DNA of 64,000 bases from Macrostomum lignano (GCA_002269645.1 NIVC01000696.1:124001-188000); one strand, 5' to 3'; numbered from the stretch's first letter, positions 1 through 64,000 are shown. The notes: generated from the letters alone by a model not told the origin. Numbers and translations: made by a program.

Positions 1-524
1 CATATGGGTAGGTGAGACTCTCAGTTGCATCTCATATGGGTAGGTGAGACCCTCAGTTGCATCTCATATGGGTAGGTGAGACCCTCAGTTGCATCTCATA
101 TGGGTAGGTGAGACTCTCAGTTGCATCTCATATGGGTAGGTGAGACTCTCAGTTGCATCTCATATGGGTAGGTGAGACTCTCAGTTGCATCCCATATGGG
201 TAGGTGAGACTCTCAGTTGCATCCCATGTGGGTAGGTGAGACTCTCAGTTGCATCCCATATGGGTAGGTGAGACTCTCAGTTGCATCTCATATGGGTAGG
301 TGAGACTCTCAGTTGCATCTCATATGGGTAGGTGAGACTCTCAGTTGCATCCCATATGGGTAGGTGAGACTCTCAGTTGCATCCCATGTGGGTAGGTGAG
401 ACTCTCAGTTGCATCCCATATGGGTAGGTGAGACTCTCAGTTGCATCTCATATGGGTAGGTGAGACTCTCAGTTGCATCCCATATGGGTAGGTGAGACTC
501 TCAGTTGCATCCCATATGGGTAGG
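1..524. repeat. 32-bp minisatellite (CATATGGGTAGGTGAGACTCTCAGTTGCATCT), ~16 copies, probably intronic
   Basis: Unit recurs every 32 nt from position 1 with minor variants; lies upstream of the transporter acceptor at 706. Confidence 0.95.
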
Positions 525-706
525 TTCTAAGTATCATCTGAGTAACAGCAGATTTTGAGTTGCATGTCATGGGTAAGAGTTTGAGCATGTAAAATAGATG
601 TTGAGTAGTATCTTTTGAGTGAATGTAGCTCTACACAATGCTCTCATGTCAGTCAGTGACTGCGATTCAAACAGACCCACCAACCCTGCCATTTTGCCCA
701 CCGCAG

Positions 707-889
707 GCCCAGCTAAAGGACTACTCATTCCTGCCGTTCGTGTTTCTCCTGCTCGTGTTCTTCCTGTTCACCTGGTTCTTCGTGCCAGAGACGAAAGGCC
801 GCACACCTGAGGACGTCGAAATGGTGGCCAGAGAGCGGACTGGCACTGTTCAGTATGAGAGCATTAACCCTGACCTAGATACGGACTAA
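707..889 (+). CDS. Terminal exon of an MFS sugar transporter (SLC2/GLUT family): TM12 and C-terminal tail
   Basis: Acceptor ttttgcccaccgcag|GCC at 706/707, phase 0; reads AQLKDYSFLPFVFLLLVFFLFTWFFVPETKGRT with the diagnostic VPETKG motif; TAA at 887-889. Confidence 0.85.
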   Translation, partial: AQLKDYSFLPFVFLLLVFFLFTWFFVPETKGRTPEDVEMVARERTGTVQYESINPDLDTD

Positions 890-1084
890 TGCTGAATGCT
901 GATTGAAATCGCTCTCATAAACAGTTACAGTTTTACGCTATTCCCCTGTCTTGATCCGGTACAATACGGTTATTTTACAATATTGTGTATTAGAAGTTTA
1001 ATATAAAACGCCTGGATAGTAGTGTATTTGGAACATTGTCACATTTGTAAAGACGCTAGACCTTTTATTTGGTTCTAAAGCTGA

Positions 1085-1555
1085 CTGTCCAGGGTGCTGC
1101 TGTAGGCTGTTCAGTGTGCTGTCCAGTGGACTGTCCAGTGTGCTTTCCAGTGTGCTGCTGTGTGCTGTCCAGTGTGCTTTCCATTGTGCTGCTGTGTGCT
1201 GTCCAGTGTGCTTTCCAGTGTGCTGCTGTGTGCTGTCCAGTGTGCAGTCGGGTGGGCTGTCCGGTGGGCTGTCCAGTGGACTGTCCAGTCGCTTTCCAGT
1301 GGGCTGTGCTGTGTGCAGTCGAGTGGGCTGTCCGGTGGGCTGTCCAGTGGGCTGTCCGGTGGGCTGTCCAGTGGGCTGTGCTGTGTGCTGCTGTGTGCTG
1401 TCCAGTGTGCTGCTGTGTGCTGTCCAGTGTGCTGCTGTGTGCTGTCCAGTGGGCTGTCCGGTGTGCTGTCCAGTGTGCTGCTGTGCTGTCCATGGGCTGT
1501 CCGGATGGCTGTGCCTGTGCAGTCGGCTGTTCAGTGGGCTGTGCAGTGGGCCAGG
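1085..1555. repeat. Degenerate low-complexity array built from GTGTGCTGTCCA / GGGCTGTCC words
   Basis: Repeated 11-12 nt words; overlapping ORFs in several frames are repetitive. Confidence 0.85.
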
Positions 1556-4459
1556 ACTGATTTTAGTTAGTTAACTAATAATAAGTGCTATTTCAGAGTG
1601 TGAATGTTGAATGTGTGAATGTGTGTTGAATGTGTGAGTGTGAATGCTTAGATCGCAATACAGTAGTACCCCTACGGCATACTTCGCGCGTTCCATATTT
1701 GACCGCCACACTTTTCAGAAAGACAAGTTTTTCCACTTTTTATTCCTGTATCTGGCTTGTCCAATACTTAATCTGTCATTTCGCTTTGATTGTAAGCTGT
1801 AAGATTGATTGCCATACTCCACAGTCTAAATATACTACTTTAAGCGGAGAATTTTGTCATTATTTAAATTTATTTTTTCTCAAAACTTATCCAGCCTCCG
1901 TTGATCTCTAATTAGTAATTTGCTTATTTTGCTAGATCATGAATTCCAAGTTTCTTCGTTGCACCTCTTAGTTGTACTTGCAGTAGGCTGTATTGAGTAT
2001 TTATTGCGAAATTTATGATCACAAGTAGATGTCAACTGTAGAAGGCGGTATTTGGAATATCAATAATATTTTTGACTCATTTGCGTCTAATGCCTAGGTT
2101 TCTGCTGGTGATATATTTATGAAATCTTTATAGTTCGTAGCAGTGTTTTGTTGAGCCAAATCTTTGCATTATTTAATATAATAATGAAAATAAATCTCTA
2201 TTAGTTATCTGTCGTTTTTTTTAATGATCATAAATTAAACATTTGATTTGACTTGGATATTATCAACTGTTTGCTCAGTTACCTAATAAGCTAGGCCAAG
2301 ATGCTGTGTGGGTGTGTCGTAGGCGTTAATTAACTGTTGCTGCTTAAAATGCTATTTGCTCTGGGCCAGATTATCTCCAGTCTCATGGCTGCCCGACTGT
2401 CTGCCTTCTAGCATTGGGCATTGTGCCGCGCTTGGCTCCTCCGCTGCCTGGGCTTGTCAGTCAAAATTCAATAGCCCTGTTCTGTGTGGCCCGTGTTAAT
2501 TGACAGATTGGCACCTTGGCACACTGTCTGAGTCTCTCTTGAGTCTCACCTGCGCCTTTATCTATCTTGCTCACTTTTTTGGTAGTAAAGTCCTGTCGCC
2601 AAGTCCTGTCAAGTGCAAGTGGCGCCAACGCCTCCCACTTGACTCTCTCAGACTGCTGGGCGCCACTGGTTTTTGCTGTTCTACAATTATTATCGAATTG
2701 GCTGCAAATTATTTGGTAGGAGTTACATTCGAATTCAATCTATCCAGTTTGATCGAATTAAATTAATCCTTGTGACAGTCGAATGCACTGTTTTATAAGT
2801 TTGCTGCTTTGCGCTGTAAAATCAATTTTAATCCCGAGAGGAAGATGTTTTAACTGTTTAGTAATATGGAATCGATTAATTTTCATTACCGTACCTGTTA
2901 ATTGCCATAGACACCTAACAGCCATTTCAGACCATAGACAACTAGTAACAATCTTGATGATTAAGAGTGCCCGCTAATTTTAAACCATGTGTTCTGTGGT
3001 TTCTATTTTAAATTGGCTTAGTTTTATCCATTCAAGAATGAGATAGTCTATGGTCGCAGTCGCAAGTGAAGCGGGCTTAAGCCTACGGTTGAAACGCCCG
3101 TTGCAGCAGATGTCTATGGTCGAATTCGAATTTGCTTGGCTAAATCATGGACTTCTATACTTAGCTAAGTATAGAAGTCCATGGGCTAAATCCACTAAAG
3201 CCCTTATTATTGGCATTCTTATACGTAGAATTGCGTATAAAATACAATCACTTAATATTGCAATCGAATTCAATATACAATAAAAGCCGTTTAATTCATC
3301 ATAGTCTATGGTAAAAGCCATTTCTAACCATACATAGACTGTAATAAAACGAAGAGTACACAGCCATACACTAAAACGAGGTGATAGTCTATGCCCGAGC
3401 CACTCTGTTTCATGTTTCCCCTTAGCGAGACAAGACCTGTTGAGTTTTGTCTATGGTACAAACCCTATTCAGCAGCCAGACGGACAGCTAAACCCGTGGA
3501 GTAGTTTTTGTTGAGGAGTTTACCTGCATAAATTTGAGTTGAGCCGCTGAGGTGTAGCCGCCCCCCCCCCTGCTCCAGTTAGAGCCGCGGCACTCTGAGC
3601 TGCGATTTTTTTATTATTCTCTCCCACACCATCCATCGCAGCGGTTCCGCCTTCCGCACTGCGGCGGCTTCGGATGTGAAGTCTGCGCAGCAGCGGACAC
3701 CGCCGCAATTTGAGGGGGCGTTGATTGCTCTGCAACTTCCTGCTGTATTTTGGACAGTGCCGGTGGGCAATCGCGATGGAATTATCGGGCTTAAGGTGCT
3801 AATGAGCCTGCAGAAATGTCTGCAGAGCTCCTTGATTTCCCTTTCTCAGGCGGCCTGCTTAACCTGCGCCTGCATCCCTGCGATGTGTCCTTCATCTGGA
3901 TCTTCCCGCGGCGGGGATCCGGGATATGGGGGATGCTGCCTGCTGAGAAAGAAAGGAAAAGCAAGGCCTGTCATTTCCTGCAACCCCGTTGTTGAGGAAG
4001 TTTTAATCCCTGCTGGCTTGAAAAATAAAAACTGCTATCGGTTGAATTGCAGCCAATTGTGCTTCGGTTCCGCCTTCCTGATGCCTGGCGTGTCAGTCAG
4101 CATTGCCTGCTGAAGCAGTCACAACTTGATAGTAACTCTTCAAACTGGCTCTCTTTGCATAGGAGCAAAACCTTTTTCATTTCTCGTCTATAGCTTCGGT
4201 TTTATCAAGCTTATCTGACATTGTGTTGCAGCAGTGTTTGCCGCGGCGCCACCCTATACTCAAGCTGGTTTGTATTGTAAGTTTGTAAGCAGTGGCCAGT
4301 GGGCTGGGCTTGCGTAATATCGGATAAAGGTTGGGTATACATTCGGGTATCTTTATTGTTCCAAGCCATACTGTTACACCTCTTTGAAGTTGTATTTCTT
4401 AGATAAGGGATAAAAATGAGAAGGGACAAATGTACATCGTAGTTTAGTCATCCCTGGGT

Positions 4460-5077
4460 TTACCCGGAGTTGCGCCGCGTCATGTGCCGGATAAGCCGGA
4501 TTGGCGGGTCCTGAAAGTCCAGCCGCTGCACGTCCGCAAAGTCGGGCGGCTCGACTGCGAGCAGGCCGATCTCCAGCTGGGGAATTCTGGTCACCTCGTT
4601 GGTGGCATCGATATCAGCGCACAGCAGGCAGGTTATGTCAGTTGTGCGGCCAGTCTGCTTGGACAGCAGCTTGGAGGACCGGTCCATGCCGCCCTCCACC
4701 ACGATGGTGGAGGCACCGCGGCTCTGCCCGCTGCTGCTCTCCGTCTCGCCGGGGGCGCCGAAGATGCTCGGCCGGCCCGGCCGACGGAGCGACCGAGTTT
4801 TGCGCCGGTTGTCGGAGCGGCGTTGGTCCCCGATCAGAAGGCACTGAATGATCCGCTTGGTCTCCGGCATGCTGCGCCGGCAGCGCTCGTGGATGCCCTG
4901 GACGACGGCCGCTGCGTCCGGCTCGGACATTCGGAAGAATCGCTGCAGCCGGCGGACGAATTTGCTCAGCTCGGGTGTCCGCTCCTCGGGCTCGTCCGGC
5001 TCATCATCCTCGGACACTTTCAGCTCGATTGGCTGCGACTTTCTGGTGTCAGTGAGCTGCGAGCGGCGTTCTGTCAA
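4460..5077 (-). CDS. Probable last exon of an unidentified gene (ERRSQLTD...RHMTRRNSG*)
   Basis: GC-rich 205-codon open frame with acidic patch EDDEPDEPEE; candidate acceptor tgtttgacag near 5070; no recognisable domain. Confidence 0.5.
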   Translation of the reverse strand: MTERRSQLTDTRKSQPIELKVSEDDEPDEPEERTPELSKFVRRLQRFFRMSEPDAAAVVQGIHERCRRSMPETKRIIQCLLIGDQRRSDNRRKTRSLRRPGRPSIFGAPGETESSSGQSRGASTIVVEGGMDRSSKLLSKQTGRTTDITCLLCADIDATNEVTRIPQLEIGLLAVEPPDFADVQRLDFQDPPIRLIRHMTRRNSG

Positions 5078-5124
5078 ACATCATTATGGTTTGGGGTCGG
5101 CGCTTGAAGAAGTTCGTGATGGCT

Positions 5125-5470
5125 AAACTAGATGTCAGAGGTGATAAACTAGATGTCAGAAGCGATAAACTAGATGTCAGAGGTGATAAACTAGATGTCA
5201 GAGGCGATAAACTAGATGTCAGAAGCGATAAACTAGATGTCAGAAGCGATAAACTAGATGTCAGAAGCGATAAACTAGATGTCAGAAGCGATAAACTAGA
5301 TGTCAGAAGCGATAAACTAGATGTCAGAAGCGATAAACTAGATGTCAGAAGCGATAAACTAGATGTCAGAAGCGATAAACTAGATGTCAGAAGCGATAAA
5401 CTAGATGTCAGAAGCGATAAACTAGATGTCAGAAGCGATAAACTCGAGATGTAGAGGCGATAAACTAGAT
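5125..5470. repeat. 21-bp minisatellite (TAAACTAGATGTCAGAAGCGA), ~16 copies
   Basis: Near-perfect 21-nt period; separates the two minus-strand open frames like an intron. Confidence 0.95.
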
Positions 5471-5499
5471 GTTAGGGACGATAAATCAGAGGTTCAGAC

Positions 5500-6152
5500 G
5501 TTGGGAATTCGATGCAGAATGGCAACCCGGCCGGGTTCGGTGCCTCACCACCAGTCGCCAGGCTGCCTTGGCTTTTCCTCTTGTCCGTCTTTGTTGTCGT
5601 CGGCTGCTGCTGCTGTTGCTGCTGTTGCTGTTGTTGCTGCTTCTGCTGCTGCTGCTGCTGCGGGGCCGCGCCAGCCGTTTTGGCCGAGACAAACGACGCC
5701 CTCGAAGAGCCCGACGCCTGCGAGACGGCCGACGCCGACAGGCGTCGTTGGTGCGGCAGGCGCATCGGCGGCAGCGACGACGCCAGTTGGTGTTGCAAGT
5801 CCTGGAAGCTCTTGTCCAGGTGGCAGCAGCGCTGCGATCCCACAATCAGGTCGCGCAGGTCGGACTCGAGCTCGGCCAAGACAGAGTCTTTGTCCGAGCC
5901 CATGAACCGCTCGTGCTGAGCCGCATAGCTGGCGCTGGCATGCACACAGTCGGCCACAATGAGCTGAGCCTCAGAAGATGCAGAGTCCCGGCTGGTGTTG
6001 TTGGAGGCCTGTCTGAGCAGCTGAGCAGCTTTGGCCGGCTCGCTCGGGTTCTGCTGCCGCTTTTTTAAGGCCTGCATTTCTGCAGCGGATTTTGCTTTTG
6101 TGCTTGCTTGATGGATTTGATCTGGTACTGGCTGGATGCCGCTGGCTGGCAT
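5500..6152 (-). CDS. Probable exon of the same unidentified gene, with a polyQ tract
   Basis: 226-codon open frame with a CAG/CAA run in the style of the other exons here; donor not firmly placed (candidate G|GTGAGG near 5545). Confidence 0.5.
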
Positions 6153-6334
6153 ACAAATAACCTGGCCTGGCTACGTGCGAGAAAGCAATTTTTGAGCAAA
6201 GCTGTTAGTTTCTTCACAAGTAATTTGGTCCTCTAAATGACATTCTATGGCCAGGACTGAGTGATCAAAATACATGTAGCTCAGATGGGCTGGTTTGGTG
6301 ACACATCCAAAATGTCACACAAGATAAAAAATTG

Positions 6335-7980
6335 TCACATCGGATCCAAGAGAGTCACATGGGATCCAAGAGTGTCACATGGGATCCAAGAGTATCACAT
6401 GGGATCCAAGAGTATCAAATGGGATCCAAGAGAGTGACATGGGATCCAAGAGAGTCACATGGGATCCAAGAGAGTCACATGGGATCCAAGAGTGTCACAT
6501 GGGATCCAAGAGAGTCACATGGGATCCAAGAGAGTCACATGGGATCCAAGAGAGTCACATGGGATCCAAGAGTGTCACATGGGATCCAAGAGTATCACGT
6601 GGGATCCAAGAGAGTCACATGGGATCCAAGAGTATCGCATGGGATCCAAGAGTATCACATGGGATCCAAGAGTATCACATGGGATCCAAGAGTATCACAT
6701 GGGATCCAAGAGAGTCACATGGGATCCAAGAGAGTCACATGGGATCCAAGAGAGTCACATTAGATCCAAGAGTGTCACATGGGATCCAAGAGAGTCACAT
6801 GGGATCCAAGAGAGTCACATGGGATCCAAGAGAGTCACATGGGATCCAAGAGTATCACATGGGATCCAAGAGTATCACATGGGATCCAAGAGAGTGACAT
6901 GGGATCCAAGAGAGTCACATGGGATCCAAGAGAGTCACATGGGATCCAAGAGTGTCACATGGGATCCAAGAGAGTCACATGGGATCCAAGAGAGTCACAT
7001 GGGATCCAAGAGAGTCACATGGGATCCAATAAGAGAGTCACATGGGATCCAAGAGTGTCACATGGGATCCAAGAGTATCACGTGGGATCCAAGAGTATCA
7101 CATGGGATCCAAGAGTATCGCATGGGATCCAAGAGTATCACATGGGATCCAAGAGTATCACATGGGATCCAAGAGTATCACATGGGATCCAAGAGAGTCA
7201 CATGGGATCCAAGAGAGTCACATGGGATCCAAGAGAGTCACATGGGATCCAAGAGTGTCACATGGGATCCAAGAGTGTCACATGGGATCCAAGAGAGTCA
7301 CATGGGATCCAAGAGAGTCACATGGGATCCAAGAGAGTCACATGGGATCCAAGAGTATCACATGGGATCCAAGAGTATCACATGGGATCCAAGAGAGTGA
7401 CATGGGATCCAAGAGAGTCACATGGGATCAAAGAGAGTCACATGGGATCCAAGAGTGTCACATGGGATCCAAGAGAGTCACATGGGATCCAAGAGAGTCA
7501 CATGGGATCCAAGAGAGTCACATGGGATCCAATAAGAGAGTCACATGGGATCCAAGAGTGTCACATGGGATCCAAGAGTATCACGTGGGATCCAAGAGAG
7601 TCACATGGGATCCAAGAGTATCGCATGGGATCCAAGAGTATCACATGGGATCCAAGAGTATCACATGGGATCCAAGAGTATCACATGGGATCCAAGAGAG
7701 TCACATGGGATCCAAGAGAGTCACATTAGATCCAAGAGTGTCACATGGGATCCAAGAGTATCACATGGGATCCAAGAGAGTCACATGGGATCCAAGAGAG
7801 TCACATGGGATCCAATAAGAGAGTCACATGGGATCCAAGAGAGTCACATGGGATCCAATAAGAGAGTCACATGTGATCCAAGAGAGTCACATGGGATCCA
7901 ATAAGAGAGTCACATGGGATCCAAGAGAGTCACATGGGGTCCAATAAGAGAGTCACATGGGATCCAAGAGAGTCACATGG
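6335..7980. repeat. 20-bp minisatellite (GAGTCACATGGGATCCAAGA), ~80 copies, with higher-order periodicity
   Basis: 20-nt period; diagnostic variant units recur roughly every 460-500 bp. Confidence 0.97.
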
Positions 7981-8734
7981 GGCGCTGTTAGTGGCGCTAG
8001 TCTTGGTCAGACGCCTTTTTAGTGCCTCTTCCAAGATGAAGCGACACACGGCACACAAATTTCAACTTTCAATGCCAATTTCTGTTGACCCGGAAAACGG
8101 GACAAATTGAAGTTACCTGGTATTATCTTCTATATTATATAAATGATGGTTGCTATATTATTGCGCGAACTACTATTATTAGTAATATTATTACAAGCCG
8201 CTGGCCTCTGTAACTCCGCAGGCCCCGTTCCCAGACCTCCCACAACCCTCCTAAGTCCCTCACCTTCCTTACCTCTAAGACAGACCCTAAAAGAAGAGCG
8301 CCACCTTAATATTAAAAGCTGGAGAACTGCCGGAGCAGCCAGACAGAACAGCAGTCAATGCAGGACTTGAGCAGCTAGTTTATATGCTGTCTCATTTTAT
8401 ACGAGGGGGCGGGTGCTCTGCACTGCGGCAGGCAATTTGACTTTTTTGTCTTTGGCACGCAGACGAGAGAAGAAGTCAAAAGCAAGCCTACGAAACTCTC
8501 CGCGGAGGCCACCCGCGTTGGGAATAGCTTATAGAGTTGTAAGCTGGGAGGCCGCTCAAGGCCATAACTCTCTTCTGCATTTGCCGGCGGCTTCTGCCTG
8601 CCTCTCTTGACGATGATGGCGCAAACCTTGGGCTGCTCTAGCCATGGCACAGAGTCTGCAGTGGCAAATCTTACACAAATCTAAACACTTGTTTTTGAGA
8701 CTCAAGTCGAAAGACTTTAGCGCTAATTTAGAGC

Positions 8735-9235
8735 CACAGGTGAGATTTTAGCGGCAATTTAGCGCTGCAAGTGAGAATTTAGCGGCACAGGTGAGATTTT
8801 AGCGCCAATTTAGCGCCACAGGTGAGATTTTAGCGCCAATTAAGCGCTGTAGGTGAGAGTTTAGCGCCACAGGTGAGATTTTAGCGCCAATTTAGCGCCA
8901 CAGGTGAGATTTTAGCGCCAATTTAGCACCACAGGTGAGATTTTAGCGCCAATTTAGCACCACAGGTGAGAGTTTAGCGCCACAGGTGAGATTTTAGCGC
9001 CAATTTAGCGCCACAGGTGAGATTTTAGCGGCAGTTTAGCGCTACAGACGAGATTTTAGCGCCAATTTAGCGCCACGGATGAGATTTTAGCGCCAATTTA
9101 GCGCCACAGATGAGATTTTAGCGCCACTTTAGCACCACAGTTGAGAGTTTAGCGCCACAGGTGAGATTTTAGCGCCAATTTAGCGCCACAGGTGAGATTT
9201 TAGCGCCAATTTAGCGCCACAGATGAGATTTTAGC
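8735..9235. repeat. ~31-bp minisatellite built from TTTAGCGCCA subunits plus CAGGTGAGA
   Basis: Repeated tttagcgccaatttagcgccacaggtgagat. Confidence 0.93.
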
Positions 9236-9769
9236 GATCTCTCGCTGCAGACCCCTCGCTCCATGGCTCCTTAGCTATTAACTCTCCGCGCCTTTTTGCT
9301 CTTTGAAAAAAATTGTTCAACTTTATAACCTTCATCTCGCCGTCTGTCTGCTTTTGCTTCTCTCTGCCTTCCCACAGATGCGCAGATTTTCTGTGCTCCG
9401 GTGGTCCTGCCGCCCATACAGTCTCAAAATGCTAATTTACAATCTCTTTAGAAACTCCTGTCTGCCAAATGCAAAGATATGCAAAGCTGCATTGAGTTAA
9501 CTTACCAGAGACAAACTCAAACTTTATACAGTAGCACTTGCTGTCCGCAGCGTGAGAATCGCAACTCTGACAGTTTAATGGCTCCCGCACCGCTGCTGGA
9601 AATATATTTATTATATTATTTTTTATGCTTATTCTATCAGTTCTCATAAACTTCTGGGCCAATGTGGTGCGCAATGTTGACTGTTATTGTATGCAACACT
9701 GTATTCTGTGCCATGCATGCACCCCTGGCCATGAATACTCATTGCTGATTTGATTTTTTGCTCACTTTG

Positions 9770-10440
9770 GCGCCTAATCGATCCCTATTGGCGCCTAATC
9801 AATCCTAATTGGCGCCTAATCAATCCTTATTAGCGCCTAATCGATCCCTATTGGCACCTAATCGATTACTATTGAAGCTTAATCGATCCCTACTGGCTCC
9901 TAATCAATCCTAATTGGCGCCTAATCAATCCCTATTGGCACCTAATCGATCCCTATTGGCACCTAATCTATCCCTAGCTATTGGCGCCTAAACTATCCCT
10001 AGCTATTGGCGCCTAATAGATCCCTATTGGCACCAATCAATCCTAATTGGTGCCTAATCGATCCTAATTGGCGCCTAATCAATCCCTATTAGCGCCTAAT
10101 CGATCTCTATTGGCACCTAATCGATCCCTATTGGCATCTAATCTATCCCTAGCTATTGGCGCCTAATCGATCCCTATTGGCACCTAATCTATCCCTAGCT
10201 ATTGGCGCCTAATCGATCCCTATTGGCACCTAATCTATCCCTAGCTATTGGCGCCTAAACTATCCGTAGCTATTGGCGCCTAATAGATCCCTATTGGCAC
10301 CAATCAATCCTAATTGGCGCCTAATCGATCCATGTAAGCGCCTAATCGATCCATGTAAGCGCCTAATCGATCCATGTAAGCGCCTAATCGATCCCTATTA
10401 GCACCTAATTGATCCCTATTGGTGCCTAATCGATCACTAT
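9770..10440. repeat. 20-25 bp minisatellite (GGCGCCTAATCGATCCCTATT)
   Basis: Tandem units with length variants. Confidence 0.93.
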
Positions 10441-11597
10441 TGGCGCGTAGTCGCTCGCTGTAGCACCAACTGGTCAGGAGCCCCATGTACAAGAAATTCC
10501 TGTGTTTAACATTTAAATTTAAGTAGCAGTTTTGAGTCAATTGCGAGAGCTCACTGTTTACCTCGTAGGTTGTCAAGCAAACAGACCCCGTGTCAAACCC
10601 TCTCTCTGTGTGCCCTCCCTGCACAGAGACGGTTTATATCTCAATTCTCTTCTCGCGCAGAACACCGTCAGAAACTCACCTGACGCTCTGCATGGGCGGC
10701 GTCTTAAATTTTTCAAGGTGTCAATCAAGTATCCGATAAGAGACTCCGAGCAGGATCGAGTTGGAACTGCTGTTTAGGGACTCGCTTATCTCTCCAAGGT
10801 CCCCCAGCGATCACGTTCCACTGGCTGCCTTGCCAACTAAACTGCTGAATGTTCGCGAGTTAATTTGCAGTCAGCCTATGATAAACATGGGATTTTAATC
10901 CCACCAATACTGCACAGGATTCTTCATCGGTTTTATCTATAAAAATATATATTCGGTTAGCAACTAGAGAATGTTGAACATTTGCTATTTCTAGGCGTAC
11001 GTCAGAAATAATGAGTTCAGTCTCAAAAACAGTCTCAGCTTGTTTTCATAGTAATTTAAATACAATAATTATATACCCGCAAAACGCGCATATTTTATTT
11101 GCATCAAATATTGCCAATGACTTCTATAATATAATAATAATTAGCTATAAATAATAAATATTTGCATTGCATTATCAGGTGCCAAACTGCTTGCATATCG
11201 GGGGGGGGGGCAATTGTGGAAGTTGCGGAACTTCAGAACAGAAAAGAAAACACGCAGAAAAAGTGAAACAATGCACCATAAAAAGCAACAGTCGCCTATA
11301 CAACAGAACTCGAAGCAAAAGGAAACAAAATCCGGTTTCACAATAAGATTTGCAATTGCTTCTGCGAGCTCAAGCAGCAGCAATGGAAATTCTATTTGAA
11401 GGCTACAGAATGAATATTTGAAGGACTGCCAGTCTGTAGCTCAGTAAAACAAACAAGTTTAAAATTAAGGAGTTAAATAGCTGGAATAGCAAAGTGGATT
11501 TGAGGATTTGAAAATATAGAGCTCAACTGCACGGGAGAACACACATAAGCAATTGGACAAAGGAAAAGCAGAGCTAAAGAAGTAAAAGTTGCTTCAT

Positions 11598-11756
11598 TTA
11601 ATTTTGTTGTTCTGTGCTGAGCTGAGGGCAGCAGAGGGCACACAGGGTGCAAGGACTGCGACAGCTGCAGGTACGGAGTGCTGAGACTGCCTGGCCTAGT
11701 CGCACTTGGCAACTGCTGGGGCGGCGGCCTCTTGAATCTGGAATGGTTACAGTTGC
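11598..11756 (-). CDS. Candidate terminal exon of the odd-skipped-like gene
   Basis: Acceptor ttcgcag|GCA in phase 0 matches donor CAG|gtagat at 12000; 53 codons to TAA; peptide not recognisable. Confidence 0.35.
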   Translation of the reverse strand, partial: ATVTIPDSRGRRPSSCQVRLGQAVSALRTCSCRSPCTLCALCCPQLSTEQQN

Positions 11757-11764
11757 CTGCGAAT

Positions 11765-11985
11765 TCAATTGAGGCTTAATCTCATAGGGGAGATTATTGT
11801 AGAGGCTCAAATCTCATTGGGGAGATTATTGTGGTGGGCTCGAATCTAATAGTGGAGATTATTGTAGAGGGTTAAATTTCATGAGTGAGATTATTGTACA
11901 GGCTTGAATCTCAAAGAGGAGATTATTGTAGAGGCTTAAATCTCATAGGGGAGATTGTTGTGGAGAGTTAAATCTCAAGAGAAGT
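11765..11985. repeat. ~30-bp degenerate minisatellite (AATCTCATAGGGGAGATTATTGTAGAGGCT)
   Basis: About seven diverged units directly below the zinc-finger exon donor. Confidence 0.85.
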
Positions 11986-11999
11986 TCAAATTTATCTAC

Positions 12000-12297
12000 C
12001 TGGTGCCCGGTGTGCAGCGTCCTGTGCACCTGCAGAGTCCTGGCCTGGCAGAAGCCCTTGCCGCAGACGTCGCACTTGAACGGCTTGTCCTTGCAGTGAA
12101 TGTACCGGTGGTCCCGCAGGTGGTCCTGTCGCCTGAAGGCTTTGCCGCAGATCTCGCAGGGAAACGGCCTCTCATCTGTGTGGGTTCGCTCGTGAATCAG
12201 CAGGTTGTAGGACTTGGTGAAGTGGCGCCTGCAGTACTTGCACACGTACTCCTTGCGGGCTCTGCGGGTGAGTGTGTGTTGGTGTTGCGGCTGACTC
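12000..12297 (-). CDS. osr: Odd-skipped-family transcription factor, exon 3 (three C2H2 zinc fingers)
   Basis: [51 protein letters not shown]...[17 protein letters not shown] matches the odd/Osr finger signature; acceptor tctcag|G in phase 2. Confidence 0.92.
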
Positions 12298-13312
12298 CTG
12301 AGATAGTCGAGTGCCAGATGCGGAGTGCATGCGTGAAAGTTTGCGGCAAAAAAATAATAGTCAGATATGATCACCCCCCCCCGTGATTGAGGCTTCAAGT
12401 ATTGCTATAAAGTAATTAAGCAGTGATAGAAGGGCTGATTGGTGCAGTCAAAAAGGCCATTAGAGACTAAAAAACTGTCTTCATCCTACACACACGCGCG
12501 CGGTTTGTCTCCAAGGCCGCGGGGCTCCAATGAAACCAAATGATGGTTGAAGGGTCAAAAAAGTTCCCCTATTGCGCAATTGACTGAAAGGCGGCAGGAA
12601 GACGCCTGGCTGCCTTATCCCATCCCGGGATCGAGCCTCAGTCCAGTCACGCAAAGGTCCGGTTTGCTCTCTGATCACACTTTATTGCACCGCGTCGCAT
12701 TTCTCTGCCTTTTTTTTCTTTCTCACTCTGCAGAGAGAACTGCATGCCTTTGTCCCTGATTGCGGACCCGAGGCCCCTTACCTTAATGCACCCAAATAAT
12801 GCTTTGTCTGCATACAGAGGGCGATATGTGTGCCTGGTCTCTAAGCTCTTCTCCCCCTTAGTAACTATGCTCACTTCTTGCGGCTCGGTGAAGTGAATTG
12901 CCTGGGCCAGTTGAAGATAATAATATAACACTTCTTATATCAGACTATAGCTTCGAATAGGCAGGCAAGGCAGGGGGACAATTGGGTCTCATATGGCTGG
13001 TTGACAGACAAGGCACAGGAATGGGGAGCACCGATCGTTCTGGCATCCCCTGCTGGATGAGCTGACCTATATGGAGCACACAACTCTCTCGACAGATTGT
13101 TAAGGATCAGAATTTTGATTTTGACAATATTTGTCTAACGATGCAAACTTTCAAAACTCTGTTGTTCCCCCGCACACTGGCCACTTGTTATCCCCGTAAC
13201 CTGAGATTGAATGATGAGGGACCTGTCCTGTCTCACTGGGCCTCATGCTGTCGACTGGGCAAACAAAATTATTGACTTTAGAAACAGCAGATGCTGCATT
13301 GAGCACAATAGG

Positions 13313-13315
<3 letters not shown>

Positions 13316-13347
<32 letters not shown>
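13316..13347. repeat. (GA)n microsatellite
   Basis: Direct reading. Confidence 0.95.
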
Positions 13348-13349
<2 letters not shown>

Positions 13350-14258
13350 GGTCCTGATCGCGTTGATGCAATTCAAACTTCGGCCGCTCGCACAACCGAC
13401 GGTAAATAATGCAATAAAAAGCAGTCATTGTTACAGCAGGTGAGAAAGGATATAAATATCTGTCTTAAGCAGGGATTGACTTTCCCCAAGCAGATGGAAC
13501 CGAAGGAGGCTGTGCTATAGCCTCCACTGTCCACCTCCCTATTATATCAACAAATATCAACAATTCGTACAGTTGAACCAAACCGAGAGTCTCGAGCATG
13601 CACTCACACCTCTGCCAGCTCATTAGCATACGGGTTGAAGGCAGGCAATAAAGCAGCGATGTTCTTCACCCTATGCCAGACAGTCAGTATACTATATGCG
13701 GGACGGGAGATGCCGCACGGCCAACCTCAGCGATATATTGTTGTTCGGCAGTGGGCGGGCTGAGTTCCGCAGCCTGGGTGGCTATAATATATAATTTCTA
13801 AATTTGCATAAAAACTGCCGAACTCCTGGCAGCCAGCAGAGCAAGGCAACCGCATGCGCTAAGCTGGTTGCGCACACGTGGGGCGGATGCTGGCATGCAG
13901 CGATTTGTCACCTTCCCGCGGGTGAAAGTGAGCGAGTGAGCGCCCCCACCGAATTACCCATATAAGCCCCCCCCCCCAAAAAAACTTTGCAGTTCGTGTC
14001 CATGCAAATTTAGAAAAAATAGCGCATATTGTTTATTATTGTTTCTGTTTTTCAAATATCAGGCCGCCTCTGCAAGCCAAGAATGCCAAGCCATGGGATT
14101 GCAAAGACAACTTTTTAAACTTATTATTTGACAGACGCGCTTGTTGCGTCACCATGGTTACCGGTGGATGGGAAGGGGTTGCTGCAGAATAACTGTTAGC
14201 TAAATGGCTGCTGGCTGCCCCGCATCCCCGACCATGCAGTCGTCAGGTTGTCACTCAC

Positions 14259-15078
14259 CGTCCCGGTCCGCGACCCCGCGGTTTCCGCCCTCCCGGAGCG
14301 GAAGCGGCAGCTGCGGCGGCTGCGGCAACGGCGGCGGCGGCGGCGGCGGAGAGACCGCCAAACTGCATGATGGCCAGGGTGTTGGCTTGAGGCAGGTGCT
14401 GTCTCTGCTGCTGCTGCTGGAACTGCTGCTGCTGCTGCGGTGGCGGCGGTTGACGCCGGGCCTGAATCTGCAGAGACGACTCGGCATCCATCGGCGAGGC
14501 GGAGCCGTCAGCTGGCTCCCCGGCGTCGTCCTCGGAGCTGCAGGCTCCAACAACAGCTTCGGCATCCTCGGCTGCCGCGGTGGAATTCGCCGAGCAGATC
14601 GAGGCGACGTCATCGGCGGCAGCAGCGCGGGCGACGGCCGGCTCCTCCAGGCAGGACTCGGCCAGGCGGGCGAAGTTGAAGCGCCGCTGGTGCTGCTGAA
14701 GTCGCTTCTTCTCCGGCTGCTGCTGGCGGCGGCGCGGCGGCGACTGGAGCTGCTGGAGCTGCTGGAGCTGCGGCATCGGCGCCTGCGCCAGCGGATGCAG
14801 CGCTCCCGCGGCAGCTGCGGCAAGCTGCGGCGCCATCGCGGCTCGCTGCTGGCAGCCGACCAGATGGTAGAAGCGCAGCAGCTGGCTGTGCCAGTAGGCC
14901 TGAGACATTGCGGCTGCGGCGGCTGCGGCGGCGGAAGCGGTAGTGTGTGCACCAGCGCTGGAGCCAGTCGGAGGCAAGCGGAACGGCATTCCAGCCGATG
15001 TGGCAATAGCGGAGCCTGCAGCCTGCAGGTGACCCGAGTTCGCTGGTCGATGTTGCTGCTGCTGCTGCTGCTGCAGGT
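14259..15078 (-). CDS. osr: Odd-skipped-like gene, exon 2 (Q/A-rich region)
   Basis: Acceptor ttgcag|AC (phase 1), 820 nt open, donor CG|gtgagt (phase 2); phases match exons 1 and 3. Confidence 0.85.
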
Positions 15079-16368
15079 CTGCAAGTTTAATTGAGAAATT
15101 TTGCTAAAAAAGTCAGCCGGCGGTAAAGAAATGATTCAATGAGTCAAGAATCACATTGAATAATTTGCTGAGAACAATCGCCATAGCAACTATACGATTG
15201 GTAATTGCGACTATTTCAACTTTGCAGTAATTTTTACGCAATAATACCGCACAGAACTCCTCACACCTTCTCACACAGAGGGTCCCTGCAGGCAGGCCAA
15301 AAACAAACTGAAGTCTCATTCAATTCAATATTAGTCTAAAAGTCAGCAATGTTTGTTCACCGATTAAGAGGCGAATTGCGCGTGCAGAAGGGCCCTCGTG
15401 TTTCCTATTTCTTTCGCTCTGCGGCAACAAAGTCTCTTTCTGACCCGCGGCTTTCAGTTCGACTTTCTTGACTGTATCATGGCGAAATAAATTGCATCGA
15501 ATTGCAAGTCATGCTGCCTCACCGGCGGCATGAGAAGACGGTCGCCGCTGCAGCAGCCGCCCTCCCCGCCAGCTTTGTTGAGCAATAATATCCCCTCCAA
15601 TGACTTTATCGGGCATTGTTTGCAGAGCAAATCTGCAGCAGTGCGCAACAATGGCATTGGTTGGCTACAAAAATACACACAGACAAACACTGGGCGGTTA
15701 GGGATCAGTGCTCTCTCCCACGCTGCCTGCATCACGAGCGGTGGCAGCGGCATGCATGTGGTGGCGGGGCGCATGGGTAACATGTGTGCGCAAACTTGTT
15801 GGTCTTGTCCAGGTCTCCGCGGCTCTCAGCACACAGGTCACCCCAGACATTCCCACGGGGCTCATTGGGCGGTGGCGGCGGCAGGTGGCTCCAGGAAAAA
15901 CTGTTAACCTTGTATTATAGAGGCGCGGCAAGTGAAAGGTAGGGAGGGAGAAAGAGAGTCGAGAGACAGAAAAAAACGGGGACCCCTCAGCAACAATTGT
16001 TAGAACTGGCGATGGCAAACAGACCCGGTGGTCTCGGGGCCCTGGGCCGTGCACTCAGGCAGCTAGCGCGTGTGTGTGCAAAGTGGCGACTTTTCTGCAT
16101 CACATGCTGCCAGTCAGTCTGGGCCTCGCGGCCTCTTTAACAATTCATTTCTCTCTCTCCCCGCTCTCTAAATAAACGCCATGTGAGCCAAATACATTTG
16201 AAGATGCTGGCCATGTGACCAGCAATTGTCAAACACAAAATGTTACCCTATTAATAAAATAATCTTTGACTCCAGGCCCTTCCTGTTCCTATATTACTTT
16301 CTCGAACATTAGCATTGATCGAATATATATGCATGCGTTAAATAATTGACAATCAAGTGAAGGCTCAC

Positions 16369-16456
16369 CTTTGCCATTTCTGATAAACGAAGAGTCCTGG
16401 TGCTGGCGTAGCATAGCCAGCAGATGGCTCATGTGCTGCTGCTGCTGCGGCTGCAT
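16369..16456 (-). CDS. osr: Odd-skipped-like gene, exon 1 (MQPQQQQHMSHLLAMLRQHQDSSFIRNGK)
   Basis: ATG at 16456, 88 nt, donor AAAG|gtgagc in phase 1 matches the exon 2 acceptor. Confidence 0.75.
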
Positions 16457-17076
16457 TGATGGCACAATGGTGGCTTAATGCTGATCGATATATGTTAAGA
16501 GCAGGTTGAGAACACACGGATAGTCCTGTGCGCGATGGAGGGCCCCCTGATGCGAGGGCAGGAGCGCCTTTTTATCAAGAAATCGTTGAACGGCGGCGCC
16601 TCAGTTTGCGGGGGCCGTAGGTGGGGATGATGTGGAGAGCAACGGATCGGCACTCTCAGCCAATGAGGTCGCAGTGGGGGAGGCCTGCCGGTCTCTGATT
16701 GGCAGTGGGCGCCGTGCCGCCCACACCCGGCGGCTGCTGCTGCTGCTCACACTGGGCCAGCGCCGCCTCATTGTCTCGGCACTGCAGGAGAGGCCTGACT
16801 CTGACTGACTTACCTATTAGGCCTGCTGAGATATACGGGGCCCATATCTGCATATGCAGCCCAGCGCTATCACTGGCGCCATATAGGGGCCTTGGGGCAA
16901 TGTAACTGGAAATATCATTATTGACACTGGCGCTGGGTCTTGGCGAGGGGAGCCGCCTATGGCGCCACAGCTCAGGAAATCCAGCTTTTTTTCTGTTGTT
17001 TCTTCTGTAAATTGGATAAGCTTTCGATTTTGGAGTTTAATGCATGGACCTTGGTTTTAATTAGGAGTGGAGCCAG

Positions 17077-18383
17077 TAGGAGTGTTGGTAGAGCTGTGCT
17101 GAGCACATCCAAGTTATGGCGCTACACATCAGGTTATGGGCTGCCATATACTGTTCAGGCGCCACATTTAGGGTTCAGGCGCCACATGTAGGGTTCAGGC
17201 GTCACATATCATACTCTGGTGCCACATATCATACTCTGGCGCCACATATCATACTCTGGTGCCACATAACATATTCTGGCACCACATATCATATTCTGGG
17301 GCCAAATATCATTATTTAGCGCCTCACATCGGATTCTGGCGCCACATATCAGATTATAGCGCCAAATTTTATATTCTAGTGCCATATATCAGATTCTGGC
17401 GCCTCACATCGGATTCTGGCGCCTCACATCGGATTCTGGCTCCTTACATCGGATTCTGGCGCCTTACATCGGATTCTGGCGCCTTACATCGGATTCTGGC
17501 GCCGCATATCTGACTCTGGCACCAAGTATCATTATTTAGCGCCATAATCAGATTCTGGCGCCACATATCATATTCTGGTGCCACATTTTATATTCTAGCG
17601 CCATATATCAGGTTCTGACACCACATATCGTACTCTGGCACCAAATATCATTATTTAGCGCCACATATCATATTCTGGCGCCACATTTTATATTCTAGCG
17701 CCATATATCAGGTTCTGGCGCCTCACATCGGATTCTGGCGCCTCACATCGGATTCTGGCGCCTCACATCGGATTCTGGCGCCTTACATCGGATTCTGGCG
17801 CCGCATATCTGACTCTGGCACCAAGTATCATTATTTAGCGCCATAAATCAGATTCTGGCGCCACATATCATCTTCTGGCGCCACATATCATATTCTGGCG
17901 CCAAAATTTATATTCTAGCGCCATATATCAGGTTCTGACACCACATATCATACTCTGGCACCAAATATCATTACTTAGCGCCACATATCATATTCTGGCG
18001 CCAGAATATGATATGTGGCGCCAGAATATGATATGTGGCGCCAGAATATGATATGTGGCGCCAGAATATGATATGTGGCGCCAGAATATGATATGTGGCG
18101 CCAGAATATGATATGTGGCGCCAGAATATGATATGTGGCGCCAGAATATGATATGTGGCGCCAGAATATGATATGTGGCGCCAGAATATGATATGTGGCG
18201 CCAGAATATGATATGTGGCGCCAGAATATGATATGTGGCGCCAGAATATGATATGTGGCGTCTGAACCCTACATATGGCGCCTGAACCCTAAATGTGGCG
18301 CCTGAACCCTATATGGCAGCCCAGAACCTGATGTGTAGCGCCATAACTTGGATGTGCTCAGCGCAGCTCTACCAACACTCCTA
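17077..18383. repeat. Fold-back structure: ~150-bp inverted repeats enclosing a 20-bp minisatellite that reverses orientation at 18000/18001
   Basis: TAGGAGTGTTGGTAGAGCTG...CACATCAGG at 17077 is mirrored by ...CAGCTCTACCAACACTCCTA ending 18383; unit CCACATATCATATTCTGGCG flips to CCAGAATATGATATGTGGCG. Confidence 0.9.
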
Positions 18384-20239
18384 ATTTATTATATTTTAGC
18401 GCCACATATCAGACTATAGCGCCATACATTGGTGCTGGAGTCTTAATGTCAGATTTTCCTGACTTTGGAATTCGGCACCTATCAATTAGATCTGAACTCC
18501 AGTACTGTGTATGAGCAGTTCCATTCCAATTTAATTAGAAGGTGTGATCCAAGCCAACTGACCACGAGCCCCAGCTTCACACCCATGCGATTGGCCACAA
18601 TGCACAGTTCGGGACCCACAGGCCGTGGACATTCAGTCGAAGTGACAAGTTAAACAAATTGGCGTATGCCATACTGCGCTTGTGTATTCGAATCTCCCAC
18701 CTGAACTCAATTGGAAAACGTCAATAGGGATTTGAAATTTTAAGCGTTGTCATGGGGGCAAGTAAACTTATTGCATGGTGAAATTTCAATACTATTTATT
18801 ATTTTGATGGAGAGAAGTGTTACATATATATTAATAGAGTAGGTAGGATTAAGGTGCGAAGGCTCAGCATAGTTACCACAGATCATGTAAGGCAAGAATG
18901 AGAACAATAGGGAAGCTGCTATACTTGAGGATATTATATGAGCAATTTTGGTTGAGTGGACAATATCGCATGTATTCCCTATATATAGTGAGTTGAGTTG
19001 CCCGCATAACAAATGAAGTTCGATTTGATTTTTATAGAGAATTATAAACAGTATTAAAATGGTTTGGCGAGGTTGCCCCTGGGGTGGGATTTAATTTTTT
19101 AAAAAGAACGAGAGATAGCTGATGGATAAGTGGGAGGAGTTGATGAATTCATCATATATAGAGCCCAGCCCCCGCTGAGGTGGGAATATAGATAAGGTAG
19201 ACAGATAGGGTCATATTATAGAGGTGTCACAGGTCAAAACATCCTATTGAGAGTGTGAGAGGATGGCGCAACCCCTATGCATGTGCAGGTTAGCGTGCAG
19301 CCAACTTTGCAAGAACCGTTGATGCATACACTGTATAATACGGTAATGCGACAATTAATCCCCTTTCTCATGTTATATACACTGAGCCATATTTAGCCTT
19401 TGATTGTGCTGATTTCTCGTTCCACTCCCATGTGCCCAGCCATGCAGGACCAGCGCAGCGGGAGTTCCCATATCCAAATGATCCCGCAAATGGCTGATAA
19501 ATATACGCGGATTTGCATTCCGTAAATCTGAGCAGGACAAAACGGTACATAAGAACAGAAATACGTGGCTGATGTCTTTGACAAATTTATCATTTTTAAA
19601 TATACAGCATTCAATTTCAATGCATCGATTCGCATATACTCCGCGGATCTCAGGTTTCCATGAAATCCTGAAGGTGCCATGCCGGCTCCAACTTCTATAA
19701 CACTTCCTTTCGATGCCTTTTAGTGCTTTTCTAACTCGCACAATTCACAACAACCGAAGTTCGTCAGACGAGGCTGCAGTTAAGGCAGTGGAAATGAGGT
19801 CCGTTCCGCATCGCTCAGCCGCTGCAGGTGGGCTCCTCCTTCATCAAGCCTGTGCAATAGCTGCATGCGCAACTCCAATTGATTATATATGTGTATACAT
19901 TAAAATGCGCACGGGGCTTTCCTTTGCATGGGAAGTGCGGTGAAATGTGAGCGCTAAGAGGGTTCAAAGCTTGCTTGCATCTCGTATATGACCGCGGGCG
20001 TGTGATGCTGCTCTATCAGTTCCGGCGATGGAGCGACAGCCTCAGATGGAACTGAGAGCGTGAATTTCATGCAAATTAACCAAAACCCGTTTTTATTGAG
20101 CCGCACAGAGGCGGAGGGGAAGCTTTAGGTGGCTCAGCCACTTAGCGCTGGATTTATTCATAGAATCTCGTGAAACCTGCTTGCTGTGCCTTGAACTTTT
20201 ATCTATGAAGGCAATGTCTGTGCCAGAATCTTAATTCGG

Positions 20240-20945
20240 GTGAATCTCATTTTGATTGAATCTCATTTCGGGTGAGTCTCATTTCGGGTGAGTCTCATCT
20301 CAGGAGAATCTCATCTCAGGTCAATCTCATCTTAGGTGAGTCTCATTTCAGGAGAATCTCATTTCAGGTGAGTCTTATTTTGGGTGAGTCTCATTTTGGG
20401 TGAGTCTCATTTCAGGTGAGTCTCATTTTGGGTGAGTCTCATTTCAGTAGAATCTCATCTCAGGTCAATCTCATCTTAGGTGAGTCTCATTTCAGGAGAA
20501 TCTCATCTCAGGTCAATCTCATCTTAGGTGAGTCCCATTTCAGGAGAATCTCATTTCAGGTGAGTCTTATTTTGGGTGAGTCTCATTTTGGGTGAGTCTC
20601 ATTTTGGGTGAGTCTCATTTCAGGTGAGTCTCATTTTGGGTGAGTCTCATTTCAGGTGAGTCTCATTTTGGGTGAGTCTCATTTCAGGTGAGTCTCATTT
20701 TAGGTGAGTCTCATTTCAGGAGAATCTCATCTCAGGTCAATCTCATCTTAGGTGAGTCCCATTTCAGGAGAATCTCATTTCAGGTGAGTCTTATTTTGGG
20801 TGAGTCTCATTTCAGGTGAGTCTCATTTTGGGTGAGTCTCATTTCAGGTGAGTCTCATTTTAGGTGAGTCTCATTTCAGGAGAATCTCATCTCAGGTCAA
20901 TCTCATCTTAGGTGAGTCTCATTTCGGGTGAATCTCATTTAGGGT
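20240..20945. repeat. 15-bp minisatellite (GGTGAGTCTCATTTC/TT)
   Basis: ~15-nt period with variant units. Confidence 0.95.
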
Positions 20946-22914
20946 AAACTTCAGTTTGGGTGAATATGCATTTCTCCAGTTCGTACTTTCTTCTATCTTA
21001 AAAATATTCAGAATATTAATTCACGGAAATGATCTCTACATAATTTTATATAAGCCGGGGAATCTCCAAAGGAATAAAGAGCTGGTTGCTCTCATCCACT
21101 CGCAACTCTGAAGCACTCAGATATCTGCATGGGTATAAAAAACTGCTAAAAAAACCAAAAATAATGTCGCATGAACCTGAAAAAAGAAACTTCTCGGATG
21201 CACCCGACAAACGGGAAGTGCCAAAAGCAAAATTTCTTAGCTAATAAGCCAGCAGTAAATAATGGCCCGGCCGGCATGGCAACAGCAGACAGTGACTTGC
21301 GCAGTATTCTGCAGAACTCAGTGAAGCATTGCTGGCAAGTCAGCAACAGCAATTGGAGACAATTCTGCTTATTCGGCACGCGAATGCAGGGACCGAGTCT
21401 CGCAGGAGTTCGGTATCTCATCCATTTTTTAGCATTTTCAGCATCTTATACAGTGAGCTGCTGCGCGATAGGCATCTCAACCGCTGAATCGAGTGAGTAT
21501 AAAGAGCTGGCCTGTGGCAGCATGCTTTAAAACACACACAAACTCCTTCACTCTCTCCTCAGTAAATGGCTTTTTGTGCCGACTGCGTTTTTATAGCCAA
21601 CCCTTCTTCAAGATGGAAATTAATTGCTTTTGCTTGCTCGTCCCCTGGCTGGCAGTAAAATCCCTGCAGTCCCCCCTTGCCGCTTGGCGCAGTCCATTAT
21701 TGATGGGAGGGGATTCAAAACCAGGCGAGCTCAAATCTTCCTCTTCCCTAATCAGCTGCTCAATCTCGCATAAAAAAGCCGGACATCGCGGGGCAAAAAT
21801 CCATCGCGGATGTTTGCGGACACCAACTGGTGCTGAGTTGAGCAAGCAGCCTCTGATTTGCTTGTTGATTTGACAAGAAGCCCTCTTCCCCGCGCGGACA
21901 AAGGAAGGCCGAAAATTGCTTTGTCAAAGCCAAGCAAGGGGCAATCGTGTTTATCCCCGAGCTGTTTGCCTGGGGATTTTAAACAGTGTTGAATATCCCC
22001 ATACGGTAAGATGCTTCGTCTATAATAGGGAAGTTCAGCGGCGGTTTAGTCTCTAAGGCTGCTCAAGTGGATTGTCTGATTACTGCTCAGGACGAGAGTG
22101 AGACCACCTGTTCTCCGGAGGTCAATGATATCTGGTCAACAGAGTCTAAGCATTCCCACTGCCAATCTGACAGGTAAAAATTATTAGCATAAATTCAATA
22201 AACTACTAACAACCCCGATTGGTTACTGTCAGTAGACAGAAAGGGTAAGCCGAATAAATTAAAAAGTTAGTTGATATTTAGATGCATTTTAGTTGTTAAA
22301 TAAACAAACTGGTTATACTTGGAAATGTGTTACATGATAATGTAACAGCAACACATCTTTAATGTATTAATTATGGCATGCTTGAATAATGTGATAACAG
22401 GCATATATAGTGTATAATACGCACAAATAATTTAATATTATTCAACCATATTAATGTTGGTTGTTGTACAGGCAGTTACAACAGACTGACACACAAAAAT
22501 TAAACGAACTTCAATAGAAAATACACTGAGTCTAAAATCAACAAATTTCATAAAAAAGCTTCTATTTTTGGTTCAAAAGAGTGCTCGAGGGTCTGGATAA
22601 AAAGTTCAGTTTTGGATGTGTTCATATACGCATCTCGCTACTGATCTGCTTCAAGCAGAAAGTAGTCAATTTAAACACGAATATGTCCCGGATTTGAAAT
22701 TATTAATACGAAAAGGATTAAACAAAACAAAATGAGATTAAATAAAACACTCAATAGTTGGGAATAGGTACAACTGGAAAATGGGATGCTTTGCAGGAAA
22801 TCCATTGGGAAATTGAAAATTCCAAAGCCAAAGGTTTTTTTCTGCAGCAAAATTGACAGATCAGGTGTGGACCGAATTGATGCGGATTATAAAGATACAT
22901 CTTAAATTTGAATC

Positions 22915-23505
22915 TCAAAAGTAGATCTCAGGATCTCAGGGGTAAATCTCAGGATCTCAGGTGTAGATCTCAGGGGTTATATCTCAATGGTAAATCTCAG
23001 GGGTTAGATTTTAATGGTAGATCTCAATGGTAGATCTCAATGGTAGATCTCAGGGGTTAGATTTTAATGGTAGATCTCAATGGTAGATCTCAGGGGTTAG
23101 ATTTTAATGGTAGATCTCAATGGTAGACCTCAGGGGTTAGATTTTAATGGTAGATCTCAATGGTAGACCTCAGGGGTTAGATTTTAATGGTAGATCTCAA
23201 TGGTAGATCTCAGGGGTTAGATTTTATTGGTAGATCTCAATGGTAGATCTCAGGGGTTAGATTTTAATGGTAGATCTCAATGGTAGATCTCAGGGGTTAG
23301 ATTTTATTGGTAGATCTCAATGGTAGATCTCAGGGGTTAGATTTTAATGGTAGATCTCAATGGTAGATCTCAGGGGTTAGATTTTAATGGTAGATCTCAA
23401 TGGTAGATCTCAGGGGTTAGATTTTAATGGTAGATCTCAATGGTAGATCTCAGGGGTTAGATTTTAATGGTAGATCTCAATGGTAGATCTCAGGGGTTAG
23501 ATCTC
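22915..23505. repeat. 40-bp minisatellite (TGGTAGATCTCAGGGGTTAGATTTTAATGGTAGATCTCAA)
   Basis: 40-nt period just downstream of the PEF-A stop. Confidence 0.95.
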
Positions 23506-23611
23506 ACTGAACGCAAATCTGGAAGAGATGAGGCGACGCAGGCAACTTGCAAAGCATTGTGCGGAGTCTTTATATTTCAGTTTCTGTCACTGTCTCCAGC
23601 TTCACAAGCAC

Positions 23612-23914
23612 TCAGGCCCGCATAATACAGTTGAGCAGGAAGTCCTCGTAGGGCGCGCCGCGGCCCTCGGTGCGGTAGCGATGCGCCGCCGAGGCGATCA
23701 GGGCGTTCAGCGAGATGAAGCTGTCTAGGCCGACTTCCATAGCTGGCGGCCGGGCGAACCGGCGAGCGGCCTGGTCAATAAAGCGCGGCGAGAAGGCGCA
23801 GGAGTGCACGCGGTTGAGGGCGTTGCCGAGCTCCATCGGCGTCAGCTGGCGCGACCGGCTGGCGTCGAAGTCGACGAACACGGCGCGCCAATGACGGACG
23901 AAATTGAAGATGGC
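23612..23914 (-). CDS. Penta-EF-hand protein A (PDCD6/peflin/sorcin family), last exon
   Basis: Acceptor cgcag|GCC; AIFNFVRHWRAVFVDFDASRSRQLTPMEL...LDSFISLN...YEDFL resembles PEF EF3-EF5. Confidence 0.85.
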   Translation of the reverse strand, partial: AIFNFVRHWRAVFVDFDASRSRQLTPMELGNALNRVHSCAFSPRFIDQAARRFARPPAMEVGLDSFISLNALIASAAHRYRTEGRGAPYEDFLLNCIMRA

Positions 23915-24084
23915 CTGCGTGAATGAGGCCAAGGGGGGTGGCGTTTGTCATGCAGACAGCTTCTGAGCTCTCGAATCCGATCGGCTACTAATGAGTAGCG
24001 AGAAAAGGATGTGAAGCGAATCTCCTACGGTGTGCGTACTGGTGAGTTCTGGTGAGGTGGTTAAGATGAGCTGGCGAAATCTCA

Positions 24085-24525
24085 TTTAGACACAAAAAGA
24101 TTAAGCTCCGCTAATCCCATCCTGAGATTAAGCTCCGCTAATCCCATACTGAGATTAAGCTCCGCTAATCCCATACTGAGATTAAGCTCCGCTAATCCCA
24201 TACTGAGATTAAGCTCCGCTAATCCCATACTGAGATTAAGCTCCGCTAATCCCATACTGAGATTAAGCTCCGCTAATCCCATACTGAGATTAAGCTCCGC
24301 TAATCCCATCCTGAGATTAAGCTCTGCTAATCTCATCCTGAAAAGATTAAGCTCCGCTAATTACATCCTGAGATTAAGCTCTGCTAATCTCATCCTGAAA
24401 AGATTAAGCTCCGCTAATCCTATCCTGAGATTAAGCTCCGCTAATCCCATCCTGAGATTAAGCTCCGCTAATCCCATCCTGAAAAGATTAAGCTCCGCTA
24501 ATCCAATCCCGAGAAGGCTAAGGTC
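24085..24525. repeat. 27-bp minisatellite within the PEF-A intron
   Basis: GAGATTAAGCTCCGCTAATCCCATACT in tandem, starting close to the donor. Confidence 0.95.
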
Positions 24526-24544
24526 CGCTAATCCCAAAGCTCAC

Positions 24545-25049
24545 CTCGAACTCTCGAACGTCAATAGTGCCGCTCCGGTCGGAGTCGAACATGTTCACCA
24601 GCATCTGGCAAGTTGCCAGTTCAAACGATCTGCCGTCGTCATTGATCAGAGCGCTCTGCAGCTCCGACACGGTGATTGCGCCGTCGCGATTTTCGTCAAC
24701 AACGGCGAACCAGCTGGCCACCTCCGGGTTCACGTTGGACGCCAGCTGCAGAGACGGAGGCGGCGGCCCCGGCTGCTGCTGCTGCGGATTGTACGGCGGC
24801 TGCTGAGGATACGGAGTCTGCTGCTGCTGGGGATTGAACTGCGGATTGTAGGGCTGCTGCTGCTGCTGGGGATTGAACTGCGGATTGTAGGGCTGCTGCT
24901 GCTGCTGCTGCTGAGGATTGAACTGCGGATTGTACGGCGGCTGCTGCTGCTGAGCAGGATATCCGGGATGCGATCCGGCGCCACCTCGATTTGCTCCAGC
25001 CGCATCTTCGTAGGCTGGCGGCGGCGGCACTCCAGCCGCGTCCCCGTAA
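24545..25049 (-). CDS. Penta-EF-hand protein A, exon with P/Q-rich N-terminus plus EF1-EF2 (first exon not located)
   Basis: Acceptor cccag|T (phase 2); QQQQPYNPQFNP repeats; loops DENRDGAITVSE and DSDRSGTIDVRE; donor GAG|gtgagc. Confidence 0.88.
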
Positions 25050-25282
25050 CTGGGGATGTTGGTATTGTAGCTGTAAGACAGGGGATGTTGGTATTGTAGC
25101 TGTAAGACTGGGGATGTTGGTATTGTAGCTGTAAGACTGGGGATGTTGGTATTGTAGCTGTAAGACTGGGGATGTTGGTATTGTAGCTGTAAGACTGGGG
25201 ATGTTGGTATTGTAGCTGTAAGACTGGGGATGTTGGTATTGTAGCTGTAAGACTGGGGATGTTGGTATTGTAGCTGTAAGAC
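25050..25282. repeat. 29-bp minisatellite (CTGGGGATGTTGGTATTGTAGCTGTAAGA), 8 copies, abutting the PEF-A acceptor
   Basis: 29-nt period; the end unit supplies the AG. Confidence 0.95.
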
Positions 25283-25289
25283 AGAATCT

Positions 25290-25615
25290 GGACACTTTTA
25301 ACTTAGGCTCTGGGCACTCCTAACTGAGAATCTGGGCACTCTTAATTGAGGATCTGGGCACTCTTAACTGAGGAACTGGGTACTCTTAACTGAGGATCTG
25401 GGTACTCTTAACTGAGAATCTGGGCACTCTTAATTGAGGATCTGGGTACTCTTAACTGAGGATCTGGGCACTCTTAACTTAGGCTCTGGGCACTCCTAAC
25501 TGAGAATCTGGGCACTCTTAATTGAGGATCTGGGCACTCTTAACTGAGGAACTGGGTACTCTTAACTGAGAATCTGGGCACTCTTAACTGAGGAACTGGG
25601 CACTCTTAACTGAGA
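25290..25615. repeat. 22-bp minisatellite (GGCACTCTTAACTGAGGATCTG)
   Basis: 22-nt period. Confidence 0.93.
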
Positions 25616-26039
25616 TAAAAAATCAGAAAAAAATATCAATAACGTAAGCAAAGCGAAGGCAGGTTATTTAAAGAATAATTAATTAAATACTCGCAGTCTA
25701 TAGTTAATCCAAACAATGGGTTATCATTTGCGCAGTCTGCTGCATAACAGTAGAAATTTTATAAAGTAAAACAGCACGTTTAATTTTTACTGACAGCAGT
25801 TGACACCTTGACAGCTATGAACTCGTTTTTTAAATCCAGCTTGGTTTAGTTTTTGGTTAAAACAGTTAGGAAAAACAAAATTTAAATGAATAATACTCGA
25901 AATAATAATAATAGGGCACCTGGGCTTCAATATGCACAGCGAATCTGATCTGGATAGCAAAAAAATATGAATTTTCAACAATCAATTATCAGCCTTGCTG
26001 CACTGCGCTGCTGACGAAGTTGACCTGACAGATGTTCAC

Positions 26040-28695
26040 TTCTGTCTGACACAGACACGACTGTCTGACACAGACACAACTATCTGACACAGACACGACT
26101 GTCTGACACAGACACAACTATCTGACACAGACACGACTGTCTGACATAGACACGACTGACACAGACACGACTGTCTGACACAGACACAACTATCTGACAC
26201 AGACACGACTGTCTGACATAGACACGACTATCTGACACAGACACGACTGACACAGACACGACTGTCTGACACAGACACAACTATCTGACACAGACACAAC
26301 TGTCTGACACACACGACTGTCTGACACAGGCACAACTGTCTGACACAGGCACAACTGTCTGACACAGACACAACTTTCTGACACACAGACACGACTGTCT
26401 GACACAGGCACAACTGTCTGACACAGACACGACTGTCTGACACACAGACACGACTGTCTGACACAGGCACAACTGTCTGACACAGACACAACTATCTGAC
26501 ACAGACACAACTGTCTGACACACACGACTGTCTGACACAGGCACAACTGTCTGACACAGGCACAACTGTCTGACACAGACACAACTTTCTGACACACAGA
26601 CACGACTGTCTGACACAGGCACAACTGTCTGACACAGACACGACTGTCTGACACACAGACACGACTGTCTGACACAGGCACAACTGTCTGACACAGACAC
26701 AACTTTCTGACACACAGACACGACTGTCTGACACAGGCACAACTGTCTGACACAGACACGACTGTCTGACACACAGACACGACTGTCTGACACAGGCACA
26801 ACTGTCTGACACAGACACAACTTTCTGACACACAGACACGACTGTCTGACACAGGCACAACTGTCTGACACAGACACGACTGTCTGACACAGACACGACT
26901 GTCTGACACACAGACACGACTGTCTGACACACAGACACAACTATCTGACACAGACACGACTGTCTGACACATAGACATGACTGTCTGACACACAGACACA
27001 ACTATCTGACACAGACACGACTGTCTGACATAGACACGACTATCTGACACAGACACGACTGACACAGACACGACTGTCTGACACAGACACGACTGTCTGA
27101 CACAGACACGACTGTCTGACACACAGACACGACTGTCTGACACACAGACACAACTATCTGACACAGACACGACTGTCTGACATAGACACGACTATCTGAC
27201 ACAGACACGACTGACACAGACAGGACTGTCTGACACACAGACACAACTATCTGACACAGACACGACTGTCTGACACACAGGCACAACTGTCTGACACAGA
27301 CACAACTGTCTGACACAGACACAACTGTCTGACATAGGCACAACTGTCTGACACAGACACGACTGTCTGACAGAGGCACAACTGTCTGACACAGACACAA
27401 CTATCTGACACAGACACGACTGTCTGACACAGACACAACTATCTGACACAGACACGACTGACACAGACACGACTGTCTGACACAGACACAACTATCTGAC
27501 ACAGACACAACTGTCTGACACACACGACTGTCTGACACAGGCACAACTGTCTGACACAGGCACAACTGTCTGAACCAGACACAACTTTCTGACACACAGA
27601 CACGACTGTCTGACACAGGCACAACTGTCTGACACAGACACGACTGTCTGACACACAGACACGACTGTCTGACACACAGACACGACTGTCTGACACACAG
27701 ACACGACTGTCTGACACAGGCACAACTGTCCGACACAGACACAACTTTCTGACACACAGACACGACTGTCTGACACAGGCACAACTGTCTGACACAGACA
27801 CGACTGTCTGACACAGACACGACCGTCTGACACACAGACACGACTGTCTGACACACAGACACAACTATCTGACACAGACACGACTGTCTGACACATAGAC
27901 ATGACTGTCTGACACACAGACACAACTATCTGACACAGACACGACTGTCTGACACATAGACATGACTGTCTGACACACAGACACAACTATCTGACACAGA
28001 CACGACTGTCTGACATAGACACGACTATCTGACACAGACACGACTGACACAGACACGACTGTCTGACACAGACACGACTGTCTGACACAGGCACAACTGT
28101 CTGACACAGACACGACTGTCTGACACACAGACACGACTGTCTGACACACAGACACAACTATCTGACACAGACACGACTGTCTGACACATAGACATGACTG
28201 TCTGACACACAGACACAACTATCTGACAGAGACACGACTGTCTGACACATAGACATGACTGTCTGACACACAGACACAACTATCTGACACAGACACGACT
28301 GTCTGACATAGACACGACTATCTGACACAGACACGACTGACACAGACACGACTGTCTGACACAGACACGACTGTCTGACACAGGCACAACTGTCTGACAC
28401 AGACACGACTGTCTGACACACAGACACGACTGTCTGACACACAGACACAACTATCTGACACAGACACGACTGTCTGACACATAGACATGACTGTCTGACA
28501 CACAGACACAACTATCTGACACAGACACGACTGTCTGACATAGACACGACTATCTGACACAGACACGACTGACACAGACAGGACTGTCTGACACAGACAC
28601 AACTATCTGACACAGACACGACTGTCTGACACATAGACATGACTGTCTGACACACAGACACAACTGTCTGACACAGACACAACTGTCTGACACAG
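26040..28695. repeat. 19/21-bp minisatellite (CTGTCTGACACAGACACGA), ~2.65 kb
   Basis: 19-nt base period with 21-nt variants; 293-bp higher-order blocks near 27865-28500. Confidence 0.97.
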
Positions 28696-29464
28696 ACACC
28701 ACTCCCGGACTCCCTGCTTGAACCTGAGTACATACGAGCATATTGAATAAAAAAGCAAAAACGACGTCAAACCCTTAAATAAAAAAAGTATCTTAGAAGA
28801 GTATTTTACTTTTTTCAAAACGGGACAGCAAAAAAAGAAAAAAGTCAGTTTAACTTTGGCAAATGACTGCACAATACTGACCATAAATTCAGACACAAAT
28901 TATTAATGGTTAGTAAAAATCAACAATTAACAGGTGTCGCATTTATTCTGGTTTGAAGAGAGGCAAAGCAATAAATAAAAGGATTATATGAATAAAATTG
29001 GCGAGCACACCGCTGAGGCGGCACGTCAGGAATAATATAATTAAATGAGTGACTCCCAATCATATAAGCAGCACAATTAACAAAAAGGAACTGAAGCTTC
29101 ACAAACACTGGAGAATGAAATTGCACAAAAACTGGCACTAATTTATATATTTGCTTTATATAGTAATGAGAGAGTAGTCTAGTAAAGAAAAATGGAAGCG
29201 ATTAGATCGATGGTATATAGACAGGAAAAAGGCCAAAGGCTTATATAACTTCTTAATAAAATTTAGCTTAGTAAAACCTACTACTACTTACTTGCAGTAG
29301 TCTCAGTTAAAAAAAGATATTCCACTCAAGAAAATAGTAAAGAAAAAGCATATACCTTTAAATTATAGTTAAAAAACACACACTGCTCTACTAGAGCTCC
29401 ATTGAGCAGACTGTAGCCAGCCCTCAGCGCTGGTCCGTGGTCTCAGAGTAGTTAAAAATGGTGC

Positions 29465-29770
29465 TCAGGCGCTGCTATTCAGACTGCGAATAAGGAACTC
29501 CTCAAAGGCCTGGCCTCTGCCGTTAGTCTCGTAGTCCCTGCTGTACCGGCTAATTAGCGCGTTCAGCGAGATGAAGCCGTCCAGATTCATCTCGCCGGAC
29601 CCGTTCTGCTGGAATCTGCGCTGAGCCACGTGTAGAAAATGTGGCGAGAACTGGCGCGAGTGGATCTGCTGCAGTGCCGAGGCCAGCTCCTTGGAGTCGA
29701 TCAGGCCCGAGTTGTCGGCGTCGTAGGACATGAAGATGCCGCGCCAGCGCTGCACAAAGTTGTAGATGGC
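29465..29770 (-). CDS. Penta-EF-hand protein B, last exon
   Basis: Acceptor tgtccag|GCC; AIYNFVQRWRGIFMSYDADNSGLIDSKEL...LDGFISLN...FEEFL; collinear with PEF-A. Confidence 0.88.
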   Translation of the reverse strand, partial: AIYNFVQRWRGIFMSYDADNSGLIDSKELASALQQIHSRQFSPHFLHVAQRRFQQNGSGEMNLDGFISLNALISRYSRDYETNGRGQAFEEFLIRSLNSSA

Positions 29771-29869
29771 CTGGACAGGGGGGGGGGTTGGGGAGCTCTG
29801 AGCAAGCCTTGGGATATCTGGCTATGAGACACGTTGCCACCATGTTAAGTTGTAAAATGATTGTGAAAC

Positions 29870-30420
29870 TCGTGGGTTGGAAAGGTTGTGGATTGTGAAG
29901 ACTGTGGATTGTGAAGATTGTGGATTGTGAAGGTTGTGGATTGTAAATTTGTGGATTGTGAAGACTGTGGATTGTGAAGACTGTGGTTTGTGAAGGTTGT
30001 GGATTGTAAATTTGTGGATTGTGAAGACTGTGGTTTGTGAAGGTTGTGGATTGTGAAGATTGTGGATTGTGAAGATTGTGGATTGTGAAGACTGTGGTTT
30101 GTGAAGGTTGTGGATTGTAAATTTGTGGATTGTGAAGACTGTGGTTTGTGAAGGTTGTGGATTGTGAAGATTGTGGATTGTGAAGATTGTGGATTGTGAA
30201 GACTGTGGTTTGTGAAGGTTGTGGATTGTAAATATTGTGGATTGAAGATTGTGGATTGTGAAGATTGTGGATTGTGAAGATAGTGAATTGTGAAGATTAA
30301 TGTTTGTGAAGCTAGTGAATTGTGAAGCTTAAGGTTTGTGAAGCCAGTGTGAATTGTGAAGCTTAAGGTTTGTGAAGCTAGTGAATTGTGAAGATTAAGG
30401 TTTGTGAAGCCAGTAGTTTT
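29870..30420. repeat. 16-bp minisatellite (TGTGGATTGTGAAGAT) within the PEF-B intron
   Basis: 16-nt period with variants. Confidence 0.92.
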
Positions 30421-30511
30421 GCGAATGGAATTTTCGGGAATATAAAAGACTAACAACGCATCCGCAGTCTTCAATTCAAATACAAGCCACCAATTCTTTT
30501 AAAAATCGAAC

Positions 30512-30820
30512 CTCGAACTCGCCGAGCTCAATAAAACCGCTCTTGTCAACATCGAACATGCTGACCAGCAGCCGGCAGGTGCTCAGAGTGAAATGACGCC
30601 AATCGTCGGTAACCAGGGCCTCCTGCAACTCCTGCACCGTGATTGAGCCGTCATTGTTCTCGTCAACGGCGGCGAACCACATGGCCACCTCCGGGTTCAC
30701 CGGCTGCGGCTGCGGGGCCGACGGAGCCGCCGGCCTGGCAGGGGGCGCCATCGCCATGGACTCCTCGTAGGAGGGCGGCGGCCCTTCATAGGCGGGCTGG
30801 TTGAAATTGTATTGGAAAGA
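30512..30820 (-). CDS. Penta-EF-hand protein B, exon with P-rich N-terminus plus EF1-EF2 (first exon not located)
   Basis: Acceptor cccgcag|TCT; VNPEVAMWFAAVDENNDGSITVQEL...FDVDKSGFIELGEFE; donor at the same FE| position as PEF-A. Confidence 0.88.
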
Positions 30821-30864
30821 CTGCGGGAGGGAAATATTTACAAGGGAATGCCGAATCTTCTCAA

Positions 30865-32060
30865 TCTTTTAAATGTTCCAATGTTTCAAATCTCATCCTG
30901 ATGTTTCTAAATCTCATTCTAAAGTTTCCAAATCTCATCCTGATGTTTCTAAATCTCATTCTAAAGTTTCCAAATCTCATCCTGATGTTTCTAAATCTCA
31001 TTCTAAAGTTTCCAAATCTCATCCTGATGTTTCTAAATCTCATTCTAAAGTTTCCAAATCTCATCCTGATGTTTCTAAATCTCATTCTAAAGTTTCCAAA
31101 TCTCATCCTGATGTTTCTAAATCTCATTCTAAAGTTTCCAAATCTCATCCTGATGTTTCTAAATCTCATCCTAAAGTTTCCAAATCTCATCCTGATGTTT
31201 CTAAATCTCATTCCTAAGTTTCCAAATATCATCCTGATGTTTCTAAATCTCATCCTAATGTTTCCAAATCTCATCCTAAAGTTTCCAAATCTTAATGTGA
31301 TTTTTCCAAATCTCAATGTGATTTTTCCAAATCTCAATGTGATTTTTCCAAATCTCAATGTGATGTTTCCAAATCTCAATTTGATGTTTCCAAATATCAT
31401 CCTAAAGTTTCCAAATCTCAATGTGATGCTTACAAATTCTCATCCTAAAGTTTCCAATTCTCAATGTGATGTTTCCAAATCTCAATTTGATGTTTCCAAA
31501 TCTCAATGTGATTTTTCCAAATCTCAATTTGATGTTTCCAAATCTCAATTTGATGTTTCCAAATCTCAATTTGATGTTTTCCAAATCTCAATGTGATGTT
31601 TCCAAATATCATCCTAAAGTTTCCAAATCTCAATGTGATGCTTACAAATTCTCATTCTAAAGTTTCCAAATCTCAATGTGATGTTTCCAAATCTCATCCT
31701 AAAGTTTCCAAATCTCAATATGATGTTTCTAAATCTCATCCTGGTGTTTCAAAATCTCATACCGATGTTTCCAAAGCTCATCTTGATGTTTCCAAATCTC
31801 ATTCTAAAGTTTCCAAATCTCATATTGATGTTTCCAAATCTCATTCTGTTTCCAAATCTCATCCTGATGTTTCCAAATCTCATCCTAAAGTTTCCAAAAT
31901 CTCATCCTGATGTTTCAAAATCTCATCCATCCTGATGTTTCCAAATCTCATCCTGATGTTTCAAAATCCCATCTTGATGTTTCCAAATCTCGTCCTGGTG
32001 TTTTAAAATCTGTTTCTCATGTTTCAAAATATCATCCTGATTTTTAAAAATTTCATCCAT
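30865..32060. repeat. 21-bp minisatellite (TTTCCAAATCTCATCCTGATG) with 42-bp dimer periodicity
   Basis: 21-nt period; perfect 42-bp block at ~30890-31200. Confidence 0.95.
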
Positions 32061-32629
32061 TCTGATGTTTCATTGATCGATTTTATTTAAAGATTTAAAT
32101 AATTCAAATGATTGTAACAAATCACAAGCCTTAACATATCAGCTATTCCCCCTTGTGAGCCTTGACATCTCCGCAATGCTTCCCATAAGCCTTGAAATCT
32201 ATAACTTGTTTTGTAATGTTTAACTCTTAACTCTACTTGTTTTGTAATTGAAAATTAGAGTATGCAAGTAATTTTCTATTGCTAGTATTAGAAAGATCGG
32301 TATCTATACAAAACAGAACCAAACTAAACACGATACTCGTAAATGTAAATAAAAAACAAGAGACACTTCCTTGCCTTGTACTTAACTGGCATTAAAGTGA
32401 GTTTATTGAAACAGCAGCGAATTCAAGAACTGAGCATTCAGTCATAATAAAAACGTGAAAAAGTGGAAAAAATCGCGTCTAGGAATGTTCCAAAGAATTT
32501 ATTAGAGATTCAAATAGTGAGTAGAAAAATCATTCAGTGTGAAAGTCCTGAAAGACATTTATTCGTCTAGGAGTTTATCTATCTGCTCCTCTGATTTAGT
32601 GGGGATTATAAGAATAAATTTTATAAAGT

Positions 32630-32745
32630 CTCTGATTTATTTATTTATTTATAAGAATTTATTTATTTATTTATTTATTTATTGATTTATTTATTGATTT
32701 ATTTATTTTATTTATTGATTTATTTATTTATAAGAATAAATAAAT
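32630..32745. repeat. (ATTT)n microsatellite
   Basis: Direct reading. Confidence 0.85.
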
Positions 32746-32859
32746 TTTATTCTTATAATCCCCACCAGTAAATTTTATTTTACTGGTCCTTGACTCTAAG
32801 TCTAATAGCTGTTAGCGACCATAATCTGCCAGTGAAAACTAAGAGAGATGGGGCACTGC

Positions 32860-33147
32860 CATACATGCGCAACAGTCGGCCGATCCGGCCGACCGATTTG
32901 GCGGCCAACCAAGGAAGTCGCAAAAATGCCCACCCGAAAAAAATACCAAAGTAGTAGTACTAAGTAGCTGACGAGGCATTTTGACTTAATAAGACAGTCA
33001 TAGTTACTCCTGCCGTTTACCCACAGTTGCGTTAATTTTGTTAGGGTTTTTTTTCATGTGAGTCGCATTTTTGGCCAAAAACTACGTCGCATTTTTGTTA
33101 AAACTAAGTCGCATGTCCGACCGAATTTTGGAGGTTGCGCATGTATG
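32860..33147. mobile_element. MITE copy A carrying a 28S rRNA fragment; 14-bp TIR CATACATGCGCAAC, 8-bp TSD GGCACTGC
   Basis: Perfect TIRs; identical 8-mers at 32852-32859 and 33148-33155; an 8-bp TSD fits hAT or P superfamilies. Confidence 0.9.
32959..33022 (-). pseudogene. 64-nt LSU (28S) rRNA fragment, helix 69-71 region, inside MITE A
   Basis: GGGTAAACGGCAGGAGTAACTATGACTGTCTTA-TTAAGTCA-AAATGCCTCGTCAGCTACTTAGT versus the remembered conserved eukaryotic GGGTAAACGGCGGGAGTAACTATGACTCTCTTA-AGGTAGCC-AAATGCCTCGTCATCTAATTAGT; 52/56 identical outside the central 8 nt. Confidence 0.9.
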
Positions 33148-33382
33148 GGCACTGCATTTCTAAGAAGAAAAATTTGAAGGCCGGCTTCAAGCAAAAAATA
33201 AGCAGTCTTTATACGCAGATTGAATTTTGTATTGGTTTCGCGCACATATTTCCATAACAAAAGAAACCTGTGTTACGCTTTAAACAGTTGAATAGACGGA
33301 TGGTGAAAAAAGTAAAGCTTTATTACAAAGCATTTCTATCGCGTAAAACGACCCTTCAAAAACTGTCTCTTCGCTCTTCGCC

Positions 33383-33910
33383 CAGTGGCGCGGTCAGGAT
33401 TTTAATCTAGAGGGGGCGAGTCACGAGCCAGAGCCACCCATAGACAGTGACATTGTAAGGCAGGGGTCGGCGAGGGCCGGATAGAGAACCTAGCACATGA
33501 CTGCGGGCCAGGAGGGTAGAGAGGAGAGGAAATCAAATTAGAGAGAAGGGAGCTGAGAAGAGGCTAAAAGGACACGAGAGCCGGATACAAAAGCTTTGTG
33601 GCCCGCGGGCAGGGAGTTAATTTCGGACCCATATTGTAATGTAAGATAAACAGGCGCCGCGGAAAATGTTTTTTTTTCCGGGGGACAACAAATCTCATTT
33701 ACTAGTTACTGAATTACTTGTAAATATTTTAGTGCCAATTTAGCGCCGACAGGCACTTGGCGCCAATTTAGCACTGGAAAGCAAAATTTTAGCTAATAAA
33801 GTCGTGTTCCTATCACCCATTTTTTACTACTGTAAAGACTAAGCTTTAAAAGCTTTAAAACTTGGTCGGCTGTGTGGCGAGGGTCATGACCCCCTCCCCC
33901 CTAGCCGCTG
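33383..33910. mobile_element. Possible decayed hAT-type MITE (CAGTGGCG... left end, degraded ...CCCCCTAGCCGC right end)
   Basis: Left end resembles common hAT MITE termini; right end degraded, no TSD seen. Confidence 0.3.
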
Positions 33911-33942
33911 CTTAAGCCGGCCTTGGAAACTGCATGATCAGC

Positions 33943-34590
33943 TCAGCTAGACAGTTCTACAGAAGAGGCGGCTGGGGCACGAGGCTGAGCTCCATCCGCA
34001 TTGTTTGCATTATCAGCAGCGGCTAAGAACTCGCCTTCACCGTCCAGCATTCTGGGCAGCTCGCGCAGCAGATAATCTTCAAGAGATGGCGCCGTGTACC
34101 GATGCCCGCCAGTCTTGTACAGCCGCGCCAAGCGAGACAGACAGGCGTTCAGCGCTAGGAAGGCATCAAGGCTGAGCGACATTCGATGCACAGAGCGGGA
34201 TAAGCGCGATTTCAATAAAGCAATTAGGCGAGAGATGAACTGCGGATTAAACTGATGTTTGTAGATAGTGCTGAGCGCTACAATCAGCTCGAACTGGTCA
34301 ATGCTGCCAGACCGATCGTGGTCCTGGTCAAGAAACGTCATGGACCATTCGTGCAGGAATGAGCGCAGCTCAAGAAATTCGCCAAATTCTAATTGGCTAT
34401 TTCGAGCGTGCGTGTCGAAGATGCGAACCAGCAGGCGACAGGTGGGCTGGGTGAATGGCTTGCAGGCCGGGCTGAGAAGGCCGCAGCGCAGCTCCTGGGC
34501 GCTGATCAACCCGTCGCCATCAATATCCATCAGGTCGAACCATTCGCGAGCCTCGGCAGCATCTCGGTCCATAGTGCAAGCTGCAGTCAT
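33943..34590 (-). CDS. Penta-EF-hand protein C, intronless CDS, 215 aa
   Basis: EWFDLMDIDGDGLISAQEL...CRLLVRIFD...DHDRSGSIDQFEL...LDAFLALN...LEDYL; collinear with PEF-A and PEF-B. Confidence 0.85.
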   Translation of the reverse strand: MTAACTMDRDAAEAREWFDLMDIDGDGLISAQELRCGLLSPACKPFTQPTCRLLVRIFDTHARNSQLEFGEFLELRSFLHEWSMTFLDQDHDRSGSIDQFELIVALSTIYKHQFNPQFISRLIALLKSRLSRSVHRMSLSLDAFLALNACLSRLARLYKTGGHRYTAPSLEDYLLRELPRMLDGEGEFLAAADNANNADGAQPRAPAASSVELSS

Positions 34591-35909
34591 TCATCACAGT
34601 GCAATGCTTGATCTGTTTCTGTTAGCCCAAAATCCTACATCATCTTATACGCGTATGAGTATATCTTATTCCTTATTTTCACTAGTAGGACATTAGATAT
34701 TTTTTAATATATTTACATTTTATTTCTACTATTAGTAGAGTATCAAAAAAACCTTATAAAATACTAACTAGGCCCTAAAGCATTTTAACTAGCAAACATA
34801 GGCCTTTAAATTCACACAGACATTTTGTGATTATAGAAATAGGAGATAAGGATCCTTATTTAATGTATAAATATATATAGACATCAGATCAATTTTCTTT
34901 AGGATCTTGGGATTGGGATTTTGGATCCTATCTTACATCTAATAAAGTCTAGATTTTTACATTTTTTTGGGTCCAAGAGGCAATAATATGAGCAAGATAG
35001 AACTATGCTTAGCCTGTAGGTACAAGAAATTACTTCTGATTCTTAGATTTTTGAGAAGCTTTTACCAGACTCATTGGGTGTCTAATATGGGACAATTTTG
35101 AATCTTTTTGAACCTTTTGAATCAAAAGGTTTGGCTACAATAATAGAAAATTCTCCATAAAATGGATGGAAAAATTATTAAAAGGTCTATTGGACCCCAA
35201 AATATCATTTGAGGGTTAATAGAACATATATATATATCCTATATATATCCTATCTATATCCTAATGGTAAGTGTTAACTACACACTGTAAAAAATCAAGC
35301 AAAATGTGAGCTTCAAGTAAATCTTCTTTATTCATCTTTTTATGCCATATCTCCTTATAGTACAAGGTTTTTTAGGAATACATGACAAAGATATTGAGGT
35401 CATATGTGCCATGCCACAGGGTCATTTTTAAAACATTCTAGATGCTAGACAGCTGTCCATCATTTAGCAACTTTTTTAACATGGTATCAATCATCTATTG
35501 AATAAATAATGGATAACTAAAACTATCCCAATCAAAGAAATATAACTATCTATAAAAATATATTACTTAGAAGATAGTTTGAATTAATTTTTTCTATGCT
35601 TCCTTTCTTATTGGATGATTAAATATTATATGATAGATTATCACATTTGTTTAAAAAATTGTGATAAAAAATTACATATACAAAAATGATATCTCATTAT
35701 AAATTTTTACATGTCTTACAATATATTATAATGAAAAATAAGCTTTATAATATATAAAATTTTGTTATTTCTTTTTCTCAAAAAGTCCTTTTATTTGCTA
35801 ATAAACAAAAACTGAAAAGGTGGCCAATAAAATGATTGCTTACCAAAATCACAATTAACTTAACTAGCTAATCAATAATATTCTAGCAATAATCAATAGC
35901 TTATTTATT

Positions 35910-37150
35910 GGGTAATGGTCATTTTGTCAACTGGCATTTTGTCAACTCGGTTGACTAAGTGACCAAAGTGTTAAGGCAACTTTACTGGTGGTTGACAAAG
36001 TGACCAATGCCTAGGTCCTCCCCATTTGCTTGTTGATGAAGTGACCAAAATTGTCATTATATGAATGATATGTAGTTCATACAGCAGCATAGCTTATAAT
36101 AGTTGTTATATTGATGAGTTTGTTTTAATAATTACCTAATTTGATTTTAAACAATCAAACTTTGCAATTTTGTTATGGTACAGTATATATGTTAACTGCA
36201 TGCCAATTATACATATATTTGATAGGTTAAATGTTCCGATGCGAATATTCTAGATACAAGTGTGTCACCTATGCACACTCATACCCATATGCATCCATAT
36301 GCATAGGCTCTACAGTGTGATAAATGCGAGCGATGGCAGCATTGTACTTGTAAAATGAATCAAGTCCAAGAAGTATTGCAATTTTCTTAAAATAATATTT
36401 TTTCTTTTGTCTGCATTTAGTACCATATTACTGCTTACTGTACAGAACTACATATCATGTACTATTGTACAGTGTATATGCGATGGTACAAAATCGCACT
36501 ACAATAGCAGTATGATTGTGTTTAATACTAAATATAGGTTTTAAGTATAGTGTGTGCATATAATATATATTATTATATAAATTTTATTGCGTGATTGACA
36601 TCAACATGACCATAAATGTTATGGTTAATTTGGAATGCTTTATATATTATATATACTCATATTTTTAAAATAAACCATGTAGAGTGGACCATTTCAAGCG
36701 TTATTATCTTTGGTCCAGTACTTATCAACTACTCTTTAATGAATTTCTACACATCCAAAAATTTGTCATGCAAATATGTAACATTGGATATCAACCGCGT
36801 CATACTGCACACATTTCAAAAACCTGAGAGTGAATTATTGTTTGTTAATGTATAGTCAAAGACGCATCGATCGAAGCCGGCAGATGTTGCGCAAAAAGGT
36901 ATCTATATATTAAATAGCCTGTAGACTTAGTCATCTCAGGATTCAGTTTTAGTTTTTTTGCGGCCATGGAGGATAGTTTATTGGCAGTTGACAAAGTGAC
37001 CTATATTGGGGAACTCCCCGTTGGTCAGTTGACAAAGTGACTGAGGTTTGAGACTGCTTCATTGACTAGTTGACAAAACGACCAATGCAAAAACTGAGTT
37101 GACAAAATGGCCAGTTGACAAAACGCCAGTTGACGAAATGACTAGGACCC
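35910..37150. mobile_element. 1.24-kb non-autonomous DNA transposon (possibly Mutator-like) with GGGT termini and repeated GTTGACAAA motifs
   Basis: Left GGGTAATGGTCATTTTGTCAACTGGCATTTTGTCAAC mirrored by GTTGACAAAACGCCAGTTGACGAAATGACTAGGACCC; flanks TATTTATT / TATTTATC. Confidence 0.75.
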
Positions 37151-37682
37151 TATTTATCTAATTTATAGTTAGTTACAATACAATGGCTTGCTAAGATATT
37201 AGAGCCTATAAAAATGAAAATAATAAAAAAGCTTGGCCCTAGCATAGCCATAGAGGCTATTGTCTTTCTACTCATTAAAAAGGTTATAATGCCAATATTT
37301 TCTTTGGTTTATGATCATTTGAATATATATTTACATGATTCATATAGGCCTAGCCCTAGACTATATCACTACACTATAGCTATAGGGCATATCTATTATC
37401 TAGGCCTATATTAGGGCCTAGGGCTACCTAGTATAAAGAATTACAAAACAAGTATTAGGCCCATATGAACTTACTGGAGTGCAATTTATCTAGTAAATGA
37501 GTAAAGTAGGCTCTAAGTATTTTAAAGATATTAATCAAATTAGTCAATATCAAATAAAAGATAAAGATTGCTGGCAATATTAGGCATTAAAAATTAAAGA
37601 TGTTTTTAAAAAGGAAATAACCAATTAGGGGTATTAAAACAAAGATTTAGCTAGATAAGTATAGGCATTTATTATTTGCAAT

Positions 37683-37853
37683 CATACATGCACAACCTTG
37701 GAAATTAATTGGCTGTTTCTATTGGCAACATACACATGTAAGTCGCTACTGGCTAAGAACATCACATGACTACTATTCTATTCAATAGTGACTTACATGT
37801 GTGTGTTGCCAAAAGAAATGGCTAGGTGAATCCCTAGGTTGCGCCCAAGCATG
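37683..37853. mobile_element. 171-bp sister MITE of the CATACATG family, without the 28S cassette
   Basis: Left CATACATGCACAACC, right GGTTGCGC..CATG, 8-bp TSD TTTGCAAT at 37675-37682 and 37854-37861; internal GTAAGTCGC / GTGACTTAC inverted pair. Confidence 0.75.
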
Positions 37854-38382
37854 TTTGCAATTAAAAGTAAGATGAGACTCAGACTCAGAGAAGTGCAAAT
37901 TAATTGGAGTCTTACTCCACTTACAATATCAGATTGTCTAGTGTTAACTCTTACTCTGTTGAAGAGAACTCTTCTTGAAACATTTTACATATTCAAATAT
38001 TTTTGATGTTGGGCCTTTTCATATTGTTTGTTTTGGTTCTAGAACCAAATAAAATTTGTAAAGTAAAACTTTTTGGCTCCTAAACTATGGGGATATTCGT
38101 GCTATAAAGTTGTAATTTTTTAATGGGAATAGCTAAGAAGAAAGTGAAAAATTGTGCGCAGAGTCAAGACAAAGACAAATGAGGCTGTTATGTTATGGTA
38201 TTCAAACATTCAACAAAGTTAAATAGTTATACTGTTTTTTCAGATTGTCTGTCAGTGTTGAAAGAAAAGGCTGTTTGCAAAGCAAAAACATTGAATCAAA
38301 AGTAAAATACCTAGACTGATTTTAAGTTTCGTAACTTTTTTAGACCAGAAAAATCAAAGTTATTTCTACATTTGTTGTGGTA

Positions 38383-38620
38383 GCGAATCCAAGTCAAAAC
38401 GGCCACACGCAAAAAACGGCCTCTCACACAGAACGGCCACACCGTCAAAACGGCCATCACGTCAAAACGGCCATCACGTCAAAACGGCCACATACAACAA
38501 ATTTGGATGGCCGCACCATCAAAGCGGCCACACATAACAAATTTTTATAAGGTGTTGACACAGCGTTAGTTTATTTCGTCATACAATGTGCAAATATGTT
38601 TATATATGTGGAAATATATT
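38383..38620. repeat. GTCAAAACGGCCAC subterminal-type repeat block; partly duplicated at 39325-39475
   Basis: Five or more AAAACGGCC words; the stretch to GTTAGTTTATTTCGTCATACAATGTGCAAATATGTTT recurs ~870 bp downstream; probably the end of the FLYWCH element (inference). Confidence 0.7.
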
Positions 38621-38722
38621 TAAAGTATATTCACAGTTTTTAACTTAGGCAAGTGTCAATTGTGAACCTTGTATGGTGCACGACAAATACACTTTTCTTG
38701 AGTGTATAGAGTAATAGTTGAG

Positions 38723-39112
38723 GGTGGGCCGTAGCCCAGGTGTAGCTACTCCCCAGTGGCAAAGCCACTCGGCCACCCGGCATTAGATCGGCTGGTGTGC
38801 CAGCGACCCAGGCTCGATTCCAATTAGTGCAGTCATTAATTTGGGGCTGAATCGGAATCTTGGCTTGGCTCGCTCGTGCAATTAACGGCCTTGAGAGCCA
38901 ACCCCCAAGGCGCAGTCAAGTGTACAGGCGTAACGATAATATAAAGTTAGGGCCGCTGTACACTCCTGTGTGAGTGTGTGCCTGCGTACGTATCCGCGCG
39001 CTTGTATGCCTACTCCGGGGAGTCTCGGCGGCCTGGGCAATAATGCCTCTCGCCGGTTGTTGTGTGCCTATATGTGTACCAGGGTGCACACAACCCCCTG
39101 TCTCTAATAAAA
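38723..39112 (+). mobile_element. tRNA-derived SINE, family with the GCCAACCCCCAAGG...GGCCGCTGTACAC body
   Basis: B-box-like GGCTCGATTCC; body shared with the copies at 49002, 53995 (minus), 56580 and 60265; ends in AATAAAAA. Confidence 0.8.
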
Positions 39113-39725
39113 AGAATAGAGTGATATGATAGCTTTTACAGTTTGCATTTTATTGTAATTTTAATTGCCACTTTTTGCATTTGCCACAATAAAATGAGTA
39201 GTGATGATCTAGCTGTGTCCGCTATGCTCATGCATTGTGCGACCGCGTCAGCACGCACTTTTTTTTGTGATGGCTGTCAGAGGTGGCATCATTGCTGTGT
39301 CTGACTGGTATACTCAGCAACATCGGCCACACCGTCAAAACGGCCACACGTCAAAACGGCCACATATAACAAATTTTTATAAGTTGCGTATGCGTAAGTT
39401 AGTTTAGTTGAGTTGAGTTAGTTGAGTTAGTTTAATGTTAGTTTATTTCGTCATACAATGTGCAAATATGTTTCTAAAGTTATCTAATTAAGTCTTTACG
39501 CTAACGTGTCAAGTTATTCGAGTTATTATATAGGTACTTGCTTACAGTCCAATGTTTAGACTTCGTAAGAAATTGCAGATCGGATTCGAAATTCAACTTG
39601 ATAAGAAACGCAGAGGACAATTTCGAATAAGTTTGCGAACAAATGTACATATTTAAACGAATGTGCGCCACAAAGTAAAATTAAAATTTGTAAAATCAGT
39701 TAAATTAGGTTGATGTCCTATAATT

Positions 39726-40398
39726 TCAAATGTCCGCAACCTCCTGCTTGAGCAGCTGCCACTGCTCGGGAGTGAGTGAGTCAGTGAGTAAAATGAGTAG
39801 GTGGGTCGGAAATAGTTTACTTATGCTGACTCGATCGACTATTTCAGCAGCTGGTCGAAACAGCTCGTTTCTGCCTGCTGCACGCAGTGCTGCACGGAGC
39901 TGCACATTTTGCAGCGTTTGGCGTACAGGGTAGTGATTGTGTTCGGCGTCACCGCGCTTGAATCCGTCGGCAGTTTGAATGACGCTGGCCGGGCACCTTG
40001 TCGTTGTGTTGCGCACACGCTGCACCGCCAGTAGGTTCTCGCTCCACGTGCCGACTTCTTTACGAAGGTGTTGCTATAGGAGGACACAACCTTCATCCTC
40101 CCTTTTTGGGAGCCTTGTGCCACAATGTCAAATGTCTCTGGCTCCTTTGACGACACACTCGACATTAAAGCGTGTAGAGTCATGGTTCGTCTATTGTGAA
40201 CTCTGGCTCAACCTCCGGCTCCTGCAGCGCTTTGCTTTCAGCGATGGGAAAGATTGTGCCATCAATCGTCTGCAGATGGCACGATGGAAAGTGACTCATG
40301 TGTCGTGTCACTCGTATCACCCATACTGACACTCTGACACTCTGATACTGACACTCACCTCAGCAAAAATGTCGTCCGCCTCTTCAGCAGCAGCAGCA
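39726..40398 (-). pseudogene. FLYWCH-domain transposase relic (Mutator-like), frameshifted
   Basis: Joining two frames gives EPETFDIVAQGSQKGRMKVVSSYSNTFVKK..RTYWRCS/VRNTTTRCPASVIQTADGFKRGDAEHNH, i.e. the F..Y..WRC..C..HNH pattern. Confidence 0.7.
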
Positions 40399-40399
40399 G

Positions 40400-40471
40400 C
40401 AGCACAGCTTCCAGACCGCCAAGCGGTGTGCTGGGGAACCTAGCCGAGGATGTCTAGGTACGAAAGGAAGC
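40400..40471 (+). ncRNA. Putative HDV-like self-cleaving ribozyme at the LINE 5' end
   Basis: P1 CAGCAC/GTGCTG, P2 GCTTCC/GGAAGC, P3 ACC/GGT, L3 GCCAAGC, P1.1 CC/GG, P4 ACCTAG/CTAGGT, J4/2 ACGAAA with C at 40461; 2 extra nt between P2 and P3. Confidence 0.7.
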
Positions 40472-40597
40472 ATACTGAAGCCGAACATCCAAGAAAGGAA
40501 CATTCACCATCGGAGGAGACCGAGGTCGCACCACCGTAGTACGGGCACCGGCACCGGCACAGTGAGAGGCAGCGCCTACAGGCCCTACAGAGCCGAC

Positions 40598-40648
40598 AGC
40601 AGGACCCTGCTGCTCAGAGCAGGCGACGTCGAGAGCAACTCGGGACCA
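40598..40648 (+). other. 2A-like (StopGo) sequence SRTLLLRAGDVESNSGP, one substitution from DxExNPGP
   Basis: agc agg acc ctg ctg ctc aga gca ggc gac gtc gag agc aac TCG gga cca; in frame with the first Cys pair of PHD1. Confidence 0.8.
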
Positions 40649-40669
40649 GCCAACACTCAAAGCTCCCTC

Positions 40670-41929
40670 TGCGGACTCTGCAGCAAACGAGCAAACGGGC
40701 CCTCGCTGCAAGGACTGCGAAGACCACCTTCACCTTAAGTGCAGCGGCCTGACTAGAGGAAGGTTCTACGCGCTGGAAAAGGCTGGCGACTGGACAGGTC
40801 CGTGCTGCCAAGGCAGCCGGCCAACCGCCAGCACCCCTGGCAAGGAGTAAGGGGCGCCGAGGCCCACGAGCGGCAAGCGACGAGGCGAGCAAAGAGCGAC
40901 GAGCGGCACGCCGTGCAAGCCAACCGAGACCCATGGCGACCAGGAGAACGAACGAACGAACGAACGAACGATCATGAGAACGAACGACCAAGAGATAGAA
41001 CCGTGGCCAGGGAACAACATCATCTGGGCCAAACTCAGGGGCTGGGCTTGGTGGCCGGCCGAGCGCCTGCAAGCGGAAGACGCGCCAGCCGCGCTCAGCC
41101 GCACTGCGCATGGCAGCAACGACGTGCCGGTCAGCTGGTTTGGCACCGGGCAGGTGTCCTGGATCAGGAAGGACAGCATCAGACCCTTCAGCAGGGAAGC
41201 CGGGTGCAGCAAGGCGGCGTCTGCCAGGCTACGCCAGGCAGTCGAGCTGGCCACAGCCGCCTTGGACAGGAAGGAAAGCCAGACGGCAGGAGCTGCGGAA
41301 GGCAGCATCGAAATACCGAGATCTGAGAAGGGCACGGAGGCGGGCAGGAGTGAACTCGAGAGCCTCAGCGAGGAGCGAGCCAGCACTATCAACTCGCCTG
41401 CGGAGAGGAGGACACTGAAGTCGATGACAGCCGGGAGAATCCGCCACCCAACCCAAAAACTAAAAAACCCGGCGGAACCCCGACGCCCGACCAAGTTGTC
41501 CCGCCAAGCAGGTCGAGCTACTGCGGCAAATGCGACCGCAAGATCAGGGCAGGCCATAACGGCATCCCGTGCACGCAGTGTGCCAGCGTCTTCCACCGCG
41601 CCTGTACGACAATCTCTCGCTGGAGACCAGCTGACGGAGCTAGCTGGATCTGCCAGCCCTGCGCCGTCAACAACAGATGCATGCAAGCCGAAAGCACAGC
41701 GGAGGCAGGACCATCCCACCGGCCCCGTCCAGTCCGGACCAGCTTGGAGGGCCCGCCCGCCGCTGCGAGGGCAGGCCGGTGTGCGGAATGCAAAAGGTAC
41801 AGGAGGAGAGGGCAAGGGGCCGAATGCAAGAACTGCGGCAAGAAAGTTCACTGGTCCTGCTGTCACAGCACCTACACCCGGAAGCAAGTCGAAGGACTGA
41901 AACGACGCGGCTGGACCTGCAACGAATGT
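40670..41929 (+). pseudogene. Chromatin-reader array of the LINE: PHD1 (40670-40808), PWWP (~40998-41190), PHD2 (41522-41662), PHD3 (41780-41929)
   Basis: PHD1 CGLC../CKDCEDHLHLKC..WTGPCC; PWWP IIWAKLRGWAWWPA...VSWFGTGQVSWI; PHD2 CGKC..CTQCASVFHRAC..WICQPC; PHD3 CAEC..CKNCGKKVHWSC..WTCNEC. Confidence 0.85.
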
Positions 41930-42054
41930 GCCCACGAGGCGGCGGCCAAGCCGGAGGGCACTGCACTCCCACCCACACCACCAACTGCGGCCCAGGCAAA
42001 GCCGGCAGGAGGGCATCAGAGGCCGGTAGGGCGCGTCAGAGGACAGTCGAACAG

Positions 42055-42745
42055 CAAGCTTACTATCATCCAATGGAACTGCGACCACTTCAAAGCCAAG
42101 GAGCCGGAACTCAGGGAGCTCGTGAGGCAGCAGAAAGCCGACGTCATTATGCTGCAAGAGAGCAAACTGAAGGCCGAGGACGAACTGATCGCCTGGCCAG
42201 CCTACACAGTGCTACGCGCTGACCGCAACCGGCACAGGCAGCATCACAGCGCGAGAGGAGGAGGCCTGGTGACCATCATCCGGCACGGGCTACGATTCGA
42301 AAGGATACAGACGCCAGTGACCAACTCGCCGCTAGAACTGCTCGGCGTCAGGCTCTACCTGGAGGCACACAGCGGGCAGGGCCTGGAACAACTACTGCTG
42401 ATCAACATTTACATTCCGCCTCAAGCGACCTGCAGCATGACAGCCACTGAGCTGCTGCAGATCCCAAGCGGCGAGAACCTGCTCCTGGCCGGCGACTGGA
42501 ATGCGCACCACGAGCTGTGGGACAACAGCTCCCCCAGGGACAGACGAGGCGAAGAGCTCGTCGACTGGATGGACGACCAGCTGCTGGCGGCGCTTAATGA
42601 TGGATCCACCACGCGAACCAGCCGTGACGGGGAGCACAGGTCTTCGCCGGACGTGACCATAGTCCCACAGGCGGAGCTAGACCAGTGGGAATGGCGGACG
42701 GCGAACAGGTTGAGCTCCGACCACCTGCCGATCATCATCAGCCGC
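42055..42745 (+). pseudogene. Apurinic-type endonuclease domain of the LINE
   Basis: IIQWNC, MLQESKL, NIYIPP, AGDWNAHH, SPDVT, SSDHLPI motifs. Confidence 0.92.
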
Positions 42746-42791
42746 AGGGAAGCGAACTCGGACCCGGACCCCAGCACTAGCTAGGAAGAAC

Positions 42792-45070
42792 ATGTGCTGG
42801 AACTGGAAGAAGGCGGACTGGCCGCTGTACCAACATCTGGTCAGGGAACATCTCAGGAACTCGAACCTCCAGATTCTCAGCAACTCGGAGCATGAAGAGC
42901 AGCTGCGAAGGTGCCTTGTGAAGGCGGCCCGCAAGGCGGTGGGCATGGTGGCCAGGAAGACCAGAAACGCGGTGTTCGTCGACGAGGAAGTCCAGCACCT
43001 GATGGCGGAAAGAGATAACCTCAGGGAAAGAGAGGGTATCGAGTCGGATGAAGGGAAGCACCTGGACCAACAGATCAGGAGGAAGCAGCAGGAGAGCAGG
43101 AGGGAACGATGGAGAGACAAGTTGGACAACAGTGCAACGGCGGACAAGATATGGTCACTGCTGAAACAGCTCAACGGCGCGGCGCCGCCCCAGAGCAGAG
43201 ACCAGATCCTAGAGCACGAAGGAAGAAGGTACAAGTCGAACAGAGCCAAGGCGAACATCATTGCGAAAGTGTACGCCAAGGTCAGCGCCAACACCGTCCG
43301 GGCCAGGCACAGATGGGCACGCAGAGAAATTAACGCCCGCCTGCGGCAAAGCGCCACTTCCCCCAATGCTGCGGACTGCCAAGCCCTGACCCTGGACGAG
43401 CTGCAAGCTGCGCTGCAGAGTATGGACGCCAACAGAGCCGCCGGCATGGACGGCCTCCACCCGAAGCTGCTGAAGGCGCTCCCCCGGGAGGCGCTACATG
43501 AGGTCCTAAGGCTGTTTAACCGGTTATATGACGGCGGCTTCGCTCCACAAAACTGGCGCACGGCCCGCATCACCGCTGCTTAAGAGCGGGAAACCCGCTA
43601 AGGACATAGGATCATACCGGCCGGTCAGCCTGACATCCAGCCTCGGCAAGTGGATGGAACGGGTGCTTGCGAACCGCATCAAGCATGTTCTTGAGTCCTC
43701 CTGCGGCCTCAGCGAAGCACAAGCGGGGTTCAGAGGAGGCAGGTCCACGGAAGACCAACTGCTCCGCCTGTCCCAATCGATCGACGACGCATTCCAAAAG
43801 CGGAAACTGACGGTCCTGGCGCTGTTCGACTTTGCGCGCGCCTTTGACAAGGTCTGGCGAGACGGGCTGCTGATCAAGCTACTCAACGCGGGCATTGGCC
43901 CGAAAACGGTCAGATGGATACAGGGCTGGCTAGAGAACAGGCTGGCGTGTGTCCGGGTTGGAGACGTCGACAGCAAGCGGGAACTTTTCCAGCAAGGGCT
44001 ACCGCAGGGCTCTGTGCTGTCGCCGCTGCTATTCATCGTCTTCATCGACGACCTCCTCAGGGAACTAGACTCAATCCCGGACCTGCAGGTTAGCGGCTAT
44101 GCGGATGATCTGGCCACCTGGACCAGCAGCAGAAGAGCCGCGGAGGCCTCGTCCACCCAGCAGGCGGCGGTCAACGTCCTGCAAGCTTGGAGTGAAGCAT
44201 GGCTGCTACCGGTTGCCACGGAGAAGTGCTCGCTCACCCTCTTCTCCAGCGACCCGGTGATGACCCCACAGAGGGCGGCGGCCCCGAACGTGGTGCTACA
44301 AGGACAGCCAATGCAATGGATCGAGGAGCAGCCTACATTCCTCGGGCTTACGTTTGATAGACAGCTGAGGTTCACAGCGCACGCGGACAACGTGATCCGC
44401 AACTGCCGGAACCGCCTCAACCTGCTGCGGCGCCTCGCGGGCAGCTCCTGGGGCTGGCAAGCCGAGCTCATCCGCAACACCTATATCGCCCTCATCCGCA
44501 GCAAACTGCTCTACGGGGCCTGTGCCTGGACGCCGTGGCTTACTAGCGCGGCCTGGCGTAAGCTCGAAGTAGTGCAGCGTAGCGTGGAGCGCATCATCAC
44601 CGGAGCGGTCGCTACCACCCCTGTTGAGGCCCTACGCTGCGAGAGCGGGCTACTCTCGATCCGGAACCAATGTGAAGTGATCTGGAACACAAAGCTGGAC
44701 CGGTGGCTCAGGCTTGAGACCAGTTCGCCAAGATACCGCCTTGGCAGCCAGCAGACCAGGCAAAGGCTGAAGAGGCAAGGCTGGAGAGTTCAGGCCAGCA
44801 GAGGTCTCGCCAACGCCGGCCTAGCCGAGGTGGCGAGGCTCGAGGACGCGACGGACCTCCCCCCTTGGCAGAGCTGGAGGGACAACATCACCTTCCTCGT
44901 CTCAACCGATGATGCAAGGCAAGAGACACGCGACGGCAATCTCGAGATGGCCCAAACGAGGATCAAGCAGGCCAGCCACGACCCCGACATCATCATCTAC
45001 ACGGACGGGTCGGTGCAGAAGGAGGGCGGTGGCAGCGGAGTGGTCATCTACCGGAAGGGACGCCTAACAG
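42792..45070 (+). pseudogene. Reverse transcriptase and N-terminal RNase H of the LINE (frameshifted)
   Basis: AAGMDG, SYRPVSLTS, QAGFR, FDFARAFDKV, LPQGSVLSPLLF, YADD; RNase H IYTDGS at ~44995. Confidence 0.93.
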
Positions 45071-45257
45071 CTAGGAGAACAAGTCGGCGTTCAGACCAGC
45101 CTCCGGAGGGCAGCCGGGCAGCCGGCCTCCTCGCTGCAAGCCGAGCTTACCGCCACCTTAACGAGCACCCGGAGGAGGCGCTAAGGTACTGGGCCTGGTA
45201 CCGCACACGGTGGAAAAGGAACGCATGGGATGTTCGCGCCTCAGCGACAACAACAAC

Positions 45258-45460
45258 GGGGTGCTGCACGGGGTGCACACAGCACAGGAGCTGCAGCAGC
45301 AGCAATGTCGGCAGCAGCAGCAGCTGCACGCGGTGCTGCACGGGGTGCACATGGCACAGTGCACTCCAAGCACTTCCACTCGAAGTGGTCTTGCCTTCGG
45401 AGCAGAGTGTATTTCTTTGCGGTGATGGCAGCATGTCAAGCGTATCAGTGTCTACCGTTT
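45258..45460 (-). pseudogene. Probable upstream (PHD-like) part of the FLYWCH transposase relic, separated from it by the LINE
   Basis: Minus frame H..ITAKKYTLLRRQDHFEWKCLEC then an Ala-rich linker that resumes as AAAAEEADD on the other side of the LINE; contains stops. Confidence 0.45.
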
Positions 45461-48400
45461 GAACGACCGCGCCCTGTTAAAGACCGCTCACCTACGACAA
45501 CGACTACCCTCCCCCCGGAATTGAGGACCCCGGCAGACGGAGTATCAATGAGAAAAAATCGATTCAAACTAGTCAGTGCAACTTTCCGGCTTTACTCGTG
45601 CCGAGATAAGGAAGGCGGCAGTTCAAAGTTCAAAGGCCGATACCCTTGCCATATTTTGCCTAGGCTTTCATATAACATATTTTTTTACAATAATCGCCAA
45701 ACATTTACACAAATTTCACGCAATACTTGTCTTTTTTTAATTCCTTACTTTTATTACTTCGTTAGTCGTTAAAGCTCCTTCAAAGTTTCGTTTATAACAT
45801 TTACGCGCTCTTTCAAATACTATATTGCAAAACTCGTAGATGGGTCGTTCTCAAAGTTTAGTCGTAAGCAGTGAAACAAATATTTTTGAAAATCAGCCTG
45901 AAATATTGAATCTTTTCTTATTTTAGCTCTAAAAGGACTTAAAAAATATATGCCTCTCATGGGTCTTAATCTTTTTTAACATTGAACTTTTGATGTTAAT
46001 CTCATCAGAGTGCGCTATTTCATTTTTCGATATATATTTTTATTATCGCACGAGCTATAATACCCACTTTAGAGAAGCTACATTCTGTTCACGTGGTCTT
46101 ATTAAAGAAGAAAATTGATAAATTTTATTTATAACTTTGGTTAACACAACCTAGAACCCATTTAACTCTTTCGATTGCAAAGCAGATGTTGCTATTTCGA
46201 TTTTTGCTAGAAACGTAACATTATGAATGATTAAAAATGCACTTTTAATTAATTTGTTCTGTTGATAGAATAAGCTAATAGCTGCGTTTTCTGCTGTTTT
46301 TTTTAAGAAAGATAGTCATATCTAACACTAAAGTATCAATTAAGGCAGTTTCATTCTATATTAAAAAAGAAAAGTTAAATAAATTCAATTTTAAGTTTTT
46401 TTCAATAGCACAAAATTAACCTAACAAAGAGAGATTTCGCTGACTACAACAAAGCAAGTAGCACCAAAGTTATTTTAATTTAAAGTCCTCATCTGTGGGA
46501 TGAGAAAAAGTACCACTTTTTTGTCTCTAGTTATGAAAAAAAAATTTCTCAGCATATTGTTAGGTTTTTTGGATGTTTTTTATGTACGCTCGTATTTAGA
46601 TGAATTTTTGCTATTAATCACCCAATATGTTAGTCAGAACAAACAGAATTTCATTTATGTAGATAAAATTGACTATTTTTCTCTTAAAAACAGTCGTTTT
46701 TTGTTGTTTTCACACAATTTTTTTAACTGATTTAAAATTTGTATTGTAAGTTACAAGTAAACATAATGAGTCAAAACAAGAGGTAGTAGAAACTGAAAAG
46801 AAAATAAGAGTAACGAATAATAAAAAAGTTGCATGATTTGATTAGTCAAGAAATAGTATAAAAACAATTTTGCATCTGATTTATTATCTATGAAGTTAGC
46901 TGTCTGAAGCACAAAAAATTAATTTCTTTGAAACATTAAATTCATTCTCATATGTTCTGCAATTCATTAAAGATATATATGTAGCAACTTAAACATTCAG
47001 TTGATACTTTCCACCTTTGGATGCATATAGCTACTAACAAGAAAAAAGACAAAAGAAAAAACTTAATTGCCATTGATGCTGGCAATGTAATATTAAATAT
47101 GGTACAGAAAGATGGAATCTCTACAGAGTGCTGCCACACGAATTTGTGAAGTGTTTAACAGATTAGTCATGGCAGTACCATAACAGACATACTATATTTT
47201 ATATTACTCTTCGATTGACAATTACGCTTTAGATATGTTTTAGATGATGATTTTCCATTGGGACTGACTCTATATACCGAGGCCAGACACAGTTAAGTGC
47301 GGCTGACAGCACTGAAGCGGCGGTTAACAGAGAATGCGATGAGCTGTGGCCTGTGGAGACAGCCAGCTGATGTACGAGCATCAGTAAAAGGGAAAGACAT
47401 CCAATAGTGTCTTGCTATTGGTTTGTTACATGTACAGCGAACATCTACTTTTATTCTAATGTGATCGATTTAATTCTACTGACCCAATTGGCTAAAGCAC
47501 TGTAAACTGCACACCTCTCGGACGGATATGTAATGCCATTTGCTGCACTTTTACCTGTTTCTCTGCCAGAACACCAGCATCATTGTATGTGCCACAATGC
47601 TAAGATGTGCAGTGGTCCTTTGGATGTGGTTAGTTCTGCAGGCATCGACGTAATTTATCAAATGAGACGAATTGTATACCGAGCATGACAGCTAGTGCAG
47701 GGCCAGAATCGATTACAGAGGTTCGCCAGAGCAATTGCAGTGATCCATGTGGCTGCCGAGTCAGACGTCTGTAATAGGCTAATTAACTTACCAAGACCAA
47801 AGTATTTAATTTAAATTTATAAGCTGTTCTTTTAGTAGTTATGCAGCATAAGAAAATAGTATAGTAAAATAGTAAAATAGTATTAAAGCTATGTTGCAGA
47901 ATATAAATGCTTGCTGAATTATTTTTAAAAAAAACGCAAGTCTGTTCGAAAAAAGATACATGCATTTTAGGTTTTAAAAGAAATGGCTTCCTAGCTCGTT
48001 TACTATATATATTCTAATTCAAAAAAACTTTTAATGCTTTAAAAGACATATTTTGCAAGCCTAATTTTTAGCTAAACCAGTTTTGTATATTTTAAGCATC
48101 ATATTTCGGTGTTTAAGTACAATATTAAATTCTTGAGTGGTACAATATCAATTATTTCGGGTGTTTCTTGTTACGCGATAATTTTAAATACAAGCAATTT
48201 ATACGAAAAAAACAAAATGTTGATTTAAAAATAACATTTTCTATTGAAATAATACTTATTAAATAGTAAACATAGAATAAAAGATGTATCTAATTTATAA
48301 AAAAATAAAAGAAAACTTGCATTATTTCACAATTTTTGGTCGTTTTATTTTCCGTTGCGAAAAATAACAAATTGCTAGATTTCGTCTTAAATATTTGGTT

Positions 48401-49001
48401 TCTTGTGGTTTTAACGGCAGTTTTTTAATTAAATTGACGAAAGAATCGTTTTTGCAAAATAATTACTTTATTCAAAAACTTTTTTTTCTGTACCAAAACA
48501 TCATGACCTTAATTTGAGAACTACCCAGATCATCGGACTTAAATAACTCATGCATAAATATTGCCTTCTAATCTTGAATTATTCTTAAATATATTCCCTT
48601 TTCTTTTCTCCGCCCCTGGCACATCACAGAGAGCCCAAAAAAATTCAGTCGGCAGCAGCCCCCTGCCTGAAAGGTGGCGTGGAATGGCCATGGCCGGCCT
48701 GAAGTAGATTTTAATTAGATTAGGCCTAGATAGGCTTAAGATTAGGCCTAATTGATTTTTTTAACTAGATACTGCAGTGCATTACAATTTACTATTGCGT
48801 AATAGGTAATATACATCTAAAGAGTAAAGACTAAATATAATGAATAGAAATCTTTAAGTGCCTGGAGTCAGTGGAGTGGTCTAATTCTGTGTGACTCATA
48901 TGAGTGTGTATAGACAGACAATATGATAGACCTACTAGCTTTCATTTAGATTAAACTATAAGAATAATTTAATGTAGGCCTATGCATATGCCCAAGTTTC
49001 T

Positions 49002-49632
49002 GGGGACTGTAGCCTAGCAGTCTAGCACAGGCTCTGGTATGCCAACAATCCAGGCTCCTTCCAAGTGCAGTCACATTAATTTGGGGCTTAATTGGAATCT
49101 TGGCTTGGCTCTGCTTGTGCAATTAATGGCCTGAAGAGCCAACCCCCCAAGGCGCAAATAAAGTTAGGGTGGTTACCCTATTGCAGCGCATGGCTTAAGT
49201 ACGCCAGACGCCTACAGTCTACACGCTGTGAAATGACTTACCTCTGAAAGAAACCCTAAAGCAAAATTAACGCTTTGTAAACGGCAGGAGTAACTATGAC
49301 TGTCTTATCAAGCCTAAATGCCTCGGCATCTAATTAGTACTACGCCCGTATTCTATGGGGTGGCATTTTTGCGACTTACCCCTGGTCCACCACCAATGCT
49401 GCGCTGCGCAGGCTGATCCGCGCCGGACGCCGTCCGCCAAAATGCCCATGCGCTGCAATCAGGGGTGGTTATACATTCCTATGTGAGTGTGTGCCTGCGT
49501 TCATATCCACGCGCTTGTATGCTTGCTCAGGGGAGTTGGCGGAATGGGCAGTAATGCCTCTTGCCAGTTGTGTGCCTATGTCACTTAAAAGTGCACCAGG
49601 GTATACACAACTTCCTGCCTATAATAAAAAAA
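49002..49632 (+). mobile_element. tRNA-derived SINE copy interrupted by MITE B
   Basis: Collinear with the 38723 copy once 49176-49464 and one TSD are removed. Confidence 0.8.
49176..49464. mobile_element. MITE copy B carrying the same 28S cassette but a different TIR, CCCT(G)ATTGCAGCGCATGG; 7-8 bp TSD (G)GTGGTTA
   Basis: Inverted ends, duplicated flank, and an empty-site equivalent in the 38723 SINE; 28S segment at 49277-49338 on the plus strand. Confidence 0.88.
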
Positions 49633-50597
49633 TGCTTAAGTTCCAAAGATTTTTTAGCATTCAAATCGTTCAAAAGATTTTGCATAAAATGAATAGTTAA
49701 ACTCTAACTCTAGTCTTATCTTAAGCATATTATTTTGTTTTTTATTTGTAGAGCTTTTTGTCTACTATGCAGCCATCTTAGGCCTATTCTTATTCCTGAT
49801 ATGTACATTTTAACATTGGTAAAAACTAATTAGTTGTCCAAAGTTATAGACATTTTTTGTACAATTAGTATAGTTATTATACAAATATACTATTTAGCAT
49901 GTTTATGCCAAAAAGAATAAATGATAAAATTTTAAAATAGTAATATATATTATTATAATATAATATCTATTTATTAAGCCTATTTTTGTTGTTAATAAAA
50001 TAATAAAAAATTTACTTATATAAACAAATAGACACTAAATATTGTCTATTTATCTAAATAGACAATTACTTCCCAATAGAAAAAATATTTAAACAATTAA
50101 GGTAAAAAAGATAAATATGATAAAAGTACAATAAATTGGTAATAATAGGCCTAGTACAATAACATTATATCAGTTTAAATTTCAATAAAATTATACTTTA
50201 ATTTAAAAGTAATGAAATCAAATGATTCAAATCAATCAATTTCAAATAGCTTAAATTAGTTCTTTTTAAATAGGCAATCTTTTGGTTAGCTAACAATCAT
50301 TGCTCTCATCAATGATAAGATCAAGGCCCCCCCTATCTTACTAATTTCAATAGACAATCATCATTGAAGTTTTTCTTTGTTCAAACAAAAAAAACTATAA
50401 TTTTTTTATTTTAATTAAAGAAACTTCATTAAATTAAAATACTTAACCTTTTTATATTCAACCTTGGAAGATAATCATTTCAATGAAACTTTTATAAAAG
50501 AATAATTATGTTCCAAAATTATAAAAGACAATGTGACTTTTATATGATCATGCCTTTTATATCATTTTATATTATTTATATATACAGTCATCCTATA

Positions 50598-51895
50598 TGA
50601 GGGGCACTAGATAAGTTTCTAGCTGCAGTTAGCATGTAACAGTTATAAAGATAAACTTTCAGAGCTTTTCAAAGTATTCTCCATCAGCTTGGATGCACTG
50701 CCTCATCCACTCAAACCAAGTTTCAAAGCAGTGGCGCCACTCTGAGTGGGATACCCCCTCAATGGCCAATCTATAGGCATTAACAGCCTCTTCGGCAGAG
50801 GAAAATTGGCCCCCTCGCATGGAATTCTTGATGAATGGAAACAAAAAGTCACACAGTGCCAGGTCAGATGAATATGGTGGATTACTAAGCTGTTGGAAGC
50901 CCACCATCTGTAGAAACTCTTGAGTTCAATTTGCTGTGTGCACACTGGCATTGTCCTGGTGCAGCCAGAGACCTTGAACACCAAACTTTGGCCATGCCTC
51001 TTCAAGGCTGCTGATGACATGCAGCATGCAGATGGTATAGTACCAATCTGCAGTCACTGTGCACTGGCTCTCGAGTGCTACAGTCATAAATGTGGCCAGT
51101 CTTGGAAGAAAGTTTCCACCATTTGCTTGCCAGTGCTCCAACCTCTGACAACCTTGGTCAGCAGGGCTTTATCTTCAAAAGCCCACACACGCGACTGGGA
51201 TTTCCACTCGGTTTGTAGCAATACACCCGCGTTTTGTCACATGTGACAATGTCTGTGACAGACTTCAATGTCCCTCCGCCAAACCTGTCCAGCATTTTCT
51301 GGTACCAGCTCATGCAGGCCTGCTTCTGCTCAGCGGTGAGCAAATGTTGCACTCAGGGACTGGTCAGCTTATGGACAGCAAGGTGATCACGAAGGATAGA
51401 AGCGACTGTCAGCAATGAGATGCCAAGAAATGCCTCAATCGTTTGATATGTCACTTGCTGATCAGCCTCAATCATGCGCTGCATGCGGTCAATAGTTTTA
51501 GGTGTCGTCACTGAAACAGGTTGGCTGGTTCGATCTTTGTCTTTCAAGCTGTCTCGGCCACGCTTGAACTCCCAGAACCAGGCAGTGACGGTAGTGATGG
51601 ATGGCACAAGGTTAGGAAAAGCAGCAGACAGCCGCTCATGGCACTGGGGAAATGTCAAGCCACTCTTAAAATTGTAGAAAATCATGGCACAAAAGTGTTC
51701 ACAATTGAGCTCCATTATAGTGCTGAAAGAGTCACAGACCTTTTTGAGATAAAATGCAACAGTGAGAGAATGGTGACAATTAAATGCATGAAACTTTGGG
51801 GATCATGATAAAACTTCTTATTCAATATGCTTAGAAAATATGGCCTAATTTGAATAGAGTTTGACCGCAGCTAAAAACTTATCTAGTGCCCCTTG
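50598..51895 (-). mobile_element. Mariner (DD34D) element, ~1.3 kb, with a decayed transposase
   Basis: TA-flanked TIRs YRAGGGGCACTAGATAAGTT; fragments IVTCDKTRVY, LHQDNA, PPYSSDLALCDF across several frames. Confidence 0.92.
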
Positions 51896-52964
51896 TATAT
51901 TATCATTTAGTTTTGTAAAGCAAATATTTCAATAGAACTTTTATACTGAAATGATTGCATTCCAAAACTATAAAAAAACTTTATAATTTTTTCTACTCTT
52001 CTAGCAAACAGAGTATTTTAGTATTTTAAGAGTATTTTATCTTGTATATAAAAGTAGCATTAAAATGATCATCTAAAATTAAAGAGATGATGCAATGTAT
52101 ATTTTGCTTTGTAAACTCTCTTAATTCTCTTTAAACAGTTCTCTTTCTACTATACATAAAGTGAAAGCAGAGGCCTTTTGAATGATGCACTTAAGACAAA
52201 ACGTGCTATAGACAGTTTAGGAATATATTATATAATCATTTTAAGGCAATTTTTGTCTTTAAATGATCAACTTTTGAAACTAAAATAGTTTTTTTAGTTC
52301 CAAATACAGAGTGCTCATTTATAAAAAAGATGGATGGTTCCATGTCTGCTTGAAAGCTACATTGACAAGAAATGCTATAGTTTTGGAACATAATCATTTT
52401 AAGGCAGTTTTTGTATTTAATGATTTTTATCCCAAATATACAAGGTGCTAATTAATATAAAGTACTAGAATCATTTATTATTTAACTAGTGCAATATATT
52501 TTTACAAAAAAGACAATTATATCTAAAAAGCCTTTTTGTAATAGCTTTGCTTTTTTATTCATTTTGACCAACTTATTAAAGTAATTATTTGGATTAACAA
52601 ACAAATTATATGCAAGCAAGCTTAAACAAATAAATTCTAGTTAAAAATTATATCAGAGGCAACAGAAGTCCAATAGTATCCATTATCTATCTCTAATGTA
52701 ATGATTTTTAGTATTCTTTTTATGTTAATATTTAAGATGCATTATAGAGCAATGAAATTGTTTAGTTTTTCTAAGTATAGATCTATTTTGTAACTATAAC
52801 TAGCTGTCTGTGCTGTATAGGTTGTAAAAGGCAAAAAGTTGATTGCATTTCAAAATATTAGTAAAAGGCAGTTTATGTTTAGCATATCTAAACTTTACAT
52901 CTAATTACTCTTTCTAATTAAAAGTATGCAATACTTAGTAGTTGTCAATGACTATTAGGTTCCA

Positions 52965-53270
52965 AATATAGTAGGGGCAGCTATGATAGCAGGCATGCCA
53001 TGCAAAAATCATATCAATGCCTAACTATTACAGGTATAGTAGGGGCAGCTAGGATAGCAGGCATGCCATGCAAAAATCATATCAATGCCTAACTATTACA
53101 GGTATAGTAGGGACAGCTAGGATAGCAGGCATGCCATACAATAATCATATCAATGCCTAACTATTACAGGTATAGTAGGGGCAGCTAGGATAGCAGGCAT
53201 GCCATACAATAATCATATCAATGCCTAACTATTACTGGTATAGTAGGGGCAGCTAGGATAGCAGGCATGT
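52965..53270. repeat. 68-bp minisatellite, ~4.5 copies, ending at the IGF2BP-like ATG
   Basis: GCAGGCATG recurs with its ATG at 52995, 53063, 53131, 53199 and 53267. Confidence 0.95.
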
Positions 53271-53842
53271 CCAACGAGAAGGAAACATCAGCAGCGGCAG
53301 CCAATGGAGGCCAGTCTAGTCCACAGAGCGGTGGCAGCGCCAATGTAAAAAAGAGTCACAGAATTCGTGTCACTGGAGCCAGCGGCAAGCAAGAGGACAA
53401 AGATTTAGAAGCAATGTTTGCCAAGTTTGGCAAAGTTCTTAAAATCGAGCCGCACAATTATCAAGATGGCATCCTTGTCGTTTCCATGGAGACTGTTGAT
53501 GTTGCCAACAAGGCCGTGGCGGAAGTAAACGGTGCGGAGTTCCAAGGCTCCAAGCTCACTCTTAACAACGACTCTGCCAATCAGAGGCGCCAAAATGGCA
53601 ACAATGTGCCAAGTCAGCGCCGAAGCGGCCCGCCAGTTCAGGCGCCCCAACTGAATAATCCAATGCAAGTTCGCGACTTCTATCCGGTCCGCATACTGGT
53701 TAACTCCGACCTGATTGGCGCCATCATTGGCAAAGGCGGCGAAACTATTAAAGAGATTACTAACCGTTCCAAGGCCAGGATTGACATTAAACGCGAGGTT
53801 GTTACTAAAAATATTCCGCCTAGAAAGGTGCAAAATAGTCAG
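53267..53842 (+). CDS. IGF2BP: IGF2BP/Imp-like RNA-binding protein, exon with one RRM and the start of KH1
   Basis: RRM-like IRVTG..LEAMFAKFGKV..VNGAEFQG; KH YPVRILVNSDLIGAIIGKGGETIKEIT; donor CAG|gtaaag in phase 0. Confidence 0.8.
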
Positions 53843-53994
53843 GTAAAGCCCGCTTCCTTGGTACTTGGGTTTTTTATGTGGTTTGCAGATGTCATAAAAA
53901 CATCCAGGATGCATTTTGATGCAGGAAAGCATCAAGAGTCAGTAAATTGCACCAGAATGGAGCCAGATCGTAGTGCAAAACTTTCAGAAAATAA

Positions 53995-54500
53995 CAGTAG
54001 TGCTGCAGGCACCCTGGCGAAACGCCTTCGGCGACATGGTCCTATGGTCAGCCCTGAAGCGATTCTGCCCATACAAGCACGTACAAGCTCGCCAACACTG
54101 TACGCAGGCACGCACTCATGCACACGCTCACACAGGGTGTACAGCGGCCCTGACTATCTAATCGTCAGGCATGTGCACTCTCTGTGCCTTGGGGGTTTGG
54201 CCCATACATGCGCAACTGCTGGCCGACCTGGCCGATCTGGCCACCGTAAATTGTGGTGGACCAGGGGTAAGTCGCAAAAATACCCACCCCTAAGAATACA
54301 GACGTAGTACTAATTAGATGACGAGGCATTTAGCCCTTATAAGACTGTCATAGTTACTCCTGCCGTTTACCCAAAATTGCGTTAATGTTGCTCTTGAGTT
54401 TCACAGGTAAGTCGCATGGCCAGTGTAAATCAGGGGGGTTGCGCATGTATGGTTTGGCCGTCATGGTTGTGAATCGCATGGCAACCCCCGGCCAGTCTTT
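53995..54500 (-). mobile_element. tRNA-derived SINE copy (minus) in the IGF2BP intron, interrupted by MITE C
   Basis: Reverse complement contains GGCCAAACCCCCAAGG...GGGCCGCTGTACAC. Confidence 0.7.
54203..54451. mobile_element. MITE copy C with the 28S cassette; TIR CATACATGCGCAAC, 8-bp TSD GTTTGGCC
   Basis: Perfect TIRs; TSD at 54195-54202 and 54452-54459; 28S segment at 54309-54372 (minus), 53/56 identical outside the central 8 nt. Confidence 0.92.
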
Positions 54501-54802
54501 CGTGCACACAAGCCCCAAATGAATGTCGTCGGCCGCTCACCGAATCGAACCAAGGAGTCTTGGCGCGAGAGTCAGTTTCTTTCATCACTGAGTTGCTCTG
54601 AGCCGACTACGAATATCGGAAACGTTAAGACGTCTCATCCAGGGGATAAAATGGGATTTAATGTCCGCAGCTTCTACTCCGTTTCGGTGCTTTAAGTTGA
54701 CATCGTATTTATCCTACTAGCCAGTAGTCTGTTTCGTGCCTTTTACTTTATTTTATCCAACTGAAAGCGCAGCATTTGAATAATAATGTACGCATTGTCC
54801 AG

Positions 54803-54897
54803 ATCGTATTCATTTCTGGCACGCCTGAGGCCTGCTCCGCCGCCTGTAAGGAGATTCTCACCATCTGCGTTAATGAGGCCAAGGAGAAAACCAAGGA
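54803..54897 (+). CDS. IGF2BP: IGF2BP-like exon (end of KH1)
   Basis: IVFISGTPEACSAACKEIL resembles IGF2BP TPEGxSAACKxIL; AG/GT boundaries in phase. Confidence 0.85.
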
Positions 54898-54993
54898 GTA
54901 AGATCTATAGACCAATTTATTTCTTTGAGTTTTTGTCTTACTTTTGGACTGCTTTAAAGGGCAATTCTAAACCACATTTGCCCAACCTGTCAG

Positions 54994-55110
54994 AGATGCC
55001 GAACTCAACATTCTGGCTGAAGACCGATTCTGCGGCAGAATTATCGGGAAGGATGGCAAAAATCTGAACACGATTCGCGAGAAAACCAAGACCAGTGTTC
55101 AGCTGTCTAA
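54994..55110 (+). CDS. IGF2BP: IGF2BP-like exon (start of KH2)
   Basis: LNILAEDRFCGRIIGKDGKNLNTIREKT; phase 2 at both ends. Confidence 0.88.
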
Positions 55111-55134
55111 GTGAGTTTGCTTCCTTCTCGTGTC

Positions 55135-55980
55135 TTGTGGTACAGTCTGGGCTGCTGCAGTAGGCATCTGGTACTACAGTCTGGGGTGCTGCAGTAGGCA
55201 TCTGGTACTACAGTCTGGGCTGCTGCAGTAGGCATCTGGTACTACAGTCTGGGCTGCTGCAGTAGGCATCTGGTACTACAGTCTGGGGTGCTGCAGTAGG
55301 CATCTGGTACTACAGTCTGGGCTGCTGCAGTAGGCATCTGGTACTACAGTCTGGGCTGCTGCAGTAGGCATCTGGTACTACAGTCTGGGCTGCTGCAGTA
55401 GGCATCTGGTACTACAGTCTGGGCTGCTGCAGTAGGCATCTGGTACTACAGTCTGGGCTGCTGCAATAGGCATCTGGTACTACAGTCTGGGCTGCTGCAG
55501 TAGGCATCTGGTACTACAGTCTGGGGTGCTGCAGTAGGCATCTGGTACTACAGTCTGGGCTGCTGCAGTAGGCATCTGGTACTACAGTCTGGGCTGCTGC
55601 AGTAGGCATCTGGTACTACAGTCTGGGCTGCTGCAGTAGGCATCTGGTACTACAGTCTGGGCTGCTGCAATAGGCATCTGGTACTACAGTCTGGGCTGCT
55701 GCAGTAGGCATCTGGTACTACAGTCTGGGCTGCTGCAGTAGGCATCTGGTACTACAGTCTGGGGTGCTGCAGTAGGCATCTGGTACTACAGTCTGGGGTG
55801 CTGCAGTAGGCATCTGGTACTACAGTCTGGGCTGCTGCAGTAGGCATCTGGTACTACAGTCTGGGGTGCTGCAATAGGCATCTGGTACTACAGTCTGGGG
55901 TGCTGCAGTAGGCATCTGGTACTACAGTCTGGGGTGCTGCAGTAGGCATCTGGTACTACAGTCTGGGCTGCTGCAGTAGT
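55135..55980. repeat. 34-bp minisatellite, ~25 copies, filling an IGF2BP intron
   Basis: GGTACTACAGTCTGGGCTGCTGCAGTAGGCATCT period. Confidence 0.97.
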
Positions 55981-56014
55981 CAAGATAAAGTCCTTACCAA
56001 CCCCACCATTCCAG

Positions 56015-56226
56015 CTCGCCGACCATCACCTCATTCGACTCGATGGGCAAGAGCTTCAGCATGGACCGCATCATCACTGTGCGCGGCTCCCTGGACGGCA
56101 TGTGCCAAGCCGAGGCTTTCATAGCTGAGAAGCTTCGCCAGTGCCATCAATTGGAGATGCCGCCGCCCCCGCAGTATCCGAATTATCCACCTATTGGTGC
56201 CGGCGGTTACGGCAACGTTGCACCGG
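56015..56226 (+). CDS. IGF2BP: IGF2BP-like exon (end of KH2 and P/Y/G-rich linker)
   Basis: DRIITVRGSLDGMCQAEAFIAEKLRQ resembles ERTITVKG...AE.EI.KK.R; donor G|gtgagt. Confidence 0.85.
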
Positions 56227-56387
56227 GTGAGTCTGAAGGAAAAATTCGCCGGAAGAAATAATAGTCATCATAATTTATTACACCTGCACTAATGGCAGAT
56301 GTGCAACCGACTGCTCAGCCGCAGCCATTGCGCGACGCATCTGAAGGTTGCTCAGTCCAAGGACTGGGTTGTCGCCACACACACCCT

Positions 56388-56530
56388 CAATTACCCCAGC
56401 TAATGCTGGTGCCCATTTTACAGCTGGGTGAACTGAAGCAATGCAGAGTTAAATGTCTTGCTGAATGACACAAAATTGTTCTGAGTGGGTCAGGAATCGA
56501 ACCCCGACGCTCTAACCACTTGGCTACAAG
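56388..56530 (-). mobile_element. tRNA-derived CORE-like SINE fragment
   Basis: Minus strand GTAGCCAAGTGGTTAGAGC..GGTTCGATTCC then GCAAGACATTTAACTC..CACCCAGCTGTAAAATGGG. Confidence 0.75.
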
Positions 56531-56713
56531 ACCGGAAGAGAAAATAGTCTCTCTCGCGCTGCGACCCCCCCTCCTGGTTAGGGTGAGGGCCAACCCACCA
56601 ATACACGGAGTGTACATGCCTGACGAATATAAAGTCAAAGGGCCGCTGTACATACTGTGTGTGCGTTCAAAGTAATGCAGTGTGTTTAACTTTAGTTTTT
56701 TCCCCTTTTTCAG

Positions 56714-56737
56714 GTTGGCCCTACGTCAGCTTTCCTG
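56714..56737 (+). CDS. IGF2BP: IGF2BP-like 24-nt micro-exon (GWPYVSFP)
   Basis: Strong ttttttcag acceptor and gtgagt donor; phase 1 at both ends. Confidence 0.65.
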
Positions 56738-56834
56738 GTGAGTGAAACAAAGAATTGCTATAATCTAAGAGGTGCTCAATTTTTTGTTGAGTTGACAATA
56801 GTTAATCATTTGTATTCTCGTATTCTCGCTGCAG

Positions 56835-56881
56835 CCATGGATCCGAGACGCAAGTACAAGACTGTGAAGGCCATGTCTTGA
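56835..56881 (+). CDS. IGF2BP: IGF2BP-like terminal exon (AMDPRRKYKTVKAMS*)
   Basis: Acceptor ctcgctgcag in phase 1; TGA at 56879-56881. Confidence 0.55.
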
Positions 56882-57714
56882 AGGCGGGAAAGAATCGATT
56901 AGGGGCAAGGCGTCTTCAACGGCTTAAGATGATGGAGAAAATCGAACGTTTTTTGGGGAGTCAGACAATTTTTCAAATTTTGTTATTGGCTGAATTTATT
57001 AACCCGACCTCTTGCTTGAGCATCCAGTACTACTACAAGTAATATCTTTATTGTCGCTGTTATTTGCGTTAACTCAATCCCAAACTGTTATTAATAATAT
57101 TAGTAAAAAGTTTAATTCCGCGCGTTTACTAGTATTGAATCAGCTGAGTTTAAACTATTAACATTTGGATGATAATACACTATGCATGAATTTGTTCGCA
57201 AAGAGAAATTAATATTATTATACTAAATCTATTTATAGCATCCTTCAAAAAGTTAATACCCTTTAGCAATAGTACTTTGACTTGGGTGTTATTTAATATT
57301 TAGATTACTACGAGCGTATTATTATTATTATTAGTGTTATTATTGTTATAATCATATGGGAAACCGTTCTGTGTTTTGTTAATTTAACTGCTTGTTAATC
57401 GACTGATGGTTGCAATCTGGCTGGTTATGTGTGAGAGAATTGTCCGTTTCTACCGCTACAGTTTCTCAGTTTTTTTGTTTTTTTTTCTTACTGTTTCTCA
57501 ACTTAACAAATTTTTGGAAGTAAGCTCCTTTTAAAATATAAGTCTCTTGAATTATCCCTTGCCTGACAGCTATAATATTAAGTTGGTTATTTAACATCCG
57601 GTTTTGAAAGGCAAGGTGCGTTTTTCACCTCTATTCTGAGACAGAAAATTCTATCAAATCTGTTTGTTTGGTGTGTTCATTTTTTGGACTGTTTGATCTC
57701 ATCCTGCTCGCTGG

Positions 57715-58480
57715 TGGTCTGCGACTGCCACCCTTCCGGTTATTGGTCTGCCACCCCTCCAGTCATTGGTGATCTGCCACCCCTCCGGTTATTGGTGATC
57801 TGCCACCCCCTCCAGTCATTGGTGATCTGCCACCCCCTCCAGTCATTTGTGATCTGCCACCCTCTCCAGTAATTGGTCTGCCACCCCTCCGGTCATTTGT
57901 GATCTGCCACCCTCTCCAGTCATTGGTCTGCCACCTCTCCAGTCACTTGTGATCTGCCACCCCCTCCAGTCATTTGTGATCTGCCACCCCTCCGGTCATT
58001 TGTGATCTGCCACCCTCTCCAGTCATTGGTCTGCCACCTCTCCAGTCATTGGTGATCTGCCACCCCCTCCAGTCATTTGTGATCTGCCACCCCCTCCAGT
58101 CATTCGTGATCTCCCACCCCCTCCAGTCATTCGTGATCTCCCACCCCCTCCAGTCATTGGTGATCTCCCACCCCCTCCAGTCATTGGTGATCTGCCACCC
58201 CTCCAGTCATTCGTGATCTCCCACCCCCTCCAGTCATTCGTGATCTCCCACCCCCTCCAGTCATTGGTGATCTGCCACCCCTCCAGTCATTCGTGATCTC
58301 CCACCCCTCCAGTCATTCGTGATCTGCCACCCCCTCCAGTCATTGGTGATCTGCCACCCCCTCCAGTCATTGGTGATCTGCCACCCCCTCCAGTCATTGG
58401 TGATCTGCCACCCCCTCCAGTCATTGGTAATCTGCCACCCCCTCCGGTCATTGGTCTGCCAACCCCTTCCAGTCATTAAT
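57715..58480. repeat. 27-bp minisatellite (GGTGATCTGCCACCCCCTCCAGTCATT)
   Basis: 27-nt period with short indel variants. Confidence 0.95.
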
Positions 58481-58917
58481 GGTCTGCCACCCCTTCTTGT
58501 CGTGGATTTTATTACTGTAATAAAACTCATAAAATTATCTGAGCTTAGTGGCCAAGTGGCCTTGCCTCAGATTAAGATAAGGTAAAATTTAAAGTGTAGG
58601 TTAAACCGTTAATTTGCCACTCGTAGGTTAAATAAGTAAGTTCAATGCATACGAGCTAGTTATGAAAATTAGCCGAAAATTGCGCCCTCAAAATGTATCC
58701 GGACTAGCCAATCCCAGTGATAAATGTTCTAAACATATAGATCTAGATCTAGATAGATACAGATCTAAACAGCAGGATGTTGACTATTTTGATGCAATCG
58801 ATTTCCAATTGAGCTAGAATGCCGGATGTTGGATTTCGTTGTATATAAAAAAAGAAAATTTGACTGCAGTTATTTGCTTTAGACTGAGCTGGAAATTATT
58901 CAAACACTGGCCGAGCA

Positions 58918-59436
58918 ATGGAGTCGAACAGGCCGATCAACGGTCGAGTTGTGCTCATCGCCATCGACGGCAGCCGGCACAGCGAGCGGGCTCTGCGCTG
59001 GTACGCCGAGAAGCTGCACCGGCCCGATGACGCGGTCGTTCTTGTCAACGTGACCGAGCCGCCCGAACTGGCGCTTGGCTTCGGCATGGCCGGCATGGCG
59101 GTGGCCGAGAACTACACTGCGGCCATCAACCGGGCCATGTCCGAGGCCAGGCAGCTGGCCGAGGTAACGCGGAATATCTGTGTAGAGTTGGGCATCTGCA
59201 GCCCAGACCTCGAGCGGGATAGAAATAACCTGCGATTCCTGGAGCGCCTCGGCCGCAGCGCTGGGCCGGTGATAGCCGCTGTGGCCGAGGAGGAGTCAGT
59301 CGACCTTATCGTTATCGGCAGCCGGGGCTCCGGCCTCGTCCGCAGAACGGTGCTCGGCTCCGTTAGCGACTATGTGCTGCACCACTCGCACAAACCGATG
59401 GTGGTTGTGCCGCCGCCAACGCAGGAGCAAAACTGA
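58918..59436 (+). CDS. Universal stress protein (UspA-like), intronless CDS, 172 aa
   Basis: VLIAIDGSRHSERALRW, LIVIGSRGSG, VLGSVSDYVLHHSHKPMVVVP. Confidence 0.93.
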   Translation: MESNRPINGRVVLIAIDGSRHSERALRWYAEKLHRPDDAVVLVNVTEPPELALGFGMAGMAVAENYTAAINRAMSEARQLAEVTRNICVELGICSPDLERDRNNLRFLERLGRSAGPVIAAVAEEESVDLIVIGSRGSGLVRRTVLGSVSDYVLHHSHKPMVVVPPPTQEQN

Positions 59437-60264
59437 CAGCAGCAGTCATAACAGTCTATAGCGGTGGCAGTGTTAACAAGTTACTGAGCAGGTTACATGT
59501 TACAGCCGGAGGCCCGGGAGTAACGATCCTTAGTCATTCTTTTTATTTTTATCAGGTCATCCGTACTAAAGTTCATGTTCTCTATAATTTACGATGTATT
59601 ATTGGTATAATTAGTCAGAACAAAAAGCATGAATGTATATCTTACTTAACAAAATATGAGTCACCCCTACAAGCCGCTTCAAGCCAGATCTGTAAAATGG
59701 GCCATTTTTGCAGAATAAGTTGCTTGATAGGGATCAAAGTAAAAAAACAATAATCGCAAAGGGAAATTATCTAGGCTGTCAGCTTGGATGCAAACTGCCA
59801 AGTTTAAATTTGTAGAGCAAAATTCTCAAGATACATGTATGTGAAACAGCGGAAGTTATGAGCAATTGAATTTCTGGAGGACATTTTAACACATTTAAAT
59901 GATTCTAGCTAGCCTACTTTCAGTAGGCACGATAAGCTTCTTTATGTACGGCGTGTACGCTAAATCGGGTCTTTGGCAGTCAATACTCATTGATTTTATA
60001 ACTTCGTTTACCCAACACAGTGGTTTGTTACATGTTATTTCCCATTCCATAGTGGAATTTGTACTACCTGCATGGTTTGCGAATACTGCAGAATTTCTAT
60101 ATTAATTACTGATCAGGTGCCATTGTGAAATAATTAGCTTTTAAATATTTTTTTGCACGCGCATGTACTACTTGGAAATGGAATATAAGTAGCTTAATCG
60201 CGCTTAAAATACGAGCGTCAGTTTCACGTTAAGAACTCTACAGGTTAGCATAGACTGAAAAAAT

Positions 60265-60555
60265 GGGGGGGCATAGCCTAGTAGTCTGTCACCAGCGGCC
60301 CAGGTTCGATTCCAAATCTTGGCTCTGCTTTTATTTCAATTTTCCTTGAGGGCCAACCCCCAAGGCACAGTGAAGTGTACATGCCTAACGATAAATAAAT
60401 TTATGGCCGCTGTACACTCCTGTCCTGTGTGAGTGTGTGCCTGTGCGTATGACTGCGTACGTATCCGCGCGCTTGTGTGCCTGCTCAGGGGAGTCGGCGG
60501 AATGGTGAGTAAATGCATTTCGCGAGCGACTGACAATGTCGCTTAAACACTTGAA
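60265..60555 (+). mobile_element. tRNA-derived SINE copy
   Basis: A-box-like TAGCCTAGTAG, B box GGTTCGATTCC, shared family body. Confidence 0.8.
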
Positions 60556-60985
60556 CACAATAGAAAAATCGTCAATACGTGTACTTTTATTTAAGTTGAA
60601 AATATCAAATTATGAGAGCAAACCGCCCAAATGGCAATCATAAAGTGCATAATTTATTGATAATAATTATAATTGATGACAAACATGGATTTGTAGACAG
60701 ATTACAGATCAATAGAAGGCCAATGTGAGTTTTAAGTAGGACTAACGAATATTGTAGAAAGGCGATAGCAACCACGAAATGCCAGCACGTTCAATAAACA
60801 CGATTAATATAGCAATAGCAGGTTAATTAACTGTTTGCAAATGCAACACTAAGAAATGACTACTTGTATGGCTGTAAATAACAGGACTACCTAAAGGAGG
60901 TCCCGCACTCTGGGTTCGTTTCTGCTACAGATTTAGCTCTCAACACATACTACTTACAGAAGGTTCAAAAGTTCCAACTAGGTAG

Positions 60986-62292
60986 TCACTCACTAGCTAG
61001 CCTAGCCAAGAGTTTCCCATTACCATTGTTAATCTGTTCTTGCATACGAGTATAAACAGCTGTATTATCAGCCTGTCCAGCATCAGTTGATGAGGCAGCT
61101 CTAAAAGCGTACAGCGCCCCAGTTGAGTCAACGCCAATCACGAAGCCGTAGTCAGCCAGCTGGCCAACATACCGAACTGCGGATGGGTAAATGCCACTAA
61201 TGCTGTAGCAAAATGCATCAGCTGCTTGCAGCGACTCAAACAGCTGGCTGAGCCGGTCTGCACTGCACCGAGCTGGCAGTCGGCAGCGTCGCCTGTGAAT
61301 CGAGGCCAGATCCGAGTAGGTCGGCATCGCTGGCGGTGGAGCTGCGACGTCACTCGCTTGATCAGCCGGCTCGGGTCTCGGCCGCTTCGCCGATCGCGGC
61401 TTGTCGCCGACTGGAGCAGCTTCCAAATCCGGTTGGAGTCGGCGTCTTGGCACCGGGGACTCGGCCAGATGATCTGCCACTGAACTGTCTTCTCTGCTGT
61501 TGTCGTCTATCGCGGTTAGGTCGATAAGCTGCTGCATCAGGTCTGCCCCGCCGCCGCCTCCTTGCATCGCAACAGCAGTTGGGTCAAAAATATCAACTGC
61601 AGACGGCATCGGCTGCTGCTGCTGCTGCTGCTGTTGCTGATGCTGCTGCTGCTGCTGCTGTTGATGCTGCTGCTGTTGATGCTGATGCTGCTGCTGTTGA
61701 TGCTGTTGCTGATGATGCTGCTGTTGTTGTTGCTGCTGATGCTGCTGTTGTTGCTGCTGCTTTTGATGCTGCTGCTGTTGATGCTGTTGCTGTTGCTGCT
61801 GTTGTTGCTGAGGCTGCTGCTGTTGTTGCTGATGCTGCTGCTGTTGCTGCTGTTGATGCTGCTGCTGCTCAGTTTGATCAGGCGATTCCGCAGATGGAGC
61901 CACCGGAGATGTCGGCAAGTGGCTCTCAGCAGCTGCACCAGCAGCATCAGCTCTGACATCCTTGTTGTAGGCATTACTAACAATTGAATCAGGAGCATTA
62001 TTATTATTAGCAACTACTATGTCTGCAGTAGTAGCAACAGTATTCGACACGGTAGCTAACGATTGATTTGGCACAGTATCCAATAGCATAGTTCTAATAG
62101 ATTCTAGCACAGCGGCTTCATTAGCTAGGCCTATTTGAGTCTTGGCTGCGTTCAAGTTCACATCGAGAGCATCTGCTGGCAGTTCAATTGACAGAACGCA
62201 CACGGGCAGCTTGGTTGGCACGCCGAATGCAGAGGAGATTGTAGAACGAATCATTTTCACGAGCTTAGCTGACTGTACTGGGCGTCTGTTGA
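60986..62292 (-). CDS. PMS1: PMS1 exon 2 (transducer domain, long polyQ linker, short C-terminus)
   Basis: Acceptor tttgcag|TC gives FI/VNRRPV; DVNLNAAKTQI resembles the MutL DVN motif. Confidence 0.82.
61613..61867 (-). repeat. 85-codon Q/H-rich coding tract in PMS1
   Basis: CAG/CAA interrupted by CAT and occasional CCT/AAG. Confidence 0.92.
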
Positions 62293-62439
62293 CTGCAAAT
62301 TAATTTGTTTCATATCTTCAGTTATGCTAGCTAGGTGCATTGATTGATAGAGGCTTAAGTGTCTGGATTGGCTTGTGCTAATCTTGCGACTCAAGGTTAC
62401 TCAAGTGAAAAAGGCTGGTAGGTCGAAAAATCGGGTCAT

Positions 62440-62860
62440 TAAGGGGATTTACTTGAGCGATCCATACTGCGAATTGCGAAAGTGGGTCATTAAGGTCTAA
62501 AATGGGGTCATCAAGGTCTGAAATGGGGTCATCAAGGTCTGAAAAGGGGTCATCAAGGTCTGAAAAGGGCTCACTAAGGTCTGAAAAGGGTCATCAAGGT
62601 CTCAAAAGGGTCATCAAGGTCTCAAAAGGGTCATCAAGGTCTCAAAAGGGTTCATTAAGGTCTCAAAAGGGTTCATTAAGGTCTGAAAAGGGGTCAGCAA
62701 GGTCTGAAAAGGGCTCACTAAAGTCTTAAAAGGGGTCATTAAGGTCTGAAAAGGGCTCACTAAAGTCTTAAAAGGGGTCATTAAGGTCTGAAAAGGGCTC
62801 ACTAAAGTCTTAAAAGGGGTCATTAAGGTCTGAAAATTGGTCATCAAGGTCTTAAAACGG
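62440..62860. repeat. 21-bp minisatellite (AAGGTCTGAAAAGGGGTCATC) in the PMS1 intron
   Basis: 21-nt period with variants. Confidence 0.9.
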
Positions 62861-62903
62861 GTCACACGCTGTTTAACACTGAAATGATCAATATTTTACT
62901 CAC

Positions 62904-63705
62904 CAATGAAGAAGCTATGCAGATCTCCATTCCGAAACAGCATAGCCTTGTCAGCACCGCTGGCTGGCACAAACGCAACGACTCGACCGCCCACTGCATT
63001 GTCAATCTGACAGTCAAGCCGCTGCATCTGCTGCCACACGGCATAGCTGAGCACTTGTCTCACGCGATCATTCAGACTGGCGCACTCTGGCAGGCTTAGC
63101 AACGCTTCGCCGTCGCTAAGCAACGCAAAACGTACGCCAGGATTAGCCAGAGCGGCTGATCGAATGGCGGCTTCCACGCTAGCCAGGGCTTCTCTCAGCC
63201 GTTTAGCCGAGCGCAGCTGCTGGCGCCGAACTGGCAGACAGTGGAACAGCTGACGGACGGTGACCCGGGTGCCGATTGGCATGGCAACGTCCCGCCGGGA
63301 CACAACCTGGCCAGACTTATCGAATGCGTACTCCCTGCCGAGCTCCTCGCCCTGGCACCGAGTAGCCATGCTCAGCTGGCCAACTGTGCACAGCGAGTTG
63401 AGCGCCTCGCCTCGGAATCCGTAGGTGACCAGGTCGGCTAGCCCGGAATCGTCAGCCAGCTTGGATGTGCAGTGCCGCATAGCAACCAAGTCGGCATCGC
63501 TGGCGGAGAAGCCACGGCCATTGTCCAGCACTTCGAGGCGATCCAGGCCGCAGCTGTCTAGCCGGACGTCCACTCTGGTGGCCCCGGCGTCCAGAGCGTT
63601 CTCAATCAACTCCTTGACTACGGACTCGGGACCGAGGATCACCTGGCCGCTGCTGAGCATGCGAGCTGTGGCAGCTGGCAGCTGGCGCATTTGAGAGGCC
63701 GACAT
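62904..63705 (-). CDS. PMS1: PMS1 exon 1 (MutL GHKL ATPase domain)
   Basis: MRQLPAATARMLSSGQVI..VVKELIENALDAGAT..DNGRG..TSK..TYGFRGEAL..LFHCLPVRRQ; the N-terminus resembles PMS1 MKQLPAATVRLLSS; donor G|gtgagt. Confidence 0.9.
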
Positions 63706-63913
63706 TTGGCCACGGTTGCTGCAATTGATAAATTTGAAATTAATCAAATTTTTGGTGGGACATTACAAGTCAAACATCTTTCATTTAGGTCTAGGATAGT
63801 TATAAGCGTATGGACTTGATTATTCATGAACGTTTTTAAACTTCATTTCTGAGTATAACTAATTGGTTCATTGCTAAACAATCATATCCACATGAAAACG
63901 GTATCTAGGCGCA

Positions 63914-64000
63914 CATACATGTGCAACAGTCGGCCGAGTCGGCCAATCTGGCCGACCAATTTGGCGGCCAACCAAGGAAGTCGCAAAAATGCCCACCCAA
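63914..64000. mobile_element. MITE copy D, left end only (cut by the window edge)
   Basis: CATACATGTGCAAC followed by sequence nearly identical to copy A up to AAGTCGCAAAAATGCCCACCC. Confidence 0.85.

Follow-up and report, generated by a model that had tools for sequence, protein, structure and literature searches.

We found that a block spanning about 40400-45450 on the + strand of the window, the whole 64-kb stretch of DNA that was analysed, is an APE-type LINE, a dead copy with the single-ORF organisation '2A-PHD-APE-RT-RNase H', and that the N-terminal part of this copy carries a genuine PWWP domain that belongs to the element. The backbone of the element is known, and the insertion of a PWWP domain into it appears undescribed. 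We consider it probable that the PWWP domain joined the ORF in the lineage of this element, in a variable slot among the PHD fingers directly N-terminal to the endonuclease, with chromatin-guided insertion as the mechanism that we infer from this arrangement.

Three-frame translation combined with Pfam searches resolved the block as a single GC-rich, decayed non-LTR retrotransposon. Its GC content is 60-66%, with sharp borders, while that of the surrounding host DNA is 23-38%; a strong A>T skew is present on the + strand across the element, and both GC content and skew are uniform over 40400-45400. The order along the + strand is a short leader, a 2A-like peptide, PHD1, the PWWP domain, PHD2, PHD3, APE, RT and part of an RNase H. 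The initial annotation had read the order as PHD-PWWP-PHD-PHD-APE-RT-RNH, which the translations and the Pfam matches reproduced, and had placed the reader array at 40670-41929; these limits are exact, since 40670 is the start of the first Cys of PHD1 (CGLC) and 41929 the end of the last Cys of PHD3 (CNEC). It left out the 2A-like peptide upstream of PHD1, at least six frame-breaking lesions and the truncation of the RNase H. It also overlooked the backbone, 2A, PHD, APE and RT in one ORF, an architecture that has already been described (PMC3708506). The features identified are the following:

40369..40603, + strand: probable 5' leader of the single ORF (element-type GC and A>T skew starting near 40400; translations; the relatives also have a leader before the 2A)
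40604..40648, + strand: 2A-like StopGo peptide, TLLLRAGDVESNSGP, at the same position as the 2A motifs of the relatives
40670..40808, + strand: PHD-like finger 1, C4HC3, ending in GPCC (bridged PHD match; column-by-column alignment to finger 1 of L005, L001 and L002)
40848..40850, + strand: in-frame TAA stop, a lesion in the interval between PHD1 and PWWP (translation)
40946..40971, + strand: (GAAC)n microsatellite in the linker preceding the PWWP (sequence)
41016..41297, + strand: PWWP domain (Pfam, AlphaFold, Foldseek, phmmer)
41357..41510, + strand: interval containing a single -1/+2 frameshift from the PWWP frame to the PHD2 frame, both frames being open (three-frame translation)
41522..41662, + strand: PHD finger 2 (Pfam PHD, 26.6 bits)
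41780..41929, + strand: PHD finger 3 (Pfam PHD, 22.8 bits alone)
42065..42748, + strand: APE-type endonuclease (Pfam Exo_endo_phos_2, 74.9 bits, and Exo_endo_phos, 63 bits; tblastn of the relatives)
42780..43574, + strand: conserved region linking APE and RT, in a shifted frame (tblastn of the relatives)
43573..44985, + strand: reverse transcriptase, with YADD at 44098-44109 (Pfam RVT_1, 128.4 bits)
44986..45220, + strand: N-terminal remnant of an RNase H, IIIYTDGS... (weak Pfam RNase_H match, 12.8 bits; relatives align to 45048-45219)
45221..45560, + strand: decayed, CAG-rich 3' part (composition, repeat search)

The rest of the window contains, among other things, a PMS1-type MutL homologue, an ORF with KH and RRM domains and an EF-hand ORF, and much of it is filled by minisatellite arrays. 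The best matches of the PMS1-type MutL exon are animal proteins, 39-47% identical (insects, vertebrates, Trichoplax, jellyfish), and the host is probably a metazoan. Several long ORFs outside the element, among them those at 6459-7726 and 26190-27167, are located within minisatellite arrays; of these two, the first has only spurious low-complexity Pfam matches and the second has none.

The class of the element follows from its enzymatic part. An APE-type endonuclease with its catalytic motifs (QESK, GDWNAHH, SSDH) and a QWN motif lies upstream of the RT, as in APE-type LINEs, and the RT is of the non-LTR type, with the YxDD motif in the form YADD. Three C4HC3 fingers occupy the region between the 2A and the APE, as in 2A-PHD single-ORF LINEs, and three-frame translation revealed no ORF1-like frame upstream of the array. 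This architecture (2A, APE, RT and RNase H, without an ORF1) is compatible with the Ingi clade. The region between APE and RT (42780-43574), which the relatives share, matches no Pfam family.

The initial annotation had proposed a single ancestral ORF and had assigned the C-terminal half of PHD1 and the PWWP to one frame, and PHD2, PHD3 and APE to another. Both frame assignments were borne out: the first pair shares a frame interrupted by the TAA at 40848-40850, and the other three domains lie in one open frame, 41357-42781. Only one stop and one indel part the PWWP from its neighbours, and one ancestral ORF for the whole array is plausible. The limits of the ORF are less clear at its start, where the leader has an ATG at 40369 in another frame, a CAG run and a broken frame, and its 5' end is approximate; in one relative (L006) the leader is fully open, at about 115 aa. 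In the 2A-like peptide, the canonical NPGP is mutated to NSGP (LLLRAGDVESNSGP; Pro to Ser), and the ancestral motif was very probably intact, judging from the relatives described below.

Judged by its lesions, the copy is inactive. In addition to the mutated 2A and the in-frame stop, there are frameshifts in at least five places: in PHD1 (near 40697-40705), at 41357-41510, near 42782-42790 (with an adjoining stop), around 43573 and downstream of about 45050. The last of these falls in the RNase H, which is also truncated; in the relatives the protein runs 100-230 aa past the last alignable residue. Further downstream, the decayed 3' part contains a 32-nt repeat (45256-45287 and 45328-45359), and host composition is regained by about 45600. 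A poly(A) tail and a target-site duplication were looked for at the ends of the element and neither was found, nor was any flanking direct repeat. Since the 3' end is truncated or decayed, the lack of both is expected of a damaged copy and is no argument against the LINE class.

The PHD fingers were scored against the Pfam PHD family (PF00628, cut-off 24 bits). PHD2 exceeded the cut-off by itself (26.6 bits) and PHD3 fell just below it (22.8 bits), the two together reaching 31 bits; PHD1, bridged across its frameshift, gave a sub-threshold 16.6 bits. The C4HC3 spacing is present in each of the three, as is a Trp 2-3 residues ahead of the final Cys pair, and each can be aligned with fingers in the related elements. 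The family C1_1 was a weaker competing match. Solved structures give little hold on the ligand of these fingers, as the matches were weak (PHF1, Pygopus, KAT6A and DPF3, E 0.05-0.1).

The PWWP assignment is much stronger. The Pfam check that the initial annotation had asked for gave 54.1 bits for PF00855 (E 2.3e-14, cut-off 25.6), with the match covering profile positions 2-92 of 93, and an HMM built from 34 PWWP homologues scored 108.6 bits on the window. An AlphaFold model computed from the alignment of these 34 homologues (mean pLDDT 89, pTM 0.75) consists of a five-strand barrel followed by C-terminal helices, with strands at E10-14, 20-25, 44-49, 55-59 and 63-65 and helices at 68-74 and 78-102; in the DNA, the beta-barrel corresponds to 41016-41264 and the C-terminal helix extends to 41297. 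Foldseek returned 110 matches to this model at E <= 0.001; the best 50 matches listed are all PWWP structures, and ranks 1-12 are occupied by NSD3 PWWP2 and the DNMT3A/B PWWP. A phmmer search of the PDB agreed, with E values of 8e-11 to 4e-8 for NSD2/NSD3 PWWP2, 2e-8 for a tandem DNMT3B PWWP construct and 3e-5 to 5e-4 for single DNMT3A/B domains; LEDGF, ZMYND11 and MSH6 ranked lower.

Aromatic residues had also been proposed at the positions of the methyl-lysine cage, and in the alignment the cage is complete, with Trp at all three positions. Two of these residues are in GWAWWP (41040-41057; in G-W and W-W-P) and the third is in SWFG (41133-41144). In the phmmer alignment they correspond to F236, W239 and W263 of DNMT3B, the residues that form its methyl-lysine cage (PDB entry 5CIU). 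The domain is complete, with cage and C-terminal helix, and has no internal stop over about 95 codons.

A search with the RT ORF retrieved 424 proteins at E <= 1e-10, nearly all of them from metagenome assemblies. The best matches are 45-52% identical, the identity to metagenomic APE-RT-RNH proteins being 40-52%, and the matches with a named source, from molluscs and an arachnid, are about 35% identical; a PWWP domain is listed for none of the 424. Nine contigs with relatives were taken for comparison, and the 5' part was covered in eight elements (L001, L002, L003, L005, L006, two on L008, and L009), which come from marine metagenomes and have an RT identity of 33-52%. In all eight, a 2A motif precedes PHD-like fingers, an APE and an RT, a layout that also includes RNase H. 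The 2A is canonical in seven (DVEQNPGP, DVERNPGP, DIEVNPGP, DVEENPGP, DVEANPGP, DVETNPGP), L003 having DVKRNPGP. None of the eight contains a PWWP, and the PWWP HMM gave no score on the six-frame pieces from any of the nine loci.

The comparison of the fingers located the difference. L005 and L006 have exactly three fingers, which correspond one-to-one to those of the window element, and the linker between fingers 1 and 2, about 237 aa in the window element, is much shorter in both, with 27 aa (L005) and about 55 aa (L006). The same interval holds extra fingers in L001 and L002 and a poly-Ala tract in L003. As its contents differ among the relatives, the stretch from finger 1 to the last two fingers is a variable slot in this group, which in the lineage of the window element holds the PWWP. 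On these comparisons the PWWP would be at best a lineage-specific gain.

The initial annotation had also called for intact copies to be recovered, and no second copy of the window family was found in the collections searched. There is none within the 64-kb window by tblastn or blastn; the PWWP plus PHD module had no match at E <= 1e-3 among 5.8 billion proteins; the RT ORF search of the protein collections yielded no close family member; the RT ORF, looked up by exact match in public assemblies, was not on record; and a scan of JGI metagenomes with the PWWP gave 600 pattern matches, none of which was confirmed. When the PWWP was searched with HMMER against 1.84 billion representative proteins, 99 matches were obtained (best E 3.9e-14), the closest domains being 22-43% identical. 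Eight of the 99 were scanned with Pfam and are cellular proteins (NSD-like, multi-PWWP dehydrogenase-like, and a kinesin); APE or RT similarity was found in none of the 99. With the nearest PWWP this distant, there is no obvious donor gene for the domain.

Lesions lie on either side of the PWWP segment, and this could suggest that the domain is outside the retrotransposon, as a host exon, a nested unrelated element or the product of an assembly join. We regard such an origin as highly improbable. The PWWP is placed between finger 1 and fingers 2-3, on the same + strand as the other domains and in frame with finger 1, and no splice-like or repeat boundaries were seen. Its GC content and A>T skew match the element, whereas the GC content of the flanking host DNA is 30-38%. 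Its third codon positions match the element as well, with T3 0.06 and GC3 0.80 for the PWWP and T3 0.08 and GC3 0.77 for the rest of the element (Fisher p = 0.69 for T3 and 0.45 for GC3); the host ORFs in the window, a small sample of only four, have T3 0.26 and GC3 0.55 (Fisher p ~1e-6 against the PWWP). This composition, like that of the element and unlike that of the host ORFs, speaks against the recent acquisition of an exon from the local host DNA. We therefore rejected the host exon, the nested foreign element and the assembly join on the grounds of frame, strand, place between homologous fingers and composition. Because of its position, its strand, its frame shared with PHD1, the uniform GC content and A>T skew and its codon composition, the PWWP belongs to the element, for the window copy.

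Membership of the element leaves the question of whether the domain ever served it. The evidence for a PWWP-bearing LINE comes from one decayed copy, and the domain could be a one-off chimera, generated when the RT switched template onto a cellular mRNA encoding a PWWP, or by recombination, in which case it would be confined to the window copy or to a few dead descendants. The absence of the PWWP from all eight sampled relatives and of a second PWWP-bearing copy from the searches would fit such an event, as would the lesions flanking the segment (the TAA at 40848 and the frameshift in 41357-41510), the short A-rich run on its 3' side (41452-41468, inside the frameshift interval) and the microsatellite on its 5' side. 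We nevertheless find it unlikely, since the third codon positions of the PWWP have the composition of the rest of the element and differ from those of the host ORFs, the segment has the sense orientation and shares its frame with PHD1, the domain is complete, with its cage, its C-terminal helix and an uninterrupted reading frame, its place is precisely the slot in which the relatives differ, and the nearest PWWP among the 1.84 billion representatives, only about 25-39% identical, points to no evident source.

It is also conceivable, although we think it quite unlikely, that the PWWP-PHD array was functional without aiming insertion: it may have retained the RNP on chromatin or in the nucleus, substituted for an ORF1, or blunted host silencing by competing with H3K36me-guided readers of the DNMT3 or NSD type. 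An ORF1 is missing from elements of this kind, and the ORF1 proteins of related clades include PHD domains (PMC3708506), which would suit the role of a substitute; the closest homologues of the PWWP are NSD and DNMT3, and the authors of a survey of transposon fusions propose that captured readers may aid the evasion of suppression (10.1101/2021.11.30.470311). A role in targeting would be suggested by the place of the array, immediately N-terminal to the endonuclease and downstream of the 2A on one polypeptide with it, which is where R2 and similar site-specific non-LTR elements have their target-binding domains; the observations are compatible with either function.

Under the reading that we prefer, in which the PWWP entered the finger slot of this lineage and contributed to chromatin-guided insertion, one ORF would give rise to a polyprotein, from which StopGo at the 2A would release a short leader. 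The remaining protein, comprising the reader array, the nuclease and the polymerase, would bind its own RNA, and in the nucleus the PWWP would dock the complex on nucleosomes through its methyl-lysine cage and contacts with DNA. The mark recognized would most likely be H3K36me2/3, as for the closest homologues, NSD and DNMT3, with the PHD fingers as readers of the H3 tail. Nicking by the adjacent endonuclease, and the start of target-primed reverse transcription, would then take place preferentially in marked chromatin, for example in transcribed gene bodies. In R2 and in site-specific APE elements the target is set by a part of the protein N-terminal to or within the nuclease. Chromatin-guided insertion by the PWWP-PHD array is plausible, and it would parallel the chromodomain LTR elements and the LEDGF tether of HIV integrase. 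The more specific proposal, that this was a LINE lineage with its own LEDGF-like tether, whose cage-competent PWWP within a PHD array aimed target-primed reverse transcription at H3K36-methylated gene bodies, is put forward only as a tentative possibility.

How LINEs choose their insertion sites is mostly poorly understood, and where targeting is known, it depends on an endonuclease with sequence specificity or on DNA-binding domains. To our knowledge, chromodomain LTR elements are the only ones in which histone readers encoded by the element itself are established to steer integration, and we know of the PWWP route only through a host cofactor (LEDGF, for HIV). If our reading is true, this would be the first retroelement known with its own PWWP and the first LINE that chooses its targets by reading histone marks. 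With a PWWP beside its nuclease, such a LINE would amount to an experiment of nature on chromatin-guided target-primed reverse transcription. It would reveal the N-terminal reader array of 2A-PHD LINEs as a swappable cassette and provide a compact model for engineering tools for RNA-templated insertion with a chromatin preference. Even if the PWWP is a one-off capture, the copy documents that a LINE sampled host reader domains. The main interest of the PWWP-bearing LINE is that chromatin-guided LINE targeting becomes testable.

The closest described architecture is that of the APE-type LINEs (Rex1, Crack, L2, L2A, CR1 and Ingi) in which Odon et al. 2013 reported an N-terminal 2A in a single ORF (PMC3708506). 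In some of these, such as Crack-17_BF, CR1-1_BF and STR-24_SP, the 2A and the APE flank a PHD domain, and a 2A is also present in Ingi-1_AC (PMC3708506). The window element shares with them the leader, the 2A, the PHD finger or fingers, the APE and the RT in one ORF without an ORF1; it differs in that none of those described has a PWWP, whereas about 210 extra residues, including the complete PWWP, lie between its fingers 1 and 2.

The initial annotation had stated that no PWWP was known in a LINE, and our full-text literature searches returned no paper describing one in a LINE or any other retroelement, with a single exception in the form of an unvalidated table entry. This entry belongs to the survey by Grau-Bove et al., who examined 172 eukaryotic genomes for fusions of transposons with chromatin domains, among which Chromo and PHD dominate (10.1101/2021.11.30.470311). 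PWWP fusions are not discussed in its text, and in the part of the fusion table that was examined the PWWP rows comprise plant CHD3-like remodellers and one jellyfish gene model, for which the supplementary table gives zf-CW, PWWP, APE and RT together. The jellyfish model is the sole case listed there of a PWWP on one predicted protein with a LINE endonuclease and RT. It differs from the window element in being a multi-exon prediction with only partial expression support, RTE/BovB-like and without a PHD array or a 2A; host ZCWPW genes typically have such a zf-CW-PWWP pair, and the model could be the result of merging a host gene with a LINE next to it. The same source cites work on chromodomain retrotransposons in which self-encoded readers steer integration, and its authors consider that the capture of readers by transposons may help them evade suppression (10.1101/2021.11.30.470311).

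Functionally, the nearest parallel among transposons is offered by the chromoviruses, Ty3/gypsy LTR elements such as MAGGY with a chromodomain at the C-terminus of the integrase, which likewise place their own methyl-lysine reader (Royal/chromo-like superfamily) beside the enzyme that attacks the target; their reader guides integration into marked chromatin. They are LTR elements that use an integrase, their chromodomain acts on H3K9me and its function has been demonstrated, whereas the window element is a LINE with target-primed reverse transcription, its reader is a PWWP and the function of this reader is inferred. For the PWWP itself, the parallel is HIV-1, whose integrase is tethered to transcribed gene bodies by LEDGF/p75 (PSIP1), the PWWP of which reads H3K36me3 nucleosomes. 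In that system the PWWP resides in a host cofactor, whereas in the window element it is part of the element's own polyprotein; the LEDGF PWWP is among the PDB matches of the window PWWP. The best matches in both sequence and fold are nonetheless the PWWP2 of NSD2/NSD3 and the PWWP of DNMT3A/B. These are about 25-37% identical to the window PWWP and stand in a SET or methyltransferase context that the element does not have, and the three aromatic cage positions are common to them and the window PWWP; the PWWP of NSD proteins, like that of the window element, also follows PHD fingers.

The retrotransposon is contained in the AT-rich interval between the EF-hand and the KH + RRM ORFs of the host, and a PMS1-type MutL homologue was also found in the window. 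The coordinates of these host features are as follows.

33943-34587, minus strand: ORF for an EF-hand protein
53267-54304, plus strand: ORF for a KH + RRM RNA-binding protein
60986-63744, minus strand: PMS1-type MutL homologue
62896-63744, minus strand: N-terminal ATPase exon of the PMS1-type MutL

The MutL homologue also includes an ORF of 424 aa, in which a long low-complexity tract of CAG/GCT is present (61612-61869). The best matches of the homologue were animal PMS1, with only 39-47% identity, and therefore none of the annotated genomes is close to that of the host.

A large share of the window is occupied by more than 20 minisatellite arrays with units of 16-40 nt, the longest of them reaching 2.7 kb. 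Examples are located at 1-525, 5124-5472, 6334-7981, 17194-18243 and 20235-20940, and also at 26042-28703, 30881-32058, 55141-55979 and 57747-58493. Several long 'ORFs' lie inside such arrays; the Pfam matches of the one at 6459-7726 were rejected as spurious, low-complexity hits, and no Pfam match was obtained for the one at 26190-27167.

Directly 5' of the element we observed a GC-richer block (39726-40330, minus strand), possibly a piece of a host gene or else a different mobile element. The minus-strand ORF that it carries (39839-40183) showed a weak match to the FLYWCH zinc finger (17 bits, under the cut-off of 23.6). Also upstream, a 16-17-nt unit (GTCAAAACGGCCACAC) forms two short tandem arrays, at 38393-38492 and 39324-39364. 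Inside the element, a (GAAC)6 microsatellite (40946-40971) is present in the coding linker 5' of the PWWP domain, and the decayed 3' part carries a 32-nt direct repeat accompanied by CAG runs (45256-45359; copies 91% identical, 72 nt apart).

The first PHD finger is preceded by a 2A/StopGo peptide (40604-40648), which is degenerate in the window (DVESNSGP). The canonical motif D[VI]ExNPGP was found in seven of the eight related LINEs sampled from metagenome contigs (contig positions: L001, 635; L002, 757; L005, 250; L006, 450; L008, 416 and 4939; L009, 4810), and L003 has DVKRNPGP. L008, a Tara Oceans marine metagenome contig, bears two different related LINEs arranged head to tail (299-4685 and 5095-9327), one of which retains an intact 1410-aa ORF. 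Likewise, an intact 569-aa ORF with the order leader-2A-PHDx3-APE is present in L006 (84-1793). Apparently active relatives are thus present in marine eukaryotes.

The alignment of window positions 40562-42130 with L001, L002, L003 and L005 indicates that elements of this LINE group have a variable cassette slot, located after finger 1 and before the last two fingers. This slot is occupied by a short linker in L005 and L006, by additional PHD fingers in L001 and L002, by a poly-Ala tract in L003, and by the PWWP domain in the window element.
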